Positions 1 through 64,000 of a stretch of DNA of 64,000 bases are shown here, piece by piece; the stretch's first letter is position 1; each line of letters opens with the position of its first letter. The notes under the pieces were generated by a model. That model saw nothing but the letters and a program-made list of their open reading frames with translations, ran no database searches and had not been told where the DNA came from. Both the position numbers and the translations under genes were made by a program. Origin of the DNA: an uncultured Gammaproteobacteria bacterium (GTDB lineage Bacteria; Patescibacteriota; Patescibacteriia; Patescibacteriales; UBA12465); NCBI GenBank assembly GCA_964588435.1, contig CAZPPI010000004.1:12-64011 (forward strand), read 5' to 3'.

Positions 1-445
1 GGGCTATCACCGTCTCTGGCAGAGCTTTCCAGCTCATTCAATTAAAAAATATCTTTTTTGACTCCGCCCTGTTGATCTGGCAACAAGCACTAGGCCTTAC
101 AACCCCGAAAAAACATGTGGTTCCAGAACCTTCTGTAATTCATCTAGTAAACTAAACTTATTACTCGGTTATTTCGGTTTAGACTTCTCCCCGTTCGCTC
201 GCCACTACTTAGGGAATCATTATTATTTTATTTTCCTCCAGCTACTAAGATGTTTCAGTTCGCCGGGTGTTCCAGCCGACCTAAAAGGTCTGGCTTCCTT
301 TCTCTTCAAGAAAGGGGGTTTCCCCATTCGGAAATCTGCGGGTCAAAGGTTGCTTGCCACCTAACCGCAGCTTATCGCAGGCTGCTACGTCCTTCATCGT
401 CTTCTTATATCAAGGCATCCGCCATACACTCTTACTGTGATTTTC
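1..445 (-). rRNA. rrl: 23S rRNA, 5' domain only (gene continues past window start)
   Basis: Reverse complement reads GGCGGATGCCTTGAT...GATGAAGGACGT...GATTTCCGAATGGGGAAACC...GAACTGAAACATCT...AGTAGTGGCGAGCGAACGGGGAG...GGGGTTGTAAGG, the conserved order of 23S 5'-domain blocks. The 5' end is estimated about 25 nt upstream of GGCGGATGCC. Confidence 0.9.
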
Positions 446-595
446 TCACGCTTTTATCTTTAAACAATTAAAGCGTTTTTTGATATTTTATTTACAGCTC
501 TTATTTTTTATCCGGACGAAAAATTCGGATTTAATAAGATTAAAATATCACTTATATTTTTCTTTCTGATTATTGATGTCTATTTCTCTAACATT

Positions 596-643
596 AAATT
601 GTTAATGAACTTTAAGGGCGCAAAAAAACCGCTTTAGGCGGTT
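596..643 (-). promoter_or_regulatory. 23S leader element: stem-loop plus U-run followed by a boxA-like sequence
   Basis: On the minus strand: AACCGC-CUAAA-GCGGUU hairpin (643..627), then U7, then GTTCATTAACAATTT (610..596), which resembles E. coli rrn boxA GCTCTTTAACAA. It lies between the promoter at 754..781 and the 23S 5' end. Confidence 0.35.
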
Positions 644-753
644 CCAAAAAAATCAAAAATATTGATAAATTTAGAATCGCTTTTTAATAAGCCGAAAAAC
701 TTTTTTCTGCATACTTTTTATACGGATTTTATACACTCTTAAAACTGATACTT

Positions 754-781
754 ATTATAACGGTTTTAAAAAATATGTCAA
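754..781 (-). promoter_or_regulatory. sigma70-type promoter upstream of 23S rRNA
   Basis: Minus strand TTGACA (781..776), 16-nt spacer, TATAAT (759..754). It lies downstream of the pilT terminator and about 300 nt upstream of the 23S 5' end. Confidence 0.6.
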
Positions 782-793
782 GCCTCTAAATAT

Positions 794-826
794 CAAAAAA
801 AAATAGCCTAAAATAAGCTATTTTTA
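794..826 (-). terminator. rho-independent terminator after pilT
   Basis: AATAGC / GCTATT stem (802..807 and 817..822) with a 9-nt loop, followed on the minus strand by a U-run (plus-strand A-run 794..801). Confidence 0.6.
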
Positions 827-870
827 AATAATAAAAAAATTAAAAAAACCAAAATTAAAAATTTTTATTC

Positions 871-1926
871 CTAACTCAAATTCGTTCTATCTTCCAGATA
901 AAGCTCAGCAACTTCTTTTTCTACTTTACCAGCCTCATAAAGAAGTTTAATGTGGCGATCCATGGTTATCATCCCTAAAGCCGAATTAGTCTCAATCACA
1001 CTTTTAATCTGCTCAATTTTCCCCTCTCTGATTAAATTCGCGACCGCATTATTATTCAATAAAATTTCTCTGGCAGCAACACGTCCGCCTTCACGACTAG
1101 GTAAAAGTCTTTGAGAAATAATAGCAGTTAATATCCCTGATAGCTGAGACCTAACTTGGCCTTGTTGGTGGGGTGGAAAAATATCTATAATACGATCAAT
1201 AGTTTGAATCGCATTATAAGTATGTAAGGTTGCTAAAACTAAATGACCAGTTTCCGCTAAAGTAATGGCAGCAGAGATTGTTTCTAAATCTCTCATTTCT
1301 CCTAACATAATAACGTTCGGATCCTGACGAAGAACATGCTTTAAACCACTCCCAAAACTAGTCATATCAATTCCTAATTGTCTTTGTGAAATAATACTTT
1401 TATCTGGCTTAAAAATAAATTCAATTGGATCCTCGAGGGTAATAATATTAGCACTCCTTGTTTGATTAATATAACTTACCATCGCCGCTAGAGTTGTTGA
1501 CTTTCCACAACCAGTCGGTCCAGTTATTAAAATAAATCCTTGCGGTAAATCTAACAAGTCCTTAACAACTTTTGGCATACCGATTTCATCAAGACTTGGT
1601 TTTTCATCACTAATTACCCGGGCAACAATAACAATGTTATCTTTTTCAAAAGCAAAATTAACTCGAAAACGATTTTCTTCAACTTGATAAGCTAAATCTA
1701 AGTCTTTGTTTTTAAAAAATAATTCTTTTTGCTCTTTAGTTAAAACCTGATTAATAAAAGCATTTAAATCATCCCTGGTTACTTCTCTAGTTGTTGTTTT
1801 TTCAGAAAATTCACTCAATTTTAAAAGCTTACCATCAAGACGAAAAATCGGCTCATAATCAAATTGTAAATGAATATCCGAAGCACCCCCCTCAGCCGCA
1901 AGCTTGAACAATAAATTTATATCCAT
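871..1926 (-). CDS. pilT: type IV pilus retraction ATPase PilT
   Basis: 351 aa. Walker A GPTGCGKSTT, PilT-type N-terminus (ASDIHLQ) and AIRLAETGHLVLATLHT-like block. Typical PilT length. Confidence 0.9.
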   Translation of the reverse strand: MDINLLFKLAAEGGASDIHLQFDYEPIFRLDGKLLKLSEFSEKTTTREVTRDDLNAFINQVLTKEQKELFFKNKDLDLAYQVEENRFRVNFAFEKDNIVIVARVISDEKPSLDEIGMPKVVKDLLDLPQGFILITGPTGCGKSTTLAAMVSYINQTRSANIITLEDPIEFIFKPDKSIISQRQLGIDMTSFGSGLKHVLRQDPNVIMLGEMRDLETISAAITLAETGHLVLATLHTYNAIQTIDRIIDIFPPHQQGQVRSQLSGILTAIISQRLLPSREGGRVAAREILLNNNAVANLIREGKIEQIKSVIETNSALGMITMDRHIKLLYEAGKVEKEVAELYLEDRTNLS

Positions 1927-1958
1927 ATAAATATAATCAAGTTATTTAAATTATTAGC

Positions 1959-2699
1959 TTAGAACCAATTTAATTTTTTAATTCCAGCAGCCGCTGCCTG
2001 AACTTGAGCCTCTTGTTTGGAAGAGCCCTGTCCTTCACAAACCAACTCTTCACCAAGGTATAAACCGACTGTAAAAATTTTATCATGATCTGGACCCTCT
2101 TCTTTTAAAATTTCGTAATGCGGCGTAATAGCTCTTGTTTCTTGGGCCTTTTCTTGAAAATAAGATTTAGGGTCTAAAAAAGTTTGATTAGTCAAAATTT
2201 TATCAAGTTGAGAAATAATATTTTCTACAATAAATTTTTTAGCTGCCTCCATTCCTTGGTCCAAATAAACAGCGCCAATTATCGCCTCAACCGCATCCGC
2301 TAAAATAAATTGTCGTGATTTTTTATTTTTATCTCTCGCCTCGCCTTTTGATAAATATAAAAATTCTTCAATCCCTAAAGCAGGAGTTATTTCGTAAAGC
2401 ATTTTTGAATTAACCAAAGAGGCGCGCCAACTTGTCAGGTCGCCCTCGGGCCTATCAGTAAATTTTAAGTATAAAAACTCCGTAACAACTAATTCTAAAA
2501 CGGCGTCACCTAAGAATTCTAAACGCTCGTTATGACCAGTTTCAAAACTCGGATTTTCATTCAAATAAGATCGGTGGACAAGAGCTTGTTTTAATAAATT
2601 TTCATCTTTAAACTTAAAACCAAGTTTTTTTTGTAAATCTTTTAAGTTCTTATTTTTTCCCATATATGTTTGATAAAGAAAGCGTCTAAAAAGCGCCAA
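1959..2699 (-). CDS. rnc: ribonuclease III
   Basis: RNase III signature ERLEFLGDAVLELVV plus a C-terminal dsRBD (GPDHDKIFTV...GSSKQEAQVQAA). The true start may be the internal Met at 2663 (MGKNKNLKDL). Confidence 0.9.
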   Translation of the reverse strand: MALFRRFLYQTYMGKNKNLKDLQKKLGFKFKDENLLKQALVHRSYLNENPSFETGHNERLEFLGDAVLELVVTEFLYLKFTDRPEGDLTSWRASLVNSKMLYEITPALGIEEFLYLSKGEARDKNKKSRQFILADAVEAIIGAVYLDQGMEAAKKFIVENIISQLDKILTNQTFLDPKSYFQEKAQETRAITPHYEILKEEGPDHDKIFTVGLYLGEELVCEGQGSSKQEAQVQAAAAGIKKLNWF

Positions 2700-2717
2700 C
2701 TTTTATCTGCAATTTTA

Positions 2718-3227
2718 TTACTCAATTTCTTCCTTTTTTTCTTCCTCTTCTGTTTTTTCCACCCTCAATTCCTCAACTTTTTTATCAAATTCTTCTTTAT
2801 TATCTCGTTCTTGAATTTCTGGTTTCTCAGCATAAAGTGCGCCTAAAACACCATTAACAAATTTACCAGAAGCATTACCACCAAAACTTTTAGCAACTTC
2901 AATAGCTTCATTTATAACAACTCGTGGCGGAGTAGGACTAAATAGTAGCTCATAAATACCAAGGCGCAAAATATTTCTATCAATTCCATTTATCTGATCA
3001 AGTGGCCATTCGGTTGCGTGTTTAACAATATAAGGATCGATTTCTTCAATGTGATCGCGAACACCAAAAACTAAATCACGAACAAAACCACCGTCATCAA
3101 AATTCGGTGCAAAATTGGAAAAATTATCAGAAATTATTTTATCAATGTCACCGTCCTTCTTGCCATTAAAATCCCAGGCGAACAAGGTTTGCAAAGCAAT
3201 CGTTCTTGATAGATGGCGATTTGACAT
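2718..3227 (-). CDS. nusB: transcription antitermination factor NusB, with a Glu/Lys-rich C-terminal tail
   Basis: N-terminal SRTIALQTLFAWDF and INEAIEVAKSFG blocks typical of NusB. 169 aa. Confidence 0.85.
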   Translation of the reverse strand: MSNRHLSRTIALQTLFAWDFNGKKDGDIDKIISDNFSNFAPNFDDGGFVRDLVFGVRDHIEEIDPYIVKHATEWPLDQINGIDRNILRLGIYELLFSPTPPRVVINEAIEVAKSFGGNASGKFVNGVLGALYAEKPEIQERDNKEEFDKKVEELRVEKTEEEEKKEEIE

Positions 3228-3233
3228 AGATAT

Positions 3234-3437
3234 TTATTTTTTAATTTTCTTAATAGTTTTTTTATCCACCACTAGAACTTCACGACCGTTATAGGTTCCA
3301 CAAAATTCACAGGCAGTATGAGGAAGAACAGCTTTAGCACATTTAGGACATTTGTTTAAAGTTTTCGACTTTAAAGCTAAATGAGCTCTCCCTTTATGGG
3401 TTTTACTATGAGTCTTCTGCTTTTTTGGATTTGCCAT
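3234..3437 (-). CDS. rpmF: 50S ribosomal protein L32
   Basis: MANPKKQKTHSKTHKGRAH start and a CPKC...CEFCG zinc ribbon. 67 aa. Confidence 0.9.
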   Translation of the reverse strand: MANPKKQKTHSKTHKGRAHLALKSKTLNKCPKCAKAVLPHTACEFCGTYNGREVLVVDKKTIKKIKK

Positions 3438-3497
3438 ATTATTATATTATTTTATATTTTTAGTATATCGGAATACTAGCTTTAGTCAATAAGAGAA

Positions 3498-5324
3498 CTA
3501 AACTTTTGGTTTAGCCCCAACCAAGAGTTCAAATTCATTTTTCTCAATTGTTTCTTTTTCGAGTAAAGCAGCTGTTACTTTTTCAAGAGCGTCTTTTTGA
3601 GAAACAATAATTTCTTTAGCCATCTCGCCACCTTTTTTAATTAACTCAGAAATTTCTTCATCAATTCTTTCAGCAACTTTTTCACTATAGTCTCTTTGTT
3701 CGTGAATTTCACGACCTAAAAAAATCATTTCTTCTTTGGCGCCATAAGTTCGGGGTCCAAGATTTTCGCTCATACCATAGTCCGTAATAAGCTGTCTTGC
3801 TAAAGAAGTTGCCCTTCTTAAATCAGAAGTTGCCCCTGTTGTTACTTCACCAAAAATTTCTTTTTCAACCATATGACCCGCTAAAAGAACGGCTATTTCT
3901 GCTAAAAATTCTGAACGCGTGTGCATATGTCTATCTTCAGAAGGAACCTTCAAAGTATATCCTCCGGCTGAACCACGAGCAATAATAGAAATTTTATGAA
4001 CAGGATCGGCACCAGGAATAAAATGAGAAACAATTGCATGTCCAGCTTCGTGATAAGCAGTAATCTTTTTTTCTTTATCAGTTATTACCCGACTTTTTCG
4101 TTCCGGGCCAATCATAACTTTTTCAATCGCTTCAAATAAATCTTCATTAACAATTTCTTTCTTATTATTGCTTGCCGCTAAAATCGCCCCCTCATTTAAA
4201 ATATTAGCTAAGTCCGCTCCGGAAAAACCAGCACTTCTTTCGGCAATTATTCGCAAATCTGTTCCAGGGGCTAAAGGTTTTTTGCGACTATGAACTTTTA
4301 GAATTGCCTCACGATCATTTATATCCGGTAAATCAATCATAACTCGACGATCAAATCTTCCTGGTCGAAGAAGGGCGGGATCTAAAACGTCGGGACGATT
4401 AGTGGCGGCAATAACAATAACATTTTGAGTTGCTTCAAAGCCGTCCATCTCAACTAAAATTTGATTTAAAGTTTGTTCTCTTTCATCGTGACTTCCGCCT
4501 AAACCAGAACCACGACGACGACCAACAGCGTCGATTTCATCAATAAAAATTATACAAGGCGCTGCTTTTTTTGCTTTTTCGAACAAAGATCTAACTCTTG
4601 AAGCACCAACGCCGACAAACATTTCAACGAATTCTGAACCGGACATATGGAAAAAAGGCACATCCGCTTCACCAGCAACCGAACGAGCTAATAAAGTTTT
4701 TCCTGTTCCCGGAGCACCTAAAAGTAAAACGCCGCGAGGAATTTTTGCCCCTAAAGCATGATATTTTTTAGGATATTTTAAGAAGTCTACAATTTCCGTT
4801 AATTCTTCTTTAGCTTCCTTAGCTCCAGCCACATCTTTAAAAGTCGGCTTTTCTTTTCCCTCAACCTTAAAGCTCTTAGCAGCCGATTGTCCAAAACTCA
4901 TCGCCTTTGAATTTGCGCCCTGAAGACCACGCATCATAAAAATGATAAAAAAACCAATAATAATAATTGGTAAAATTATCGGCAACATTGCTTTAAACCA
5001 ATAATTAAAACCGCTTTCTTCAACTACTGAAATTTTTATATTTTCTAACTTCTCAGGATTAATAGAGAAATCACTAACTAAAGAAGCAAAAGAATCATTC
5101 ACCTCTTTCTGAGCCTTTAAAATTTTTTCATCATTTAATATAACCTCAATATTATTTCCAGAAACTTTTACTTCTCTAACCTCCTCAGCGTTTATTTTAT
5201 TAATCACCATTTCTAAACCAACAACTTCTTTTTTAACTCTAGATTCGCTAAAAGCACTAAATAAAGCCGCAATCACAAAAAAAGCTAAAGTTAGAAGCAG
5301 AAAATTTCTTAGTAAATTCTTCAT
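3498..5324 (-). CDS. ftsH: ATP-dependent zinc metalloprotease FtsH
   Basis: Two N-terminal TM segments, AAA+ Walker [12 protein letters not shown], Walker [12 protein letters not shown], and zinc motif HEAGHA. Confidence 0.97.
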
Positions 5325-5359
5325 ATATTTAAAATTCTAATATTTTTTATCTCTATAAT

Positions 5360-5388
5360 AGTATAAGCTTAAAATCAGCTTTTGACAA
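5360..5388 (-). promoter_or_regulatory. putative ftsH promoter
   Basis: Minus strand TTGTCA (5388..5383), N17, TATACT (5365..5360), about 35 nt upstream of the ftsH ATG. Confidence 0.5.
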
Positions 5389-5418
5389 TTAAAAATAAAG
5401 CACCCCGAAGGACGCTTT
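5389..5418 (-). terminator. rho-independent terminator after the S1 gene
   Basis: Minus strand AAAGCGUCC-UUCG-GGGUGCUUU (9-bp stem with G-U pairs, UUCG tetraloop) followed by AUUUUU. Confidence 0.7.
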
Positions 5419-5439
5419 ATTTTTTAAAATAAATTTTAT

Positions 5440-6660
5440 TTATTTGGTGCTAGCTTCTGTTTTCTTCTTTTTTGCTTCCTTTTTTTCTTTTACTTCAACC
5501 CCCTCCTCTTCTTTAACATCATCCTCTTTTTTAGAAGTTTTCTTAACGGTTTTAGCGACAGCTTTTTTATCCTCAGCAAACTTTAAACCTAAACGATGTT
5601 CTGATGGAGAAATACTAACGATTTCAAAATCAATCACATCATCAGCTTTATATAGTTCGGCAATTTTTTCCTTACCTTCCATTTCTAATTGACTAATATG
5701 AGCAAGGCCATGAATTTCTTCATCAAGTTTAACAAATAATCCAAAAGGGTTAACTTTTAAAACCGTGCCAGGAACAACTTGACCAACTTTATATTTAGCA
5801 CTAGCTTCAAGCCAAGGATCTTTCATTAATTTCTTAGCACTTAAGAAAACTTTAGCGCCATCAATTGAAATAATTTCTGCCTTAATCTTATCACCAACAT
5901 TATGTAATTCATTTGGTGAATCAATTCTTTGCCAAGCAAGCTCGGAAATATGAATTAAACCTTCAATGCTATCGTCGCCGAAAGAAACGAAAACGCCGAA
6001 ATTAGTAATAGCAGTTACCGTTCCTTCAACTTCCATGCCGATTTGATATTTATCAAGGGCTGGTTTTTGTTTTTTATTCCAAGCATCTTTTTCCGAGAAA
6101 ATAACTTTCTCTTCTTCCTCACTTAGATTAATAACACTAACTTCAAATTCAGTCCCGATAAATGATTTTAATTTATCTAAAATTTTACTCTTATCGCCAC
6201 CGGAAATTCTTGGATAATTTTCTGGAGCTAATTGTGAAACCGGTAAGAAACCGTCAATCTGGCAATAACGACTAATAAGTCCACCTTTATTGGCGTCAGT
6301 AATTTTAACTTTAATAGTTTCTTTATTTGCTTGAGCAGCGCGTAATTTCTTCCAGGCTTTTTCTTGACCAACTGAACGAAAAGATAATTCAAGCTCACCT
6401 CTTTCGTTTTCAGTATCAATAACAGCGGCTTCAATTTCATCACCAGGTTTCAAGCTTGAAAATTCTTCAACCTCATTATAAAGCTCTGGACCACGAACGA
6501 TGCCCATTAAAATTCCGTTGATATCAAGTTTAACTTCTGACTTTGAAGCAGAAACAACTCTACCCTTAATAATTTCTCCAACTTGAGGAATAACAATAGC
6601 ATCGCCTTCTATTAATTTAGCGAACTCTAAGTCCTCTTGATTTGTATTTTTTTCTTCCAT
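5440..6660 (-). CDS. rpsA: 30S ribosomal protein S1-like protein (four S1 domains, Lys/Glu-rich tail)
   Basis: Repeated S1 OB-fold blocks (G.V....GV.V....IEGLIHISEL..; GTVLKVNPFGLFVKL...HGLAHISQL). 406 aa. Confidence 0.85.
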   Translation of the reverse strand: MEEKNTNQEDLEFAKLIEGDAIVIPQVGEIIKGRVVSASKSEVKLDINGILMGIVRGPELYNEVEEFSSLKPGDEIEAAVIDTENERGELELSFRSVGQEKAWKKLRAAQANKETIKVKITDANKGGLISRYCQIDGFLPVSQLAPENYPRISGGDKSKILDKLKSFIGTEFEVSVINLSEEEEKVIFSEKDAWNKKQKPALDKYQIGMEVEGTVTAITNFGVFVSFGDDSIEGLIHISELAWQRIDSPNELHNVGDKIKAEIISIDGAKVFLSAKKLMKDPWLEASAKYKVGQVVPGTVLKVNPFGLFVKLDEEIHGLAHISQLEMEGKEKIAELYKADDVIDFEIVSISPSEHRLGLKFAEDKKAVAKTVKKTSKKEDDVKEEEGVEVKEKKEAKKKKTEASTK

Positions 6661-6682
6661 ATATTTAAACTGGTTTTTATAT

Positions 6683-6719
6683 AAAAAAACCGAGCTTAAC
6701 CCCGCTATACGCGAAGCTC
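6683..6719 (-). terminator. terminator-like hairpin inside the rpsA 5' leader (possible attenuator)
   Basis: Minus strand GAGCUUCGC-GUAUA-GCGGGGUUAAGCUC, then GG plus U7, ending about 22 nt before the rpsA ATG and about 100 nt after the promoter at 6794..6822. Confidence 0.45.
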
Positions 6720-6793
6720 TTTGGCCGCCTCCGAGTTTAAAACTCTTCTTTCTCCAAAGATTTTCTTATAGGCTTTTATTTAATTGCGACTTT

Positions 6794-6822
6794 ATTTTAG
6801 AGTTAAAACTATTTTTTGTCAA
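6794..6822 (-). promoter_or_regulatory. sigma70-type promoter of rpsA
   Basis: Minus strand TTGACA (6822..6817), N17, TAAAAT (6799..6794). Confidence 0.65.
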
Positions 6823-6879
6823 GAATAGGAAATTATTCTTTCCTATGTATTCCAGGTCTCAAATCGAAAAGACATTTCT

Positions 6880-7329
6880 TCAATTTAATAGTAATTTTTC
6901 CGCCAAACTACTTATCAGCTCCGCTTTTTTGTTATTATCTAAAATATTATCTTTATCATAACTTTTAACTAAACCAACTATTTCCTCATAATCTTTAGAT
7001 CCTTTCATCATTATCTCATTGAATAGAATTTCTAAATATTTATTTTCTAAATTAGGCTCAGAACGTAAATTACCACCAAAATCTTGGGCAATCCTAACTA
7101 GAGCATTTTTCATTAAGGCGTCTTCAATCAAAATCTGATGAGTTGAAGATTTAGATAAATTATGTTTTTCTATTATTTCATCGGTTATTTTTTTCAACTT
7201 AGCATTTACTCGAGCCGTATCAATTGTGTAACTAGCGTCGATTTCGTGAATACTATTAACAATTGCATTAGATTTAGCAGCGCAAGATTTTTCCCAATTT
7301 TCAGTCGGGACCTGTTCAAATTTGTTCAT
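6880..7329 (-). CDS. hypothetical protein (149 aa, no recognisable motif)
   Basis: Clean ORF with its own extended -10 (TGATATAAT) in the upstream gap and an AGGAAA/TTTCCT hairpin after the stop. I recognise no family. Confidence 0.6.
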   Translation of the reverse strand: MNKFEQVPTENWEKSCAAKSNAIVNSIHEIDASYTIDTARVNAKLKKITDEIIEKHNLSKSSTHQILIEDALMKNALVRIAQDFGGNLRSEPNLENKYLEILFNEIMMKGSKDYEEIVGLVKSYDKDNILDNNKKAELISSLAEKLLLN

Positions 7330-7435
7330 ATAAATATGTTAGTAAAATAATTTATTGAAAAAATATTTAAAACCATATAAATAATTATATCATTATTGGG
7401 ACCTTTTCTGCAAAAAAACTCCTTTTGCAGTTTGA

Positions 7436-8008
7436 TTATAAATTTAAAAAACCCACTAATTTGTTGAGTTTTTTATTATTAATTTTATTTAAATATTTCT
7501 TAATCTTTTGCTTATCCAATAAAGTTAAATTCATGGATTCCGGATCAAAACAGCTATAGCCATTTAAAGAGAGGTAGGCTAAATCCAAAAAAGCTTTTTC
7601 CGGTTCCGCTAATAAAAAATTTTGGACTTTTTTATATCCCCAAAACAAATTTGAATTAATATGCCGATAAACCAATAATTGATTATGAATATTAAATTCT
7701 TTCCCTCTTTTAATAGTGACTAAAGTAAGCCCTGAAGCCTGTTGGCTCAAAACATTATAATAATTAAGAGCTGATTCCAAAGAAATGTAACTAGGCGCAT
7801 AAATATTAATAGCAAGATTTTCCCAAGAAATATCATTAATATCCTTAGTGTATAATCCTTTGCCGAGTTTAGCCATTTCTCCGGCTTTTATTGCTCGACT
7901 AACGGTTACTCTCAAACTTTCTTTATTGTCACCAATAATCTTCTGTAAATCCAGAAAAGAAAAATATACTTTAGGGATATTATTTATTTTTTTTAATAAT
8001 TTGCTCAT
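7436..8008 (-). CDS. AbiEi-like putative antitoxin / transcriptional regulator (wHTH)
   Basis: 190 aa. The N-terminus (FSFLDLQKI...LRVTVSRAIKAGEMAKLGKGLY) resembles the AbiEi wHTH ending in the RGxY-like motif. Its size and pairing with the AbiEii-like gene fit the family. Confidence 0.5.
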   Translation of the reverse strand: MSKLLKKINNIPKVYFSFLDLQKIIGDNKESLRVTVSRAIKAGEMAKLGKGLYTKDINDISWENLAINIYAPSYISLESALNYYNVLSQQASGLTLVTIKRGKEFNIHNQLLVYRHINSNLFWGYKKVQNFLLAEPEKAFLDLAYLSLNGYSCFDPESMNLTLLDKQKIKKYLNKINNKKLNKLVGFLNL

Positions 8009-8672
8009 ATAATTGTATCATTATGGGATAATATTTCGGCGGCAAAAACACCTGTAATTCATTCCTAAACTCTCGCTCCTTAAATTTTGGCGTTAGGGGC
8101 GGCAATGTAAAATTAATTCTTAGGGATTGCGATATATACCATAAATCAAAAATATCTCTGGCTTTTTTTCTATCGGCAATAGCCGCCTCTTTTAATCTTT
8201 TTAATTCTTCAAGCGTAGCTGTTAAAAGCAGGGGGGATAAAACGCTAATGGGGCTTTTAATCAGATTCAATTTGGTTACCAAATTTATCTTTTGGCCGGG
8301 TTTATAAATTTCTATCTTTAAAGAAAAGGGGTGTTTTAAATTTTTATCTCTTATTTTAAATAAAGCAAAAATAGTTTTTCTTTTATTTTTTAAATCACTT
8401 AATATCCAGTCCTGCCGCTCAGCTAAGCCTTTGATAAATTTACTAAATTTATTAAAATCAATTTTTTTTAATTCAATTAAATCTATATCTTCCGAAAATC
8501 GCGGTGAATTATAAACCAGACGTAAAGCCGTTCCACCATAAAAAGCGACTTTGGTGCTTAATTCATTTTCGGCTAATTCGTTCAAAAAAATCATCTCTAC
8601 TTCCTCGCGAACAATCTTGTCTTCGGAAATCTTTAATTCTTTTTTGAATTGCCTTAGTTGATCTAAATTCAT
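7980..8672 (-). CDS. abiEii: nucleotidyltransferase of the AbiEii/AbiGii (DUF1814) toxin family
   Basis: Pol-beta-type NTase motif FYGGTALRLVYNSPRFSEDIDL. 230 aa. Overlaps the next ORF by 29 nt. Confidence 0.7.
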   Translation of the reverse strand: MNLDQLRQFKKELKISEDKIVREEVEMIFLNELAENELSTKVAFYGGTALRLVYNSPRFSEDIDLIELKKIDFNKFSKFIKGLAERQDWILSDLKNKRKTIFALFKIRDKNLKHPFSLKIEIYKPGQKINLVTKLNLIKSPISVLSPLLLTATLEELKRLKEAAIADRKKARDIFDLWYISQSLRINFTLPPLTPKFKEREFRNELQVFLPPKYYPIMIQLYEQIIKKNK

Positions 8673-8753
8673 AGATGTATAATAATTAACATTTTTGTTA
8701 ATTATAGTGTATCATTAAAAATAGATAATAGCAAGGGTCTGGCATTTTCAAAA

Positions 8754-8777
8754 CAAAAAACAGCTCTTTCGGGCTGT
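8754..8777 (-). terminator. terminator after the tmRNA/tRNA-Leu/tRNA-Gly cluster
   Basis: Minus strand ACAGC-CCGAAAGA-GCUGU followed by U6. Confidence 0.6.
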
Positions 8778-8789
8778 CTTTGTAACTTG

Positions 8790-8861
8790 AGCGGGTAACG
8801 AGAATCGAACTCGTCTATCGTGCTTGGCAAGCACGTGTAATAACCACTATACTATACCCGC
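8790..8861 (-). tRNA. tRNA-Gly (anticodon GCC)
   Basis: Hand-folded cloverleaf: acceptor GCGGGTA/TACCCGC, anticodon arm CGTGC-TTGCCAA-GCACG, T arm ACGAG-TTCGATT-CTCGT. CCA not encoded. Confidence 0.9.
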
Positions 8862-8870
8862 AAATATACG

Positions 8871-8954
8871 TGCCGCGGGCGGGAATCGAACCCGCACTGT
8901 GTCGCCACAACTGGATTTTAAGTCCAGCGCGTCTACCAGTTCCGCCACCGCGGC
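8871..8954 (-). tRNA. tRNA-Leu (anticodon UAA), class II with long variable arm
   Basis: Acceptor GCCGCGG/CCGCGGC, anticodon arm CTGGA-CTTAAAA-TCCAG, long variable arm, T arm GCGGG-TTCGATT-CCCGC. Confidence 0.9.
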
Positions 8955-8970
8955 TTAATCTAAAACTCTG

Positions 8971-9354
8971 TGGAGATGATGGGAGTTGAACCCATGTCCA
9001 ATCGTTTTTCCTAAATACTTCTACAAAAATATTTCAATTTATTGTTTTAATCCCGGCCATCAAAATTGAACTAAAAGCGACCGAAACGATCTTTCTTTAG
9101 CTTTGGACCCTCCCCGAAAGAATGAAAAGGTCCTATCCTCAAGAATATTACACCGCTTACAAGCTATGAGGACTCACAAGCAAGAGATGGTTATAGCTTT
9201 ATTTTTGTTAGGCCATAACAGGAGCGAAACTTGGAACTTTCCAAGAAAACGCTTTTGTCTTTTCGACATTTGTGTTTTTTAGCCGGTTTTACGCGACAGC
9301 TAAGCGCGTTTTGCATATTTAGAAAAAGAGGCGACTGTCGATGCCTGGCATCCC
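8971..9354 (-). ncRNA. ssrA: tmRNA (SsrA)
   Basis: The 5' GGGGATG pairs with the 3' CATCTCC-A, giving a G3:U pair as in tRNA-Ala. T-arm GGGTTCAACTCCC at the 3' end. Internal tag ORF 9264..9208 preceded by an A-rich tract plus UGUC. Sits directly downstream of smpB. Confidence 0.9.
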
Positions 9355-9361
9355 CGTCTAA

Positions 9362-9835
9362 TTAATCTGCTCTTTTAAAACTTCTTTTTGTCAAAGTTCG
9401 TAAATCTCTTTCAATATCTTTCTTCTTAATTGACTCACGCTTATCATATTTTTTCTTACCTTTAGCTAAAGCAAATTCAAGTTTTAAAAAGCTATGACTA
9501 GTATAAATTCTAAGGGGTATAAGTGTCAAGCCCTTAACCTGACTCTTGCCGGCAAGATAGTCTATTTCCTGCTTTTTTAATAATAATTTACGTTCTCGTT
9601 TCTGATTATAGTCCGGCATCGGCCCAGAATTTTTATAAGGAGAAACCTGACAATTTAAAAGATAAACCTCGGCCTTTCCTTCTTTTCTTTTAATCCCGAT
9701 AAAGCTTCCTTTTAAACTTGCTTGCCCAGCACGCAAAGCTTTAGCTTCGTGACCAAACAAAACTAGACCGGCCTCAAATTTCTCCAGTATCTCATAATCA
9801 AAACTAGCTTTTTTGTTTTGCGCTAGTAGAGACAT
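9362..9835 (-). CDS. smpB: SsrA-binding protein SmpB
   Basis: NKKASFDYEILEKFEAGLVL.G.E.K.LR start, typical of SmpB. 157 aa. Adjacent to the tmRNA. Confidence 0.92.
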   Translation of the reverse strand: MSLLAQNKKASFDYEILEKFEAGLVLFGHEAKALRAGQASLKGSFIGIKRKEGKAEVYLLNCQVSPYKNSGPMPDYNQKRERKLLLKKQEIDYLAGKSQVKGLTLIPLRIYTSHSFLKLEFALAKGKKKYDKRESIKKKDIERDLRTLTKRSFKRAD

Positions 9836-11120
9836 AATTCCATTCTTTTAATCTTGCTAAAACTTTCTCGTTAGTTAAAATATTTTTTAAATAATGTTTA
9901 TAGTTATGTTCCTGAATCATTTTTTGCACTTCTTCATTACCCTTATATTGTTCTTTTAGTTCTAGAATTTTTTCTTCAATTTCTTTATCACTCGCATCAA
10001 TTTTTTCAACCACCGCAATTTCTCTAATTAATAAAGATGATTTAACTCGTTTAATCGCATTGGGAATCATTTCTAATTTCAATTCATCTCTAGTTTTCTT
10101 TAAGTGATTTAAATAATCCTCAAATTTTCCGCCTTGACGTAAAACGCTTTGCTCAAGTTCTGACATTATATTTCTTGACTCACTTTCAATTAAAATTTCT
10201 GGCAAATCACCAATCTTTGCCCCCTCAAGAATTTTTGAAATCATTTCTGATTCATTTTTCAAATCAATTTCTCGTTTTTTTTCTTGTAAAACATTTTCCT
10301 GTAAATCTTTTTTAAGCGCTTCTAAATCTTTAACCCGAAAATCTTTAGCGAAGTCATCATTTAATTCTGGTAATTCTCTTTTAAAAACTGATTTAATTTT
10401 TACTTTAAAATTAATCATTTTTCCAGCTAAGTTTTTCTGGTGATGATCTTCTGGATAAGGTAGTTGGAATTTTAACTCTGCTTCATTCTTAGCGCCAATA
10501 ATTTTTTCATCAAACCCAGGGACAAAATAATTTTTCCCGGTTAAAAGCGCTAAATCATTATGAACTCCGTCTTCAATTGGAACTTTAGCGTCAAATAATT
10601 TAATATCAACTATAACTTTATCCCCTTTTTCAATCGCCTTATCTTTCTCAGCTAACACTTCTTTAGCTCGCATCTCGCGTAAATCATTTAAGATTTTTTC
10701 TAATTCTTTTTCTTCAACTTTAGCCTCTTCCGCTTTTAAACCTAAGTCCTTATATTTTCCTAATTCAATTTCTGGTAAAACCGAAAGTATAACTTTATAT
10801 TCAAAAGGATTATTAGGAGCAAGTTTAGAAATATTTACATTCGGTGAACCGACTGCTTTAATCTCATTAATTCTCTCCGCTAAAACATCATCTAAAGTTT
10901 TATTAACTGCTAATTGAGCCGCTTCTTCTAAAATACTCATCTCCCCGACCTTTGCTTTTAAAACTTCAAGCGGGGCTTTACCAGGACGAAAACCTTCTAT
11001 TTTAATTTTCTCAGCTAATTTCCTCGCACCTTTTTCAATAAAAGGAGCAAATTCTTCTGAACTTAATTCTACTGTCAATTCAACTTGTGATTTTTCTAAA
11101 TCTTTTTTATTTACTTGCAT
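9804..11120 (-). CDS. tig: trigger factor
   Basis: The N-terminal ribosome-binding region contains GFRPGKAP (TF signature). Central FKBP-like and C-terminal helical domains. 438 aa. Confidence 0.9.
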   Translation of the reverse strand: MQVNKKDLEKSQVELTVELSSEEFAPFIEKGARKLAEKIKIEGFRPGKAPLEVLKAKVGEMSILEEAAQLAVNKTLDDVLAERINEIKAVGSPNVNISKLAPNNPFEYKVILSVLPEIELGKYKDLGLKAEEAKVEEKELEKILNDLREMRAKEVLAEKDKAIEKGDKVIVDIKLFDAKVPIEDGVHNDLALLTGKNYFVPGFDEKIIGAKNEAELKFQLPYPEDHHQKNLAGKMINFKVKIKSVFKRELPELNDDFAKDFRVKDLEALKKDLQENVLQEKKREIDLKNESEMISKILEGAKIGDLPEILIESESRNIMSELEQSVLRQGGKFEDYLNHLKKTRDELKLEMIPNAIKRVKSSLLIREIAVVEKIDASDKEIEEKILELKEQYKGNEEVQKMIQEHNYKHYLKNILTNEKVLARLKEWNYVSTSAKQKS

Positions 11121-11358
11121 AGTTTTTTTGTTAGAAACATTTTTAAGAAAAGCGGCTAATCCCGCTCAATAAATCGGCCAAATAACGACCTTCTTTGAAG
11201 AGAATAACATAAGATATTTAAAAAATCAATCCAAGGAAAGTATAAAAAAAGTTTAGCGTCTAAGGTTTAAAATACTTAAAAAATAAAATATCTTGTCTAA
11301 TCTGTCAAAAAATGTTTTCTGCTCTTGGCAAATAGTAGAAATGTTCCTGGCGCTAAAA

Positions 11359-13407
11359 TTAAAACAATAATAAGCCAACAATTAATAAAGCGACGATATT
11401 TAAAACTTTAATCATCGGGTTAATCGCTGGTCCAGCAGTATCCTTATAAGGATCACCAACTGTATCGCCAGTAACCGCTGCTTTATGAGCGTCAGAACCT
11501 TTACCACCAAAATGTCCGGATTCAATATATTTTTTAGCATTATCCCAAGCACCACCACCAGAAGTCATAGAAACTGCTACAAAAATTCCAGTTACAATTG
11601 AACCAACAAGTAAACCTCCTAAAGCTTCAACTCCGTGTCCTACTCCAAACAAATTAAAACCAAAACCAACGATAATCGGTGCTAAAACTGGAATAAGAGC
11701 CGGTATAATCATTTCGCGAATAGCGGCTTTAGTAACAATATCAACAGTTCGACCATAATCTGGTTTTTCGCTATAATCCATAATTCCTGGTTTTTCTTTA
11801 AATTGGGCTCTAACGTCCTCAACAACTGAACCAGCTGCGCGACCAACCGCTTTCATCGCCATCGCTCCAAATAAATATGGTAATAATCCGCCGATAAACA
11901 AACCAGCTAAAACATAAGGGTTATTAATTAAAAATTGAGCATTACCTCCTAGATCAGTAATCTTGTAAGTAAAATCAGCAAATAAAACTAAAGCAGCTAA
12001 AGCAGCTGAACCAATCGCATAACCTTTAGTAACAGCTTTAGTTGTGTTACCAACCGCGTCCAAGGGGTCAGTAATATTTCTTACATCTTCACCAAGCTCA
12101 GCCATCTCCGCAATGCCTCCAGCATTATCAGTAATCGGACCATAAGCATCAATCGTTACAATTATTCCCGCCATCGAAAGCATAGCCATAGCGGCGATTG
12201 CAATTCCGTATAAACCAGCAAAGGCAAAAGCACCAAGCATTGCGGCAACAATAACAATAATTGGCCAAGCAGTTGATTTCATCGAAACCGCTAAACCAGC
12301 AATAACATTAGTTCCATGACCAGTCTCTGAGGCTTTAGCAATATCTTTTACTGGGCTAAAAGCAGTAGAGGTATAATACTCAGTAATAATAACTAATAGT
12401 CCAGTAACAACTAAACCAATCAAAGCAGCAAAATAAACGTTCAAAGCTAAGGTCGCATCGGTAATAAAAATTTTAGTTATCGGATAAAAAGCAAGCGCTG
12501 ATAATACACCAGCAGCGATTAAACCTTTATAAAGAGCTTGCATAATATTTTTCTTTTTTCCTAAACGAATAAAGAAAATACCAATAATGGAAGCGATGAT
12601 AGAAACAGCTCCCAAAACTAGAGGAAATAAGATAATACTTTTTTCATCAATATTCACATTGTTAGCAAACATTAAGTGACCTAAAATCATCGCTGCAATA
12701 GAAGTAACCGCATAAGTTTCAAATAAATCAGCAGCCATACCAGCACAGTCACCAACATTATCACCAACATTATCAGCAATAACTGCTGGATTTCTTGGAT
12801 CATCTTCAGGAATATCAGCTTCAACTTTTCCAACTAAGTCAGCACCAACATCAGCCGCTTTAGTATAAATACCACCACCTAAACGAGCAAAAATAGAAAT
12901 TAAAGAGCCACCAAAAGCAAAACCAATTAAAGCATGCAATCCCTGATTATCTGCCAAATTTTGTGTTAGAAAATAGAAACCAGCAGTTCCAAGTAGAGCT
13001 AAACCAACTACCAACATTCCGGTAACACTACCGCCACGAACAGCTACATTTAGAGCTTTCTGCAAGCCACCGCGAGCAGCCTCAGTCGTTCTCACATTAG
13101 CACGAACTGAAACAAACATCCCAATATAACCGGTTAAAGCTGATAAAACTGAACCAGCTAAAAAAGCCCAGGCGGTATACCAACCTAAGGATGGAATAAA
13201 AGCAATAATAAAAAATAAAATTACTGCGACAATCCCAACCGCCTTATATTGACGATTTAAAAAAGCTTTAGCGCCTTCTTGAATTGCCTTGGCAATACTT
13301 TTCATTTTTTCATTACCCTCAGGTAATCTTAAAATTGAAGCGATCATAATTGCCCCATATAAAATAGCAATTAAAGCACTTCCAAGAATAAGTAAGTTGA
13401 TTAACAT
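11359..13407 (-). CDS. hppA: membrane-bound H+/Na+-translocating pyrophosphatase
   Basis: 682 aa polytopic protein with [21 protein letters not shown] and [18 protein letters not shown] signatures. Confidence 0.95.
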
Positions 13408-13431
13408 AGTTTTTATAATTATTTTTAAAAA

Positions 13432-14709
13432 TTATTTCTCTTCTTCTTTAATAATTTCCAGTTTATCAACAATTTCTGATTCATCAACAATATCCGGCAC
13501 ACCATCTTCATCGCTGCCAATAACCTTAACCTCTTCACCATCTTCTAAAGATTCAATAATATCAATTTTCCAACCAGTTAAACGAGCAGCAAGTCTAACA
13601 TTTTGTCCGGCCTTACCAATCGCTAATGATAATTTATCGGAAGCAACTTTAACAATTGCCTTATTCTCCTCTTCATTTAATTCAATCGATAAAACTTTGG
13701 CTGGAGCTAAAGCATTAGCAATAAATTTAACCGGATTTTCATTGTATTCAATAATATCAATTTTTTCTCCGCCTAATTCACTAATAATTGTTTGCACTCT
13801 TGAGCCTCTTTGACCGACACAAGAGCCAACTGGGTCAACATTTTCTTCATCAGTCCAAATAGCAACCTTAGAACGAGAACCAGCTTCACGAGCAACAGCT
13901 TTAATTTCAACCAAGCCATTAGCGATTTCGGGAATTTCTAAATAAAAAACTTTCTTCAAAATCTCTTCACTCCTACGAGACAAAATAATTTCTGGTCCCT
14001 TATGTCCCTCACGAACTTCTTTAATATAAACTTTAACTCTATCACCAGTTTCATATCTTTCGGTTCTAACCTGTTCTTCTATCGGCATCAAACCAATCGC
14101 TTTACCTAAATCAACAAAAACAAAACGGCCTTCTCGTCTTTGAACAACGCCAGAAACAACTTCATGTTCCTTATCTTTAAATTCAGCTAAAATCATCTCT
14201 CTTTCCATTTCTCTAATTTTTTGAATAATAACTTGCTTCGCTGTTTGTGCGGCCATACGACCATAACTTTCAGGAATAGCTAAATCTAGTTTAAGCTCAT
14301 CTCCAACTTTAGCGCCCATTTTTAAAATCATCGCCTCTTTTAATTGAATATTTGTTTTTGGATTAAATTTTTCTTTTTCATCTTCACTCTCTTCAACAAT
14401 TTCTTGTTCTAATCTTTGATTATTATAGCGTTCTTGAAAACTTTCTTTTGAGGTCAATTCGGGATTATATAAATTTTTTAACATTTCTGCCTCCTCTTCG
14501 ACTGGCAAGTTCTCAACCACGGTTTTCACATCGAAAACTTTTGATTTCCCACTTTCTGGATCAAATTTAACCTTAATATTTTGATTTCTTTCACCATAAT
14601 CCTTACGATAAGCAGCCGCAAGAGCTAGCTCAACCGCTTCAATAACAGCCTTATAATCAAGATTTTTCTCTTCACACAACGATTTAATAGCTGAACTAAT
14701 TTCTGACAT
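13432..14709 (-). CDS. nusA: transcription termination/antitermination factor NusA
   Basis: S1 domain (VVSGVVQRREGRFVFVDLG) and two KH domains (GSCVGQRGSRVQ, AIGKAGQNVRLAARLTGW). An acidic insertion sits in the N-terminal domain. Confidence 0.93.
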   Translation of the reverse strand: MSEISSAIKSLCEEKNLDYKAVIEAVELALAAAYRKDYGERNQNIKVKFDPESGKSKVFDVKTVVENLPVEEEAEMLKNLYNPELTSKESFQERYNNQRLEQEIVEESEDEKEKFNPKTNIQLKEAMILKMGAKVGDELKLDLAIPESYGRMAAQTAKQVIIQKIREMEREMILAEFKDKEHEVVSGVVQRREGRFVFVDLGKAIGLMPIEEQVRTERYETGDRVKVYIKEVREGHKGPEIILSRRSEEILKKVFYLEIPEIANGLVEIKAVAREAGSRSKVAIWTDEENVDPVGSCVGQRGSRVQTIISELGGEKIDIIEYNENPVKFIANALAPAKVLSIELNEEENKAIVKVASDKLSLAIGKAGQNVRLAARLTGWKIDIIESLEDGEEVKVIGSDEDGVPDIVDESEIVDKLEIIKEEEK

Positions 14710-14768
14710 ATATTTTTTATTATTCTTAAAAAGAAAGCTAATTGTAATTACAACTAGCTTCTTTATTT

Positions 14769-14797
14769 ATAATATAGTATTTTTCAATTTTTGTCAA
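14769..14797 (-). promoter_or_regulatory. putative nusA-hppA promoter
   Basis: Minus strand TTGACA (14797..14792), N17, TATTAT (14774..14769). Confidence 0.55.
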
Positions 14798-14813
14798 AAT
14801 ATCTAAGTCAAAT

Positions 14814-15266
14814 CTAAGGAACATGTGTAAAATCAACCGCTTGATCAATAATTATCCTTCTAAAAACAAATAATAGATAATAGGATAGGGACCAAGCAGC
14901 TAAAATAATAATTAGACCAATTACTGCGTTTTTCATCAAAGATTGGGCTTTTTTAATCCCTTCTTCATTCCCACCAGAAGTCATCCACTGAAAACCAGCA
15001 AAAATAATCAAAACTAAGAAAATTAAAGCTAAAAAACCAAGTATCCATTGAATTATTTTTGTTGCCACAATTCTAATATCTTCAGGTTGCTTGTCACCAT
15101 AAACCGATCTAACCTCAGAAATCCCAATTTGATTTCTATAGAGCTCTGTTTCATTCATTCTGCTTTGTGCCTGAATTTCGGGAATAGGCCCACTAAAAAT
15201 AAAAAACAACGCCGAGAAAGATAAAAGTAGGATAAAAGAAAAAATTCTCTTTTTAGAAGTTTTCAT
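14814..15266 (-). CDS. small membrane protein resembling TrbC/VirB2-type (T4SS-pilin-like) proteins
   Basis: Signal/TM segment, then IIQWILGFLALIFLVLIIFAGFQWMTSGGNEEGIKKAQSLMKNAVIGLIIILAAW. This is the two-TM hairpin with an SGG...KA...iGl pattern typical of that family as I recall it. Confidence 0.55.
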   Translation of the reverse strand: MKTSKKRIFSFILLLSFSALFFIFSGPIPEIQAQSRMNETELYRNQIGISEVRSVYGDKQPEDIRIVATKIIQWILGFLALIFLVLIIFAGFQWMTSGGNEEGIKKAQSLMKNAVIGLIIILAAWSLSYYLLFVFRRIIIDQAVDFTHVP

Positions 15267-15327
15267 ATATTATGATATAATTGTTAACACTGGTATTATA
15301 CAAAATATTAGTTTAAATTACAAGAAA

Positions 15328-16830
15328 ATGAGTCTCGCAAAAAAGATTGCTTATAATACCCTAACTCAAATCGCCGGAAAAATTGCCTCAACAATTCTCG
15401 GTCTTTTTTCTTTGGCTTTAATTACTCGCTATCTTGGCCCCCAAGGTTTTGGTGAATATACAACTGTTTTAACTTTTTTAGGCTTTTTTGCAGTTTTTGC
15501 TGACTTCGGTTTAACTTTAGTAACAGTTCAATTAATTAGCGATAAAAGAAGAGATGAGGGCAAGGTTTTAAATAATCTATTTGCTTTTAGACTATTATCA
15601 GTTCTAATTTTTCTTGGTCTTGCCCCCTTAATCGTGGTTTTCTTGCCTTATTCTGCTGCAGTTAAAAGCGGTTTAATTATTGCGATGGCGGCCTTCGTCT
15701 TTCCTGCTCTAAATCAAATTATCGTCGGTCTCTTTCAAAAACGCTTATGCATGGAAAAAAATGCTATTGCTGAAACCGTCGGCAAATTAATTCTACTCGC
15801 TGGAATTCTTTTGAGCGAAAAATTTGGTCTTGGCTTAAGAGGAATTTTATTTGCAACTAGCCTTGGCGCCTTTGTTAGTTTTATTCTCCATTATTTATTC
15901 TCTTTAAAATTTGCGGTGATTAAACTCGAATGGGACTTTTCTTTATGGAAAGAAATAATTATTAAATTTTGGCCCCTAGCTTTAACGGTTGTTTTAAATT
16001 TAATCTATTTAAGAGCCGATACTTTGCTCTTATCTTTTTTCAAAAGTGCTGAAGAAGTTGGTTTTTATGGAGCACCTTATAAAATAATTGACGTTCTTAC
16101 TTCTTTACCTTTTATGTTTGCAGGTTTAATTCTACCAATTCTTAGCACGTCTTGGCTAGAAAAAAAATTAGAAAATTTTCAAAATGTTTTACAAAACTCA
16201 CTTGATTTGATGATTATAATTGCTCTACCAATTATTATTGGCACTCAATTTGTCGCTCAAGAAACTATGCTTTTAGCAGCCGGCTCTGAATTTTCCGCCT
16301 CCTCAGTAATTTTAAAGATATTAATATTTTCATTATTAGCAATTTTTCCGGGAACAATTTTTGCTCATGCCGTCATCGCAATTGATAAACAAAAAAAGAT
16401 GATTCCTTTTTATGTTTTTACCAGTATCAGTTCACTGCTCGCTTATTTAATTTTAATTCCAAGGTTTTCTTATTTTGGGGCCGCCGCTGTGACTATTTAT
16501 AGTGAAATTACAATCAGTGTCTTCTCCGCTTACTGCGTTCTTAGATATAGTAATTTTAAGTTTTCTTTAAAAAGAGTAAAACGCGCCTTTTTAGCTTCTT
16601 TAATTATGGGTCTTTTTCTATACCTCTCTCGAACATTTTGGCAAATAAATATTGGTGAGCTTTCTCTAATTGCTATTTTAAAACTTGCTTCAACAATTAT
16701 TATTGCCTCTGGTATTTATTTGGCTTTCCTGCTAATACTTAAAGGAATTGAAAAGGATGATTTATTAATGATTATTAAAAAACAAAAAGACGGGGGAGGC
16801 CAAAGCTTTGGCTCTAGCACCGGAATTTAA
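15328..16830 (+). CDS. MOP-superfamily polysaccharide/lipid-linked oligosaccharide flippase (Wzx/MurJ-like)
   Basis: 500 aa with about 12-14 predicted TM helices and an N-terminus of the polysaccharide biosynthesis protein family (NTLTQIAGKIASTILGL...TRYLGPQGFGEY). Confidence 0.75.
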   Translation: MSLAKKIAYNTLTQIAGKIASTILGLFSLALITRYLGPQGFGEYTTVLTFLGFFAVFADFGLTLVTVQLISDKRRDEGKVLNNLFAFRLLSVLIFLGLAPLIVVFLPYSAAVKSGLIIAMAAFVFPALNQIIVGLFQKRLCMEKNAIAETVGKLILLAGILLSEKFGLGLRGILFATSLGAFVSFILHYLFSLKFAVIKLEWDFSLWKEIIIKFWPLALTVVLNLIYLRADTLLLSFFKSAEEVGFYGAPYKIIDVLTSLPFMFAGLILPILSTSWLEKKLENFQNVLQNSLDLMIIIALPIIIGTQFVAQETMLLAAGSEFSASSVILKILIFSLLAIFPGTIFAHAVIAIDKQKKMIPFYVFTSISSLLAYLILIPRFSYFGAAAVTIYSEITISVFSAYCVLRYSNFKFSLKRVKRAFLASLIMGLFLYLSRTFWQINIGELSLIAILKLASTIIIASGIYLAFLLILKGIEKDDLLMIIKKQKDGGGQSFGSSTGI

Positions 16831-16833
16831 AAT

Positions 16834-17613
16834 ATGACAAAAGATAACTTAGAAAAAAAAGATCCAACTATTATTTTTGAAGATGAAAATTATTTAGTAA
16901 TTGATAAGCCGGCCGGTCTAGCGGTTCATCCAGGTGGAAATATTGTTGGGGCAACTTTGAAAGATTGGTTGTTAAATTATTATCCGGCTATAAAAACTGT
17001 GGGCGAGGACGAAAGTCGTCCGGGAATTATGCATCGTCTTGATATGGATGTTAGTGGTCTAATGGTAGTCGCTAAAAATCAAAAGAGTTATGAGAATTTA
17101 AAAAAACAATTTCAAGATAGAGAAGTTATTAAAGAATATATTGCTCTTGTTCACGGTCAGGTTTCTAAAGATGATGATTTAATTGATTTTCCTATTAAAC
17201 GTTCGAGAGATGGTTATAAAATGGCAGCCCTGCCAAAAAATACCGAAAACCTCTTAACTAGACGTAGTCCAAAAAATCGTGATCAAGGAAACCTTGAAGG
17301 TTTTTTTAAATCAAAAGAATCAATCACCGAATTTTCAGTTCTAAAAAGATTTGTTAACTATAGTTTACTTAGTGTTAAAATAAAAACTGGCAGAACACAC
17401 CAAATTAGAGTACATCTTTATGCCTACGGTCATCCTTTGGTTGGCGACCCTTTATATTTCACTAAAAAAACCAAAGTAAAAAATGAAAAATTAAATCTTG
17501 GTAGAGTTTTTTTATTTGCCAATAAATTAAGCTTCAAAAATTTAGAAAATAGTTTTTTAAACTTTACCTTAAATATGCCAAAAGAGTTAGAAAATAAATT
17601 ACCAAAAAATTAA
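16834..17613 (+). CDS. RluA-family pseudouridine synthase
   Basis: Catalytic HRLDMDVSGLMVVAK and GRTHQIRVHL motifs. No S4 domain. Confidence 0.88.
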   Translation: MTKDNLEKKDPTIIFEDENYLVIDKPAGLAVHPGGNIVGATLKDWLLNYYPAIKTVGEDESRPGIMHRLDMDVSGLMVVAKNQKSYENLKKQFQDREVIKEYIALVHGQVSKDDDLIDFPIKRSRDGYKMAALPKNTENLLTRRSPKNRDQGNLEGFFKSKESITEFSVLKRFVNYSLLSVKIKTGRTHQIRVHLYAYGHPLVGDPLYFTKKTKVKNEKLNLGRVFLFANKLSFKNLENSFLNFTLNMPKELENKLPKN

Positions 17614-17623
17614 TTAATCAACT

Positions 17624-17652
17624 TTGACAGACTTTAGTTAATATTCTATAAT
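17624..17652 (+). promoter_or_regulatory. consensus sigma70 promoter
   Basis: TTGACA (17624..17629), N17, TATAAT (17647..17652), about 75 nt upstream of the ORF at 17731. Confidence 0.7.
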
Positions 17653-17730
17653 AGCCTTATTAAAACTTAGTCAGTTTTAAAATATTTTTATAAAAATTTA
17701 AATAATTGATAATAATTAATTCATAATTAT

Positions 17731-18735
17731 ATGAACAAAACTATTAGGAATTTTTTCGATAAAAATAAAGCCTCATCTAAAATAACTCCAATTGTTTTAG
17801 TCGTCGCTTTAGCTATAATAGGGTTTATTTCTTTTTCACCTTCAGCAAAAAAAGATGTTGGAAAAGAAAAAGCAGCAACAATAGCAGAAGAATTTATTAA
17901 TGAGTACTTAATGGAGCCGGGATCAAAGGCTTCGATTGTAAATATTACTGAAGAGTATGGATTATATAAAATAGGAGTTGATATAACAACTAGTGTAGTC
18001 GATTCTTACTTAAGTAAAGATGGAAAGTTATTCTTTCCTCAAGCGCTTAATATAGCAGAGATAAATGGGGAAGAAGCTCCAGCTAATAATGCCGCCAGTG
18101 CTCCAGTCGCTGAAATAACAAATAAAACTGATAAACCGGTAGTTGAATTATTTGTTATGAGTCACTGTCCTTATGGTACCCAAATGGAAAAAGGGATTTT
18201 ACCAGTTATTGAAGCCTTGGGCGATTCGATTGATTTTCAATTAAAATTTAATAGCTATGCTATGCATGGTGAGGTTGAGCTTATAGAACAAATGAATCAA
18301 TATTGTATCATGACTGAACAAGAAGATGTATTCCTTGATTATTTAAATTGTTTCTTAGTTGCTGGAGACTCTGAGTCTTGTTTAGCTTCGGCTAATGTTA
18401 ACACCAAAAAAATGGAAAGTTGTTTTGAAACAACTGAAGCTGAATATAAAATAATTGATGATTTTGAAAATAAAGTTGGTTATCAGGGGGATTATCCAGG
18501 CTTTAGTTTACAAGAAGCTGACAATACTAAATACGGTGTTGGCGGTTCTCCAACTTTAGTAATTAATGGGCAAACAATTAGTTCTGGTCGTGATTCTGCC
18601 TCTCTACTTTATACTGTTTGTAGCGCCTTTAATACTCAACCAGATGCTTGTTTTTCAGCTCTTTCTAATGCCTCCCCAGCTCCTGGCTTTGGCACTGGAA
18701 CAACTAACGCTGCTACTAATGTTGAATGTAATTAA
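17731..18735 (+). CDS. membrane-anchored secreted thioredoxin-fold (DsbA-like) protein with CPYG in place of CxxC
   Basis: N-terminal TM anchor, VELFVMSHCPYGTQ at the expected active-site position, a Cys-rich helical insert, and GGSPTLVING (cis-Pro loop region). Confidence 0.5.
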   Translation: MNKTIRNFFDKNKASSKITPIVLVVALAIIGFISFSPSAKKDVGKEKAATIAEEFINEYLMEPGSKASIVNITEEYGLYKIGVDITTSVVDSYLSKDGKLFFPQALNIAEINGEEAPANNAASAPVAEITNKTDKPVVELFVMSHCPYGTQMEKGILPVIEALGDSIDFQLKFNSYAMHGEVELIEQMNQYCIMTEQEDVFLDYLNCFLVAGDSESCLASANVNTKKMESCFETTEAEYKIIDDFENKVGYQGDYPGFSLQEADNTKYGVGGSPTLVINGQTISSGRDSASLLYTVCSAFNTQPDACFSALSNASPAPGFGTGTTNAATNVECN

Positions 18736-18892
18736 TTAGAAACTAGTTAGTATACAAAAAGGCCTTCAATTTAATTGAGGGTCTTTTTTTATAGAAAATA
18801 GAAAAAGAAAAAGCAGACACTTGCGTGTCTACTTTTTGGGTTATGGTTCAAAACCCCGTCTTTCTTGTTAACCTGTTTTAATTCGTTCTCAA

Positions 18893-19225
18893 TTACATCA
18901 AAATCGCTTCAATTTCTTCTTTTAAAGCTTCTTTGTTCTTTAAACCAATAAATTCACCAATAACTTTTCCGTCTTTAAATAATTTTAAATTAGGAATGCT
19001 TTGAATTTGATATTGAATTGCTAAATCCTGATTTTCACCGTCTTCAGTATTAACTTTAACAATTTTAATTTTTCCTTCCATTTCCGTTGCTAATTCATCA
19101 AGAATTGGCGCCATCATGCGACAAGGCATACACCAAGGAGCCCAAAAATCAACCAAGACCGGACCTTCGTTTTTTAAAACCTCGATCTCAAAATTACTTT
19201 TCATGACATCTAACGCTTTAGACAT
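18893..19225 (-). CDS. trxA: thioredoxin
   Basis: 110 aa. Active site WAPWCMPCR. Confidence 0.93.
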   Translation of the reverse strand: MSKALDVMKSNFEIEVLKNEGPVLVDFWAPWCMPCRMMAPILDELATEMEGKIKIVKVNTEDGENQDLAIQYQIQSIPNLKLFKDGKVIGEFIGLKNKEALKEEIEAILM

Positions 19226-19315
19226 ATTTTTTTATAATTAATAATTAAGTTTTCTGATTATAGCAAGAATTTTTAGCTATGTCTATAGAGCGCCTTTAAA
19301 ATCTCGACCAAACAC

Positions 19316-20011
19316 CTATTTCCTTAAAATCAACCAAATATTTTTTCCGCTTTTATAAAACTCTTCTATCTCTAAGCCAGCGGCTTTCGCTAAATTTTTT
19401 AATTCCTTATCTTTAAAAGCGTGATAATAACGATTACTTTTTGACCTACCGTCACCACTAGTCCATAAAAACAATAAATCTCCACGTTCTCTGCCATCAA
19501 AAGAAAAAATTCTTTTAGTTTCTGATTTCCTAACAAGCTCATCAAATCTTTTTTGGCCATAGAAATCCCAAACACTTAAAATTATCCGACCACCAACTTC
19601 TAGTCTTGCCGCTAAATTTCTTAAAACCTCGACGCGCAAATTACGATCGGGAATATGTAAAATTACTGCAATTAAAAAAATAAAATCATATTTTTTATTT
19701 GGCAATCTTTCAAGTTTTAATAAATCATCAACAAAAAACTCCTGCTCCTTATAGTTTTCTCTAGCAAGGGTAATTAACTCTGGGCTTAAATCAAAACCGC
19801 TATAATCTACTTTTTTTCCGTTAAAAGCCTCTAATAATCTCCCATTACCACAGCCAGCGTCTAATATTTTTGCCCCCTCAAAAACAAGTTCAGAAAACTT
19901 TTCCATTTCTGGCCATAAATATTTTTTTCGACTAATATCAAAATCTGTCGCAATTTCTGAATAATTTTGCTTAACAATATTTAATAATTTTTCTCTGGTT
20001 TTTTTTCTCAT
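19316..20011 (-). CDS. class I SAM-dependent methyltransferase, Trm9-like (tRNA mcm5U34 methyltransferase family)
   Basis: SAM motif ILDAGCGNGRLL. Three blocks parallel yeast Trm9 as I recall it: YSEIATDFDISRKKYLWPEMEKF, YDFIFLIAVILHIPDRNLRVEVLRNLAARLEVGGRIILSVW, and NRYYHAFKDKELKNLAKAAG. Confidence 0.6.
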   Translation of the reverse strand: MRKKTREKLLNIVKQNYSEIATDFDISRKKYLWPEMEKFSELVFEGAKILDAGCGNGRLLEAFNGKKVDYSGFDLSPELITLARENYKEQEFFVDDLLKLERLPNKKYDFIFLIAVILHIPDRNLRVEVLRNLAARLEVGGRIILSVWDFYGQKRFDELVRKSETKRIFSFDGRERGDLLFLWTSGDGRSKSNRYYHAFKDKELKNLAKAAGLEIEEFYKSGKNIWLILRK

Positions 20012-20022
20012 GATTTTTGGGG

Positions 20023-21801
20023 CTAATCTAAATACTCTTTATAACGATAGTCTTCACCGTTTTTCTTTTTTTGGCGAGCAAGTTTTAAACAGGAATCACA
20101 TTTTCCACAATCAGGACTATGATGATCACCAAAATATTTTAAAATATAATTCTGACGACAATCAAGAGTATAGGCATAACCCTCCATCTCATCTAATTTC
20201 TCATAAGATCTGGAAGCCTTCTCTTTTAAAGCTTTGAAATCAATTTCCAAATCTTCCGGCTGCAAAATTTTTAATAATTTAATTTCCGTGCCCCTGAAAG
20301 GCGGTTGGTACTCAACCAAATCGCTTTCGGCCAATTTTTTAATTGTCCTTAAAATAGAATCTTTTTTTAAACCCAAAACAACCGCAACTTCTTCGGGATT
20401 AAACTCCCAGCCCTCGGTTAATTTATTAAAATATTTTTCTTCTAAACCTAAAACAACCTCTAGTTGTGTTTTTGCTCTTTTAGAAACTGATTCAATTACC
20501 TCGCTCCAAGGTTTTTTTGTTTTTAAAAATGAATTTGAAGTTTTTTCATTCGGCCGACTAATATAACCGCTTCGTTCTAAAATTTTAAGAGCGGTTCCAA
20601 TTGCCATCTCTGGAGTTTGCTCACTTAAATTTTGTCCAATTTCAGCATAAGTTATTAGAATTGAATCCTTCGGATTTACAAGACTATCGGCGCGACCAAG
20701 CAAAAATTCATAAACTTCTAAAATTATTTTTGGATCAGGATTATCACCTTTAATAAAAAATTCTCTTAAATATCTATCCTGTTGATTATAAAATAATAAA
20801 CAAAAACTAGGTTTTCCATCTCGTCCGGCTCGTCCCGCTTCCTGATAATAAGCCTCAATGGTTCCCGGTAAATCGTGATGAATAACAAAGCGAATATCCT
20901 TTTTATTTATTCCCATCCCAAAAGCATTAGTGGCAACAACAACTCGCGCCTCGTCTTTTAAAAACTGGTCTTGAACCCAGCTTCGACTACTAGCATCCAT
21001 TCCGGCGTGATAGGAAACCGCTTTAATATCATTTTCAACTAGGCGTTCTAAAATTTCATCCGCTTTATTTCTCGTCCCAACATAAATAACGCCAGAACCT
21101 AAATCAGGATTAGTAACTAAAAAATTAACAATGCTTTCTATCTTTTGATTATTGGGAGTTGGGATAACTGCAAATTGTAAATTAGGCCGAGAAAACCCAG
21201 TAACAATTGTTTCATGATCTTTAAATTGAAGTTGGCGAGCGATATCATCACGGACTTCCGGGGTAGCTGTTGCCGTTAAAGCAACAACCGGAGGTGAGCC
21301 CACAATTTTTATGGCTTCTTTAAGACGTAAAAAACTTGGCCTAAAATCATGTCCCCACTGACTAATACAATGAGCCTCATCAATTGCAAATAAAGAAACT
21401 TTAATTTTTTTAAGTTCTCCTAAAAACTGAATATTATAAAATCGTTCTGGGGCAATATAAATTAATTTAAATTCTCCCCGACTAACTTTTGCCATTCGGA
21501 TTGAGGCTTCTTCTGATGAAATTGAAGAATTAATAAAAGTCGCTGGGATTCCAACTCGTTCCAAAGAATCAACCTGATCTTTCATTAAAGCAATAAGAGG
21601 AGAAATAACAATCGTCGCTCCTTCAAGAATTAGGGCGGGTAGTTGATAAATCATTGATTTGCCACCACCAGTCGGTAAAACAACAACTGTATTTCGTCCC
21701 GCTAAAATATTATCAATCGCTAGCTCCTGACCAGGCAAAAAAGACCCATAACCGAAATGGATCTTTAGAAGTTCTAAAAGTTGTTGTTTTTTTTTAAACA
21801 T
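20023..21801 (-). CDS. recQ: RecQ-family ATP-dependent DNA helicase
   Basis: Motifs TGGGKS, DEAHCISQWGHDFRP and QEAGRAGRDG. A Zn-binding CR...YFG...CGKCDSC block sits at the extreme C-terminus. Confidence 0.9.
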   Translation of the reverse strand: MFKKKQQLLELLKIHFGYGSFLPGQELAIDNILAGRNTVVVLPTGGGKSMIYQLPALILEGATIVISPLIALMKDQVDSLERVGIPATFINSSISSEEASIRMAKVSRGEFKLIYIAPERFYNIQFLGELKKIKVSLFAIDEAHCISQWGHDFRPSFLRLKEAIKIVGSPPVVALTATATPEVRDDIARQLQFKDHETIVTGFSRPNLQFAVIPTPNNQKIESIVNFLVTNPDLGSGVIYVGTRNKADEILERLVENDIKAVSYHAGMDASSRSWVQDQFLKDEARVVVATNAFGMGINKKDIRFVIHHDLPGTIEAYYQEAGRAGRDGKPSFCLLFYNQQDRYLREFFIKGDNPDPKIILEVYEFLLGRADSLVNPKDSILITYAEIGQNLSEQTPEMAIGTALKILERSGYISRPNEKTSNSFLKTKKPWSEVIESVSKRAKTQLEVVLGLEEKYFNKLTEGWEFNPEEVAVVLGLKKDSILRTIKKLAESDLVEYQPPFRGTEIKLLKILQPEDLEIDFKALKEKASRSYEKLDEMEGYAYTLDCRQNYILKYFGDHHSPDCGKCDSCLKLARQKKKNGEDYRYKEYLD

Positions 21802-22778
21802 TATTTTAAATCAGCCATTATTTTCTTTGCTAAATGATGAGCGAAGTTTACGGCAACTGCATTTCCAATCATTTTATATCCATCTGCTATATCACGATAT
21901 TTAAAAATAAAGTCGTCTGGAAAGGTTTGAATTCTTGCACATTCACGAACAGATAAACGGCGATATAAATGCTCTTTTCCTGGAACAAAAATTCTTTTAT
22001 TTTGTTCAATGAATTTCATTTTTGGAGCTTGTGGATGAAGTGGCGCATGACGCCCCCCGGCCTGAATTGTAAAACTTGGTTCATCCCAACTTCTTACACG
22101 ATTACGTGACATGTAAATTGAGGAAAAACCTCCATTCATATACTCATGATTTGGTATTTTCAAAACATTACCGTTTGTTTTATTTTTATCTAGCGCTGGT
22201 TTTGCTAAACGTAAATCATAAATAGCATCTTTTAATACAGGTTTATATTCTTGTGGTTCTGGAAATTCAAATTTCTTTTTTAATCTTTTATGATAACCAA
22301 CAATAATAACACGAAATCTATCCTCTGGAACATCATAATCATTTGCATTTAATAATTTACAGGAAATTTTATATCCAGCATTTTCAAACTCCTTTATTAT
22401 ATTTGAAAAAGCCTCTTTATGTTTAGGATGAAGAATGCCTGAAACATTTTCTGCAAGAAAAAATTTTGGCTGTTTTTCTTTTAATAAACGTATATAGTCA
22501 TAAAATAATTTTCCTCGTTTATCATCTATCCCCCGTCCCGCCCCAGCCTCGCTCCAACTTTGACAAGGTGGACCACCAATTATTCCGTCAACATCAGGAA
22601 TTTCAGAGGCAGGGACATTCACAATACTTCTTTTATCAAGCTTTGTTTTCGGAAAATTATGCTCAAAAGTTTCCCAAATTGTAGAATCATATTCATTTGC
22701 CCAAACAACATGAAAACCAGCTTTTTCAAAGCCCAAATCAAGTCCTCCTGCTCCTGTAAATAATGAAGCTATTTTCAT
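21801..22778 (-). CDS. DNA (cytosine-5)-methyltransferase, M.HaeIII-like (predicted GGCC)
   Basis: C5-MTase motifs [23 protein letters not shown] and QTFPDDF...GNAV. The variable/TRD region ([10 protein letters not shown]...PNHEY...FMSRNRVR.W.EP.FT.QA.GR...LHPQAP) closely parallels M.HaeIII as I recall it. Confidence 0.88.
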
Positions 22779-22780
22779 AA

Positions 22781-23761
22781 TTATTCGTGACTAATATTTA
22801 GTGTATTTTTAAATAATTTTTTTGGTGATTTCAAAAGATTTATATCAAATTTCAAAGACGATTCAACTCTAGAGCTGGCGTTGTGAATACGAAACGAAAG
22901 TGTCCAACCATTATTCATAGTTACTATTGCTGTCGTTTGACTATCTGTCTTGAAGCAAATATCAACAATTTCTGTAGGCAATGGGACTCTTGGTGTTTTG
23001 TATTTTGGAGAGATATCATTGAAGGGTAAATTTAATGTTCCATTTAAATTATAGGCTTGTATTTCTACACTATTTTTTCCTTTAATCACCTTATAAAAAT
23101 CTTTATTACCAACGAGATACGCGACTAGATTGTTTGCCACCTTCACAGAATCTTTTTTGTAGAGTTGTTTTAATTCTTTAATAAATGCCTCTAAAATTGG
23201 TATATAAATTGACGAATGATAATCACCAAGTTCACTCCATTTTTTCCTTGCATTACTATCTCTCCTAATACTTTCTAAACTATTAAAAATAGGTGTTACT
23301 GTATTAAAGTATTCTTTTGAAGTTTTTATTCCAAGCCATTTTTCACCAAAATCAATGTTTGAAGATAATCTAGAATGTTTTACTGCATGATGATTATTTT
23401 TAGCGGATACCCCAATTTCCCATTTTTGCAATAAACGAATTGCTAAAACATCTCTCACATCACCAGATTTTCCGTGTTGATCGGATAAAATTTCAAGTTG
23501 TAAAATATCATTTTTACCAATATCATTTATCAGTCTTGGCTCTATATCCATTAAAAAATTAACTGTAAAACTAGCGGTGAGCAAATAATCACTCTTTTTT
23601 GTTTCGCTCACATTTTCAAAACAACCTTTTGCAATGTCAAAAGAAGAATTTTTAATAACCTCAAGCTTTGTTTTATTTTTTAATTTTTCTTCAAATTGAA
23701 TAAGTAAAGCATACTCAAAAGCCTTTCCTGTTGTCATTTGTTTTGATGCAGTAGTAATCAT
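22781..23761 (-). CDS. putative type II restriction endonuclease (HaeIII-like partner of the adjacent methyltransferase)
   Basis: 326 aa ORF ending 2 nt before the MTase start. The size fits R.HaeIII-family enzymes. Assigned mainly from context. Confidence 0.55.
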
Positions 23762-23862
23762 ATTTTTATTATTACATTTTTCTCCTTATAAATAAACCAT
23801 TTTCAGAGCGGAGAAAACACCTTATTACCTATCTTAAATAAAAAAATTTAAAATTTTTATTT

Positions 23863-24666
23863 CTACTCTCCAGAGTTCTTCCTCTTAAAAATTTCTAAAA
23901 CATTTTTTAATAAAAAAGCAATAGTCATCGGACCAATTCCTCCGGGAACTGGGGTAATAAAACTAGCTTTATTTTTAAGACTCTCAAAGTCAGCGTCGCC
24001 CTTAACTTTTCCCTCAACTTTAACCGTACTAATATCGATAATAACCGCCCCCTTTTTAATATTTTCCGCTTTAATTGTTTCCGGTTTTCCTAAGGCGCTA
24101 ACAATAACATCAGCTTCATTCATTTCGTCACGACTCAAAAAGCTACTTATACCTAGTTTTTCTAAAGTTTCTTTTAAACCATTACCAAAGACATCAGCAT
24201 TATATAACAAACAAGCTGAACTTTCCTTAAAATTAATCTTAGTATTTTCTAAAGAAGCTTTAACCGCCGCTAAAACAGGGGAAAGAATATAGTCGGGATG
24301 ATCGGGATGAAAACCATCAACATCTTTTTCTGGATCAAGGGTTTTAATTATTTTATTAGTGTTTAAATTCTTTGGTAACGGTAATTGAATTAAAATTCCG
24401 TCAACTAAAGGATCATGATTTAAAAATTCTACAACTTCAAGTAAATCTTCCTCGGAAACAGTTTCCACTAAACGATAAATATGAGTATCAATTCCAACCT
24501 TAACACTTTCCCTTTCCTTTAAAGAAACATAAAGTTTAGAATCTTCTCTCTCGCCAACCAAAATAATCGCTAAGTTTGGTCTATCATTTTTAAATTCAAA
24601 AACTTCTTTAGCAATTTTATCTTTTATTTTTTCGGCAATCTTTTTTCCGTCAATTAGTTTAACCAT
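23863..24666 (-). CDS. folD: bifunctional methylenetetrahydrofolate dehydrogenase/cyclohydrolase FolD
   Basis: MVKLIDGKKIA start, ILVGE...S..Y and PVPGGIGPMTIA motifs. 267 aa. Confidence 0.92.
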   Translation of the reverse strand: MVKLIDGKKIAEKIKDKIAKEVFEFKNDRPNLAIILVGEREDSKLYVSLKERESVKVGIDTHIYRLVETVSEEDLLEVVEFLNHDPLVDGILIQLPLPKNLNTNKIIKTLDPEKDVDGFHPDHPDYILSPVLAAVKASLENTKINFKESSACLLYNADVFGNGLKETLEKLGISSFLSRDEMNEADVIVSALGKPETIKAENIKKGAVIIDISTVKVEGKVKGDADFESLKNKASFITPVPGGIGPMTIAFLLKNVLEIFKRKNSGE

Positions 24667-24701
24667 AAAAATTTAAACAAGAACTTAATTTCAACCTCCT
24701 T

Positions 24702-25943
24702 CTAGCTAGGAATTTTAAATCTTGAACAAAGCTCTTTAATTTTTCTCTTTAATTCTTCCAATTTAATTTCATCATCTTTATTTAAAAAAGCTTCATCCAT
24801 ATAAGAAACAACTAATTTAGCCTCCAGTTCTTTCATCCCTCTAGTTGTCATTGCTGGTGTTCCAACTCTAATTCCTGAAGGATTCATCGGCGGGTTAGGA
24901 TCGTTTGGAATAGTTGAACGGGAAACAGAAATGCCAATTTTCTCTAAAACTTTTTCCGCTTCTTTGCCAACCATAGCTTTTGGGCTCAAATCTAAAACAA
25001 AAAGATGGTTATCGGTCCCGCCAGAAACAACTTTATAACCGCGGCTTAAAAATTCTTCAACCATCGCCCTGGCATTTAAGATTGTCTGCTTAGAATATTC
25101 TTCGAATTCCGGTTTTAAAGCCTCACCAAAAGCAACCGCTTTTGCTGCTGTCATGCTGTTATGTGGTCCACCTTGCATGCCAGGAAAAACGGCACTATTT
25201 ATTTGTTTAGCAAATTTTTCCTTACACATTATTATCGCTCCTCTTGGTCCTCTTAAGGTTTTGTGAGTTGTGGTTGAGACAACATCAAAAATTGGCACTG
25301 GGTTTTTTAATTGTTTTCCAGCAATTAAGCCGGCGATATGAGCAATATCAGCAAAAGTATAGGCGCCGATTTCATCAGCAATATCTTTAAAGGCTTGCCA
25401 ATCAATTTCTCGCGAATAAGCGCTAAAACCAGCAACAATCATTTTTGGTTTTTCAGCCAAGGCAACTCTTCTTACTTCCTCCATATCAATTAAGCCAGTT
25501 TTCTCATCAACCCCGTATTGAACAAAGTCATAAAGACGACCAGAAAAATTTACGCTATGACCATGGGAAAGGTGCCCGCCGTGATCAAGTTTTAAACCTA
25601 AAACCTTATCGCCCGGATTTAAAAAAGCCATATAAACCGCAGCGTTAGCTGGTGAGCCGGAAAGGGGTTGAACATTAACATGTTCGGCTTCAAAAAGTTT
25701 TTTCGCTCTTTCTATCGCTAAAGTCTCAACCTCATCAATGATATAATTACCGCCATAATATCTTTTACCAGGATAACCTTCGCTATATTTATTTGCCAAA
25801 ACAGTCGCCATCGCTTCCATAACCGCTGGCGAGGCATAGTTCTCCGAAGCAATTAATTCGAGTTCATTTTCTTGACGCTTTTCTTCTTTCAAAATTGAGG
25901 CAAAAAGCTCAGAATCTTGTTTTTCCAAGTGATTATAAAGCAT
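24702..25943 (-). CDS. glyA: serine hydroxymethyltransferase
   Basis: ELIASENY, TTTHKTLRGPRG (PLP lysine) and GGTDNHL motifs. 413 aa. Confidence 0.96.
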   Translation of the reverse strand: MLYNHLEKQDSELFASILKEEKRQENELELIASENYASPAVMEAMATVLANKYSEGYPGKRYYGGNYIIDEVETLAIERAKKLFEAEHVNVQPLSGSPANAAVYMAFLNPGDKVLGLKLDHGGHLSHGHSVNFSGRLYDFVQYGVDEKTGLIDMEEVRRVALAEKPKMIVAGFSAYSREIDWQAFKDIADEIGAYTFADIAHIAGLIAGKQLKNPVPIFDVVSTTTHKTLRGPRGAIIMCKEKFAKQINSAVFPGMQGGPHNSMTAAKAVAFGEALKPEFEEYSKQTILNARAMVEEFLSRGYKVVSGGTDNHLFVLDLSPKAMVGKEAEKVLEKIGISVSRSTIPNDPNPPMNPSGIRVGTPAMTTRGMKELEAKLVVSYMDEAFLNKDDEIKLEELKRKIKELCSRFKIPS

Positions 25944-25987
25944 GTTTTTATAAATTAGCGGGCTCTCAAAATAATAATTACCTAATA

Positions 25988-26016
25988 ATCTTAGTCCTTA
26001 AAACGTCTTTTGTCAA
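25988..26016 (-). promoter_or_regulatory. putative glyA-folD promoter
   Basis: Minus strand TTGACA (26016..26011), N17, TAAGAT (25993..25988). Confidence 0.5.
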
Positions 26017-26024
26017 AATGAGGC

Positions 26025-27674
26025 TTATTTAATTTTCTTAAATAAATAGCTATCTTTTAACCTATAACCAAGCTTCCGATAATAACCCCTAACCCCAACT
26101 CCGGAAATCACAGCAATTTCTTTTGCCTTATTTTCACGAGCAAGCTCTTCCGCTTTTTTCATTAACTCTTTTCCTAAGCCAAGATGCTGAACTTTTTTTG
26201 TTACCAAGTCTCCTGCCGGAACTAATTCGCCATAAACATGGAGTTCGCGAATAATGGCTTCGGCAACTGGACTGTTTTTATCTATTCTTAAACGACAAAA
26301 ACCATATAATATTTTTCCATCTAAACTATCAATGGAAATAAAATATTCTTGACCAGCTGAGGCGGGATAAGTTTCTATATTTATTTGATGCTTTAAAATT
26401 TTTCCATCTTTTACTTCTCGACAACGAATACAATTACATTTCACCCCCCTATCTTTCATTACCTGTCTTAAATTGGTGATTTTATTGCCGGCCATAATTG
26501 ACTCCCCGGGAATATCGCGGATTAAACGAATTATGCGCACATATTTTGGTACTAATTCTTTGCATTTAACGATTAGTTCCTGTAAAACTTTATCGCTATA
26601 AGGCTTATATTTACCCGTTAAGAACCATTTATACAATAAGCTTCCTTTAGTAACCACGGTTGGATAAAATTTAATTTGATCAGGCTGAAATCTTTCGTCT
26701 GTAAAAAGTTTTTTAAATATTTCTAAGTCTTTTTTTGGAGTAGCGCCAGGAAGAGCGGGCATTAAGTGATAAGTTATTTTAAACCCATACTCTTTTAAGC
26801 TCTTTGTCGCCTCAACAATTTCTTTAACTCCGTGACCTCTCTTATTAAGTTTTAAAATTTCATCATCAGCCGCTTGCACACCAATTTCAACTCTAGTACA
26901 ACCTAAAATTCTCATCTCTTCTAATTCTTTTTGGTTGATATAATCTGGCCTTGTTTCTAAAGTTAGACCAATAATCTTATATTCCGCTTTTTCATTTTTA
27001 TTTTGTTCAAAAATTAATTTTTTCTTTAAACTATCTAGACTTAAGCTTTCCTTATAAACCGCTTTTAATTCGTTTTTGAAAAGATGCACTTCTTTTTCAA
27101 GGCCTTCGCTATAATTTGTTTTAATTTTTTTTCGTACCACGGCAAAATCGTTAGCGGCTTTAAAGCAGTTTAAAATATACCAATACTTATATTTCTCCGG
27201 TAAATAACTCCAAGTTCCGCCAATAACGATGATTTCGATTTTTTTCGGACTATGACCATTAGTTTCTAAAGCTTTGAGTCTCAAAGCGACTTGAACATAA
27301 GGATCGTAAGCACAGCGAATTGCCCGCATAACCGCTGGCTCATTAGATAAATAACTAACTGGAACATCCTCACTTTCGCGCGGACAATAAGCACAAGTCC
27401 CGGGACAAGGATAAGGTTTAGTTAAAACCGCAACCGGAGCAATACCCGACATAGTTCTAATTGAACGCTTTTTTAAAATTTGTTCTAAGACTGGATTGGC
27501 TTTTATCAAGTCTTTTTCTAATAAGTCTTGATAGGCTCGCCAAATATCAGAGTTTAAAATAGAGTTAATTTTATATTTTTTGCAAAATAAACGCTTAACC
27601 GCGTCTAAATCGCCGCGACTTTTAATTTTTTTTCCGTAATCTTTAACTAATTCCTTGTTTGCTTCCTCTATCAT
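26025..27674 (-). CDS. elp3: Elp3-family radical SAM / GNAT acetyltransferase (tRNA U34 cm5 modification enzyme homologue)
   Basis: 549 aa. Radical-SAM cluster motif CPGTCAYC (CX3CX2C) and a TIM-barrel region, followed by a C-terminal GNAT with the acetyl-CoA loop QHLGLGKELM. The domain order matches Elp3. Confidence 0.85.
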   Translation of the reverse strand: MIEEANKELVKDYGKKIKSRGDLDAVKRLFCKKYKINSILNSDIWRAYQDLLEKDLIKANPVLEQILKKRSIRTMSGIAPVAVLTKPYPCPGTCAYCPRESEDVPVSYLSNEPAVMRAIRCAYDPYVQVALRLKALETNGHSPKKIEIIVIGGTWSYLPEKYKYWYILNCFKAANDFAVVRKKIKTNYSEGLEKEVHLFKNELKAVYKESLSLDSLKKKLIFEQNKNEKAEYKIIGLTLETRPDYINQKELEEMRILGCTRVEIGVQAADDEILKLNKRGHGVKEIVEATKSLKEYGFKITYHLMPALPGATPKKDLEIFKKLFTDERFQPDQIKFYPTVVTKGSLLYKWFLTGKYKPYSDKVLQELIVKCKELVPKYVRIIRLIRDIPGESIMAGNKITNLRQVMKDRGVKCNCIRCREVKDGKILKHQINIETYPASAGQEYFISIDSLDGKILYGFCRLRIDKNSPVAEAIIRELHVYGELVPAGDLVTKKVQHLGLGKELMKKAEELARENKAKEIAVISGVGVRGYYRKLGYRLKDSYLFKKIK

Positions 27675-27719
27675 TTTGTTTTATAATAAATATAGGTTAA
27701 TTTATTTTATCAGTAATTT

Positions 27720-28850
27720 ATGAAAAAAAGAAGTTTATTGGTTTTTGCTCTAATTCTTGGCTTTATCGTTTTTTTAGCGCCAAGTTCAAAAGCGGCGGAA
27801 TTTAAACAGGGCGGCTTAATTCATATCCAAGAAAATGAAATTGTTAGTGGTAATTTCTATGTCGCCGCTTCTGATTTAATTGTTGACGGAAAAATTGCTG
27901 GCGATTTAATTGGCGCTGCTAAAAATATAAAAGTTAACGGCGAAATTGCCGGCGATTTAATTGTGGTCGCTCAAGATATTGAAATTAGCGGAAGAGTGGA
28001 AGGAAATATTCGTGCTGCTAGTTCTCGTTTTACTTTAAATGGTTTTGTTAATAAAAATATTAATGCCTTAGCCGAGAAAATTTATTTAAATCCAGAATCT
28101 TTTATCGGTTGGGATTTTTTGGGAGCGGCTCAAACAATTTTTATAAAAGGAATAATAAACGGCGGACTTAATCTTAGCGGAGAAAATATTATTATTGACG
28201 CTCAAATAAATAAAGAGGCAAATATTAAGCTTGAAGGAAAGCTTCAAAGTCTAACAATTTTACCAGAAACAACTGTTGGCGGAGTTTTTAATTATTCTGG
28301 TCGCCAAGAAACTAATTTCCCTAATCAAGAAAATTTTAAGCAAGGCATAAATTTTAAGAAATATGAAGGACAAAATCCTAACCCCTCAGAAAAGGCGGGA
28401 AACATTTTATTTTCAATTTTAGCCGCAATAGTTGTTGCTTCATTTTTCTTTTACGGCTTAAAAAATATCAGTCGAGAAACAATAAAAACATTATCAGGCT
28501 TTTCGCCTAAAGATTTAATCCCTGTTTTAATATTTCTTATCGCCCTACCAATAATAATTATAATTTTGCTCGTAACAATAATCGGAATTCCTCTAGCCCT
28601 ACTTTTAGCTTCTTTCTTTTTCAGTATAATTTATTTAGCTAAAATCGTTACCATAATTTTTCTCAGTAAGTTCGCTCAAAAAAAATTAGGGAAAGAAAAA
28701 AATACTTTTTTATTCTTAGCACTGGGGGTAATCATCTCCTGGTTAATTTTCGCCCTGCCTTATATTGGGTATATTTTAGCGACAGTCGCTACCTTATTTG
28801 GCTTAAGTGGCTTAATAAAATATGTTAGAAATAAATCCAACAATCTTTAA
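27720..28850 (+). CDS. membrane protein with an extracytoplasmic bactofilin-like (beta-helical) repeat region and a C-terminal multi-TM domain
   Basis: Signal peptide, repeated G(E/K)I.GDLI....I.V.G units, then about 4 TM helices. Confidence 0.5.
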   Translation: MKKRSLLVFALILGFIVFLAPSSKAAEFKQGGLIHIQENEIVSGNFYVAASDLIVDGKIAGDLIGAAKNIKVNGEIAGDLIVVAQDIEISGRVEGNIRAASSRFTLNGFVNKNINALAEKIYLNPESFIGWDFLGAAQTIFIKGIINGGLNLSGENIIIDAQINKEANIKLEGKLQSLTILPETTVGGVFNYSGRQETNFPNQENFKQGINFKKYEGQNPNPSEKAGNILFSILAAIVVASFFFYGLKNISRETIKTLSGFSPKDLIPVLIFLIALPIIIIILLVTIIGIPLALLLASFFFSIIYLAKIVTIIFLSKFAQKKLGKEKNTFLFLALGVIISWLIFALPYIGYILATVATLFGLSGLIKYVRNKSNNL

Positions 28851-30195
28851 AGCTTACGATATTAGAGGCGTCTACGGAAAAGACTTTGATAATGAGCTCG
28901 CTTATCTTTTAGGTAAGGCTTATGTCACTTTAAGAAAAAATGACGAAGATGGAAAAAATATTCTTAAACTAAAAATTGGTATCGCTTATGACATGCGTCT
29001 TTCTTCGCCAGCTTTAAAAGAAGCTTTAATTCGTGGCCTAACTGAAGCCGGAGCTGACGTGGTTGATTTAGGTCTGATTGCAACTCCAACTTTTTATTTT
29101 GCTATTGGCCATTATAATTATGATGGCGGAATTATGATTTCCGCTTCTCACAACTCTAAAGAATGGAATGGCTTTAAATTGGTTCGCGCCAAGGGTCTTC
29201 CTATTAGCGGTGAAAGTGGCATCGAATTTCTTAAAGAACAGGTCTTGACTAATCATTTTCTACCAGTCCCCGAAAAAGGCTTGGTTTCAAAAAATGAAAA
29301 TGCTCAAATTGAAGCACTTAACTATGCTTTGAGTTTTATAAAAAATAAAAAAATAAAACCATTTAAGGTTGTAGTAGATACCGCTAATGGAATGGGCGGA
29401 ACTTATCTAGAAAGTTTATTTCGTGAATTAAATATTGATATAATTCCTTTAAACTTTCAGCTCAACGGTAATTTTCCCGCTCACGAAGCCGATCCTTTAA
29501 AAGAAGAAAACTTAGAAGAATTAAAAAATGAAGTAAAAAATACTAATGCTGACTTGGGCATAACGACCGATGGCGATGGCGATAGAATTTTCTTTATTGA
29601 TAATGAGGGGGAAACTATTGACCCAGCAATTGTTCGTGGATTAATGGCAAAATTATTTTTAGAAGATAAACCAGGGGCCAAAATTGGTTATGATGTTCGT
29701 CCTGGAAAAATCACCGTTGATTTAATTAAAGAAAGCGGTGGTCTACCTATTGTAACTCGGGTTGGTCACTCTTTAATTAAAGAACAAATGATAAAAGAAA
29801 ATATTTATTTTGCAGGTGAATCTTCTGGACATTTTTATTTTAACGGTCCGGCTGGCTGCTTTGAATATCCGGAAGTTATGATTATAAAATTATTAATCTT
29901 ATTGTCGGATTCAAATAAAACAGCCTCAGAAGTTATTGCTCCTTATAAAAAATATTTTCATTCGGGAGAAATAAATAAAAGCGTTTCTGACAAAGAAGCG
30001 GTTTTCAAGCGTCTCCAAGAAAAATATCAAGATGGCGAAATTAATTTACTTGATGGAGTTTCGGTTACTTATGAAAGTTTTTGGTTTAACGTTCGCGGTT
30101 CTAATACCGAAGCAAAAATTCGCCTTAATTTAGAAGCGATTAATGAAGATGTGATGAAGAAGAAAAGAGACGAAATTTTGGCTTTAATTTATTAA
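28822..30195 (+). CDS. phosphomannomutase/phosphoglucomutase
   Basis: IFKAYDIRG, active-site SASHNSKEWNGFK, metal loop TDGDGDR, and GESSGH. Confidence 0.92.
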   Translation: MLEINPTIFKAYDIRGVYGKDFDNELAYLLGKAYVTLRKNDEDGKNILKLKIGIAYDMRLSSPALKEALIRGLTEAGADVVDLGLIATPTFYFAIGHYNYDGGIMISASHNSKEWNGFKLVRAKGLPISGESGIEFLKEQVLTNHFLPVPEKGLVSKNENAQIEALNYALSFIKNKKIKPFKVVVDTANGMGGTYLESLFRELNIDIIPLNFQLNGNFPAHEADPLKEENLEELKNEVKNTNADLGITTDGDGDRIFFIDNEGETIDPAIVRGLMAKLFLEDKPGAKIGYDVRPGKITVDLIKESGGLPIVTRVGHSLIKEQMIKENIYFAGESSGHFYFNGPAGCFEYPEVMIIKLLILLSDSNKTASEVIAPYKKYFHSGEINKSVSDKEAVFKRLQEKYQDGEINLLDGVSVTYESFWFNVRGSNTEAKIRLNLEAINEDVMKKKRDEILALIY

Positions 30196-30206
30196 GTTTT
30201 ATTTAA

Positions 30207-31862
30207 TTAAAGCCGATAAGCTCTTTTAATATATTCTTCTAAAACTCTTTGGGTGTTAAATTTAGCTGCATTCAAGCTTATTGCCTGGCGACAAATTTTA
30301 AAATATTCTTCTTCTTTTTTATAATACAAAGGAATTATTTTTTCTGATAAAACTTCAAGTAAATTATTTTCTACCCCATCATCTTTAATTATCCAACCAG
30401 TTTTTTTAGGATATGCCTCTGGCCACCAACCGTCTAGAGTGCTTAATTGAGGAATTCCGTTATGAGCGGCTTTCATTCCGCTAGTTGCTGAGGCCTCATT
30501 TGGCGCCACTGGATTATTGAGCCAAAGATCGGAGCCAGCAACTAAAATTTTTGCTATTTCAATATCATAGTTTTCTAAAAAAGCGATTTTAATTTCTTTA
30601 GCGACTTTTTTAATTCTCTTATTCACCTCTGAAATTAAAGTTTGACCAACGACATCGTTAGGATGAGCTTTACCGCTATATATAATCTGAATTTTTCCGA
30701 TCTTCTTATTAATTTTTTTAAGCACTTCTAAGTCGTCTAACAAAAGACTAGGTCTTTTATAGGGAGCAAAGCGCCTGGCAAAAGTTATAGTAAAAACATC
30801 TTCCTTAAACTTTAATTTTGTTTTTTCTTCAACTAATTTTATCAATCTAAGCTTAGCTTTTTGATGAGCGCTTTTAATTTCTGTTAGAGAAATTTTTTCT
30901 GCTTGCTTTAAAAGCTCATTCTTTTCTTCCCAATTAGGAATATATCTATCAAAAAGCTCCTTAAATTCTGGTGCCGTCCATAAAGATGAATTGATGCCAT
31001 TAGTAATTGAGTTTATTTTATAGATCGGGAACATCTTTCTTGAAACCGCCCGATGTTTTAAAGAAACGCCATTAATATAAGAGCTAAAAAACATCGCTAA
31101 GTTAGTAAAATTGACTCTATCATCCTTAACTAAACCTTTTACTTTAATCGGAAAATCTGGTTGATACTTTAATAAAAACTCACCGAAATAAATATCATGC
31201 CCAGCAACAACAGGGGTGTGAGTAGTAAAAACTAATTTTTTTCTAACTTCTTTTACTTTGTCACTTACACTCTTCTTTTTAGAATTTAAAAATAATTCTA
31301 TCGCTGCTAAAGCACCATGCCCCTCGTTTAAATGAATCTTTTTAATGTCAGTCTCTTTTAATTTTTCTAATAATTTAATTCCACCACGTCCTAAAATGAT
31401 TGATTGTTTTAATTTTTTCCTTAAATCACTGTCATAAAGATTTTCACAAAGTCGACGATGCTTTTCTCTATTTTCCGACCAATCACTATCTAAAAGATAA
31501 ACAGGAATTTCTAAACCACCTCCGCTTTTTAAAATATATTTCCAAGCACGAAGAACAACTTTGTCCTGACTAATGTTTAAATGTATTTTAAAAGGTAAAA
31601 GTTTTAATTTGAAAAAATTTGTTTTATCAACTTGCACTTCTTGTTTTCCTTTTTTTGTAATTATCTGTTTAAAATAACCATGTTTATACAAAAGACTAAC
31701 AGCCAACATCGGAAACTTTTTTTCACTAGCGGTGCGTAAAATATCACCAGCTAAAACTCCCAAACCGCCGGCAAAATTTTTAATATCATTTTCTAAAGCA
31801 ATCTCCATGCTAAAATAAGCAACCTTAGCTTTTACTTTTGTTTTTATTTTTTTATTTATCAT
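30207..31862 (-). CDS. glgP: alpha-glucan phosphorylase (short GT35 type)
   Basis: N-terminal AYFSMEIAL...FAGGLGVLAGD, and a C-terminal GKAHP...ASATSGMKA region (PLP lysine context). Confidence 0.85.
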   Translation of the reverse strand: MINKKIKTKVKAKVAYFSMEIALENDIKNFAGGLGVLAGDILRTASEKKFPMLAVSLLYKHGYFKQIITKKGKQEVQVDKTNFFKLKLLPFKIHLNISQDKVVLRAWKYILKSGGGLEIPVYLLDSDWSENREKHRRLCENLYDSDLRKKLKQSIILGRGGIKLLEKLKETDIKKIHLNEGHGALAAIELFLNSKKKSVSDKVKEVRKKLVFTTHTPVVAGHDIYFGEFLLKYQPDFPIKVKGLVKDDRVNFTNLAMFFSSYINGVSLKHRAVSRKMFPIYKINSITNGINSSLWTAPEFKELFDRYIPNWEEKNELLKQAEKISLTEIKSAHQKAKLRLIKLVEEKTKLKFKEDVFTITFARRFAPYKRPSLLLDDLEVLKKINKKIGKIQIIYSGKAHPNDVVGQTLISEVNKRIKKVAKEIKIAFLENYDIEIAKILVAGSDLWLNNPVAPNEASATSGMKAAHNGIPQLSTLDGWWPEAYPKKTGWIIKDDGVENNLLEVLSEKIIPLYYKKEEEYFKICRQAISLNAAKFNTQRVLEEYIKRAYRL

Positions 31863-31934
31863 GTTAAAATATTTATTTTTTACAAAAGTATTATAACATA
31901 AAATTTTTAAGCTTGCTTAAAAAGTTTTTTAATA

Positions 31935-31961
31935 TAAAAAAAGGATTAATTACTTAATCCT
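31935..31961 (-). terminator. terminator after the 53-codon ORF
   Basis: AGGATTAA-TTAC-TTAATCCT perfect 8-bp stem, followed on the minus strand by U7. Confidence 0.6.
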
Positions 31962-32016
31962 TAAAAATTTAGAATTTATTAACTTAATAAGAATTGCGTT
32001 TTTCCCTCTTATTTAA

Positions 32017-32178
32017 TTATTTTCGATAAGTATAAATAAATATTACTTCTTGACTTTTGTTTCGCCATAATATTCTATTATTCTCTTTCGACCATATTTC
32101 GCAATCAGCAAAAAAACTTACATAACTCCAACCAAGCTCCTCTAAATCTTTTTTTGATAAAAACAATCCCCTTTCCAT
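32017..32178 (-). CDS. unannotated small ORF (53 aa): MERGLFLSKKDLEELGWSYVSFFADCEIWSKENNRILWRNKSQEVIFIYTYRK
   Basis: Hand-translated and not in the supplied track. It is bracketed by its own TTGACA-N17-TAATTT promoter (32199..32227) and a strong terminator (31935..31961). Confidence 0.4.
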   Translation of the reverse strand: MERGLFLSKKDLEELGWSYVSFFADCEIWSKENNRILWRNKSQEVIFIYTYRK

Positions 32179-32198
32179 TCTTTTATTATTTTAATTAA

Positions 32199-32227
32199 AA
32201 ATTAAACTAAACTACATTTTTTGTCAA
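32199..32227 (-). promoter_or_regulatory. promoter of the small-ORF unit
   Basis: Minus strand TTGACA (32227..32222), N17, TAATTT (32204..32199). Confidence 0.5.
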
Positions 32228-32304
32228 CCAATTTGTCTTCCCGTTAGAGGTCTAGCTAGTCTAAAACAAAAATAACCCTAATATGCAAAAAGGAGTTATT
32301 TTTT

Positions 32305-32379
32305 TGGGGTGCCTAGAGGGAATTGAACCCTCGATAACAGGACCACAACCTGCTGTGTTACCACTACACCATAGGCACC
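32305..32379 (-). tRNA. tRNA-His (anticodon GUG) with encoded G-1 and CCA
   Basis: G-1 plus acceptor GTGCCTA/TAGGCAC, C73, anticodon arm GCAGG-TTGTGGT-CCTGT, T arm GAGGG-TTCAATT-CCCTC, and 3' CCA in the DNA. Confidence 0.9.
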
Positions 32380-32393
32380 ATATTATTTAAAAG

Positions 32394-32465
32394 TACGCCC
32401 GGGGGGAATCGAACCCTCATAACCAGCTTAGAAGGCTGGTGTTCTATCCATTGAACTACGGGCGC
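32394..32465 (-). tRNA. tRNA-Arg (anticodon UCU)
   Basis: Acceptor GCGCCCG/CGGGCGT (G1-U72), D arm GTTC-AATGGATA-GAAC, anticodon arm CCAGC-CTTCTAA-GCTGG. One A-C mismatch in the T stem. Confidence 0.85.
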
Positions 32466-32478
32466 AAATATCGCTACT

Positions 32479-32507
32479 ATAATAATAAAATTACTTGAGT
32501 CTGTCAA
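32479..32507 (-). promoter_or_regulatory. promoter of the tRNA-Arg/tRNA-His pair
   Basis: Minus strand TTGACA (32507..32502), N17, TATTAT (32484..32479). The tRNA-Arg 5' end lies about 14 nt downstream. Confidence 0.6.
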
Positions 32508-32513
32508 ATAAAA

Positions 32514-33332
32514 CTATTTCAAATCCTTAAAACCAACCTTTCTCAAAGCTTCATAAATTAAAATGCCAGCTGAAACCGAAACGTTTAAAGAATCAACGCC
32601 TTGTCTCATTGGTATTTTTAATTCCTTGTCGGCGTTCTTTAACCAAAAATCACTAAGTCCTTTTGCTTCTGACCCTAAAATTATGGCTGAGTTGCTTGAA
32701 AAATCAAATTGCTCATAGTTTTTTTTAGCGCTAGTTGTTGCAATAAAAGTTTTTAATTTATTTTTTTTAAAAAATGAATAAGTTTTTTCTTTAGTCGCTC
32801 TAATAATATTTATAAAAAAAACTAAACCCTCGCTCGCTTTAATTACATTCGGGTTAAAAGTATCAAATAAACAATCATTTAAAATGATATTTTTAAGTCC
32901 TGCTGCAGAAGCGGTTCGAATTATTGCCCCTAAATTACCGGGTTTTTCTAAGCCCTCAAGAACAATTATTGGTAAATTGTTTTTATCCAAATTAATATCT
33001 TTTAAATCAAGTTCTCTTGTTTCAAAAACCGCTAAAAATCCATCCGGATTTTCTTTATAAGCAACTTTATAAAAAACTCTTTGAGAAAGCTCTATGATTT
33101 CTGAGTTTTTATTTAAAAAGCCAGATAAAACTTCTTTATTTTTTTCTTTATTTATCTTAATAATTTCCGGACAAAAAAATAAAAACTTTGGTTTATAATT
33201 AGCCTCAAGGGCTAGCTCAATTTCCCTTAAGCCATCAGTTAAAAAAAGCCCATTCTTTTTCCTTGCCCTCGCCTCTTTTAGACTGGTGGTTAATTTTATA
33301 GTTTTATTATCAAGACTATTTATTATTTTCAT
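32514..33332 (-). CDS. SpoU/TrmH-family RNA 2'-O-methyltransferase
   Basis: C-terminal SPOUT knot motifs (LEGLEKPGNLGAIIRTA, ILGSEAKGLS, IPM...DSLNVSVSAGILIYE). Confidence 0.85.
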   Translation of the reverse strand: MKIINSLDNKTIKLTTSLKEARARKKNGLFLTDGLREIELALEANYKPKFLFFCPEIIKINKEKNKEVLSGFLNKNSEIIELSQRVFYKVAYKENPDGFLAVFETRELDLKDINLDKNNLPIIVLEGLEKPGNLGAIIRTASAAGLKNIILNDCLFDTFNPNVIKASEGLVFFINIIRATKEKTYSFFKKNKLKTFIATTSAKKNYEQFDFSSNSAIILGSEAKGLSDFWLKNADKELKIPMRQGVDSLNVSVSAGILIYEALRKVGFKDLK

Positions 33333-33473
33333 ATATTTTTATCTTATTCTCATTATATCTTAATAAAAATCTTAAATAAAGGATAATTATAAATAATTAT
33401 AAATTATAATTAATATCTTCTTAAAAACGCTTTAATATGCTACAATTAAATAAATAAAAACTAATTTCAATAT

Positions 33474-36413
33474 ATGCCAATTAAGCCTTTAAAACAAATA
33501 AACACAAGTTCTCTTGAGACTTGGAGATTAAACAAACAATCCACGCCAAAAAGAGCCTCGGTTAAATCAAATAAAAATTCTTCTCTATCTTCATTTTCTA
33601 ATCCTAAATATAATTGGGGAAAGAAAAAAAATGGGAATAATGATTGGAAAAAACTTTTATTAAAAAAATTGTTTTTTATAGCTTTAATCTTAGCTGGCGC
33701 TGGAACCCTATTTGTTTTAATTTTTATTTTAATTATTTCTAAAGATTTACCAAAACCGGATCAATTAATGGAGCGTCAAGTCGCTCAAAGTACGGTTATT
33801 TATGATAGAACTGGAGAAAATATTTTGTATGAAATTAGTGGTGAAGAAAGAAGAACTTTAATTAATATAAATGAAATTCCTGACCAAGTACAAAAAGCAG
33901 TGATAGCAATAGAAGATAAAAATTTTTATAATCATAAGGGTTTTAGTCTTTTTGCAATAGCGAGAACAATGGTTACTAATGTTATTTATCATAAAAGCGC
34001 TGGAGGCTCAACTTTAACCCAACAATTTGTAAAAAATTCTGTTTTAACTAACGAAAAAACTATAATTAGAAAAGTAAAGGAGTTAATAATTTCTTATCGC
34101 TTAGAAAGAAAATTTTCTAAAGATGAAATTTTGCAAATGTACTTAAATGAGATTCCTTATGGATCGAATGCTTATGGGGTTGAGGCTGCTAGTCAAAAGT
34201 ACTTCTCTAAGAGCATCAGAGACGTCTCCTTAGCTGAAGCGGCCGTTTTAGCCGCCATAGTTCAAGTGCCAACCAGATACTCTCCCTACGGACCAAATAA
34301 AGATATTCTCTTAGAAAGAAAGAATTATGTTTTAAAACTAATGGCAGAACAGGGTTATATTTCCGAAGAAGAAAAAGAATTGGCCCAAGCTGAAGAAATA
34401 ACTTTTAGTGGTCAAGAAACAAATATTAGCGCTCCTCATTTTGTTATGTATATTAAAGATATTTTAACAGCAAAATATGGAGAAAAGATGGTTGAACAGG
34501 GTGGTTTAAAAATTTATACCACTCTTGATTTAGAAAAACAAAAAATAGCTGAAGAGGTAATTAAAGAAAAAACTGAAAAATATCAAGAAAACTACCAAGC
34601 TTCAAATGCTTCCTTGGTTGCAATTGATCCTAAAACTGGACAAATATTGGCAATGGTTGGTTCTCGTAATTATTTTGATGATTCAATTGATGGTCAGGTT
34701 AATATTAGTATTAGAAACCTCCAACCAGGGTCTTCAATTAAACCTTTTATTTATGCCGCTTTATTTGAAAAAGGCTATACCCCTAGTACGCTCTTATATG
34801 ATGTTAAAACTAATTTTTCAAGTGACCCCAATAATCCTTATGAACCAAGAAACTATAATCTAAGTGAATCTGGTCCAGTTAGTATTAAAAAAGCTCTAGC
34901 AGGTTCGCTAAACATTCCCGCAGTTAAAGCTTTATATTTAGCTGGTTTAAATAATGTTATTAGCTTACTTGAAGATTTTGGCTATAGTACTTTTTCTCAA
35001 AGAGAGCGGTTTGGACTCGCCTTTGTTCTGGGTGGAGCAGAAGTAAAACTACTTGAACACACCAATGCTTTTAGTGCTTTTGCAACTGAGGGGGATGTTA
35101 GAGAAATAGCGGGAATATTAAGAGTTGAAAACTCTAGTGGTGAAATAATTGAAGAATATCAAGAAAAAAAGAAAACTGTTTTAAGCCAACAATCAGCCAG
35201 AATGATAAATGATATAATGAGTGATAATTCTGCCCGAGCTTATATTTTTGGTGAAAGAAATTATTTAACCCTTGGTAATAGGCCAGTAGCAGCTAAAACC
35301 GGAACCACAAATGATTTTCATGATGCCTGGACAGTTGGTTATACCCCATCATTAGTTGCGGGCGTTTGGGTAGGAAATAATAATAATGAAAAAATGTCAG
35401 GAAAAGCAGATGGTAGTGTGGTTGCAGCACCAATTTGGAATGAATTTATGAAACGGTCTCTAGAGGGAACAGAGGTTGAAAATTTTAGCAAACCAAATGA
35501 TTATAAAACCGGTGTAGCTGTTTTAGATGGCGAGCTTCAAAATAATACAATTGAAATTGATATAATAACTGGTCTACCCGCTGATAGTTTAACTGATCCT
35601 AGTTTAATTAAAAAAATAACAATTCCAGATCATCATAGTATTTTGCATTATGTTGATAAAGAAAATCCTAGAAATAAATCTGCTAATAATCCCGAATCAG
35701 ATCCTCAATATAAACCCTGGGAAGCGGCTATTGTAAACTGGTTTAAAAAAATAGCAACTAGCACTGATTATGAATTATTAAATTCTTATAGCGAATTTAG
35801 AGATGAAAAAAATAATCCAACAATTAAAATTATTAGACCAAGTGAAAATGAAGAAATAAAAAATGATTTTTTATATCTCGGTTTTGATGTCGAAGCCCCT
35901 TTGGGAATTTCCTTAATTAATTATTATCTTAATAATAATTTAATAATCTCTGAAAAAGTTGCAGCAAAAAATTTCTACGAAAAGGCAATCTCTTTAAATA
36001 AGCTGGTTAATGGTTTTAACACTTTAAAAATTCAGACTTGTGATTCCTATAAAAACTGTAGCGAAGAAAAAATTAACTTTAACTTAAATATAGAAAACAA
36101 TAATATTAATAATATTAAAAATTCAGTTGAGATAATTAGCCCAGGCTCTGGTCTAGCAACCTCTCTTTTTGATTTTCCCCTTAATTTTAATTTAGCGGTC
36201 TCTCAACCAGAAAGGGTTCATCGTTTAATTTTATTAGTAAAAAATGAAAACGGAGAAACTGTTTATATTAATTATCTCGATAATAATATAGATTTTAATA
36301 ATAATTTAACAATAACCTTAGAAACAAAAGGCCAATATGTGGTTAGTCCCGAATTAAGAGATTATAATGGAGATATTATTAAAGGTAATTCTGTTTCAAT
36401 TATTGTAGACTAA
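33474..36413 (+). CDS. class A penicillin-binding protein (glycosyltransferase + transpeptidase) with a long C-terminal extension
   Basis: GT51 motifs EDKNFYNHKGF and GGSTLTQQ. Transpeptidase motifs SSIKP (SxxK) and KTGTT. About 280 extra C-terminal residues. Confidence 0.93.
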   Translation: MPIKPLKQINTSSLETWRLNKQSTPKRASVKSNKNSSLSSFSNPKYNWGKKKNGNNDWKKLLLKKLFFIALILAGAGTLFVLIFILIISKDLPKPDQLMERQVAQSTVIYDRTGENILYEISGEERRTLININEIPDQVQKAVIAIEDKNFYNHKGFSLFAIARTMVTNVIYHKSAGGSTLTQQFVKNSVLTNEKTIIRKVKELIISYRLERKFSKDEILQMYLNEIPYGSNAYGVEAASQKYFSKSIRDVSLAEAAVLAAIVQVPTRYSPYGPNKDILLERKNYVLKLMAEQGYISEEEKELAQAEEITFSGQETNISAPHFVMYIKDILTAKYGEKMVEQGGLKIYTTLDLEKQKIAEEVIKEKTEKYQENYQASNASLVAIDPKTGQILAMVGSRNYFDDSIDGQVNISIRNLQPGSSIKPFIYAALFEKGYTPSTLLYDVKTNFSSDPNNPYEPRNYNLSESGPVSIKKALAGSLNIPAVKALYLAGLNNVISLLEDFGYSTFSQRERFGLAFVLGGAEVKLLEHTNAFSAFATEGDVREIAGILRVENSSGEIIEEYQEKKKTVLSQQSARMINDIMSDNSARAYIFGERNYLTLGNRPVAAKTGTTNDFHDAWTVGYTPSLVAGVWVGNNNNEKMSGKADGSVVAAPIWNEFMKRSLEGTEVENFSKPNDYKTGVAVLDGELQNNTIEIDIITGLPADSLTDPSLIKKITIPDHHSILHYVDKENPRNKSANNPESDPQYKPWEAAIVNWFKKIATSTDYELLNSYSEFRDEKNNPTIKIIRPSENEEIKNDFLYLGFDVEAPLGISLINYYLNNNLIISEKVAAKNFYEKAISLNKLVNGFNTLKIQTCDSYKNCSEEKINFNLNIENNNINNIKNSVEIISPGSGLATSLFDFPLNFNLAVSQPERVHRLILLVKNENGETVYINYLDNNIDFNNNLTITLETKGQYVVSPELRDYNGDIIKGNSVSIIVD

Positions 36414-36418
36414 ACCCC

Positions 36419-37558
36419 CTACTGTCTAATTGGCATAACAATATAAAGATAATCATCAAGTCCGCTCTTTTTAATAATACAGGGAGAGTTATTATTCAGA
36501 ATTAGTATTTCAACTAATTCTGAATCAATATTATTTAAACCATCTAAAATATATTTAAAATTTATAGTTATTTCATTTTCTTCACCATCATTCTTAGATT
36601 CAATTTTTATTTTACTTTCACCACTAGCCCCAGAAAAAGATGAAATTAATATCTGATTTTTTTTAAATTGTAATAAAATATCATTTATCCCGTTTTTTGA
36701 AAACAAAGAAGCTGCTTTAATTGCCCTTAATAGTTCAATTTTATTAACTAGGGCACTTGTTTTTGTTTGGGTTGGAATTATTTGCTTATAATCTGGGTAG
36801 TTTCCATTAATTATTCTTGAAATAAGTGAGGTTGAATTAAAAGTAAATAAAATTTGATTATCAGAAAAAGAAATGTTTATTTTTCCATCATTATCATTAG
36901 ATTCACTAATATTATTTAAAATTCTTAATAACTCCTGAATTGTTTTAGCCGGAACTATTAATTTAAAACTATTTAAATCTTCCTTTAGATTTTTATTAAT
37001 ATTTTGATCTATTTTTAAAATCTTTTCAGCTAATCTATAACTATCTGTTGCCGCTAAATCAAGTGAACTTTTAGAAAAAGAAAATAAAACTCCAGTTAAT
37101 TCTAATCTATTTTCACTAGTTGAAACAGAAAAAATAACACTATTTAGAGCCTTACGAAAACTTTCAATTTCAAAAGAAAAAATATTATTACTTTCAATGG
37201 TTGGTATTAGAGGAAATTCCTTTGATGATTCTCCTTTTATTTTTGTTTTATAATTACCAGATTCTATTATTAATTCATTATCAACTAATTTAAATGAAAC
37301 CTTTTCGCTAGAACTTAATAAATTAATATAATCTGTAATAAGTCTTGAATTAACAGTAAATTCCCCATCACTTTCAACCTTACCTCTAACCTTAGAACTA
37401 ACACCGATTTCTAAGTTAGTACTAATAAATTCTATTTCACCAGAATAAATTTTAATTAATATATTATTTAGAATTGGTAAATTTATATTTTTAGAGCTTG
37501 TATGACTAACTATATTTAATCCCTTTTTTAAATTTTCTTGTAAACTAATAAATTGCAT
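36419..37558 (-). CDS. dnaN: DNA polymerase III beta sliding clamp
   Basis: 379 aa, three-domain clamp length, N-terminal MQFISLQENLKKGLNIV. Located immediately downstream of dnaA. Confidence 0.9.
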   Translation of the reverse strand: MQFISLQENLKKGLNIVSHTSSKNINLPILNNILIKIYSGEIEFISTNLEIGVSSKVRGKVESDGEFTVNSRLITDYINLLSSSEKVSFKLVDNELIIESGNYKTKIKGESSKEFPLIPTIESNNIFSFEIESFRKALNSVIFSVSTSENRLELTGVLFSFSKSSLDLAATDSYRLAEKILKIDQNINKNLKEDLNSFKLIVPAKTIQELLRILNNISESNDNDGKINISFSDNQILFTFNSTSLISRIINGNYPDYKQIIPTQTKTSALVNKIELLRAIKAASLFSKNGINDILLQFKKNQILISSFSGASGESKIKIESKNDGEENEITINFKYILDGLNNIDSELVEILILNNNSPCIIKKSGLDDYLYIVMPIRQ

Positions 37559-37866
37559 ATTTATAAAATTAATTGTTTCTTTATTAATATATTAATTATA
37601 ATATAATTAACTAATAGTAATAATAAGGAGAGGGGATAAGTTAATTATTTGAAATAAATTTTTATTTTATCTTTTGTTTTAGGTTTAATTATTAAAATTT
37701 TTATTGTTAATAAGTTATAGTCTATTCTGTTAACTAAATTTTATGCTTTGGGGATTACTTTTTAAGATTTGATTTTATTAACATTTACTTAATTAATTTC
37801 AACAGGTTTTTAGCAGCTAATTAACAATTTATTAACATAATATTTTTAGCTAATATTAAAATTTAA
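37559..37866. other. AT-rich dnaA-dnaN spacer with a repeated 9-mer (candidate oriC half)
   Basis: 308 bp non-coding. TGTTAATAA 37705..37713, TGTTAACTA 37728..37736, TTATTAACA 37775..37783, TAATTAACA 37818..37826, TTATTAACA 37829..37837. Confidence 0.45.
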
Positions 37867-39285
37867 TTATCCTTGAACAAATAATTGTTTAATTGATTCT
37901 AGTTCTTGTTTTAATTTTTCGTTATTTCCGTCTTGTATTTCTTTACTTATTTTATTATAGGAATGCATGGCGGTTGTGTGGTCTCTGCCACCCAACTCTT
38001 CACCAATGGTTGGATAAGAAGTATTTAATTCCTCTCTAATTAAATAAATTGAAATTTGTCTTGGCTTAACTAATTCTTTTTTTCGACTTTGTCCTACTAA
38101 ATCCTTTAAATTTAAATTATAATATTTAGCAGTTGCTTCAATTATATTTTTTGGAGAAAGTGATTTACTTTGAATATTTGAAATATAATCATTTAAAATT
38201 TCTTTAACACTTTTTAATTCTGGTTTTATTCCACGAAATTGATGAAAAACAATAACTTTATTTAAAGCTCCTTCAAGTTCACGGATATTATTTTGTACAT
38301 GATCGGCTATATAGGCTAATATTTCTCTATCAAGAGGAAAATTTTTTTCAATTGCTTTTTTTTCTAAAATAGCTAATTTTGTTTCAACGTCTGGTTTGCC
38401 AACATCAGCAACCATTCCTGATTCAAAACGAGAAATAAGCCGTTTTTCGATGGCTGGCATTGCTTTTGGTGGTCTGTCAGAGGTTAAAACAATTTGTTTA
38501 TCATTTTGTTGAAGTTCATTAAAAGTGTGAAAAAATTCTTCTTGGGTTCCATCTTTTCCACCCATAAATTGAATATCATCAACTAAAAGCAAATCAACAT
38601 TGCGATATAAATTTTTAAATTCTTTAGCCTTTCCACTTTTAACTGCTTGAATATAGTTATTAGTAAACTTTTCACTAGTACAATATAAGATTTTGTCGGT
38701 TTTTTTTGCAACCGCATTACCAATTGCCTGAAGAAGATGTGTTTTACCTAAACCAACCCCACCATAAATAAAGAGAGGGTTATAGGCCCTTCCTGGATTA
38801 TTAACAACCGCTAAACAAGCGGCATGAGCCAATTCATTTCCCTTACCAACAATAAAATTTTCAAATAAATAACGAGAATTTAAACCAAATTTATTAATAC
38901 TTTTTCCATTTTGATCACACTCCCCATTATCATTATTACCACCGCTATCCTCAATTTTTATTTCGGACAGTTCAATTTGATTTTCTAATTCTTCTCCCAA
39001 ATCTTTAATTATAAAAGAGTCTTCTGTTTTTTGTTTTTTTAATTCAACCTTATAAATAATTTCTTTAATTTCTTGTTTGGTAACGTTCTCTAAAGCTTTA
39101 ATTATATTTTTATGATATTTTTCTTCTAACCATTTTTTAACAAAAGCGCTAGGAACACAAATAATCATGCTATTATTCTCAAATTGAGAAATAAAAGTAT
39201 CTTTAAACCAAGTTACAAAATTAACTCGGGATAAACTTAATTCGATTTCACCTAAAACAGCTTTCCAAACTTGATCATTGGTCAT
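37867..39285 (-). CDS. dnaA: chromosomal replication initiator DnaA
   Basis: AAA+ Walker A GGVGLGKTHLLQAIGN, Walker B LLLVDDIQF, and a C-terminal DNA-binding domain (GGRDHTTAMHSY). Confidence 0.96.
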   Translation of the reverse strand: MTNDQVWKAVLGEIELSLSRVNFVTWFKDTFISQFENNSMIICVPSAFVKKWLEEKYHKNIIKALENVTKQEIKEIIYKVELKKQKTEDSFIIKDLGEELENQIELSEIKIEDSGGNNDNGECDQNGKSINKFGLNSRYLFENFIVGKGNELAHAACLAVVNNPGRAYNPLFIYGGVGLGKTHLLQAIGNAVAKKTDKILYCTSEKFTNNYIQAVKSGKAKEFKNLYRNVDLLLVDDIQFMGGKDGTQEEFFHTFNELQQNDKQIVLTSDRPPKAMPAIEKRLISRFESGMVADVGKPDVETKLAILEKKAIEKNFPLDREILAYIADHVQNNIRELEGALNKVIVFHQFRGIKPELKSVKEILNDYISNIQSKSLSPKNIIEATAKYYNLNLKDLVGQSRKKELVKPRQISIYLIREELNTSYPTIGEELGGRDHTTAMHSYNKISKEIQDGNNEKLKQELESIKQLFVQG

Positions 39286-39487
39286 AAAAAAAATTAAAAA
39301 TAGATAATTAATTTAATATAAACATTATATTAAATATATATGATTACAACAAGCCAGAAGCTGCTTAAAAGTTGTTAATAAGAAGGGGAAAACTAAAAAA
39401 AAGAAATATTAAGATTTATATTGACTCTTGAAACTAAACGTGTTATCTTAGATTAGAAGAAATAATTGTTAATCCTAAAAGAAGAAT
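39286..39487. other. dnaA-rpmH divergent intergenic region (candidate oriC half; contains both promoters)
   Basis: dnaA promoter TTGTTG-N17-TATAAT (39352..39324, minus). Putative rpmH promoter TTGACT-N17-TATCTT (39421..39449, plus). Further 9-mer copies TGTTAATAA 39373..39381 and TGTTAATCC 39467..39475. Confidence 0.45.
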
Positions 39488-39625
39488 ATGCCAAAAAGAA
39501 CTTATCAGCCCAATAAAAAAAGAGCTAAGAAAAAACATGGTTTTTTGAAAAGAATGTCTACTAAAGATGGTAGGGCTGTTTTAAAACGCCGTCGCGATAA
39601 AGGAAGAAAAAGCTTGTCTAAATAA
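39488..39625 (+). CDS. rpmH: 50S ribosomal protein L34 (not in the ORF track)
   Basis: Hand translation [45 protein letters not shown]. Canonical L34 sequence and position upstream of rnpA. Confidence 0.93.
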
Positions 39626-39641
39626 TAATAGACGAAGGTCA

Positions 39642-39968
39642 ATGCCTAAAAACACTTTAAGCAAAAAAAAAGACTTGGACCAGATTTTCAAAACTGGTCT
39701 GTCTTTTTATTGTTCTGTTTTGGGCCTGAAATATTTACCTAACACACTAGGCTTTAATAGATTGGGAATAGTTATTGGTTTAAAAGTTAGTAAAAAAGCG
39801 GTTATTAGAAATAAGATTAAAAGACAGATTAGAGAAATTGTGAAAAATGATTTTCCTAAAACAGAGATTTCTTATGATCTTGTAATAATAGCAATTAAGG
39901 GTTTAGAAACGAAGAATTTTTTAGAAATTAAAGAGTCTTTATTAAAGTTGGGAAAAGGATTAAAATAA
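39642..39968 (+). CDS. rnpA: ribonuclease P protein component
   Basis: 108 aa basic protein with the RNR-like motif (AVIRNKIKRQIRE), between rpmH and yidD. Confidence 0.88.
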   Translation: MPKNTLSKKKDLDQIFKTGLSFYCSVLGLKYLPNTLGFNRLGIVIGLKVSKKAVIRNKIKRQIREIVKNDFPKTEISYDLVIIAIKGLETKNFLEIKESLLKLGKGLK

Positions 39969-39993
39969 ACTTAAGTTTAATTAAATATTAAAA

Positions 39994-40251
39994 ATGTTTC
40001 ATTTTATTGATAATTTTTTAAAAAAAGGGGTAATTTTTCTTATTAAGTTGTATCAAAAGACTTTATCACCAGATCATGGAGTTTTTAAACATAGATATGT
40101 ACATGGTTTTTGTCGTTTTTATCCTACTTGTTCTGATTATTCAATCCAAGCTATTAGTAAATATGGCATAATAAAGGGCGGACTTAAGTCGGCCTGGCGG
40201 ATATTAAGATGCAACCCTTTTAATAAAGGGGGTAACGACCCACTTAAATAA
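39994..40251 (+). CDS. yidD: membrane protein insertion efficiency factor YidD
   Basis: [20 protein letters not shown]......[12 protein letters not shown] pattern. Confidence 0.92.
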
Positions 40252-40285
40252 AAGTTTAAATAATTATTAAGTTTAAAATAAATAT

Positions 40286-41038
40286 ATGGGAAATTTTTTT
40301 ACAACCTTTTTTTATCAACCAATTTTTAATTTATTGATTTTTATTTATAATTTTGTTTCATTTCAAGACATAGGTGTTGCTATTATTGTTTTAACTATAG
40401 TAATCAAAGGGCTTCTTTGGCCCCTAAGTAAGTCTTCAATTAAATCTCAAAAAGCCCTACAAGATTTACAGCCAAAGTTAAAAGAATTAAAAGAAAAATA
40501 TAAGGGTGATAAAGTTGCTTTAAGTCAAGCAACTATGGATCTTTATAAAGAAAACAAAGTTAATCCCTTTTCTTCTTGTTTACCACTATTAATTCAGTTT
40601 CCTTTTTTAATTGCAGTTTTTCAGGTTTTTAGGGATGGTGTTAATAGTAAGCTGGATTTAGTTTATTCCTGGATTTATCGCCCAGAAACAGTTGATATGA
40701 TGGCTCTAGGTTTAGTTGATTTAAGTAGCCCTAATGTTTACTTAGCAGTTTTAGCTGGATTAGCTCAATTTTGGCAAGCAAAAATGATGGTTACCAAGAA
40801 GCCGGAAGTAAAGATCGAAGGCTCAAAAGATGAAAATATGGCAGCGATTATGAGTAAACAAATGCTATATTTTATGCCAGTTATTACGATTTTTATTGGT
40901 ATTTCCTTGCCAGGTGGACTTACTCTTTATTGGTTTTTCTTTACTCTCTTAACCGCTCTACAACAATTATATACTTTTAGAAAAACCAATAATAATCAAA
41001 CAGAAAATAAAACAATTGAGGGTGAGATTATAAAATAA
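40286..41038 (+). CDS. yidC: YidC/Oxa1-family membrane insertase (short form)
   Basis: 250 aa. YKENKVNPFSSCLPLLIQFPFLIA and GLTLYWFFFTLLTALQQ blocks. Confidence 0.92.
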   Translation: MGNFFTTFFYQPIFNLLIFIYNFVSFQDIGVAIIVLTIVIKGLLWPLSKSSIKSQKALQDLQPKLKELKEKYKGDKVALSQATMDLYKENKVNPFSSCLPLLIQFPFLIAVFQVFRDGVNSKLDLVYSWIYRPETVDMMALGLVDLSSPNVYLAVLAGLAQFWQAKMMVTKKPEVKIEGSKDENMAAIMSKQMLYFMPVITIFIGISLPGGLTLYWFFFTLLTALQQLYTFRKTNNNQTENKTIEGEIIK

Positions 41039-41111
41039 TTTCTAACTAAAATTTTAAAAAACACCACCAGTATAAAACCGGTGATGTTTTGAAATCTAAG
41101 AATTTTAAGAG

Positions 41112-43022
41112 TTAAAGGTTTAAAGAATTATCTTGACCTTCAATAGTGGAATCAGTTGATGAACTATTAGTTATTTCCTCGGTTGACAAATTAACTGAAT
41201 CTTCAACTATCTCAATAGTTTTTCCTATTAAACAAACTGCCTGCCAAGGAACATAATATGAATTGAAGCGCTGCTCAACTACTGGCGTCGTCGTTACTCC
41301 CTCCGGATAAGTTACCTTATAATCAAAATAGGCGCTAGCACCATTATGGGAGCTTTCAGTACACTTTTTTTCACCAGGAGCAAGCTCATCAGTTTCAATG
41401 TATTTAGTTGCTGGCGGCTTAACAATATTGTAAATAACCGGAGTTCCAACTTCAACTTCTCTGCCATCCTTAAGACCCCAAAAATCAAAATAAAGGTCAT
41501 CTCCCTCAATTCTAGACTGAATTAAAATATAGTTTCCAGTGTCGTTAATAAAACGATAGTCTGGCCAAGGGTCATAAATTGTGGCATCAGTTCCGGCTGG
41601 CTCATAATAAGAAACACGATAAGAATGATTTCTTCTCATGGTTATTGGTAGACCAGATTGTAGAGTTGTTCTAAACATAGTTGTCCCTACTTGGCATAGG
41701 CCACCACCATATTCAGGAATAGTCTTGTCGCCCTTTATTACTAGTTCGGTTCTATAACCATTTGCCCCATCTATTTCACCCAACGCTTTAATCAAGGAAA
41801 ACTCTTCATTAGGTTTTATTAATAAGCCATGTAAGGTGTCAGCTCCAACTTTAATATTGTGACGTCGATTGACAGATGATCCTTTAAAATTTGAGTGACC
41901 AGTTCCAATTATTTCTTGAATTTTAAAATCATTTTCAGAAACAAAAGATTCAACACTAATATTTTTAATTTCTAATTCAATATTTGTTTCACCTAAACTA
42001 AAGGCTTGGTTTATTTTTTTAGCGCTAGCTTCAAGATCAAGTTCACGTCCATCTTCTCCAATTTGCCAATCGGAAACTTTTCCCGACTCAATTTCAAGTT
42101 TTGGTAAAATTATCTCTTTATTAATCTTTGGTGCCAATTTTTCTTCTAAATATAATTGGATTCTTTCTTCATTTAAAGATATTGTTTTGTTGGTTTTTTG
42201 ATTTTTTACTTCAAGCCAAGAAATAATATCTTCAATTTTAACGCGCCACAGCTTTTTTTCGTTATTAAAATTAAGATAAGATAATTCTAAAGATTCTCCG
42301 TTTTTTAAAATTATTTCAGCTTCGTTTTTAAGATTTACTAAATCACTGGTTAAAACAGTTGGGTAGCTTGAAACAGTTTTAACTAAAATTTTATTATTAG
42401 TTAAGTTTTTAAGATTTTTTTCTAAATCATTTAAGACTTGTTCATAATTAATAGTTTTACCAATTTTCTCTTGATTTATAGATAAAACCTCTTTGTTGTC
42501 TTGGTCTAACTTTAAAGAAAAATAAGCATTTTCAGGCGGAATAATTAATTCTGAAAAAGAATCATCTAAAAAATAATTTAAACCAGTTTTTTCGATTTCA
42601 AGTTTAACTAAGATTTTTTTAGAAGAGCTAGATTTAAATAAATGATGAATAAATTTAAAGAAGTTTTTATTTTTACTTGAATCAAAAGCTAATTTACTGC
42701 TTTCTTCTGGAAAAAAAGCCAAAAAAGAATAGCTTGGTCCCGTATCAAGTGATTTATATTTTTCTTTTAGCACCTCTTTACCAGTTTCATCAATAAAAAC
42801 AATTCCATTATTTTCAATTTCGCTAATATTTTTTATTATAATATTTTTTACCTCGTCATAATTTTTTCCACTTAATTTATTCTCTCCTAAAGAAATGCCA
42901 GGATAAACCTGACCTTTATAGTTGAAGAACCAAATTAAATAAAAAGAAAGAAATAACAAAAAGATAAGCGCCGGTATTATTATTAAATATTTTGGCAGCT
43001 TATTTTTTATTTTTTTATTCAT
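41112..43022 (-). CDS. VanW-domain protein (membrane anchored)
   Basis: N-terminal TM. VanW core GGGLCQVGTTMFRTTLQSGLPITMRRNHSYRVSYY. Confidence 0.85.
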   Translation of the reverse strand: MNKKIKNKLPKYLIIIPALIFLLFLSFYLIWFFNYKGQVYPGISLGENKLSGKNYDEVKNIIIKNISEIENNGIVFIDETGKEVLKEKYKSLDTGPSYSFLAFFPEESSKLAFDSSKNKNFFKFIHHLFKSSSSKKILVKLEIEKTGLNYFLDDSFSELIIPPENAYFSLKLDQDNKEVLSINQEKIGKTINYEQVLNDLEKNLKNLTNNKILVKTVSSYPTVLTSDLVNLKNEAEIILKNGESLELSYLNFNNEKKLWRVKIEDIISWLEVKNQKTNKTISLNEERIQLYLEEKLAPKINKEIILPKLEIESGKVSDWQIGEDGRELDLEASAKKINQAFSLGETNIELEIKNISVESFVSENDFKIQEIIGTGHSNFKGSSVNRRHNIKVGADTLHGLLIKPNEEFSLIKALGEIDGANGYRTELVIKGDKTIPEYGGGLCQVGTTMFRTTLQSGLPITMRRNHSYRVSYYEPAGTDATIYDPWPDYRFINDTGNYILIQSRIEGDDLYFDFWGLKDGREVEVGTPVIYNIVKPPATKYIETDELAPGEKKCTESSHNGASAYFDYKVTYPEGVTTTPVVEQRFNSYYVPWQAVCLIGKTIEIVEDSVNLSTEEITNSSSTDSTIEGQDNSLNL

Positions 43023-43039
43023 ATTTTTGAGTAAGAGTT

Positions 43040-43450
43040 CTAGTCTTTTAAGATTACTTCTATTTTTTCTGGCTTAATCTTTTTTAGAGAAATTGTTAAT
43101 AAGCCGTTTTCTATTTCTGCTTTGATGTTCCGATTATCAACCTCGGAGGGAAGAATTATTGAGCGTGAAAATGAGCCCCAATAACATTCACGATAAAGAT
43201 AATTTTCCTCTTTTATTTTATTATCCTCACTACGAAAACCTTTAATGGTTAATAAATCGTGATGAAGAGAGATTTTTATATTTTCCGGCTTAACCCCCGC
43301 AACCGTTGATCTAACAATTATTTCTTTTTCTGTTTGATAGACATCAATTGATAATTGTCCCTCAGTTTCGTCGGAATTTTCCTCTAACCAAGTAGATTTT
43401 TCTTCTGGGAAGGGGGATAAATTTTTATTTAGTTTTTTATTAAATAGCAT
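43040..43450 (-). CDS. Hsp20/alpha-crystallin small heat-shock protein
   Basis: 136 aa. Alpha-crystallin domain (LSIDVYQTEKEIIVRSTVAGVKPENIKISL...GSFSRSIILPSEVD...A...NGLLTISL). Confidence 0.88.
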   Translation of the reverse strand: MLFNKKLNKNLSPFPEEKSTWLEENSDETEGQLSIDVYQTEKEIIVRSTVAGVKPENIKISLHHDLLTIKGFRSEDNKIKEENYLYRECYWGSFSRSIILPSEVDNRNIKAEIENGLLTISLKKIKPEKIEVILKD

Positions 43451-43561
43451 AAAATTTTTATTCAGTTTAAATTTAACATTTTTTTAAGTAAAAGTAAAGA
43501 CACTTTTAAGAAAAAAATAAAAAAGAAATCTAATGTTTTTAGACTTCTTTTTTATTTAATG

Positions 43562-43635
<74 letters not shown>

Positions 43636-43638
43636 TCT

Positions 43639-43714
43639 TGGTGGGCATAGATGGAATTGAACCATCGACCCCCGCTTTATAAGAGCGGTGCTCTAACCCC
43701 TGAGCTATATGCCC
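43639..43714 (-). tRNA. tRNA-Ile (anticodon UAU), CCA encoded
   Basis: Acceptor GGGCATA/TATGCCC, D arm GCTC-AGGGGTTA-GAGC, anticodon arm CCGCT-CTTATAA-AGCGG (U33, U34-A35-U36, A37), T arm GATGG-TTCAATT-CCATC, A73, CCA. Confidence 0.88.
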
Positions 43715-43792
43715 GATTATAGATTAGCTCTTTTAAAAAGTAAACAAGAGCTTTAATCGCTAAGTATTTTATAACATTAAGACGACGCTTTA

Positions 43793-44986
43793 TCAAGAGC
43801 TTTGTTTATTAAAACTATTTTTTAGACTTTTAATTAATTCATCTTCTATTATTTTTTGGTTTAAAGCGTTATCACTTCTACTTTCATTTGATTTTTCTTT
43901 ATTTTCAAAAGAAGCCTCGGCAAAAAAATAATTACCCTTACCGTTATAGTCTTTTAACAAAGATAAGCAATTAACCGCCTTTAAAGAAAAAGCTTTAATA
44001 TTAATTTTTTCCTCTTTTTTAGTTAATAAAACAAAGACCTTAGCTTTTGGTAAGCTACTAATTAATTCATCTATTATTTCCTCCAAACTTTCGCTTTCAG
44101 GGGAAAATTCAGCTAAATATTCTGGACCAATTTTTGACCAAAGGAACTCACCGTTATTTTCTGATTTTAAATATTTTAAAACCTCGCCCCAAAGTTTTAA
44201 AGAGCTAATGCTTTTAGAATAGAACAAATTTTTAACAATTTCTTCGCGTCTTGCCCCTAAAGCAATTAACTCTGAGCTTGCTAATAACGTTTTAGGACTT
44301 AAATTGCCAGATTTAAAATTTTTAGTTTTTTTAATAATGCCCGCCAAAAGACAAGTTGCTACATCTTCGGAAATCTGTTTAGCCTCATAGTTTTTTAGTA
44401 AATAATAAATAACCTCAGAGTTTGTGACTGAATTTAAGTCCACGAAATTGATTTGTCCAAAATCTTCATTAGCGGCGACATTATCAATATTAATAATTGT
44501 TGTTTTATAAAAAAATTCAACATTAGTATCGTAAATTTCTCCTAAAAACTCTAAATCATTAACCCCAACGGTAATAATTAAATCATGTTTAAACTCGTCT
44601 GCCCTTGAACTAATATCTTCAGCTGAAAACCAACCAGAGGCAGGGGAAATAATGAAATTAAGCTTATCTTCATCAAGAGAATATTTTATTTGGCTTATTT
44701 TAGCGTTTTTTATGTTTAAAGAAACAATAAATCTTCTTAAATTACTTAATTCAGATTCAATTTTTTTAAAAAAAGGAAGAAAATTTAAGTTATTTTTATA
44801 ATTTGTTGAATTTTCCTGACTACCATTGGCGCTAACAATAGCTACTTTTTTGCCAATATTTTTTAAAAAAATTAAAAGACCAAGAGAGGCTGCCAAAGAG
44901 TCCCCGTCTTTATTGTCCAAAAAGATGATTAAAATATCATTAGCTTTTTCAATTTGTTTAAAGATTTGTTTTTCTAAATTAATCAT
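43793..44986 (-). CDS. NrnA-like DHH/DHHA1-family protein with degenerate catalytic motifs
   Basis: Motif I region DNKDGDSLAS is retained. The expected IDHH position reads NIDNVAANEDFG. The DHHA1 GGGH position reads NGKGNYFFAEA. Confidence 0.65.
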   Translation of the reverse strand: MINLEKQIFKQIEKANDILIIFLDNKDGDSLAASLGLLIFLKNIGKKVAIVSANGSQENSTNYKNNLNFLPFFKKIESELSNLRRFIVSLNIKNAKISQIKYSLDEDKLNFIISPASGWFSAEDISSRADEFKHDLIITVGVNDLEFLGEIYDTNVEFFYKTTIINIDNVAANEDFGQINFVDLNSVTNSEVIYYLLKNYEAKQISEDVATCLLAGIIKKTKNFKSGNLSPKTLLASSELIALGARREEIVKNLFYSKSISSLKLWGEVLKYLKSENNGEFLWSKIGPEYLAEFSPESESLEEIIDELISSLPKAKVFVLLTKKEEKINIKAFSLKAVNCLSLLKDYNGKGNYFFAEASFENKEKSNESRSDNALNQKIIEDELIKSLKNSFNKQSS

Positions 44987-45085
44987 TAAAAATAGAGTAA
45001 TTAAATTTTAGCTTCCCATGGTATTGACTATTAAATATATAACTAAAAATGGCTTAAGTCAAGAACAAAAAGTTCTGTTTCAGGT

Positions 45086-45114
45086 TTGACTAAAAGAGAT
45101 ATTTTTGCTAATTT
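45086..45114 (+). promoter_or_regulatory. putative valS promoter placing the transcription start at or next to the ATG
   Basis: TTGACT (45086..45091), N17, TAATTT (45109..45114). The valS ATG is at 45121. Confidence 0.45.
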
Positions 45115-45120
45115 TAAACT

Positions 45121-47751
45121 ATGAAAAAAGAATTAGATAAAACATATCAACCCCTTGAACACGAGGATGTTATTTATGATATTTGGGAAAAGTCAGGGTT
45201 TTTTAATCCTGATAATTTAGAACTTTCTGAAGAAGCAGAGAACTATACTATAATCCTACCACCGCCAAATATAACAGCTAAACTCCATTTAGGTCACGCT
45301 TCAACGGTCGCGATTGAAGATTTGCTAATTAGATATAATCGTTTATTAGGTAAACGAGCCTTATGGCTTCCTGGGACTGATCATGCGGCCATTGCGACTC
45401 AAAATGTGGTTGAAAGAAAATTATTAGATGAACAAGGATTATCTCGTCATAATTTAGGACGAGAAAAATTTTTAGAAGCGGTTTGGGAATTCCTTAAAGA
45501 AACTCAGGGAACAATTTTATATCAAATGAAGAAGATGGGGGCCTCGCTTGACTGGTCAAGACTCACTTTTACTTTAGATGAGAAAAGACAGAAGGCGGTG
45601 AAAAAAATGTTTAAAGACATGTATGATGAAGGAATTATTTATCGTGGCGAAAGACTTGTTAATTGGTGTCCTCGTTGCCACTCAACTTTAGCTGATGATG
45701 AGGTTGACTACAAAGATCAAGAAGCTGGATTTTACACTTTTAAATATGATAAAGATTTTCCCATTAGTATTTCAACAACCCGTCCAGAAACTAAATTAGG
45801 CGACACCGCCGTTGCTGTTAATCCCAAGGATGAGCGCTATAAAAAGTATATTGGTCAAACAATTGAGGCAAATTTTTGTGGTCAAAAATTAAAACTTAAA
45901 ATTATTGCCGATCGCCAGGTGGAAATAGATTTTGGCACTGGCGCTCTTGGTGTAACTCCCGCTCATTCTGCCACTGATTTTAAAATTGCTGAAGATAATA
46001 ACTTAGAAATAATTAAAGTAATTGATGAGGACGGCTTAATTAAGTCTGGCTTCGGTAATTTTTCTGGACTCAAAACCTTAGAGGCGCGAAAATTAATTAT
46101 TGAAAAATTAAAAACAGAGGGTCTACTAGAAAAAGAAGAGGAAATAAAAAACAATCTTTCTGTTTGTTATCGTTGTTCATCTTCAATTGAGCCGATTCTT
46201 TCCAAACAATGGTTTATTAGTGTTGATAAAAAATTAGAACGTTTGGGTGGGAAATCTCTTAAAGAAAAAGCAATTGAAGCTTCTAAGCTTGAAAATATTA
46301 GTTTTATTCCTGAAAGGTTTAATAAAAGATATCTTGATTGGATGGAAAATCTTCATGATTGGTGCATTTCACGTCAAATTTGGTTTGGTCATCAAATTCC
46401 GGTTTGGTATAAAGGTGATGAGGTTTTTGTTGGTTTAGAAGCGCCGAAAGAAGATGGTTGGATTCAAGACCCTGATACACTTGATACTTGGTTTTCTTCA
46501 GGGATGTGGACCTTTTCAACCCTTGGTTGGTCGGATAATTATAAGGATGGACAAAAAATTGGTGATTTGAAAAAATTTCATCCGACCCAAGTTTTAGAAA
46601 CTGGTTATGAGATTTTAACTCTTTGGGTTTCTAGGATGATTATGATGTCTTTTTTTGCTCTTGGTGAAATTCCTTTTGAAAAAGTCTATCTTCACGGTAT
46701 GATTTTAGATGAGAAGGGGAAAAAGATGTCAAAATCTAAAGGTAATGGGATTGACCCGCTTGATATGGCAAGTAAATATGGGGCTGACGCGACACGCTTA
46801 GCGCTTTTAACTGGTTCAACCCCAGGAAACGATGTTCGTTTTAGTGAGGATAAAATTGAAGCTAAAAGAAATTTTATTAATAAACTTTGGAATATTTCTC
46901 GTTTTATTATTAATTTAGTTGAAAATAAAACTCATGTAGAAATCGAGACAGAAATTCCTGTTGAAAGCTTGGCCGACAAATGGATTATAGCTGAACTTGA
47001 AAGTACTAAGTCTTTAGCAACCGAACACCTAAATAATTATAACTTTTCTTTAGCGGCCGAAGTGTTAAATGATTTTAGTTGGAACAAATTAGCTGACTGG
47101 TATTTAGAAGTCGCAAAAATTGAAAGAGGAAAAGATGGTTTATTAAAACAGATTTTAAAGGATATTTTAATTCTTTGGCATCCTTTTATTCCTTTTGTTA
47201 CTGAAACTGTTTGGCAGAGTTTTTTTGATGGAATTTTGATGGTAGAAAAATGGCCAAAAGCTAAAGAACTTGAAAAAAAAGGCCAAGAGTCTTTAAAAGA
47301 TTTTGCTTTAATTCAAGAACTAATTGTTGCGATTAGAAATCTTAGAAGTGAAAATAAAATAGAGCCAGCTAAAAAAATTAAAGCGGTTATTTTTGCGCAT
47401 GAATTTAAAAACTTAATTGAGAACCAGAAACATTTAATTTTAGGTCTTAAAACCGGAATTGATAGTTTAGAAATTAAAGAAAAAGGAAGTCCAATTGAAA
47501 ATTCCTTAATTATTGTTGTTGCTAAGATTGAAATTTATCTTTTAGAAGCAATTGATGAAAATAAAAAGAAAGAAACACTTATTAAAGAAAAAGAAAATTT
47601 AGAAAAATTAATTTTAATACAGGAACAAAAACTTGATAATCAAGAATTTGTTAGTCGTGCTCCAGAAAAGATTGTTGAGACTGAAAAAGAAAAGCTTAAG
47701 AATTATCAAATAGAGTTAGAAAAAATTAATAAAAATATAGAAAGTTTATGA
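45121..47751 (+). CDS. valS: valyl-tRNA synthetase
   Basis: HIGH-type PPPNITAKLHLGHA, KMSKSKGN, CP1 editing domain, and a C-terminal coiled coil. 876 aa. Confidence 0.97.
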   Translation: MKKELDKTYQPLEHEDVIYDIWEKSGFFNPDNLELSEEAENYTIILPPPNITAKLHLGHASTVAIEDLLIRYNRLLGKRALWLPGTDHAAIATQNVVERKLLDEQGLSRHNLGREKFLEAVWEFLKETQGTILYQMKKMGASLDWSRLTFTLDEKRQKAVKKMFKDMYDEGIIYRGERLVNWCPRCHSTLADDEVDYKDQEAGFYTFKYDKDFPISISTTRPETKLGDTAVAVNPKDERYKKYIGQTIEANFCGQKLKLKIIADRQVEIDFGTGALGVTPAHSATDFKIAEDNNLEIIKVIDEDGLIKSGFGNFSGLKTLEARKLIIEKLKTEGLLEKEEEIKNNLSVCYRCSSSIEPILSKQWFISVDKKLERLGGKSLKEKAIEASKLENISFIPERFNKRYLDWMENLHDWCISRQIWFGHQIPVWYKGDEVFVGLEAPKEDGWIQDPDTLDTWFSSGMWTFSTLGWSDNYKDGQKIGDLKKFHPTQVLETGYEILTLWVSRMIMMSFFALGEIPFEKVYLHGMILDEKGKKMSKSKGNGIDPLDMASKYGADATRLALLTGSTPGNDVRFSEDKIEAKRNFINKLWNISRFIINLVENKTHVEIETEIPVESLADKWIIAELESTKSLATEHLNNYNFSLAAEVLNDFSWNKLADWYLEVAKIERGKDGLLKQILKDILILWHPFIPFVTETVWQSFFDGILMVEKWPKAKELEKKGQESLKDFALIQELIVAIRNLRSENKIEPAKKIKAVIFAHEFKNLIENQKHLILGLKTGIDSLEIKEKGSPIENSLIIVVAKIEIYLLEAIDENKKKETLIKEKENLEKLILIQEQKLDNQEFVSRAPEKIVETEKEKLKNYQIELEKINKNIESL

Positions 47752-48128
47752 CTTTAAAAAATTATATTTTAGCGATGTCAGTTTTAACCGCTATTTGTTG
47801 GGGTGTTTTTCTTTTTATCGCTGGAACTATCAATCCTGTTTCTACTAATTGGCTTGGTTTTCTTTTATTTTATATTAGTCTTGGAGTAGCCTTAATTGGG
47901 ACTAGTTCAATTTTGGGTTTAATTTTAAGATTTTTCTTTGCTAAAGATGAGGCAGTTTTTAATTCTGTTAAAAATTCTTTTCGTCAGTCTTTTCTTTTTT
48001 CTTTATTTATTATTTCTTTATTAGTTCTTAAGTCTGCTAATTATTTTAGTTGGCTAAACCTAATTCTCTTAATAATTATGTTTACAATTTTAGAAATTTT
48101 TTTAAGTACCAAGAAAAAAACTGAATAA
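47748..48128 (+). CDS. hypothetical 4-TM membrane protein
   Basis: 126 aa hydrophobic ORF translationally coupled to valS (ATGA overlap). No family recognised. Confidence 0.55.
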   Translation: MTLKNYILAMSVLTAICWGVFLFIAGTINPVSTNWLGFLLFYISLGVALIGTSSILGLILRFFFAKDEAVFNSVKNSFRQSFLFSLFIISLLVLKSANYFSWLNLILLIIMFTILEIFLSTKKKTE

Positions 48129-48132
48129 CTAT

Positions 48133-49158
48133 ATGAAAGACAAACTACATAAATTGAAAGAAGAATTTTTAGCTAAACTTAATGAGGTTAAGGATGTCGA
48201 AAACCTAAAAGAGTTAGAATTAAGATTTTTATCAAGAAAAGGTGAATTAAGTGAGTTAATGAAAAATATTAAAGATGTTAGCGGTGATTTGCGCAAAGAA
48301 ATTGGCGAGACGGCTAATAAAATTAAGAATGAATTACAAGAAAGTTTTCATCAAGTTTCGGCTAAGTTTATTAAAAACACTAATAATGCTTTAATTGACC
48401 CAACCTTACCGGGCCCGAAACATGAAAGCGGTCATTTAAATCCAATTACTTTAGTTCAAAATGAACTTGAAGATTTATTTTCCTCGCTTGGTTTTACAAT
48501 TGAAGATGGTCCTGAAGTAGAAAGTGATTATTTTAATTTTACCGCTCTTAACGCACCACCATTTCATCCATCTAGAGATATGCAGGACACTTTTTATGTT
48601 GATTTAAAAAATTCTCAAGGAGAAATGGATGTTTTGATGAGAACTCAAACCTCCCCAGTTCAAATTAGAGCGATGTTAAAATATGGCGCTCCTTTGAAAG
48701 TTGTAATTCCTGGTAGAGTTTTTAGAAATGAATCAACCGATGCTCGCCACGAACATACTTTTTATCAATTAGAAGGAATGATTATTGCTAAAGATATTAA
48801 TTTTTCTAATCTTAAAAGTTTATTGGAAATAGTTGGTAAAAGACTTTTTGGTCCAGACACTAAACTAAGAATGAGACCAAAATTTTATCCTTTTGTGGAG
48901 CCTGGAAATAATGGTGAATATACTTGTTTTCTTTGCCAGGGCAAAGGTTGTCGCGTTTGTAAAAATACTGGTTGGTTAGAAATTGTCGGTGCCGGCTTAG
49001 TTCACCCCGACGTTTTAAGAGCCGGTGGTATTGATCCAGAAGTTTATTCCGGACTTGCCTTTGGTTTTGGCTTAACTAGATTAGCGATGCTTAAATATAA
49101 TATTAATGATGTCCGTTTATTTTCTAGTGGTGACATAAAATTTCTTGAACAATTTTAA
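48133..49158 (+). CDS. pheS: phenylalanyl-tRNA synthetase alpha subunit
   Basis: Class II motifs (HPSRDMQDTFY, FRNESTDARHEHTFYQLEG, GFGLTRLAML). Confidence 0.96.
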   Translation: MKDKLHKLKEEFLAKLNEVKDVENLKELELRFLSRKGELSELMKNIKDVSGDLRKEIGETANKIKNELQESFHQVSAKFIKNTNNALIDPTLPGPKHESGHLNPITLVQNELEDLFSSLGFTIEDGPEVESDYFNFTALNAPPFHPSRDMQDTFYVDLKNSQGEMDVLMRTQTSPVQIRAMLKYGAPLKVVIPGRVFRNESTDARHEHTFYQLEGMIIAKDINFSNLKSLLEIVGKRLFGPDTKLRMRPKFYPFVEPGNNGEYTCFLCQGKGCRVCKNTGWLEIVGAGLVHPDVLRAGGIDPEVYSGLAFGFGLTRLAMLKYNINDVRLFSSGDIKFLEQF

Positions 49159-49162
49159 AAAT

Positions 49163-51586
49163 ATGCAAATTTCTTACAATATCCTTAAAGATTTTATAAA
49201 AATACCAAAGTCAATTTCTTCTCAAGAGATTGCCGACAAGTTAACTGATCATACGGTTGAAGTTGAAGGTTTTATGAGTCAGGCGGAAAAATTTTCTGGC
49301 GTTGTTGTTGGCAAGGTTTTATCGGTTGTTAAACATCCAAAAGCTGATCGTTTAAATTTAGCTGAAGTTGATATTAAAAAAGAAAAACTTAGAATCGTTT
49401 GTGGGGCTGCTAATTTAGAGACGGGTCAGTTAGTTCCAGTTGCAACAATTGGCACGGTTTTACCGGGAGATTTTGAAATTAGAGAAAGTGAAATTAGGGG
49501 AGAAAAATCGCAAGGAATGATTTGTGCTGAAGACGAACTTGGTTTAGGTGAGGGACATGAAGGAATTATGGTCTTAGATAAAAAAGCTAAAGTTGGACAA
49601 GACTTTGCAACTTATTTAAAAACTAATGATATTATTTTTGAAGTTGATAATAAATCTTTATCTAATCGCCCCGACCTCTTAAATCATTATGGTATTGCTC
49701 GAGAATTGTCAGCGATATTTTCTCTTAAACTTGAAGCTTATGATAAGTTTATCGCTACCCCTGATTTACCGGAGAGCGGTGAAAAAATTGAAATTAAAAT
49801 TGAAGACAAGGAACTTTGTCCGAGGTATCTAGCCTTAAAAATAGAAAATATAAAAATTAAAGAATCCCCAACTTGGCTTAAAGAGCGCTTAATCGCCATT
49901 GGACAAAAGCCAATTAATAATATAGTTGACATTGCTAATTATGTGATGTTTGAAATAGGACAACCGCTACATTCCTTTGACGCCGAAAAACTTAATAAAA
50001 TTAATGTGAGGTTGGCTGATAAAAATGAAAAAATAGAAACTTTAGATGATAAAGAAAGAGAGCTTAAGGAGTCAGACCTCGTTATTGCTGATGGTAAAAA
50101 GATTTTAGCTATTGCTGGTGTAATTGGTGGCAAAGACAGCGCTGTTAATGATAAGACAACGGCAATTGTTTTAGAAGCGGCGAACTTTAAAGATACAAGT
50201 ATTAGAAAAACAGCTCAAAATCTTAATATTAGAACTGAAGCTTCAATTAGATTTGAAAAAGCGCTTGATGCTAAGCTGCCAGAATTAGCCTTAAAGAGAT
50301 TTGTTAATATTTTATTGGGGATTCTTCCGGAAGCAAAAATTTCCGGACCAGTTTCTGAAGTAAATAATTATAAGGAAGAACTTAAAGTTGTTGAACTTTC
50401 TCTTTCTTGGTTAGAAAAGAAAATTGGTCAAAAAATTGATAAAGACAAAGCTCTAAAACAATTATCAGCTCTTGGTTTTTTAATTAAAGAGCTTGACGGA
50501 GAGATTTTTGAAGTTACCATTCCTTCTTGGCGTGCAACTAAAGATGTTAAGTTAAAAGAAGATGTGCTTGAAGAAGTTCTTCGTCTTTACGGCTATAATA
50601 ATATTGAGTCAAAATTACCAGACGAAACCCTAAGTTTACCAGTTGTTAACGAATTAAGATTATTTGAAAGAAAATTAAAAGATTTTTTTGCTCTAAAACA
50701 TTCTTTGTTTGAAGTTTATAATTATTCTTTTGTTGGCGAGGAGCAACTTAATAAATTAGAGATAGATTATTCACATTATTTAAAACTTGCTAACCCCTTA
50801 TCAGAAAATTATTCTCTATTAAGACAATCTTTGGTTCCTAATTTAGCTTTAAATATTAAAAATAATCAATTTAAGGCGACGCGTTTAGGTTTTTTTGAGA
50901 TTGGCAACACTTTCTTTAATCATCCGGGGACATTAATTAAAGATAAAGAAAGTGATGAGGTCTTGCCTTATCAAGAAACAAAATTAAGCATCGCCTTGGC
51001 CGATGATAGCAAAGATTTATTTTTAAGGGCCAAGTCTTTAGTTGCCACTTTGTTTGATTTTATTTCTCAAGGAATTTTATTGGAGTTCTTGCCAGCAGAA
51101 ACTTATCCGGCTTGGGCAAAAAAAGATGAGTTTGCTAACGTTGTTGTTGCCGAACATCCGGTCGGGTTTGTTTCTATTTTAAGTAAAGAAGTTGCTAATA
51201 AATTTGGAATTAAAAAAAATATAGTTTTTATAGAATTAAGTCTTAAAGATTTATTTGCTCTTTACCAAATTTATACTAGAAAAGTTTTTCAAGAGCCAGC
51301 CAAATATCCAGCGGTTGAAAGAGACTTAGCTTTTGTAATTGACGAAGAAATAATGTATAATAATATTAAGAGAGAAATTTCTTCTTTTTCTGATTTAATA
51401 AAATCAGTCGAGTTATTTGATGTTTATTCTGGTGATAAACTTGAAATAGGTAAAAAAAGTTTAGCCTTTCACTTAAGCTATTTATCAAACGAGAAAACTT
51501 TAACAACAGTCGAGGTTGATGCGGTTCAACTAGAGTTAATAAATCATTTAGCGGAGAAATTCTCAGCTAAACTAAGAGACTTTTAA
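49163..51586 (+). CDS. pheT: phenylalanyl-tRNA synthetase beta subunit
   Basis: MQISYNILKDFI start, tRNA-binding OB domain (KHPKADRLNL...CGAAN), B3/4 and B5 domains. I prefer the ATG at 49163 over the track start at 49145, which overlaps pheS. Confidence 0.94.
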   Translation: MQISYNILKDFIKIPKSISSQEIADKLTDHTVEVEGFMSQAEKFSGVVVGKVLSVVKHPKADRLNLAEVDIKKEKLRIVCGAANLETGQLVPVATIGTVLPGDFEIRESEIRGEKSQGMICAEDELGLGEGHEGIMVLDKKAKVGQDFATYLKTNDIIFEVDNKSLSNRPDLLNHYGIARELSAIFSLKLEAYDKFIATPDLPESGEKIEIKIEDKELCPRYLALKIENIKIKESPTWLKERLIAIGQKPINNIVDIANYVMFEIGQPLHSFDAEKLNKINVRLADKNEKIETLDDKERELKESDLVIADGKKILAIAGVIGGKDSAVNDKTTAIVLEAANFKDTSIRKTAQNLNIRTEASIRFEKALDAKLPELALKRFVNILLGILPEAKISGPVSEVNNYKEELKVVELSLSWLEKKIGQKIDKDKALKQLSALGFLIKELDGEIFEVTIPSWRATKDVKLKEDVLEEVLRLYGYNNIESKLPDETLSLPVVNELRLFERKLKDFFALKHSLFEVYNYSFVGEEQLNKLEIDYSHYLKLANPLSENYSLLRQSLVPNLALNIKNNQFKATRLGFFEIGNTFFNHPGTLIKDKESDEVLPYQETKLSIALADDSKDLFLRAKSLVATLFDFISQGILLEFLPAETYPAWAKKDEFANVVVAEHPVGFVSILSKEVANKFGIKKNIVFIELSLKDLFALYQIYTRKVFQEPAKYPAVERDLAFVIDEEIMYNNIKREISSFSDLIKSVELFDVYSGDKLEIGKKSLAFHLSYLSNEKTLTTVEVDAVQLELINHLAEKFSAKLRDF

Positions 51587-51604
51587 TAAAATAACATAAA
51601 ATTT

Positions 51605-51904
51605 ATGTTCTCTACTTCAACTGATATTTTAAATTTAGTTTTAGCGATTTGTATTATCGCTTTAACAGTTTTTTTATGCATTTCTCTTTTCTATCTTATT
51701 TCCAGTATTAGAAAAACTCACCGGGTTATCAAAATGGTTGAAGGTGGAGTTTATAAGGTTGAAGAGTTAATAAATATTATTCGCGATAAAATAAGAGGGG
51801 GGGGTGCTTATTTGATGATTTTAGGGGAAGTTGCTAAAAGAGCGATGGATTATTTTTCAGAAAAGAAAAGTGAGGGGAAGGAGAAAAGTAAGAAGAGAAA
51901 ATAA
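51605..51904 (+). CDS. hypothetical small membrane protein (99 aa)
   Basis: One N-terminal TM helix and a Lys/Glu-rich tail. No family recognised. Confidence 0.45.
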   Translation: MFSTSTDILNLVLAICIIALTVFLCISLFYLISSIRKTHRVIKMVEGGVYKVEELINIIRDKIRGGGAYLMILGEVAKRAMDYFSEKKSEGKEKSKKRK

Positions 51905-51955
51905 AAAATAAAAATATATTTATTAAAAAAGACCGCTGTTAATCGGTCTTTTGAT

Positions 51956-54178
51956 TTAAGAACAATCTCTATTTGAACATTTAATTTTCTTTGTCTTTAA
52001 ATCTTCAACCATTAAAGCTCCACAAGTCGGGCATTTTTCTCCAGTTGGTTTACCCCAATAAGCGTTTTTACATTTAGGATAATTGTCACAAGCATAAAAA
52101 ACTCCACGCTTGCTAAACTTTTTAACGATATGACCATCTTGGCAAATCGGACAAGAAACCTCTTTCTCATCGTCAGTACTAACATTTTTTATATTTTTAC
52201 AACTCGGATAAGCGGTGCAAGCTAGGAAGGGACCAAATTTACCAGTTTTTATCTTCATTACCGCTCCACATTTTGAACAAACTTCGTTAGCATATTTTTT
52301 TTCAAGCTCTTCAAGGGCTTTATCTTTTTTTACCTCACCATTTTCTCCAGAGCTAACTCCGTTTTTAATGTTTTTACAATCAGGATAGGCGCTGCAAGCT
52401 AAAAACTTGCCGAAGCGACTAGTTTTCATTATCATTGGTGCTCCGCACTTGTCACATTTTTCATTTGTTTCTTGTTCTGGCATAATATCTTTTTTATTTA
52501 TTTCTTCATATTTTTTTAAAAGGTTTTTGTGGAAATCGGAATAGAAATCAGAAATTACCGGTTGCCATTTTTTCTTACCCTCCGCTATTTCATCTAAATC
52601 ATTCTCAAGTTTAGCAGTAAAACCGTAATCAATTATTTTTTTAAAGTGAGCGCTTAATAAATCCGTTACAACGAAAGCAATTTCACTTGGTTTTAATCTT
52701 TTATTATCATCGCGCAAGGCATAATTTCTCGTGATAATTGTATTAATTGTTGGGGCATAAGTTGAAGGGCGACCGACTCCGTGTTTTTCCATCTCTTTAA
52801 CTAGGGAGGCGTCTGAATATCGAGCTGGAGGAACGGTTGCATGCTCATTAACTTTTAATTCTTTTAATTCTAAAACTTCTTCTTCCTTTAATTCTGGCAA
52901 ATCTTGTTCTTTAGTTTTTTCTGGCCAAATTTCTAAGAACCCAGGGAAAGAAATTATCTGACCACTAGCTCGGAATAAATAACTCTCCTCCGAACTATTA
53001 GGTTTTGCTTCAATATCAACGGTTGTAGTGGCTAATTTAGCTGCGGTCATTTGACTAGCGACCGCTTTTTGCCAAATTAATCTATAAAGTTTAAACTGAC
53101 TTCTTTCTAATTTAGTTTCAAGTTCTTCTGGGGTTTTTTCAACCTCAGTCGGTCTGACCGCTTCATGGGCTTCTTGAGCATTTTTACTTTTATTTTTAAA
53201 AATAATCGCTGTTTTCGGTAAATATTTTTTGCCCAAGCTATTATCTATCCAGGATCTAGCTTCGTTTAAGAACTTTGGGGAGAGGTTAAGCGAATCAGTT
53301 CTCATATAAGTTATAAAGCCTTGTTCGTAAAGCTTTTGGGCGACTGACATCGTTTGTTTAGCACTAAAACCAAGTTGACGGTTAGCTGATTGTTGTAAAG
53401 TTGAAGTTGTAAAAGGAGCGCCAGGGCTTTTTTTAACTTCTTTTTTTATAATAGAGACTATTTTAAATTCAGAATCCTTAACAGCTTCTTTAATTTTTTC
53501 CGCCTCTTCTTTTTTTAATTCAAGCTTATTAAAACTTTTACCTTTTAATTTACAAAGATCAGCGTTAAAAGTAATTTTATTATTTTTTTGTTTTAACTGT
53601 GCACTTAAGCTAGCATAAGCCTCGCTTTTAAAAGCCGTTATTTCTTTTTCTCTTTCAACTATCATTTTAGTTGCAACACTTTGAACGCGTCCGGCAGATA
53701 ATCCTTTAGCAACTTTTTTCCAAAGAAAGGGAGATAGTTCATAACCAACAAGACGATCAAGAACACGACGAGCCTGTTGAGCATTAACCATCTCCTGGTT
53801 TATTTTTATTGGCTTATCAAGAGCACTTAAAATCGCCTCTTTGGTGATTTCATGAAAAACAATTCTTTTAGTATTTTCTTGATTTAATTTTAAAGCCTCG
53901 GCTAAATGCCAGGCAATTGCTTCTCCTTCTCGGTCTTCGTCAGAAGCTAAAATAACCTCATCACAAGTTGTAGCAATTTTTTTCAAAGAGCTAATAAGTT
54001 TTTTAGCTTTAGTCGGGACAACATAGCGAGGCACAAAATTGTTTTCAATATCAATTCCCATTTCGCTTTTTGGTAAGTCGCGGACATGTCCAAAAGACGA
54101 TTCAACAATATAGTTTTTATCTAAAAATTTCGTTATGGTTTTGGCCTTAGTTGGCGATTCTACTATTATTAATTTCAT
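51956..54178 (-). CDS. topA: DNA topoisomerase I with C-terminal zinc ribbons
   Basis: TOPRIM MKLIIVESPTKAKTI, DEDREGE, active-site region GFITYMRTDS, and several C-x2-C...C-x2-C ribbons. Confidence 0.96.
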   Translation of the reverse strand: MKLIIVESPTKAKTITKFLDKNYIVESSFGHVRDLPKSEMGIDIENNFVPRYVVPTKAKKLISSLKKIATTCDEVILASDEDREGEAIAWHLAEALKLNQENTKRIVFHEITKEAILSALDKPIKINQEMVNAQQARRVLDRLVGYELSPFLWKKVAKGLSAGRVQSVATKMIVEREKEITAFKSEAYASLSAQLKQKNNKITFNADLCKLKGKSFNKLELKKEEAEKIKEAVKDSEFKIVSIIKKEVKKSPGAPFTTSTLQQSANRQLGFSAKQTMSVAQKLYEQGFITYMRTDSLNLSPKFLNEARSWIDNSLGKKYLPKTAIIFKNKSKNAQEAHEAVRPTEVEKTPEELETKLERSQFKLYRLIWQKAVASQMTAAKLATTTVDIEAKPNSSEESYLFRASGQIISFPGFLEIWPEKTKEQDLPELKEEEVLELKELKVNEHATVPPARYSDASLVKEMEKHGVGRPSTYAPTINTIITRNYALRDDNKRLKPSEIAFVVTDLLSAHFKKIIDYGFTAKLENDLDEIAEGKKKWQPVISDFYSDFHKNLLKKYEEINKKDIMPEQETNEKCDKCGAPMIMKTSRFGKFLACSAYPDCKNIKNGVSSGENGEVKKDKALEELEKKYANEVCSKCGAVMKIKTGKFGPFLACTAYPSCKNIKNVSTDDEKEVSCPICQDGHIVKKFSKRGVFYACDNYPKCKNAYWGKPTGEKCPTCGALMVEDLKTKKIKCSNRDCS

Positions 54179-54180
54179 AA

Positions 54181-55386
54181 TTAGCTTAAATTATAGCCAT
54201 TATAGCCCTTTTTTATCAAAGATTTTATTTCCAATATACTAAGTGTACTATTTATTGTCGCTGTGTCAAGTTTAGTTGTTTCTGAGATTTCTTCAAGCTT
54301 TATATTTTCTGAGCGTTCGCCCGCCCTTTTTATTAAGAAATAAATTGTTTTTTCCTCTTCGTTTTCAAATTTAATTTTTTTATTTTTAAATTTCTTGAGA
54401 CTTTTTTTGTTTAAAATCTCTTTACTACCTTCATCAATTAAATTTTGATCAATGAAAAATTCTAAAATATCAGCACCGTCTTTAATTAGCTGAGCTCCTT
54501 CAGAAATTAATTTATTAGTCCCATTTGAAAATTCGGAAAAAATATTACCTGGGATAGCCATAACTTCCCGCCCTTGGTCCAGGGCTTCTTTAGCTGTAAT
54601 AAAAGAACCTGATCTCTCTTTTGCCTCAATAATTAAAACCGCCCGTGACAAACCGGAAATTATCCTATTTCTTAAGGGAAAATTTTGTCTTAGCGCTTTT
54701 GTTCCCGGGGGAAATTCCGAAATTAGAGCCCCACCACTTGCAATAATTTCTTTTGCGAGTTTTAAATTTTCTAAGGGATAAAAATCATTTTCTTCAAGAC
54801 CGGTTCCTAAAACGGCGATTGTTTTTAACTTGTTTTTAAGAGCTTCTTTATGTGCTAAGGCATCAATACCACGAGCTAAGCCGCTAATAATTACTAATTT
54901 AGCTTTAGCAATAGGGTTTAAAAGAAAAGTTATTACTTTTTCGCCGTAAGCACTGTGTTTTCTTGAACCAATAACGGCTAAACCTTTATTATTATCGAAA
55001 TTTATATTCCCTCGATAATATAAAAGAAAAGGTGGATCATTAATTTCTTTTAAAATTCTTGGATAAGAGTCTTCTCCTATATAAACAAAATTTATTTTAT
55101 TTTTTTCAAGTCGAGCTATAGCATTTTCTATAGAAAACTCTTGGCGAAACTTTAAAAAAGCATAAATAACCTCTTCTTTGATTTCTGCTCGTTTTAAATT
55201 TTCGAAATCGCTATAATAAGCTTGATCAAGCGAACCAAAGTAATTAAGTAATTTAATTATGCTTTTTGGCCCAATTTTAAAAAAATTATTAAAACTTAAA
55301 GCGGCTAAGCGCTCTTTTTCTTTTATAGTAGTCTTATTAAAATTGATAGTCTCCTCGAAGGAGTTGGCTTGGCTAAACTTGTCCAT
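54181..55386 (-). CDS. dprA: DNA processing protein DprA (Smf)
   Basis: Rossmann core GSRKHSAYG...SGLARGIDALAH...GTGLE. The dprA-topA pairing is common. Confidence 0.9.
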   Translation of the reverse strand: MDKFSQANSFEETINFNKTTIKEKERLAALSFNNFFKIGPKSIIKLLNYFGSLDQAYYSDFENLKRAEIKEEVIYAFLKFRQEFSIENAIARLEKNKINFVYIGEDSYPRILKEINDPPFLLYYRGNINFDNNKGLAVIGSRKHSAYGEKVITFLLNPIAKAKLVIISGLARGIDALAHKEALKNKLKTIAVLGTGLEENDFYPLENLKLAKEIIASGGALISEFPPGTKALRQNFPLRNRIISGLSRAVLIIEAKERSGSFITAKEALDQGREVMAIPGNIFSEFSNGTNKLISEGAQLIKDGADILEFFIDQNLIDEGSKEILNKKSLKKFKNKKIKFENEEEKTIYFLIKRAGERSENIKLEEISETTKLDTATINSTLSILEIKSLIKKGYNGYNLS

Positions 55387-55450
55387 ATTTATAATTTAAT
55401 TTAAAAATTAAATTATAAACCATGGATCATTAAAAAAAATCAAAGTTTTT

Positions 55451-55996
55451 TTAAAGAATTTCTAAATTTATTTGCGAGAATATTTCTTTTAATTTTAATC
55501 GCTCCTCTTCATTAAAATTTTGTAAAACAAATTTTTCAGTTGGAATTGGATTTTTTAAAGTTTCATTTTTTATGCCAAGTTTAATTCGAGAAAATTTTTG
55601 AGTTTTTAATTCTTTAATTATTGACTTTAAGCCATTGTGGCCAGCGCTGCCAGAATCTTTAGTTTCTTTTAATCGACCAAAATCAAGATCAACATCATCG
55701 TGTATAACTTTTAAAACATCACTTAAGTCGGCATCTTTTTTGTTAATTAAACCAAAACTTTTTGGTAGTAATTTATAATAAGATAAAATCGCTCTTAAAC
55801 TTTCCCCCGAAAGATTCATATAAGTTAAGGGTTTAACAAAAAGATGGTTGCCTCTTTGATAAGTAAGTGCTTTAAAACGTTTATTCTCGGTCCATTTAAC
55901 TTCGCCTAAATAGAAATCAAGTGCTAACCAGCCAATATTATGTCGGCTATTTTTATATTTATCTCCCGGATTTCCTAGCCCGGCAATAATTATCAT
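55451..55996 (-). CDS. pth: peptidyl-tRNA hydrolase
   Basis: MIIIAGLGNPGDKYKNSRHNIG start and a GHNGLKS motif. Confidence 0.93.
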   Translation of the reverse strand: MIIIAGLGNPGDKYKNSRHNIGWLALDFYLGEVKWTENKRFKALTYQRGNHLFVKPLTYMNLSGESLRAILSYYKLLPKSFGLINKKDADLSDVLKVIHDDVDLDFGRLKETKDSGSAGHNGLKSIIKELKTQKFSRIKLGIKNETLKNPIPTEKFVLQNFNEEERLKLKEIFSQINLEIL

Positions 55997-56019
55997 ATAA
56001 TTATTTATTTAAGTAAATC

Positions 56020-57432
56020 CTAGTTATTATAAGTTGTGTGTGATTTTTTATCCTTAGTAACGCGGATATTTATTGGTGTTCCTAAAAAACCATGACGTTC
56101 TCGCAAACGATTTTCCATAAAACGAACATAAGAGGCATGTAAATCATCGTTGGGACCAATTCTTAATTTAAATAATGGTGGATTATTTTTTTCTTGAACA
56201 AACTCATAAATTCTTGGGGGTTTTGTGCCCTTGCCTTTAGCCGGTTTATGAATTTTAACAACTCTTTTTAAAAATTTTTCTGTTTGTGAGGGGCTTAACA
56301 TTAATTTTCTTTGTTCCGCAATTTTCACAACCAATTCCATTATTTTTCCAACCTTCTCGCCCGTTTTAGCGGAGATAAATTGAATTGGGGCATAGGCAAC
56401 AAATGGCATCTTGTTTCTTAAAAACTCGGTCCATCTTTTTGTATCCCTATCTTCAACTTTATCCCATTTATTTCCAATAATTATTAAACTTTTGCGACGA
56501 TTATTTATTTCTTCAATAATTTTTAAGTCTTGATGAGTGATTTCTTCGCTTAAATCTAAAATTAATAAGGCAATATCAGTCTGCTCTAAGGAGCTAAAAG
56601 TTTTTTCAATCCCAAATTTTTCTAAACCCTTACCCTTTTTTCCTTGTCGAGAAATTCCGGCGGTATCAATAAGGCGGATTAAATTATCTTTGAAATTTAT
56701 TTTAGTATCCTGTGATTCGCGAGTTGTATGAGGAACAGGACTAACGACAACTCTCTCATAACCAAGAATTGAATTAAGTAGAGATGATTTGCCAACATTG
56801 GGTTTACCGACTAAGCAGACGTTAGTTGTTAAATCATTATCGCTATATTTTTCCGGTGCTTTATTTTTTCTTTTTTTATCAATTCGGTCAACAATTAAAT
56901 CTAATAGGTCTCCCGTTCCTAAACCACTAACAGCCGAAATAGAAAAGGGTTCGCCAAGACCAAGTTTATTAAATTGAGCCGATTCGGATTCTGCCCTTAA
57001 ACCATCAACTTTATTTATTACTAAAATTGTTTTCTTTTTATATTTTTCACTTTTATTAATTGCCCGTGCTAATTCTATATCTTCAGGCATTAAGCCTGCT
57101 TTAGCATCAGCTAAAAAAATCAATAAACTTGCTTTTTCTAAATAAGAAATTGCCTGAGCTTGAACCATCTCATCCAAATCATCGCTCTTTATTTTTTTAC
57201 CAAGATAATGATAGTCAATAATACCAGCGGTATCAACAATTTCAAAAGCACTATTGTTCCACTCAACAATACCAAGGTTACTATCTCTAGTTGTTCCAGA
57301 AATATTTGAAACAAGAGCTTGTTTCTTTTCAGTTAAACAATTAAATAAGGTTGACTTGCCAACATTGGTTCGACCATAAAGAGCAACTAAGGGTAGTTTC
57401 TCTTTTTTTTCTTCAGTTATATTATCTATCAT
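56020..57432 (-). CDS. der: ribosome-associated GTPase Der/EngA
   Basis: Two tandem GTPase domains (GRTNVGKST, GKPNVGKSS) plus a KH-like C-terminus. Confidence 0.95.
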   Translation of the reverse strand: MIDNITEEKKEKLPLVALYGRTNVGKSTLFNCLTEKKQALVSNISGTTRDSNLGIVEWNNSAFEIVDTAGIIDYHYLGKKIKSDDLDEMVQAQAISYLEKASLLIFLADAKAGLMPEDIELARAINKSEKYKKKTILVINKVDGLRAESESAQFNKLGLGEPFSISAVSGLGTGDLLDLIVDRIDKKRKNKAPEKYSDNDLTTNVCLVGKPNVGKSSLLNSILGYERVVVSPVPHTTRESQDTKINFKDNLIRLIDTAGISRQGKKGKGLEKFGIEKTFSSLEQTDIALLILDLSEEITHQDLKIIEEINNRRKSLIIIGNKWDKVEDRDTKRWTEFLRNKMPFVAYAPIQFISAKTGEKVGKIMELVVKIAEQRKLMLSPSQTEKFLKRVVKIHKPAKGKGTKPPRIYEFVQEKNNPPLFKLRIGPNDDLHASYVRFMENRLRERHGFLGTPINIRVTKDKKSHTTYNN

Positions 57433-57468
57433 ATATTTTAAAACAGCTTACGAAGCTAAGATCTCAAA

Positions 57469-58965
57469 TTAATATTCAGTGTCTGCCTCTGCTCCTAAAA
57501 CAATAATTAAGTCAGGGCTTGAACTTGAAAGCTTATACTCTTTAACCCATTCTGGCAAGGATTTACTTTCTTCAGCGTTTAAAATTTCCTTTAGAATATT
57601 AAGAGCGGTATCTTTTTGCCCATCGCTTAAATCATAAATTATAGTTTCACTATAATCTCTCATCGGCGCATTAGCAACTTCTAAAACTTCAAAGCCCGCT
57701 TCTTTAGCGATGGCAGATTTTCGTCCAGCTAAACCACTAACCCAGGTTCCATTTAAAACCGTAACTGAACTTGTGCCAGAAATTGTTTTAATAGCCTCGT
57801 TTCTTATTTTTTTAGTTTCGATTACTTCTGGCTCGGGAAAAATATCTTGAACTAAAGACCTAATGTCAGAAAAATTACCTGATTTTGGTAAGAGAATAAA
57901 GGCGCCATCCTCACCCCGACTAGAAATTAAATAATTATCAGGGGCATCATTTAAAACAAAATTAATTATTTGGTCCCTTTCAATATCCTTACCGATATCC
58001 CAAAGTCGTAAGACTTCCCAAATTTCTAAGTTAGTGGAAACATTTTTATTTAATTGGTTAGCCAGCTTGCTTAAGGTAACAGGATTTAATAAAGTTCCAG
58101 CTGATAATAACTTATCTTTTACCGCCTCTATCATTAGTTGTTGTCTTCTCGCTCTAGCATAGTCGGAGCCTTCAATCCCAAAAGCTTTACGACTACGGGC
58201 ATATTTTAAAGCAGTTGCTCCATCCATCGTTTGTTTGCCGGCCTTAAAACTTAATTTTTCAAAACGAGCATAGTAATTAGGATTATCTTCTTGACCTCCT
58301 ATTGGGTACATATTATCAACAAAAGAGTTTTCTACTACAATTTCTATTCCACCAATTTCATCAATTATTTTAGCAAAACCATTAAAATCAATTCTGATAT
58401 AATAATCTATTTCCGTTTTTAATAGTTCACTCATCGATTCAATTGTTTTTTGACCACCACTACCAGGTTCTGCAGCTTCGGCATAAGCATTAATACTATT
58501 TATTTTACGCCAATTATTAGTTGGGCTTACCATGTCTCTTGGAAAAGAAATGAGAGAAACTTCTTTAGTTGAAGGTTTAATACTGGCAAGAATGATGGTG
58601 TCAGTTAAAAAGGCGCCATCATGTCCCTCCCCACCCATGCCAAGTAATAATATATTTATTCTATCATTTTCTTCACCTTGTAGTTTTTTATCAAGACTTG
58701 GAGCAAAACTTTTTATTTTGTTAAAAAAATTATTATGTTCTAACCAAAGACTAGCACCGGAACTGGACATTATAACTTTTCCAGAAAATATTAAAGCAAG
58801 AACAATAACAAAAATTATAGCGTTGGAAAAACGTCTTCGTTTTTTATTAGAAAAAACCTCCTCAAAAGATTCTATGTTCTCATCTCTTTCAGCGCTTTTA
58901 TATTCATCTTTATTAAAAGAGTTTAATTTTTCCTCTTCTTCAAGTCTTTTCTTAAAATCTATCAT
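57469..58965 (-). CDS. LytR-CpsA-Psr (LCP) family protein with a LytR_C-like C-terminal domain
   Basis: TM anchor. LCP core INILLLGMGGEGHDGAFLTDTIILASI...SFPRD. Confidence 0.88.
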   Translation of the reverse strand: MIDFKKRLEEEEKLNSFNKDEYKSAERDENIESFEEVFSNKKRRRFSNAIIFVIVLALIFSGKVIMSSSGASLWLEHNNFFNKIKSFAPSLDKKLQGEENDRINILLLGMGGEGHDGAFLTDTIILASIKPSTKEVSLISFPRDMVSPTNNWRKINSINAYAEAAEPGSGGQKTIESMSELLKTEIDYYIRIDFNGFAKIIDEIGGIEIVVENSFVDNMYPIGGQEDNPNYYARFEKLSFKAGKQTMDGATALKYARSRKAFGIEGSDYARARRQQLMIEAVKDKLLSAGTLLNPVTLSKLANQLNKNVSTNLEIWEVLRLWDIGKDIERDQIINFVLNDAPDNYLISSRGEDGAFILLPKSGNFSDIRSLVQDIFPEPEVIETKKIRNEAIKTISGTSSVTVLNGTWVSGLAGRKSAIAKEAGFEVLEVANAPMRDYSETIIYDLSDGQKDTALNILKEILNAEESKSLPEWVKEYKLSSSSPDLIIVLGAEADTEY

Positions 58966-59113
58966 ATGTAAATTAGCTAATATTAAATAGTTTTTTAAAT
59001 CAATAAAAAAATAGATCGACTAAAATCAACTGCCTCCATTATAGTAATAAGGGGGGTATTTGTCAAAGTAGTTAAAATTAAGCGTTATTGGTTTAAGTCT
59101 ATTTTATATTTCT

Positions 59114-59653
59114 CTAATAATAACCTTTATTTAAAAGATGAATCATAGCTGTGTGAACTGCTTGTTCTGAATATTTTGTTCTAGTTAGTATTCCTTTTGT
59201 TAAAATGCCAATCATACCGCTATCTTCACGAAAAGCTCTGTCATTAGTAAAACCAAGTTCAATCGCGATATCAGATATTTCTTTATTTTCTTGAAAAATC
59301 ATTTCAATCATCTTTTTTGGGTATTCAAAACAACTAGAAAGACCTAAATGAAAATTTTTGCCATCAAAAATAGCGCAAACAGTGGTATCCATATAGCCAC
59401 TTTTAGTTTGATTTACTGAAAAAATTCCTGATTCTAAACCAATTCCTAAATCAGCAGATTTTTGATGATAGGCATTTTTAGCTCTATTTTTTGCGCCTGT
59501 TATTGTTTCATCTATTGTTTTTGGTTGATTACTTACTCCTGATTTAACCTCAGCACCAATTATTTCTGAGTTAGAATATTTTTCATAATAAGACAGGGCA
59601 TTTTTAACTGCCTCTAATTTTCCTTTGTTTTGAGTACCAACACTAATTTTCAT
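59114..59653 (-). CDS. yjjX: inosine/xanthosine triphosphatase (YjjX/DUF84 family)
   Basis: VGTQNKGKLEAVKNA...SGVSNQP....ET..GA.NRA...., GILTKG.LTR....QAV pattern, matching E. coli YjjX as I recall it. Confidence 0.75.
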   Translation of the reverse strand: MKISVGTQNKGKLEAVKNALSYYEKYSNSEIIGAEVKSGVSNQPKTIDETITGAKNRAKNAYHQKSADLGIGLESGIFSVNQTKSGYMDTTVCAIFDGKNFHLGLSSCFEYPKKMIEMIFQENKEISDIAIELGFTNDRAFREDSGMIGILTKGILTRTKYSEQAVHTAMIHLLNKGYY

Positions 59654-59669
59654 AAATTTTATTGTCTAG

Positions 59670-59740
59670 TCGGGCTGCCCGGAATCGAACCGGGGCTACA
59701 TACACCCCATGCACGCGTACTACCACTATACTACAGCCCG
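59670..59740 (-). tRNA. tRNA-Pro (anticodon GGG)
   Basis: C1-G72 acceptor CGGGCTG/CAGCCCG, anticodon arm CGTGC-ATGGGGT-GTATG (two G-U pairs; U33, GGG, G37), 4-nt variable loop, T arm CCCGG-TTCGATT-CCGGG. Confidence 0.8.
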
Positions 59741-59854
59741 GATGATTAATTAGATATTGAATAATATAATAATAGTTTAATAATTAAAAGTTGTAAAATT
59801 TATTTGCTAAAAGTCATTATTTAAATTACAATTACTAAAGATAAACATAATAAT

Positions 59855-60844
59855 ATGAGTGATAAAAAGAAAATTTTTTCCGGAATTAAACCTAGTGGGG
59901 ATGTTCATATTGGCCAATATATTGGCGCTATTTCTCAGTGGCCAAAAATGCAAGCTGATAATAATTGTATTTTTTGTGTAGTTGATTACCATGCAATTAC
60001 CGTTAAGCAAGATCCGGAAGAACTTCAGTGCCGTCTTTTAGAAATAACAAAAATTTATTTAGCTGCTGGAATTGATCCGGAAAAATCAATTATTTTTCGT
60101 CAATCTGACGTTTCCGCTCACACTGAACTTGCTTGGATTTTAAATTGTGCTGGCGCGAGAATTGCTGATTTAAATAAAATGACTCAATTTAAAGATAAAG
60201 CGGGGAAAAATCAAGAATCAGTTTCGGTTGGTCTTTATGATTACCCAGTTTTAATGGCAGCTGATATTTTATTATATGACACAGAAATTGTTCCCGTTGG
60301 TGAAGATCAAAAACAACACGTTGAACTAACAAGAGATGTTGCTAAGAGGTTTAATAATGAATATGGTGAGGTTTTTAAGATTCCTCAAGCAGTTGTTAAG
60401 CAAGAAGGGGCAAGAATTATGTCACTTCTAGATCCGCTCAAAAAAATGAGTAAGAGTGATGATAATCAAAATAATTGTATTGCTTTGTTAGATGATATAG
60501 AGGAGGCGAGAAAAAAAATTATGAAAGCAGTTACTGATTCAGATATAGATATTGACTACGATCCGATAAATAGACCAGCTTTATCTAATCTTTTAACTAT
60601 TTATGCTCAATTAGGTAATCGTGAAATTCCACGTTTAGTTAAGGATTATCGAGGAAAAGGTTATGGTGAATTTAAAAAAGATTTAGCCGAAGTTGTTGTT
60701 AAATTTTTAGAAGATTTTCAAGAAAAATATAATTCGATTTCTGATAAAGAGGCTTTTAGAATTTTAGAGGAGGGTAAAGAAAAAGCTGAGGCTATTGCCA
60801 ACAAAAAACTTAAGGAGGTTAAAGAGTTAATTGGTATTAAATAA
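59855..60844 (+). CDS. trpS: tryptophanyl-tRNA synthetase
   Basis: GIKPSGDVHIGQYIG (HIGH region), KMSKSD, GEDQKQH. 329 aa. Confidence 0.95.
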   Translation: MSDKKKIFSGIKPSGDVHIGQYIGAISQWPKMQADNNCIFCVVDYHAITVKQDPEELQCRLLEITKIYLAAGIDPEKSIIFRQSDVSAHTELAWILNCAGARIADLNKMTQFKDKAGKNQESVSVGLYDYPVLMAADILLYDTEIVPVGEDQKQHVELTRDVAKRFNNEYGEVFKIPQAVVKQEGARIMSLLDPLKKMSKSDDNQNNCIALLDDIEEARKKIMKAVTDSDIDIDYDPINRPALSNLLTIYAQLGNREIPRLVKDYRGKGYGEFKKDLAEVVVKFLEDFQEKYNSISDKEAFRILEEGKEKAEAIANKKLKEVKELIGIK

Positions 60845-61267
60845 TATATCGCTGTTTTATGCGTTTTTAACAGCTATTTTTGCGGCTGCGGTCGTGATTG
60901 TTGGTAAATTAGGTTTAAAAAATATTGACTCAACTTTAGCAACAACCATTCGTTCAATCGTGATGGCGGTTTTCTTAATAGCTGTTGCTTATCAATGAAA
61001 AAGTTTGACGGCTTTAATTTTCAAAGTATTCCCACTAAAGATTGGTGGTTAATAATTTTTGCCGGTATTTTTGGTGCCCTATCTTGGTTGTTTTATTTTT
61101 TTGCTCTTAAACATGGTCAGGCAGTACCCGTTGTCGCGATTGATCGTTTAAGTATAGTTTTTGTTCTTGTGCTCGTCGCTTTATTTTTAGGAGAAGCTTT
61201 TACTTTTAAATCTTTAGCCGGAACTATATTAATAGCGGCCGGGGCAATGTTAATTTCTATTAAATAA
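60831..61267 (+). pseudogene. single-EamA-domain (DMT superfamily) small transporter split into two overlapping ORFs (55 + 90 codons)
   Basis: The N piece (TTG 60831 to TGA 60998) reads VLNNISLFYAFLTAIFAAAVVIVGKLGLKNIDSTLATTIRSIVMAVFLIAVAYQ. The C piece (60995..61267) reads MKKFDGF...WWLIIFAGIFGALSWLFYFFALKHG...IDRLSIVFVLVLVALFLGE. Together they cover one roughly 140-aa EamA domain. The junction is caATGAaaaag. Confidence 0.5.
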
Positions 61268-61285
61268 AAATATTTTTAGATAAAG

Positions 61286-61312
61286 AAAAAAGGGCCGTAG
61301 TGGTCCTTTTTG
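61286..61312. terminator. bidirectional terminator hairpin between convergent genes
   Basis: AAAAAGGGCC-GTAGT-GGTCCTTTTT with A/T runs on both sides. Confidence 0.6.
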
Positions 61313-61330
61313 TTTTACCGGTACATAATT

Positions 61331-61774
61331 TTAGTTTGCACTTGGGGTGATTGACCCCATAGCAGGAAAAAAATTTTGTATGCCTTCTTTTTTAATTTTA
61401 TGAGAATAGAAGCTCATGTTAATCAAACAATAATGAACAAGTATTACGGGAATATTTATTTCTCCCTGAGTTTCTCCAATTATTATCCATTTTTTTGAAT
61501 CCAAAAAATTGAATAAATGTTCATTAATGCGATTGATTCCGTTAGAAGCAGTTGCATCAAAGTTTCCTGCGGTGATACAAACACTTCGTGATTGGATTTG
61601 TTCGGGTGAGTAAATTTCTTTCACCAGAATTTGGATGCGTACCTGTCTCTCGGGTTCAATCTCTATAATGCCACTTATTCTAAGTTCATTAACGAGACCA
61701 CGGACAAGTAAAGTCCAATGTTCTTCACCTGTTTCTAGTTTAATGCTTCCGGTAGTTTGGATTTTTCCTTTCAT
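61331..61774 (-). CDS. hypothetical protein (147 aa), first gene downstream of the 16S terminator
   Basis: Clean ORF with its own TTGACA-N17-TAAGTT promoter (61844..61816). No motif recognised. Confidence 0.55.
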   Translation of the reverse strand: MKGKIQTTGSIKLETGEEHWTLLVRGLVNELRISGIIEIEPERQVRIQILVKEIYSPEQIQSRSVCITAGNFDATASNGINRINEHLFNFLDSKKWIIIGETQGEINIPVILVHYCLINMSFYSHKIKKEGIQNFFPAMGSITPSAN

Positions 61775-61849
61775 TTCTATTTATTTTTTAAGTTTTTATT
61801 AAAGTACAGATTAATAACTTAGTACATAAATATTGATTTGTCAATATAA

Positions 61850-61872
61850 CAAAAAACACCCTTTAAGGTGTT
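61850..61872 (-). terminator. rho-independent terminator about 150 nt after the 16S 3' end
   Basis: Minus strand AACACC-UUAAAG-GGUGUU followed by UUUU. Confidence 0.65.
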
Positions 61873-62148
61873 AATGTAAGTTTAATCAGGTAATGAATTG
61901 TGAGTCTAATCGGCATCAATTCGTTTGCCTATATGTCTTGCGACTCAAGACCACTCCGAAACAATATCGGAGGCGACTAATTCTTTAATTCCGAAGAAAG
62001 AAAGAATTTTCTCCCTAGAAAGGAGGTGATCCATCCACAGCTTCCGCTACGGATGCCTTGTTACGACTTCGTCCCTGTCATCAGTCTTACCTTCGTCCCA
62101 TATAAAATGAGCCTTCGGGCACTACCAACTCCCTTGACGTGACGGGCG

Positions 62149-63009
62149 ATTATCTTCTTATAAACTTAAGAATTGATGTTCCCACTCAGCGAGCGGATTT
62201 CCCGCACTGAGCGAGCTCTAATGCATTTTCTGCTTTAGCCGATATAATTCTGCTAAACCAAACGATGTTAAGTGCTCATTTTTATTTATCGCTACCATTA
62301 TTTCACAAAAGATTTTGAAATCTCTTTGCTTGGTTGCGAATTTAACCGGATTAGCTTTGAAGAAAGGAATGATTATTTTTTGTAAATCCTTCCTTTTTGT
62401 AACTTCATAACGATAACAATTTTTGTGATTTGGACGTTTATCTCCTTGGAAATAAACATTACCACATCCGAAATATTGTTTTAATTGATAGAGAATGTCT
62501 TTGTCTTCTTCGACTAACTTAATATAAAATTTTGGCTCAATTCGAGCCCTTCTTTTACGTTCAGTATTTTTACCATTATTAACATAAACGGTAGAACTAC
62601 CTTCTCCATCAATTAATCCAGTGATATATTCTACTTTCAACATATGTATTAGAGTGATTCCTTCCTCCAGTAAACTGGAGTACTATGAATCAGCTGACTT
62701 CTGACGCAGCGTTAGTTTCATTATATCATCAAAATTAATTTGATGAAACCACTAACGTCAGATCTCCCGGGGTTAATTAATCTACCTTTCCCGACATCCT
62801 GAAACGAATTTTTTTTGAATCTTCCCAATGCTCACCACCCTGTCCAAAGGTCGATTCTTCGTTTTATATCTTCAGGCTATCGTTTGTCTTAAGATCCTTC
62901 CACCAATTTCCTCGCGAAAATTGACTATCTCTTAACTACGCTCCTTTATAGACAAAAGGAGGAACGGATTTTAACCGTTTGGTAAATTAACCTGCCCGGC
63001 GCAGATTTT
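62149..63009 (-). mobile_element. 861-nt intervening sequence (intron-like) in 16S rRNA at about E. coli C1399/C1400, carrying a homing-endonuclease ORF
   Basis: Conserved ...CTTGTACTCAC (ends at 63010) and CGCCCGTCACGTC (starts at 62148) are contiguous in all normal 16S genes. The insert contains structured hairpins and a LAGLIDADG ORF. Confidence 0.85.
62218..62643 (-). CDS. single-motif LAGLIDADG homing endonuclease
   Basis: 141 aa. N-terminal YITGLIDGEGS (LAGLIDADG-type motif), with size and basic C-terminal half typical of I-CreI-like homodimeric enzymes. Located inside the rRNA insertion. Confidence 0.85.
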   Translation of the reverse strand: MLKVEYITGLIDGEGSSTVYVNNGKNTERKRRARIEPKFYIKLVEEDKDILYQLKQYFGCGNVYFQGDKRPNHKNCYRYEVTKRKDLQKIIIPFFKANPVKFATKQRDFKIFCEIMVAINKNEHLTSFGLAELYRLKQKMH

Positions 63010-63309
63010 GTGAGTACAAGACCCGAGAACGTATTCACCGTGGCATAGCTGATCCACGATTACTAGCGATTCCAACTTCATGAAGGCGAATTGCAGCCTT
63101 CAATCCGAACTGAGAGAGGTTTTTTGGGATTTGCTCCACCTCGCGGTTTGGCGTCCCTCTGTACCTCCCATTGTAGCACGTGTGTTGCCCAAGGCGTAAG
63201 AACCATGCTGATTTGACGTCATCCCACCTTCCTCCCATTTAAAACGGGCAGTCTCCCATGACATATAAAACATAGGATCAGGGTTGCGCTCGTTTCCCGA
63301 CTTAACGGT

Positions 63310-63346
<37 letters not shown>

Positions 63347-63423
63347 TCTGTCTAGCACCCTCGAAGGCGGATCTGTTTCCAGACCTTGCAGCTAAATGTC
63401 AAGCCTTGGTGAGGTTCCTCGTT

Positions 63424-63471
<48 letters not shown>

Positions 63472-64000
63472 TATTCCTTTGAGTTTTAAGCTTGCGCTCG
63501 TACTCCCCAGGCGGGATACTTAACGGGTTAACTTAAATTAGCAGCACTGAAAGGGTCGATACTTCCAATGCTTAGTATCCAGTGTTTACGGCGTGGACTA
63601 CTGGGGTATCTAATCCCATTCGCTCCCCACGCTTTCGTCCATGAACGTCAGAACTGTCCCAGCAAGTTGCTTTCGCATTGAGTGTTCCTGCTGATATTAA
63701 CGGATTTAACCCCTACACCAGCAATTCCGCTTGCCTCTTCCAGTCTCTAGTTTATCCATCTCTCCCGCAGCCCCCTGGTTAAGCCAGAGGATTTAACAGG
63801 AGATGCGACAAACCGCCTACGGACGCTTTACGCCCAATAAATCCGGATAATGCTTGGGGCCCTCGTATTACCGCTGCTGCTGGCACGAGGTTAGCAGCCC
63901 CTTATTCAACTGCTACCATCATTGTTTTGTCACAGTTAAAAGTACTTTACACCCCGAGGGGCTTCTTCATACACGCGGCGTCGCTCCTTCAGACTTTCGT

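Follow-up and report, generated by a model that had tools for sequence, protein, structure and literature searches.

A putative Elp3 and Trm9-type wobble-uridine modification module encoded on a Patescibacteria contig

The two-step conversion of wobble uridine to cm5U34 and then to its methyl ester, mcm5U34, is a known pathway of archaea and eukaryotes. Eukaryotes use Elongator (Elp1-6) together with Trm9-Trm112 or ALKBH8-TRMT112. Archaea have a stand-alone Elp3, without Elp1, 2, 4, 5, and 6, and a small Trm9-type methyltransferase. For example, HvoTrm9 (HVO_1032) makes mcm5U in vivo in H. volcanii, and the Elp3 and Trm9 genes of Sulfolobus solfataricus are clustered (PMC6144793). Both the eukaryotic and the H. 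volcanii Trm9 require Trm112. In bacteria, the same purpose, placing C5 side chains on U34 of split-box tRNAs, is served by MnmE/MnmG (with MnmC, or MnmL/MnmM), whose enzymes and chemistry are unrelated to an Elp3 and Trm9-type pair. MnmE is a GTPase and MnmG an FAD enzyme, and they use glycine or ammonium and CH2-THF to generate cmnm5 or nm5 side chains. MnmL/YtqA, whose partner is the methyltransferase MnmM/YtqB, is a radical-SAM enzyme related to the corresponding domain of Elp3, and CmoM of E. coli methyl-esterifies cmo5U to mcmo5U. The reference bacterial Elp3 is that of Dehalococcoides (DmcElp3; PDB 5L7J and 6IA6), whose weak tRNA binding has been linked to a missing N-terminal extension. 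According to PMC7663514, bacteria with an Elp3 have given no direct evidence of xcm5U34. We found no paper on an Elp3 and Trm9-like pair in bacteria.

The stretch analyzed here (the window; 64,000 nucleotides) takes in practically all of a 64-kb contig, which comes from a Falkowbacteria-related member of the Patescibacteria. An original prediction, made from the sequence, placed an Elp3 gene and a Trm9-like methyltransferase gene about 6 kb apart on one strand and read them as an Elp3 plus Trm9 pair. Both open reading frames were found where predicted, on the minus strand and separated by 6,013 bp (Table 1), and every proposed test that was run favored the pair reading. As in archaea, the system consists of a stand-alone Elp3 and a small Trm9-type methyltransferase with clustered genes, and it has none of the accessory subunits of eukaryotic Elongator, but the host is a bacterium.

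Table 1. Positions of the features discussed, within the 64,000-nucleotide window
Feature	Coordinates	Strand	Basis or remark
tRNA-Leu(UAA)	8870..8954	-	ARAGORN, Rfam; candidate U34 substrate (inferred)
Terminator-like hairpin	18808..18837	-	13-pair stem then T tract; consensus scan
Thioredoxin gene	18893..19225		
Trm9-like class I SAM methyltransferase, 231 aa	19316..20011	-	Predicted cm5U34 to mcm5U34 carboxyl methyl-esterase
NRYYHAF block	19415..19435	-	R194 and Y196 = ScTrm9 R241 and Y243
SAM-binding motif I, LDAGCGNG	19841..19864	-	
recQ helicase	20023..21801	-	Pfam DEAD, Helicase_C, RecQ_Zn_bind
C5-cytosine methylase	21801..22778	-	Pfam DNA_methylase, 2.7e-97
HaeIII-type restriction enzyme	22781..23761	-	Pfam RE_HaeIII, 4.7e-97
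folD	23863..24666	-	Part of conserved array
glyA (serine hydroxymethyltransferase)	24702..25943	-	First gene after Elp3
Elp3, 549 aa, radical-SAM + GNAT/KAT	26025..27674	-	Predicted tRNA U34 5-carboxymethyl (cm5U) synthase
QHLGLG acetyl-CoA loop, KAT domain	26172..26189	-	Residues 496-501
Zinc-binding Cys triad, CNCIRC	26421..26438	-	C413, C415, C418; rSAM-KAT linker
Radical-SAM [4Fe-4S] Cys motif, CPGTCAYC	27384..27407	-	C90, C94, C97; residues 90-97
tRNA-Arg(UCU)	32393..32465	-	ARAGORN, Rfam; candidate U34 substrate (inferred)

The larger protein had been predicted to have the full Elp3 architecture, and it does. Its score of 542 bits over residues 15 to 548 clears the cut-off of the curated NCBIfam model TIGR01211 (ELP3), which is 350, and Pfam recognized Radical_SAM, Radical_SAM_C, and GNAT domains. 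An identical protein (P0121; 100%) is present on a 64,066-bp NCBI contig. The closest solved structures were DmcElp3 (5L7J; E value of 3.7e-112) and MinElp3 (∼1e-104). The radical-SAM motif aligned with CPGKCIYC of DmcElp3, and the zinc site aligned with CRCIRC of both DmcElp3 and MinElp3; this is the prokaryotic Cys triad, which eukaryotic Elp3 lacks. Among the acetyl-CoA residues described for Elp3 (PMC6367351), MinElp3 K150, K266, and Y517 have identical counterparts in K145, K299, and Y531, the last near the QHLGLG loop within GYYRKLGY, and Q461 is replaced by E477, as it is by a Glu (E386) in DmcElp3. The window Elp3 departs from DmcElp3 in two stretches. Like archaeal and eukaryotic Elp3, it has a basic N-terminal extension of ∼68 residues (18 Lys/Arg in the 75-residue N terminus), which the Elp3 profile covers from residue 15, whereas the DmcElp3 alignment begins only at residue 69; and an insertion of ∼48 residues (positions 177 to 225) has no aligned counterpart in DmcElp3. 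As a candidate MnmL, the protein scored 78 bits against a cut-off of 180, and it has a GNAT domain.

The conserved blocks by which the methyltransferase had been likened to Trm9 (YSEIATDFDISRKKYLWPEMEKF, ILDAGCGNGRLL, YDFIFLIAVILHIP...ILSVW, and NRYYHAFKDKELKNLAKAAG) were all found and aligned with their counterparts in Yarrowia Trm9 (PDB 5CM2). Trm9 was its nearest solved relative by sequence, profile, and predicted fold. With the single sequence, 5CM2_Z was the top PDB match (phmmer; 6.4e-14, residues 32 to 230). With the family profile, 5CM2_Z matched over its full length with an E value of 7e-28, compared to 1e-17 for the runner-up structure, which matched only in the Rossmann core; judged from these alignments, the similarity to Trm9 is therefore far beyond chance. 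A Foldseek search with an AlphaFold2 model (pLDDT 90) also ranked 5CM2_Z best (3.1e-17; TM 0.83). CmoM is likewise a class I methyltransferase, and its reaction, methyl-esterification of a carboxylate in a U34 C5 side chain, is of the kind predicted for the window enzyme. It belongs to a different family (the window protein scored 20 bits with the CmoM model, whose cut-off is 366), and its substrate pathway (CmoA/CmoB) is another one.

The residues needed for catalysis are also present, and the catalytic folds and essential residues of both window enzymes are the same as in the eukaryotic systems. Alanine substitution of R29, D72, H116, W145, W168, R241, Y243, or N271 inactivates ScTrm9 (Létoquart et al. 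2015; PMC4678810). All eight positions are matched in the window protein, by R28, D74, H119, W148, W183, R194, Y196, and N224, respectively, which are conserved in 80, 80, 77, 79, 71, 77, 31, and 56 of 80 species. D74 lies at the end of beta-2, 3′ of LDAGCGNG. R241 and Y243 of ScTrm9 bind the cm5U carboxylate and tRNA, and Y243 and N271 have modeled contacts to the carboxylate and the uracil; it is the equivalents of Y243 and N271 that vary in other lineages. One further difference is a Leu (L118) in the window lineage in place of ScTrm9 H115, where an H115A mutant retains ∼25% activity (PMC4678810). The window enzyme is a single domain, without the RRM and AlkB domains of ALKBH8. A point against the Trm9 reading is that no Trm112-like open reading frame was present within the 64-kb window or recurred near the pair, although Trm9 of eukaryotes and H. 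volcanii needs Trm112. The window enzyme may be independent of Trm112: at two central positions where Trm9 makes hydrophobic contacts with it (Yl V59 and F78), most members of this family have charged or polar residues.

The decisive evidence for the pair, not foreseen in the original prediction, was genome context. In 80 species-representative genomes with a homologue of the window methyltransferase, Elp3 lay within 10 kb of it in 66 and head-to-head at less than 1 kb in 58. Represented among them are Patescibacteria, Chloroflexota, Acidobacteriota, and some archaea, whose members of the family adjoin Elp3 at two loci (L037 and L070). No third gene recurred in the neighborhoods of the pair. 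In the reverse direction, anchored on Elp3, the methyltransferase followed RecQ in four of four CPR loci, and the same was true of a complete 977-kb Falkowbacteria genome. Cultured Dehalococcoides, the source of the crystallized Elp3, shares the pair: in D. mccartyi, 43 bp separate Elp3 from a 224-aa protein that belongs to this methyltransferase family (hhalign probability of 99.8%; E value of 1.4e-28), the two genes being divergent and adjacent rather than on the same strand 6 kb apart as in the window. Taken alone, the D. mccartyi methyltransferase ranked 5CM2_Z only seventh (phmmer).

This linkage bears directly on the possibility that the 231-aa protein is an ordinary methyltransferase acting on a small molecule or other substrate (UbiG/UbiE/BioC/TehB-like) that lies near Elp3 by accident. 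Generic class I families were its only Pfam and NCBIfam matches, several JGI records label homologues "ubiquinone/menaquinone methylase," and in the window a 6-kb stretch containing unrelated genes separates it from Elp3. However, the named NCBIfam families, the CmoM, CmoB, UbiG, UbiE, and BioC models among them, gave no more than 49 bits, whereas their cut-offs are all 100 or higher; the three independent methods above converged on Trm9; and the Trm9 catalytic residues are the invariant columns of the family. Since chance cannot account for a head-to-head arrangement that recurs in 58 of 80 species and spans several phyla, this explanation is effectively refuted and we consider it very improbable. 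Less credible still is that the genes are relics or contaminants, acquired by recent archaeal or eukaryotic transfer or through a misbinned contig, that do not function in bacterial translation. The pathway is indeed typical of archaea and eukaryotes, and many of the supporting loci are metagenome-assembled genomes with unreliable record titles, but the context refutes it. The gene content of the contig is unmistakably bacterial (dnaA, dnaN, rnpA, yidC, tmRNA/SmpB, bacterial 16S and 23S rRNA, trigger factor, and FtsH), and the region is uniform in GC content. Elp3 identity is 67 to 100% over a set of CPR clusters that exceeds 100. Closed genomes also carry the pair (CP066698.1, OW818634.1, and D. 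mccartyi CP019867.1), and both reading frames are intact with catalytic residues conserved.

The contig thus probably encodes a two-enzyme wobble-uridine module of the archaeal/eukaryotic type, and the most likely function, by analogy, is synthesis of cm5U34 followed by methyl-esterification to mcm5U34, as in eukaryotes. On the model of characterized homologues, the stand-alone Elp3 would bind the anticodon stem-loop of U34 tRNAs, aided by its basic N-terminal extension; acetyl-CoA would be hydrolyzed in the KAT domain, and the radical-SAM [4Fe-4S]/SAM site would add the carboxymethyl group to C5 of U34. The Trm9-type enzyme would then methyl-esterify the carboxylate with SAM, and the product would be mcm5s2U34 if a 2-thiolase also acts. 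The three tRNAs suggested as possible substrates, tRNA-Arg(UCU), tRNA-Leu(UAA), and tRNA-Ile(UAU), were all found in the window. Likely clients are U34 tRNAs that serve abundant A-ending split-box codons: the Arg-UCU and Leu-UAA tRNAs, and by extension those for Lys, Glu, Gln, and Gly. tRNA-Arg(UCU) is a canonical substrate of yeast Trm9, and A-ending codons far exceed G-ending ones in split boxes (e.g., 381 AAA versus 80 AAG). MnmE, MnmG, and MnmA are not encoded on the 64-kb contig, including the site after rnpA-yidC.

A genuine Elp3-coupled module could instead make something other than simple mcm5U34, through a different Elp3-derived intermediate, further side-chain enzymes (ncm5U, mchm5U-like, or bacterial-specific), or another RNA position. 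Deletion of trm9 in H. volcanii gave an unidentified isobaric species rather than accumulated cm5U (PMC6144793), DmcElp3, without the N-terminal extension, is weakly active on yeast tRNA (PMC7663514), the literature assigns no enzyme to ncm5U formation, and the Y243/N271 equivalents vary among bacterial lineages. We regard this as unlikely, though better placed than the two explanations above. The window protein retains the full set of essential Trm9 residues, HvoTrm9, likewise prokaryotic, converts cm5U to mcm5U (PMC6144793), and no additional conserved neighbor hints at more steps.

Gene order around the pair gives some indication of its history. On one strand, the order is Elp3–glyA–folD–[restriction-modification insertion]–recQ–methyltransferase. 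Elp3-SHMT-FolD is common to loci L001, L003, and L089 to L092, and the RecQ-methyltransferase junction, 11 nt from stop codon to start in the window, is kept at 2 to 8 nt in L001 and L089 to L092. The HaeIII-type cassette (21801..23761) was not found in these last five syntenic loci; it is an insertion outside the pathway, which explains the longer Elp3-to-methyltransferase distance in the window. A divergently transcribed pair with one common intergenic region, the commonest arrangement, is probably ancestral; in this lineage the methyltransferase gene relocated to the end of the same-strand array, and in this particular genome the cassette entered that array. Judging from the distances between genes and from a scan for consensus terminators, Elp3-glyA-folD-recQ-methyltransferase is possibly one transcript. 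That scan gave no convincing terminator between Elp3 and the methyltransferase; beyond the end of the array, the sole strong hairpin of terminator type comes after the thioredoxin gene.

The larger of the two reading frames is, judged from its sequence, a bona fide, full-length Elp3. Its product matched the NCBIfam model TIGR01211 at 542.1 bits (cut-off, 350), with residues 15 to 548 covering profile positions 9 to 522 of 522, and Pfam detected Radical_SAM (PF04055, 5.4e-18), Radical_SAM_C (PF16199, 7.5e-20), and GNAT matches at residues 444 to 539. The full Elp3 architecture claimed in the original prediction was thus borne out, and both motifs named there were found, the CX3CX2C [4Fe-4S] motif CPGTCAYC at residues 90 to 97 and QHLGLG at residues 496 to 501. 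The closest solved structures were the Elp3 proteins of Dehalococcoides mccartyi (DmcElp3, 5L7J; E 3.7e-112) and Methanocaldococcus infernus (MinElp3; E ~1e-104). The key residues named for MinElp3 are K150, K266, Q461, and Y517 (Lin et al. 2019, PMC6367351), K150 being the trigger lysine and the other three acetyl-CoA residues. For the mapping, the chain-to-residue offset was taken from the C384/C389 pair, and all four residues fell on the expected residue types. K150, K266, and Y517 are kept as K145, K299, and Y531, and the position of Q461 is occupied by E477, as it is by E386 in DmcElp3. The prokaryotic zinc Cys triad, CNCIRC (residues 413 to 418, in the inter-domain linker), aligned to CRCIRC of both reference proteins. 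The window protein begins with a basic extension of ~68 residues that DmcElp3 lacks, and 18 of its first 75 residues are Lys or Arg. In archaeal and eukaryotic Elp3, such an extension is tied to efficient tRNA binding (PMC6367351, PMC7663514). The second-best NCBIfam model, that of the MnmL/YtqA-type radical SAM proteins (TIGR01212), was rejected because its score was far under the cut-off (78 bits versus 180); in addition, the window protein carries a GNAT domain.

Two further observations concern this protein. A Lys/Glu-rich stretch of ~48 residues within the radical-SAM domain (residues 177 to 225) had no counterpart in the DmcElp3 and MinElp3 alignments. The PGAP name attached to TIGR01211 proteins (records P0128, P0149, P0386, and others) is [quoted passage not shown]. 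This name is chemically misleading, because carboxymethylaminomethyl (cmnm5) is the product of MnmE/MnmG, whereas that of Elp3 is carboxymethyl (cm5).

Features of the window, in order of position
Feature	Coordinates	Strand	Remark
23S rRNA, 5′ fragment	1..445	(-)	contig end
Ribosomal protein L32	3234..3437		
190-aa ORF	7436..8008		no Pfam match
AbiEii-type nucleotidyltransferase toxin	7980..8672	(-)	overlaps the upstream 190-aa ORF
tRNA-Leu(UAA)	8870..8954		ARAGORN
Terminator-like hairpin	18837..18808		after thioredoxin
Trm9-type methyltransferase	19316..20011	(-)	231 aa
C5-cytosine methylase	21801..22778	(-)	between folD and recQ
HaeIII-type restriction enzyme	22781..23761	(-)	between folD and recQ
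FolD	23863..24666		
SHMT	24702..25943		
Elp3	26025..27674	(-)	549 aa
tRNA-Arg(UCU)	32393..32465		ARAGORN
oriC-type neighborhood	36419..41038		dnaN, dnaA, then rnpA, yidC
VanW-domain gene	41112..43022		next to the oriC-type neighborhood
tRNA-Ile(UAU)	43639..43714	(-)	ARAGORN
147-aa ORF	61331..61774		no Pfam match
LAGLIDADG homing-endonuclease ORF	62218..62643	(-)	adjoins the intron match
Group II intron D1-D4 match (Rfam)	62658..62740		weak
16S rRNA, 5′-truncated	62958..64000	(-)	contig end

The smaller reading frame is a Trm9-type methyltransferase (MTase) by four independent lines: sequence, profile, predicted fold, and functional residues. The Pfam and NCBIfam libraries matched it only to the generic families Methyltransf_23, 25, 31, 12, and 11; every named NCBIfam family was far under its cut-off, and no Trm9-specific model was among the matches. 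CmoM (20.3 bits versus a cut-off of 366) and CmoB (24.7 versus 209) were rejected as its family. Since the curated libraries were undecided, solved structures, residue mapping, and genome context were used. In a single-sequence phmmer search, the top solved structure was 5CM2 chain Z, the Yarrowia lipolytica Trm9 of a Trm9-Trm112 complex (E 6.4e-14). The alignment spanned residues 32 to 230, including the C-terminal RYYH block, and the next structure (3.4e-9) aligned over the Rossmann core only. A profile built from 34 family members matched the same chain over its full length (7e-28, 100.6 bits), and the runner-up again matched in the core only (1.1e-17). An AlphaFold2 model of the MTase (pLDDT 90.1, pTM 0.88) was then compared with the PDB by Foldseek, and 5CM2 chain Z was once more first (E 3.1e-17; target-normalized TM 0.83).

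In yeast Trm9 (ScTrm9), alanine at any one of eight positions (R29, D72, H116, W145, W168, R241, Y243, and N271) confers zymocin resistance and abolishes or strongly impairs activity, and H115A keeps ~25% of the activity (Létoquart 2015, PMC4678810). All eight essential residues have identical counterparts in the window MTase. The counterpart of D72 is the beta-2 acidic residue, which is distinct from the motif-I Asp (D51). In the family alignment, these essential positions are also the ones that vary little or not at all, and their retention among relatives was counted with one sequence per species. A single record, P0068 from JGI, bears the name "tRNA (uracil-5-)-methyltransferase TRM9"; apart from it, databases label the MTase generically.

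Trm9 functional residues and their retention in 80 species (best 80 of 271 relatives)
ScTrm9 residue	Window MTase	Species keeping the residue	Remark
R29	R28	80/80	
D72	D74	80/80	
H115	L118	73/80	
H116	H119	77/80	
W145	W148	79/80	
W168	W183	71/80	
R241	R194	77/80	
Y243	Y196	31/80	Val or Cys common
N271	N224	56/80	Gly in many Chloroflexota, possibly a C-terminal alignment effect

The pairing of an Elp3 with a Trm9-like MTase proposed in the original prediction is supported. Both reading frames are real at the positions claimed; they do share a strand, the minus strand, and are separated by 6,013 bp (predicted as about 6 kb). The three sequence blocks quoted for the MTase are present in the protein, and the three tRNAs named as possible U34 substrates were all recovered.

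The decisive evidence for coupling of the two genes came from genome context. The MTase family comprises ~90 clusters at 90% identity among close relatives, nearly all from Patescibacteria, and 1,371 representatives at 50% identity in an exhaustive HMMER scan (E ≤ 1e-30). When each GTDB species was represented by a single genome, the scan yielded 271 MTase relatives; the 80 best loci were retained and searched by tblastn with the window Elp3. Among these best 80 of 271, an Elp3 lay within 10 kb of the MTase in 66 species. In 58 loci it was head-to-head (divergent) with the MTase at 1 kb or less, in four it was divergent at a greater distance, and in another four it had a different orientation. 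The remaining 14 loci had no Elp3 within 10 kb, and in seven of these the upstream sequence was shorter than 5 kb, too short for a proper search. When the ORFs of the 80 loci (best 80 of 271) were clustered, only two recurrent families emerged, the MTase (80) and Elp3 (66); the other recurrent ORFs were antisense shadow ORFs inside Elp3. No third partner, whether Trm112, an NcsA/MnmA thiolase, or an Elongator subunit, recurred among these clustered loci. The reverse test gave the same picture, with the MTase present at four of four loci of the candidate phyla radiation (CPR) that had been anchored on Elp3 (L089 to L092).

Two other explanations of the pair were weighed, that the genes are unrelated neighbors and that their co-occurrence reflects contamination, and both were rejected. 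The separation of the two genes in the window is what unrelated neighbors might show, and against it stand the 66 linked species and the four Elp3-anchored loci. The record titles of the loci range over many CPR lineages, Chloroflexota (Anaerolineales, Caldilineaceae), Thermoanaerobaculia, Fermentibacteria, and a myxobacterial MAG, with archaeal titles (Pacearchaeota, Crenarchaeota) among them as well. Several "binchicken" MAG titles are unreliable (for example, "uncultured Gammaproteobacteria" with a CPR-type Elp3 65 to 76% identical), and the linkage was therefore judged by how many different species show it, not by what the records are called. As to contamination, the window itself is a bacterial chromosome segment of ~32% GC that carries dnaA, dnaN, rnpA, yidC, tmRNA/SmpB, trigger factor, and FtsH; one end holds part of a 23S rRNA gene and the other part of a 16S rRNA gene. 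An Elp3 identical to that of the window (P0121) is encoded on an NCBI contig of 64,066 bp, of which the window makes up essentially all. Its closest species-representative relative is a Candidatus Falkowbacteria MAG (L006), whose MTase is 91% identical, which places the organism in the Patescibacteria (CPR). The two genes very probably form a functionally coupled Elp3/Trm9-type pair. Separately, five loci titled "uncultured Gammaproteobacteria" or "Pirellulales" (L007, L010, L030, L036, and L026) have an Elp3 45 to 76% identical to the CPR protein and CPR-like synteny; their labels seem untrustworthy, or else mis-binning of these short contigs may be the cause.

The same module is present in an organism that is in culture and whose Elp3 structure has been solved. 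DmcElp3 serves as the standard bacterial Elp3 of the field. In the closed D. mccartyi genome CP019867.1, its gene is head-to-head with, and 43 bp from, a gene for a 224-aa class I methyltransferase (9283..9957 of locus L093), and a related 1.0-Mb contig has the same arrangement. The module is assigned to D. mccartyi because this adjacent MTase matched the CPR family over its full length in a profile-profile comparison (probability 99.8%, E 1.4e-28) and keeps the signature R, D, HH, W, W, RYY, and N. With the D. mccartyi MTase alone, phmmer placed 5CM2 chain Z only seventh, yet with the longest alignment. A further tRNA-modification gene, that for QueH (epoxyqueuosine reductase), is found with a GNAT acetyltransferase gene ~2 kb from the pair in both Dehalococcoides and a relative (L093 7140..7688, L094 6767..7327).

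The local arrangement in the window differs from the divergent one. Buchananbacteria loci have the canonical order Elp3(-)|MTase(+)-DUF8173-PGM, whereas the window has Elp3(-)|DUF8173(+)-PGM(+). The presence of DUF8173-PGM beside Elp3 without the MTase suggests that, in this lineage, the MTase gene has moved away from its original site. It is found instead in a Falkowbacteria-type order on one strand, Elp3-(variable)-SHMT-FolD-RecQ-MTase, in which the MTase starts 2 to 11 nt past recQ. The same order was seen in a closed 977-kb Falkowbacteria genome (L001, CP066698.1), at all four Elp3-anchored loci (contigs of 98 to 896 kb, the longest being the closed genome OW818634.1), and at L007 and L030. 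In the window, eight minus-strand genes run from Elp3 through thioredoxin with successive gaps of 81, 35, 101, 2, -1, 11, and 90 nt, and the sole strong terminator-like hairpin of the array follows thioredoxin. Because of the shared strand, the short gaps, and the position of this lone hairpin, co-transcription of the array is plausible. SHMT, usually with FolD, is directly beside Elp3 in several CPR lineages (L001, L003, and L089 to L092), and in L089 to L091 a Vut_1/YhhQ-type queuosine-precursor transporter gene and an F420-ligase-like gene lie between Elp3 and SHMT. Synteny within the lineage could explain this adjacency; alternatively, one-carbon or tRNA-modification genes may be linked to Elp3. 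The HaeIII-type restriction-modification pair (21801..23761) was found only in the window and is missing from all syntenic relatives examined (L001 and L089 to L092). GGCC sites are scarcer in the window than expected (72 observed versus 102 ± 9 from shuffles).

By homology, Elp3 alone would install cm5U34 through acetyl-CoA and radical-SAM chemistry, and the Trm9-type MTase would then methyl-esterify the cm5U34 carboxylate to give mcm5U34. Stand-alone archaeal Elp3 forms cm5U34 in vitro, as cited in PMC7663514 and PMC13315578, and Haloferax volcanii Trm9 makes mcm5U34 in vivo and in vitro (PMC6144793). By analogy with these systems, the product is probably mcm5U34 or a close derivative. As for likely tRNA clients, A-ending codons dominate the split boxes in nine large window genes (AAA 381 versus AAG 80, GAA 285 versus GAG 101, AGA 70 versus AGG 14, and TTA 276 versus TTG 51), and U34 tRNAs therefore bear most of the split-box decoding load. 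A heavy U34 load is the setting in which xm5U modifications would matter. The tRNA-Ile(UAU) is unusual for a bacterium, and the sampled genes use ATA often (73 times, versus 89 for ATG). In bacteria, AUA is normally read by a CAU tRNA that TilS has modified with lysidine.

The MnmE/MnmG pathway is otherwise near-universal in bacteria. Neither gene was found on the 64-kb contig, including its rnpA-yidC oriC neighborhood, and when the window and related loci totaling 1.3 Mb (~15 kb per genome) were probed by tblastn with E. coli MnmG, MnmE, and MnmA, the Der GTPase was the only match. The genes jag-mnmE-mnmG-rsmG follow yidC in many bacteria; the oriC-type neighborhood of the window is without them, and a VanW-domain gene comes next. 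A motif scan of small window ORFs for a Trm112-like zinc ribbon matched only ribosomal protein L32. Eukaryotic and haloarchaeal Trm9 depend on Trm112. The core of the Trm112 interface in Y. lipolytica Trm9 consists of V59, F78, V102, A110, P112, and F116. In the MTase family, the V59 position is mostly K/R/S and the F78 position mostly D/E/S/N; positions V102 and V103 are variable, and F116 and D117 are kept. These substitutions, read from the alignment, hint at a stand-alone, Trm112-free MTase. On a broader reading, a self-sufficient Elp3-Trm9 module without Elongator accessory subunits or Trm112 would make mcm5(s2)U34 and be the sole xm5U34 system, replacing MnmE/MnmG in Patescibacteria and possibly also in part of the Chloroflexota and Acidobacteriota. 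We hold this replacement to be tentative and somewhat doubtful. If it were true, "eukaryotic-type" wobble chemistry would serve split-box decoding across a large share of bacterial diversity, and mcm5U would rank among the genuine nucleosides of bacteria.

Already known are the two-step pathway in eukaryotes and one archaeon, bacterial Elp3 structurally, and CPR Elp3 by its PGAP name. We therefore rate the present system as a bacterial case of a known kind of pathway and not as a new mechanism. Bacterial Elp3 has been called "a rare example" (PMC6367351) and assigned to "one specific anaerobic bacterial clade" in a review stating that bacteria have yielded no demonstrated xcm5U34 derivative (PMC7663514); a 2026 paper places it in "numerous bacteria" (PMC13315578). 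Clustering of Elp3 and Trm9 genes is known for Sulfolobus (PMC6144793). The literature searched, of which coverage was incomplete and which may have missed an earlier description, yielded no account of a bacterial Trm9 partner or of a conserved Elp3-MTase pair. The present analysis indicates that Elp3 is widespread in the CPR and is almost always accompanied by a Trm9-type MTase, as a conserved divergent pair whose second member is auto-annotated "class I SAM-dependent methyltransferase". The pathway would thereby reach, with both its steps, across much of bacterial diversity, and the annotation of >1,000 protein clusters would be corrected or provided. It also turns the open question of the bacterial Elp3 product into a concrete prediction, cm5U and then mcm5U, which is testable in available organisms; D. 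mccartyi, which is cultured and has a solved Elp3 structure, and cultivable Patescibacteria are well suited. The pair further bears on whether Trm9 activity inherently needs Trm112 and on how A-ending codons are decoded in reduced genomes.

Other features of the window were observed at its ends. The contig is bounded by fragments of the two large rRNA genes, and either the 16S and 23S genes lie apart in the genome or the assembly broke at rRNA genes on both sides. The group II intron D1-D4 match (38.7 bits versus a gathering score of 35) starts ~220 nt past the 3′ end of the 16S gene, and the span 62218..62740 may be a LAGLIDADG-encoding intron or its remnant; a 147-aa ORF is nearby. Toward the opposite end, the AbiEii-type toxin gene and the ORF that it overlaps (7436..8672) resemble a toxin-antitoxin pair of type IV or an abortive-infection pair.

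Follow-up and report, generated by a model that had tools for sequence, protein, structure and literature searches.

A probable IIC-type group II intron with a LAGLIDADG endonuclease gene in the decoding centre of the only 16S gene of a candidate-phyla-radiation bacterium

A 16S rRNA gene that is interrupted within its decoding centre raises the question of what the interrupting sequence is, how it is removed, and how it relates to elements already known from the same place. The window analyzed here, a stretch of 64,000 nucleotides of DNA, carries such a gene on its minus strand. An 861 nt insert (62149..63009) splits the 16S gene exactly at C1399/C1400, where the slash marks the interrupted bond, as it does below; this assignment follows the conventional numbering, in which the primer site is 1392-1406. 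The minus strand reads ...CTTGTACTCAC up to 63010, followed by the insert and then by CGCCCGTCACGTCAAGGG from 62148; the longer exon flanks are ...GGGUCUUGUACUCAC to 63010 and CGCCCGUCACGUCAAGGG from 62148. Joining the exons in silico gave the universal GYACNCACCGCCCGUCAC block. The intron-free site, cttgtactcac/CGCCCGTCACGTCAAGGGAGTT, was found with identical flanks in 24 of the 30 congeners for which the site was assembled, and the insert occupies exactly the same bond in 6/30 same-genus genomes (the window's and those of five congeners). Because these 24 uninterrupted sites have identical flanks, the boundaries are fixed by comparison, beyond the consensus alone, which bears out the placement of an 861-nt insertion between C1399 and C1400 in the preliminary description. 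The same junction was observed in thirteen further loci from other species, which were located via the ORF. Both the position and the presence/absence polymorphism are directly supported by this comparison. The outer limits of the element are as follows.

62149..63009, minus strand: the whole intron, 861 nt, with flanks as in the 24 uninterrupted congeners and the same boundaries in the 13 other loci
62148, minus strand: first base of the 3' exon, C1400, placed by exon sequence and congener comparison

An insert at C1399/C1400 interrupts 1392-1406, so that the universal primer site is indeed destroyed, as had been claimed before. The bacterial SSU model was also misled by the intron: it called the end of the gene at 62958, inside the intron, and dropped the true last 135 nt. 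Since the intron removes the primer site and misleads the SSU model, surveys miss or mis-call such organisms.

The insert was identified as a compact group II intron of the IIC type, residing in the only 16S gene of a candidate-phyla-radiation bacterium, and we assign a probability of roughly 0.92 to this reading. A covariance-model scan, which the preliminary description had proposed, yielded a match to the Rfam group II model RF01998 and to no group I model. The RF01998 match (38.7 bits against a threshold of 35, at 62658-62740) extends from the last part of domain II across the J2/3 linker and through domain III, and the same model scored above its gathering threshold in five sibling introns. 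No other Rfam group II model matched within the insert at E up to 10, and domains V-VI were unmatched. The ribozyme parts of 14 introns of the window's type were then aligned, the 5' part as alignment A2 and the 3' part as A1. For DI-DIII, RNAalifold gave 89 pairs on A2, with 94.8% of the cells paired and compensatory changes in 65/89; controls in which the partners were slid by 1-3 columns gave 35-46% paired cells and 16-31 compensated pairs, and 0/500 shuffles reached the observed values. For DV-DVI, 23 pairs were obtained, which are likewise 94.8% paired and show compensatory changes in 14/23. A six-domain DI-DVI secondary structure is directly supported by these alignments, the DIV stem partly so. 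The domains and the gene they enclose are listed below.

62767..62999, minus strand: domain I, composed of I(i), I(ii), IA, IB, IC with a GCGA loop, and a single long ID arm; helices 91-100% paired and mostly compensated
62696..62766, minus strand: domain II, formerly noted as a long imperfect hairpin; basal helix 98.6% paired, distal part of varying length among relatives
62656..62691, minus strand: domain III, CAUAGUA...GAAGG with a CUCCAG/CUGGAG tip; matched by RF01998, with compensatory changes in its helices
62218..62643, minus strand: LAGLIDADG homing endonuclease gene in the domain IV loop, 141 aa, with the single motif ITGLIDGEG; LAGLIDADG_1 at E 3.7e-18
62216..62222, minus strand: AUUAGAG, the 3' strand of the stem at the base of domain IV, which overlaps the stop codon and pairs with CUCUAAU at 62648-62654
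62181..62215, minus strand: domain V, 35 nt, with a CGC triad (62211-62213) containing a G.U wobble, a 2-nt bulge, and a GAAAU loop
62152..62177, minus strand: domain VI, 26 nt, non-canonical; its 5' strand has an AA bulge that is invariant, and its 3' strand lacks a bulged A

All of the hairpins listed earlier are present: CTCCAG/CTGGAG (62665..62680) forms the tip of domain III, and the long and the GAAA hairpins correspond to domains II and V, respectively. All 14 pairs of domain V are 100% paired, and 6/14 show changes on both sides. Its CGC triad is invariant among relatives, with the triad G forming the G.U wobble, and such a triad is carried by some group II introns (PMC4424553). The domain V bulge is UC in the window and variable among relatives, and does not match the usual AY. 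Compensatory changes were found in 8/9 pairs of domain VI. The basal stem of domain IV was seen in several relatives by duplex folds, including a compensated UUCUAAU/AUUAGAA in locus L008, which gives it partial support. Since the invariant ribozyme positions are all kept and the helices stay paired through compensatory changes, the RNA fold appears to be under selection. The IIC subclass is indicated by the CGC triad, the absence of an EBS2 arm and of IC2, and the small ribozyme, which measures ~435 nt outside the ORF; the consensus fold has a single IC and a single ID arm, with no EBS2/ID2. One IIC trait, a terminator-like hairpin in the 5' exon, is absent, and the exon here is the single-stranded 1390s stretch of 16S.

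The intron starts with AAAAUCUGCG... and ends with ...GAUAAU, and its ends together with the exon-binding loop are composed as follows.

62149..62151, minus strand: 3' end, AAU, in accordance with the AY rule of group II introns
63005..63009, minus strand: 5'-terminal insertion (linker), AAAAU, an A-rich run of the same length before the conserved GCG in all 14 sequences
63000..63004, minus strand: degenerate 5' motif, CUGCG, in the GUGYG position, of which only GCG is conserved
62831..62835, minus strand: EBS1, GUGAG, terminal loop of the ID arm, inside the invariant GGYGGUGAG (62831-62839) common to all 14 sequences
63010..63014, minus strand: IBS1, CUCAC, the five bases with which the 5' exon ends (16S 1395-1399), complementary to the intron loop GUGAG

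The A-N-U at the 3' end is conserved among 12 sequences. At the 5' end, the linker is AAAAU in the window and AAUAA in most relatives, and it is followed by GCGC, which is invariant in A2 and adjoins helix I(i) in the same manner as the canonical GUGYG; the five bases before I(i) are AAGCG, ACGCG, UCGCG, or CCGCG in the relatives. The boundary is hence not the canonical GUGYG, because GCG is displaced 5 nt inward. Such 5'-terminal insertions, also called terminal linkers, are known in fungal, algal, Clostridium tetani, and Thiotrichaceae group II introns (PMC4424553, PMC13190283). The odd 5' end is a documented variant of this kind, a 5'-terminal insertion before a degenerate GUGYG, and the window's intron would be among the introns whose 5' splice site precedes the usual motif by several bases. 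The preliminary description was right that the class was known, that the ends are not those of a group I intron, and that another route of excision was worth suspecting, but it had not recognized the hairpins as group II domains II, III, and V, nor read the 3' AU by the AY rule. The two points it left open, namely the position in the decoding site and the odd termini, are real, but both are explained by published knowledge.

The complementarity between EBS1 and IBS1, which is directly observed, could be compared with that of sibling introns, which were sought with the endonuclease in 400 genomes of the phylum. Siblings were found in the same 16S stretch at other bonds, so that four registers are distinguished together with that of the window.

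Register 1396/1397, site GUACA/CACCGC: seven loci (rns-1396 type); the loop is UGUAC(A) in six, matching GUACA, and locus L195 is without a clear match
Register 1397/1398, sites GUACAC/ACCGCC and GUACUC/ACCGCC: loci L181 and L192; the loops GUGUAC and GAGUACA match GUACAC and UGUACUC
Register 1398/1399, sites ACUCA/CCGCCC and ACACA/CCGCCC: loci L173, L174, and L179; the loops UGAGU and UGUGU(A) match ACUCA and ACACA
Register 1399/1400, site CUCAC/CGCCCG: the window's type; the loop GUGAG matches CUCAC

In each register the homologous loop lies between UCGACC and GGGAAG, and the pairing stops at the last exon base. Only two of the introns have a 3' exon that begins with A, so that a co-varying column would be slim evidence for EBS3 or another tertiary contact. 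Because EBS1 follows the register, the junctions read from rRNA continuity are supported as real splice sites, whether or not a linker is present. The endonuclease clades also follow the register: the proteins of the 1399 register form one clade (98/98), and those of 1398 and 1399 are set apart from those of 1396 and 1397 (100/100). Linkers in the 1396 and 1398 registers are similar to that of the window, and the 1397 register has none, its introns starting with UUGCG (L181) and GGAUG (L192). This suggests that the A-rich 5' linker (AAAUAAAU-like) of three registers is inherited and functional, not random slack. Taken jointly, these data make it fairly probable that the decoding centre is a hot spot with at least four adjacent registers of sibling IIC-type introns, in which EBS1 was rewritten for each register, the endonuclease clades track the register, and the shared linker is inherited; the 1399/1400 type, with its branch-point A lost, would then be an obligate hydrolytic splicer. 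As far as found, the literature describes neither the four registers along with the EBS1 loops and endonuclease clades that correspond to them, nor the way in which domain VI differs between siblings with and without a linker. The register-shifted siblings offer a natural series for the co-evolution of EBS1, the 5' linker, and the endonuclease target, and also suit the question of whether an intron that loses its branch site is thereby compelled to splice by hydrolysis.

For splicing, the intron would be transcribed within the pre-16S RNA, and pairing of EBS1 (GUGAG) with the exon end (CUCAC) would place the phosphate of C1399 in the active site of domain V with its CGC triad. The canonical G1-U2 would be replaced by the 5-nt terminal insertion and two variable bases, and rejoining of the exons would restore C1399-C1400 of the decoding centre. 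We lean toward hydrolysis as the most likely first step, releasing a linear intron and not a lariat, since there is no bulged branch-point A, G1-U2 is replaced, and 5' insertions are documented alongside loss of the branch site, a link made in the review literature (PMC4424553). The predicted fold of the window's intron has no bulged A at 7-8 nt from the 3' end; the position that holds an unpaired A in relatives is a G paired with C, which is the same throughout its genus, and the sole bulge is the AA on the 5' strand. The linker-less L181 and L192 have a bulged A at -8, which is a canonical branch site. A tentative alternative is that the same group II intron branches as a lariat, using an adenosine of domain VI or its vicinity which the predicted fold shows as unbulged. 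According to Liu et al. 2026 (PMC13190283), lariat splicing was demonstrated for one LAGLIDADG-bearing IIB1 intron, so that an altered domain VI alone is no bar to branching. Some 1399-type relatives (L004, L007, L011) have, at -6 of the 3' strand, an A that is unpaired, which is consistent with this alternative, and so is the bulged A that linker-bearing sibling types still have at -8 (L173, register 1398) or -9 (L184, register 1396). It is the paired G in the window and its genus, the lone 5'-strand bulge, and the association of 5'-terminal insertions with branch-site loss that speak against branching and for the hydrolytic route.

By either route the insert must come out for a working ribosome to be made, because the window's genome, which is 97% complete, has a single 16S copy. 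This genome contains no GIIM maturase domain and no RF01998 match besides that in the insert; given these and the single 16S copy, the RNA fold has to remain functional, in keeping with the covariation. Removal of such inserts from transcripts was stated by Brown et al. 2015, as cited in PMC11270868. Contigs from four metatranscriptome runs were placed on 61980-63400, and a joined 62148/63010 was present in three runs, with a shorter side of only 20-28 nt; the intron was without contig cover in all four. Intron-less congeners, whose 16S is up to 98% identical, have an identical 62148/63010-type junction. Because of these short flanks and the shared junction, the joined contigs are not assignable to the window's organism and speak neither for nor against splicing. 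It is very improbable that the insert is an intervening sequence cut out by RNase to leave a fragmented 16S, or a dead relic that stays in place and turns the gene into a pseudogene. RNase III-processed intervening sequences do exist in bacterial 23S genes, as cited in PMC11270868, splicing of the window's intron is a prediction from its sequence, and the ORF has an unusual F17S change. Nevertheless, the gene is the only 16S copy in a 97% complete genome, and a break or an 861-nt insert at C1399/C1400 would destroy the decoding centre. Furthermore, the ribozyme positions that are invariant among relatives are all kept, compensatory changes maintain the helices, and the ribozyme ends are intact even where the ORF has decayed. 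An atypical group I intron has next to no probability, even though group I introns are the usual hosts of LAGLIDADG genes and are present elsewhere in 16S genes of relatives, because RF00028 matched nothing in the insert at cut-offs as permissive as E 10, the last exon base is C instead of U and the last intron base U instead of G, as had been pointed out before, and the covariation-backed fold is that of a six-domain group II intron with a domain V and not of a canonical group I intron.

The IIC-type intron so identified can be compared with known systems. Tsurumaki 2024 (PMC11270868) described 53 group-II-like inserts at 16S position 1400 of CPR bacteria as 16IS9, of which 39 hold a LAGLIDADG ORF and 0 a reverse transcriptase, and the first mention of ORF-bearing CPR 16S insertions goes back to Brown et al. 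2015, cited in the same paper. The window's element is a member of the 16IS9 set, in agreement with the known class to which it had been referred from the outset. It shares the host group and the 16S region, the Rfam group II match, a single-domain LAGLIDADG_1 ORF, and the lack of a reverse transcriptase. The difference is that in the paper the inserts are located on an E. coli alignment, with position 1400 as one site, whereas the exact bond 1399/1400 and at least four registers are distinguished here. The element is an ordinary member of a published kind with modest added detail, and the basic published picture is unchanged.

The rns-1396 family comprises IIC introns with a single-motif LAGLIDADG gene in Thiomargarita and other Thiotrichaceae, in the accounts given by Salman et al. 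2012 and Liu et al. 2026 (PMC13190283). The latter places the family in the IIC subclass and reports a 5' terminal linker in all its members and in several algal and fungal families. The window's intron shares the IIC backbone without EBS2 or IC2, the 5' linker, the single-motif endonuclease in domain IV, and the decoding-centre stretch. In contrast, the rns-1396 site is GUACA/CACCGC (A1396/C1397), 3 nt upstream, with UGUAC as EBS1 (Table S4, PMC13190283), versus CUCAC/CGCCCG and GUGAG in the window. The endonucleases of the two types form separate clades, and the ORF of the 1396 type extends across domains V-VI and leaves only 7 nt or fewer before the 3' end, whereas the window's ORF stops 3 nt before domain V. 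The window's intron is therefore a close relative of the rns-1396 family and not a member, as site and EBS1 differ, the Thiotrichaceae introns being compared by their published values. A pattern search for a Thiotrichaceae rns-1396 intron, using the exon end and EBS1, gave only chance matches among the matches listed. Siblings of the rns-1396 type do occur in the present phylum (L184, L187, L189, L191, L196, and L197). Liu et al. 2026 confine the bacterial members to Thiotrichaceae, yet their Table S4 has one Saccharimonadota record (PMC13190283); many more intron members than this single record were found in the present phylum. If the four-register reading is true, a listing of Thiotrichaceae only would miss a much larger radiation.

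Group II introns of fungal mitochondrial rRNA genes have 5'-terminal insertions, have lost EBS2 and the branch-site motif, and mostly encode LAGLIDADG proteins (Li, Costa, Bassi, Lai and Michel 2011, as summarized in PMC4424553). Those introns belong to subclass IIB1 and are mitochondrial, whereas the window's intron is IIC-like with a CGC triad, a ribozyme of ~435 nt, and a bacterial host. A bacterial precedent is C.te.I1 of Clostridium tetani, for which PMC4424553 mentions an 8 nt 5' insertion; it encodes a reverse transcriptase and sits in an mRNA, unlike the LAGLIDADG-bearing intron in 16S. The canonical IIC introns (B.h.I1, Oceanobacillus iheyensis) are similar in their small ribozyme, CGC triad, lack of EBS2, and short IBS1, as well as in the J2/3 and domain III sequence AGAAGUCAGC...CAUAGUA...GAAGG that is matched by RF01998; the likeness to the O. 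iheyensis intron sequence is presumed. They differ in having a reverse transcriptase, insertion after terminator hairpins, a GUGYG start, and a bulged A in domain VI. As a separate observation on the gene content, two RVT_1 matches are located elsewhere in the window's genome.

The family of the ORF is directly supported: the Pfam LAGLIDADG_1 match (E 3.7e-18) comes from the HMM search suggested in the preliminary description for its 141-aa single-motif LAGLIDADG ORF, which it confirms, and one stretch of the product covers the whole profile. Homologues numbered 1168 at E < 1e-5, and the best 120 of 1168 are all at least 60% identical; apart from one that bears the label Hadarchaeum, the named proteins among these 120 belong to Patescibacteria. 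Among solved structures, the nearest are halves of enzymes of the I-OnuI family, to each half of which the ORF product aligns. Given the single motif and this alignment to each half of two-domain enzymes, a homodimer is expected, and homodimer action was demonstrated for another single-domain enzyme of CPR bacteria (Tsurumaki et al. 2024, PMC11270868). The window's endonuclease reads GEGSS, with Ser (F17S), where all 12 intact relatives (12/12) have Phe in GEGSF, and its activity is for this reason not assured. An active homodimeric endonuclease would cut intron-less 16S near the site, and repair would copy the intron in, so that the intron would spread at the DNA level. The ORF was lost in three same-genus copies of the intron, of 837 nt (L144/L012) and 720 nt (L150), in which the ribozyme ends are intact despite the ORF decay; domains V-VI are intact in L150, and also in L012 (A1). 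In L013, from another lineage, the ORF is truncated and the domain V region altered. A cycle of gain, decay, and loss is an established model for homing endonuclease genes, and the presence/absence of the intron together with the ORF decay is the pattern expected of it. For a palindromic endonuclease target, only a weak dyad was found, CGGG...CCCG, which is symmetric at 6/11 positions and centred 5 nt upstream of the insertion site, and from which no claim is drawn.

Sibling group II introns carrying LAGLIDADG genes were found in other genomes of the phylum at the neighbouring 16S bonds 1396|7, 1397|8 and 1398|9 (loci L173, L174, L179, L181, L192, L184, L187, L189, L191, L195, L196 and L197). 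In every one of these loci except L195, the EBS1 loop, by which the intron pairs with the end of the 5' exon, matched its own exon end; the same comparison for L195 gave no clear match. In most copies of the 1396 type, the open reading frame (ORF) extends through domains V–VI, the 3' part of the ribozyme, and comes to within 7 nt or less of the 3' splice site. The 16S genes of relatives bearing these sibling introns also gave matches of 58–75 bits to the Rfam group I model RF00028 at other positions, as follows.

L192, 2092–2353: group I intron (RF00028)
L173, 112–436 and 2068–2403: group I introns (RF00028)
L179, 1142–1353: group I intron (RF00028)

Since these group I introns were found beside group II siblings, a single 16S gene can hold both intron classes.

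The endonuclease ORF was broken or deleted in the intron copies L012/L144 (837 nt), L150 (720 nt) and L013 (897 nt). Domains V–VI were intact in L150 and L012 despite this decay, and in L013 the domain V region was altered as well as the ORF. Codon 17 of the window's ORF (62593–62595) gives GEGSS, versus GEGSF in all 12 relatives with intact ORFs. The intron-less target, obtained by joining 63010–63025 to 62138–62148, contains a weak CGGG...CCCG dyad (6 of 11 positions), the center of which precedes the insertion site by 5 nt; this dyad may represent the half-sites of a homodimeric endonuclease.

The window's own genome exhibited two matches to the reverse-transcriptase family RVT_1, one of which contains an in-frame TGA, and no group II maturase domain was detected anywhere in this genome. 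Retrons and diversity-generating elements are among the candidate sources of the two matches.

Contig C5, 4737–5348, minus strand: RVT_1 match
Contig C17, 1119–1796, plus strand: RVT_1 match

The match of the bacterial SSU covariance model to the window stopped at 62958, that is, within the intron (regions concerned: 62958–63100 and 62014–62148), and the 3' end of the model, comprising helix 45 and the anti-Shine-Dalgarno tail, was forced onto the sequence of intron domain I. A truncated 16S call is to be expected from automatic annotation, by which the true last 135 nt are dropped.

An intron of the window's type was also present in two public records, L001 and L002, both of which are titled "uncultured Gammaproteobacteria bacterium". 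The endonuclease of one of them is identical to that of G042, another genome of the window's genus, and the other shares its intron length and 5' end with the copy in a further congeneric genome, G022. The Gammaproteobacteria titles of both records look mislabelled.
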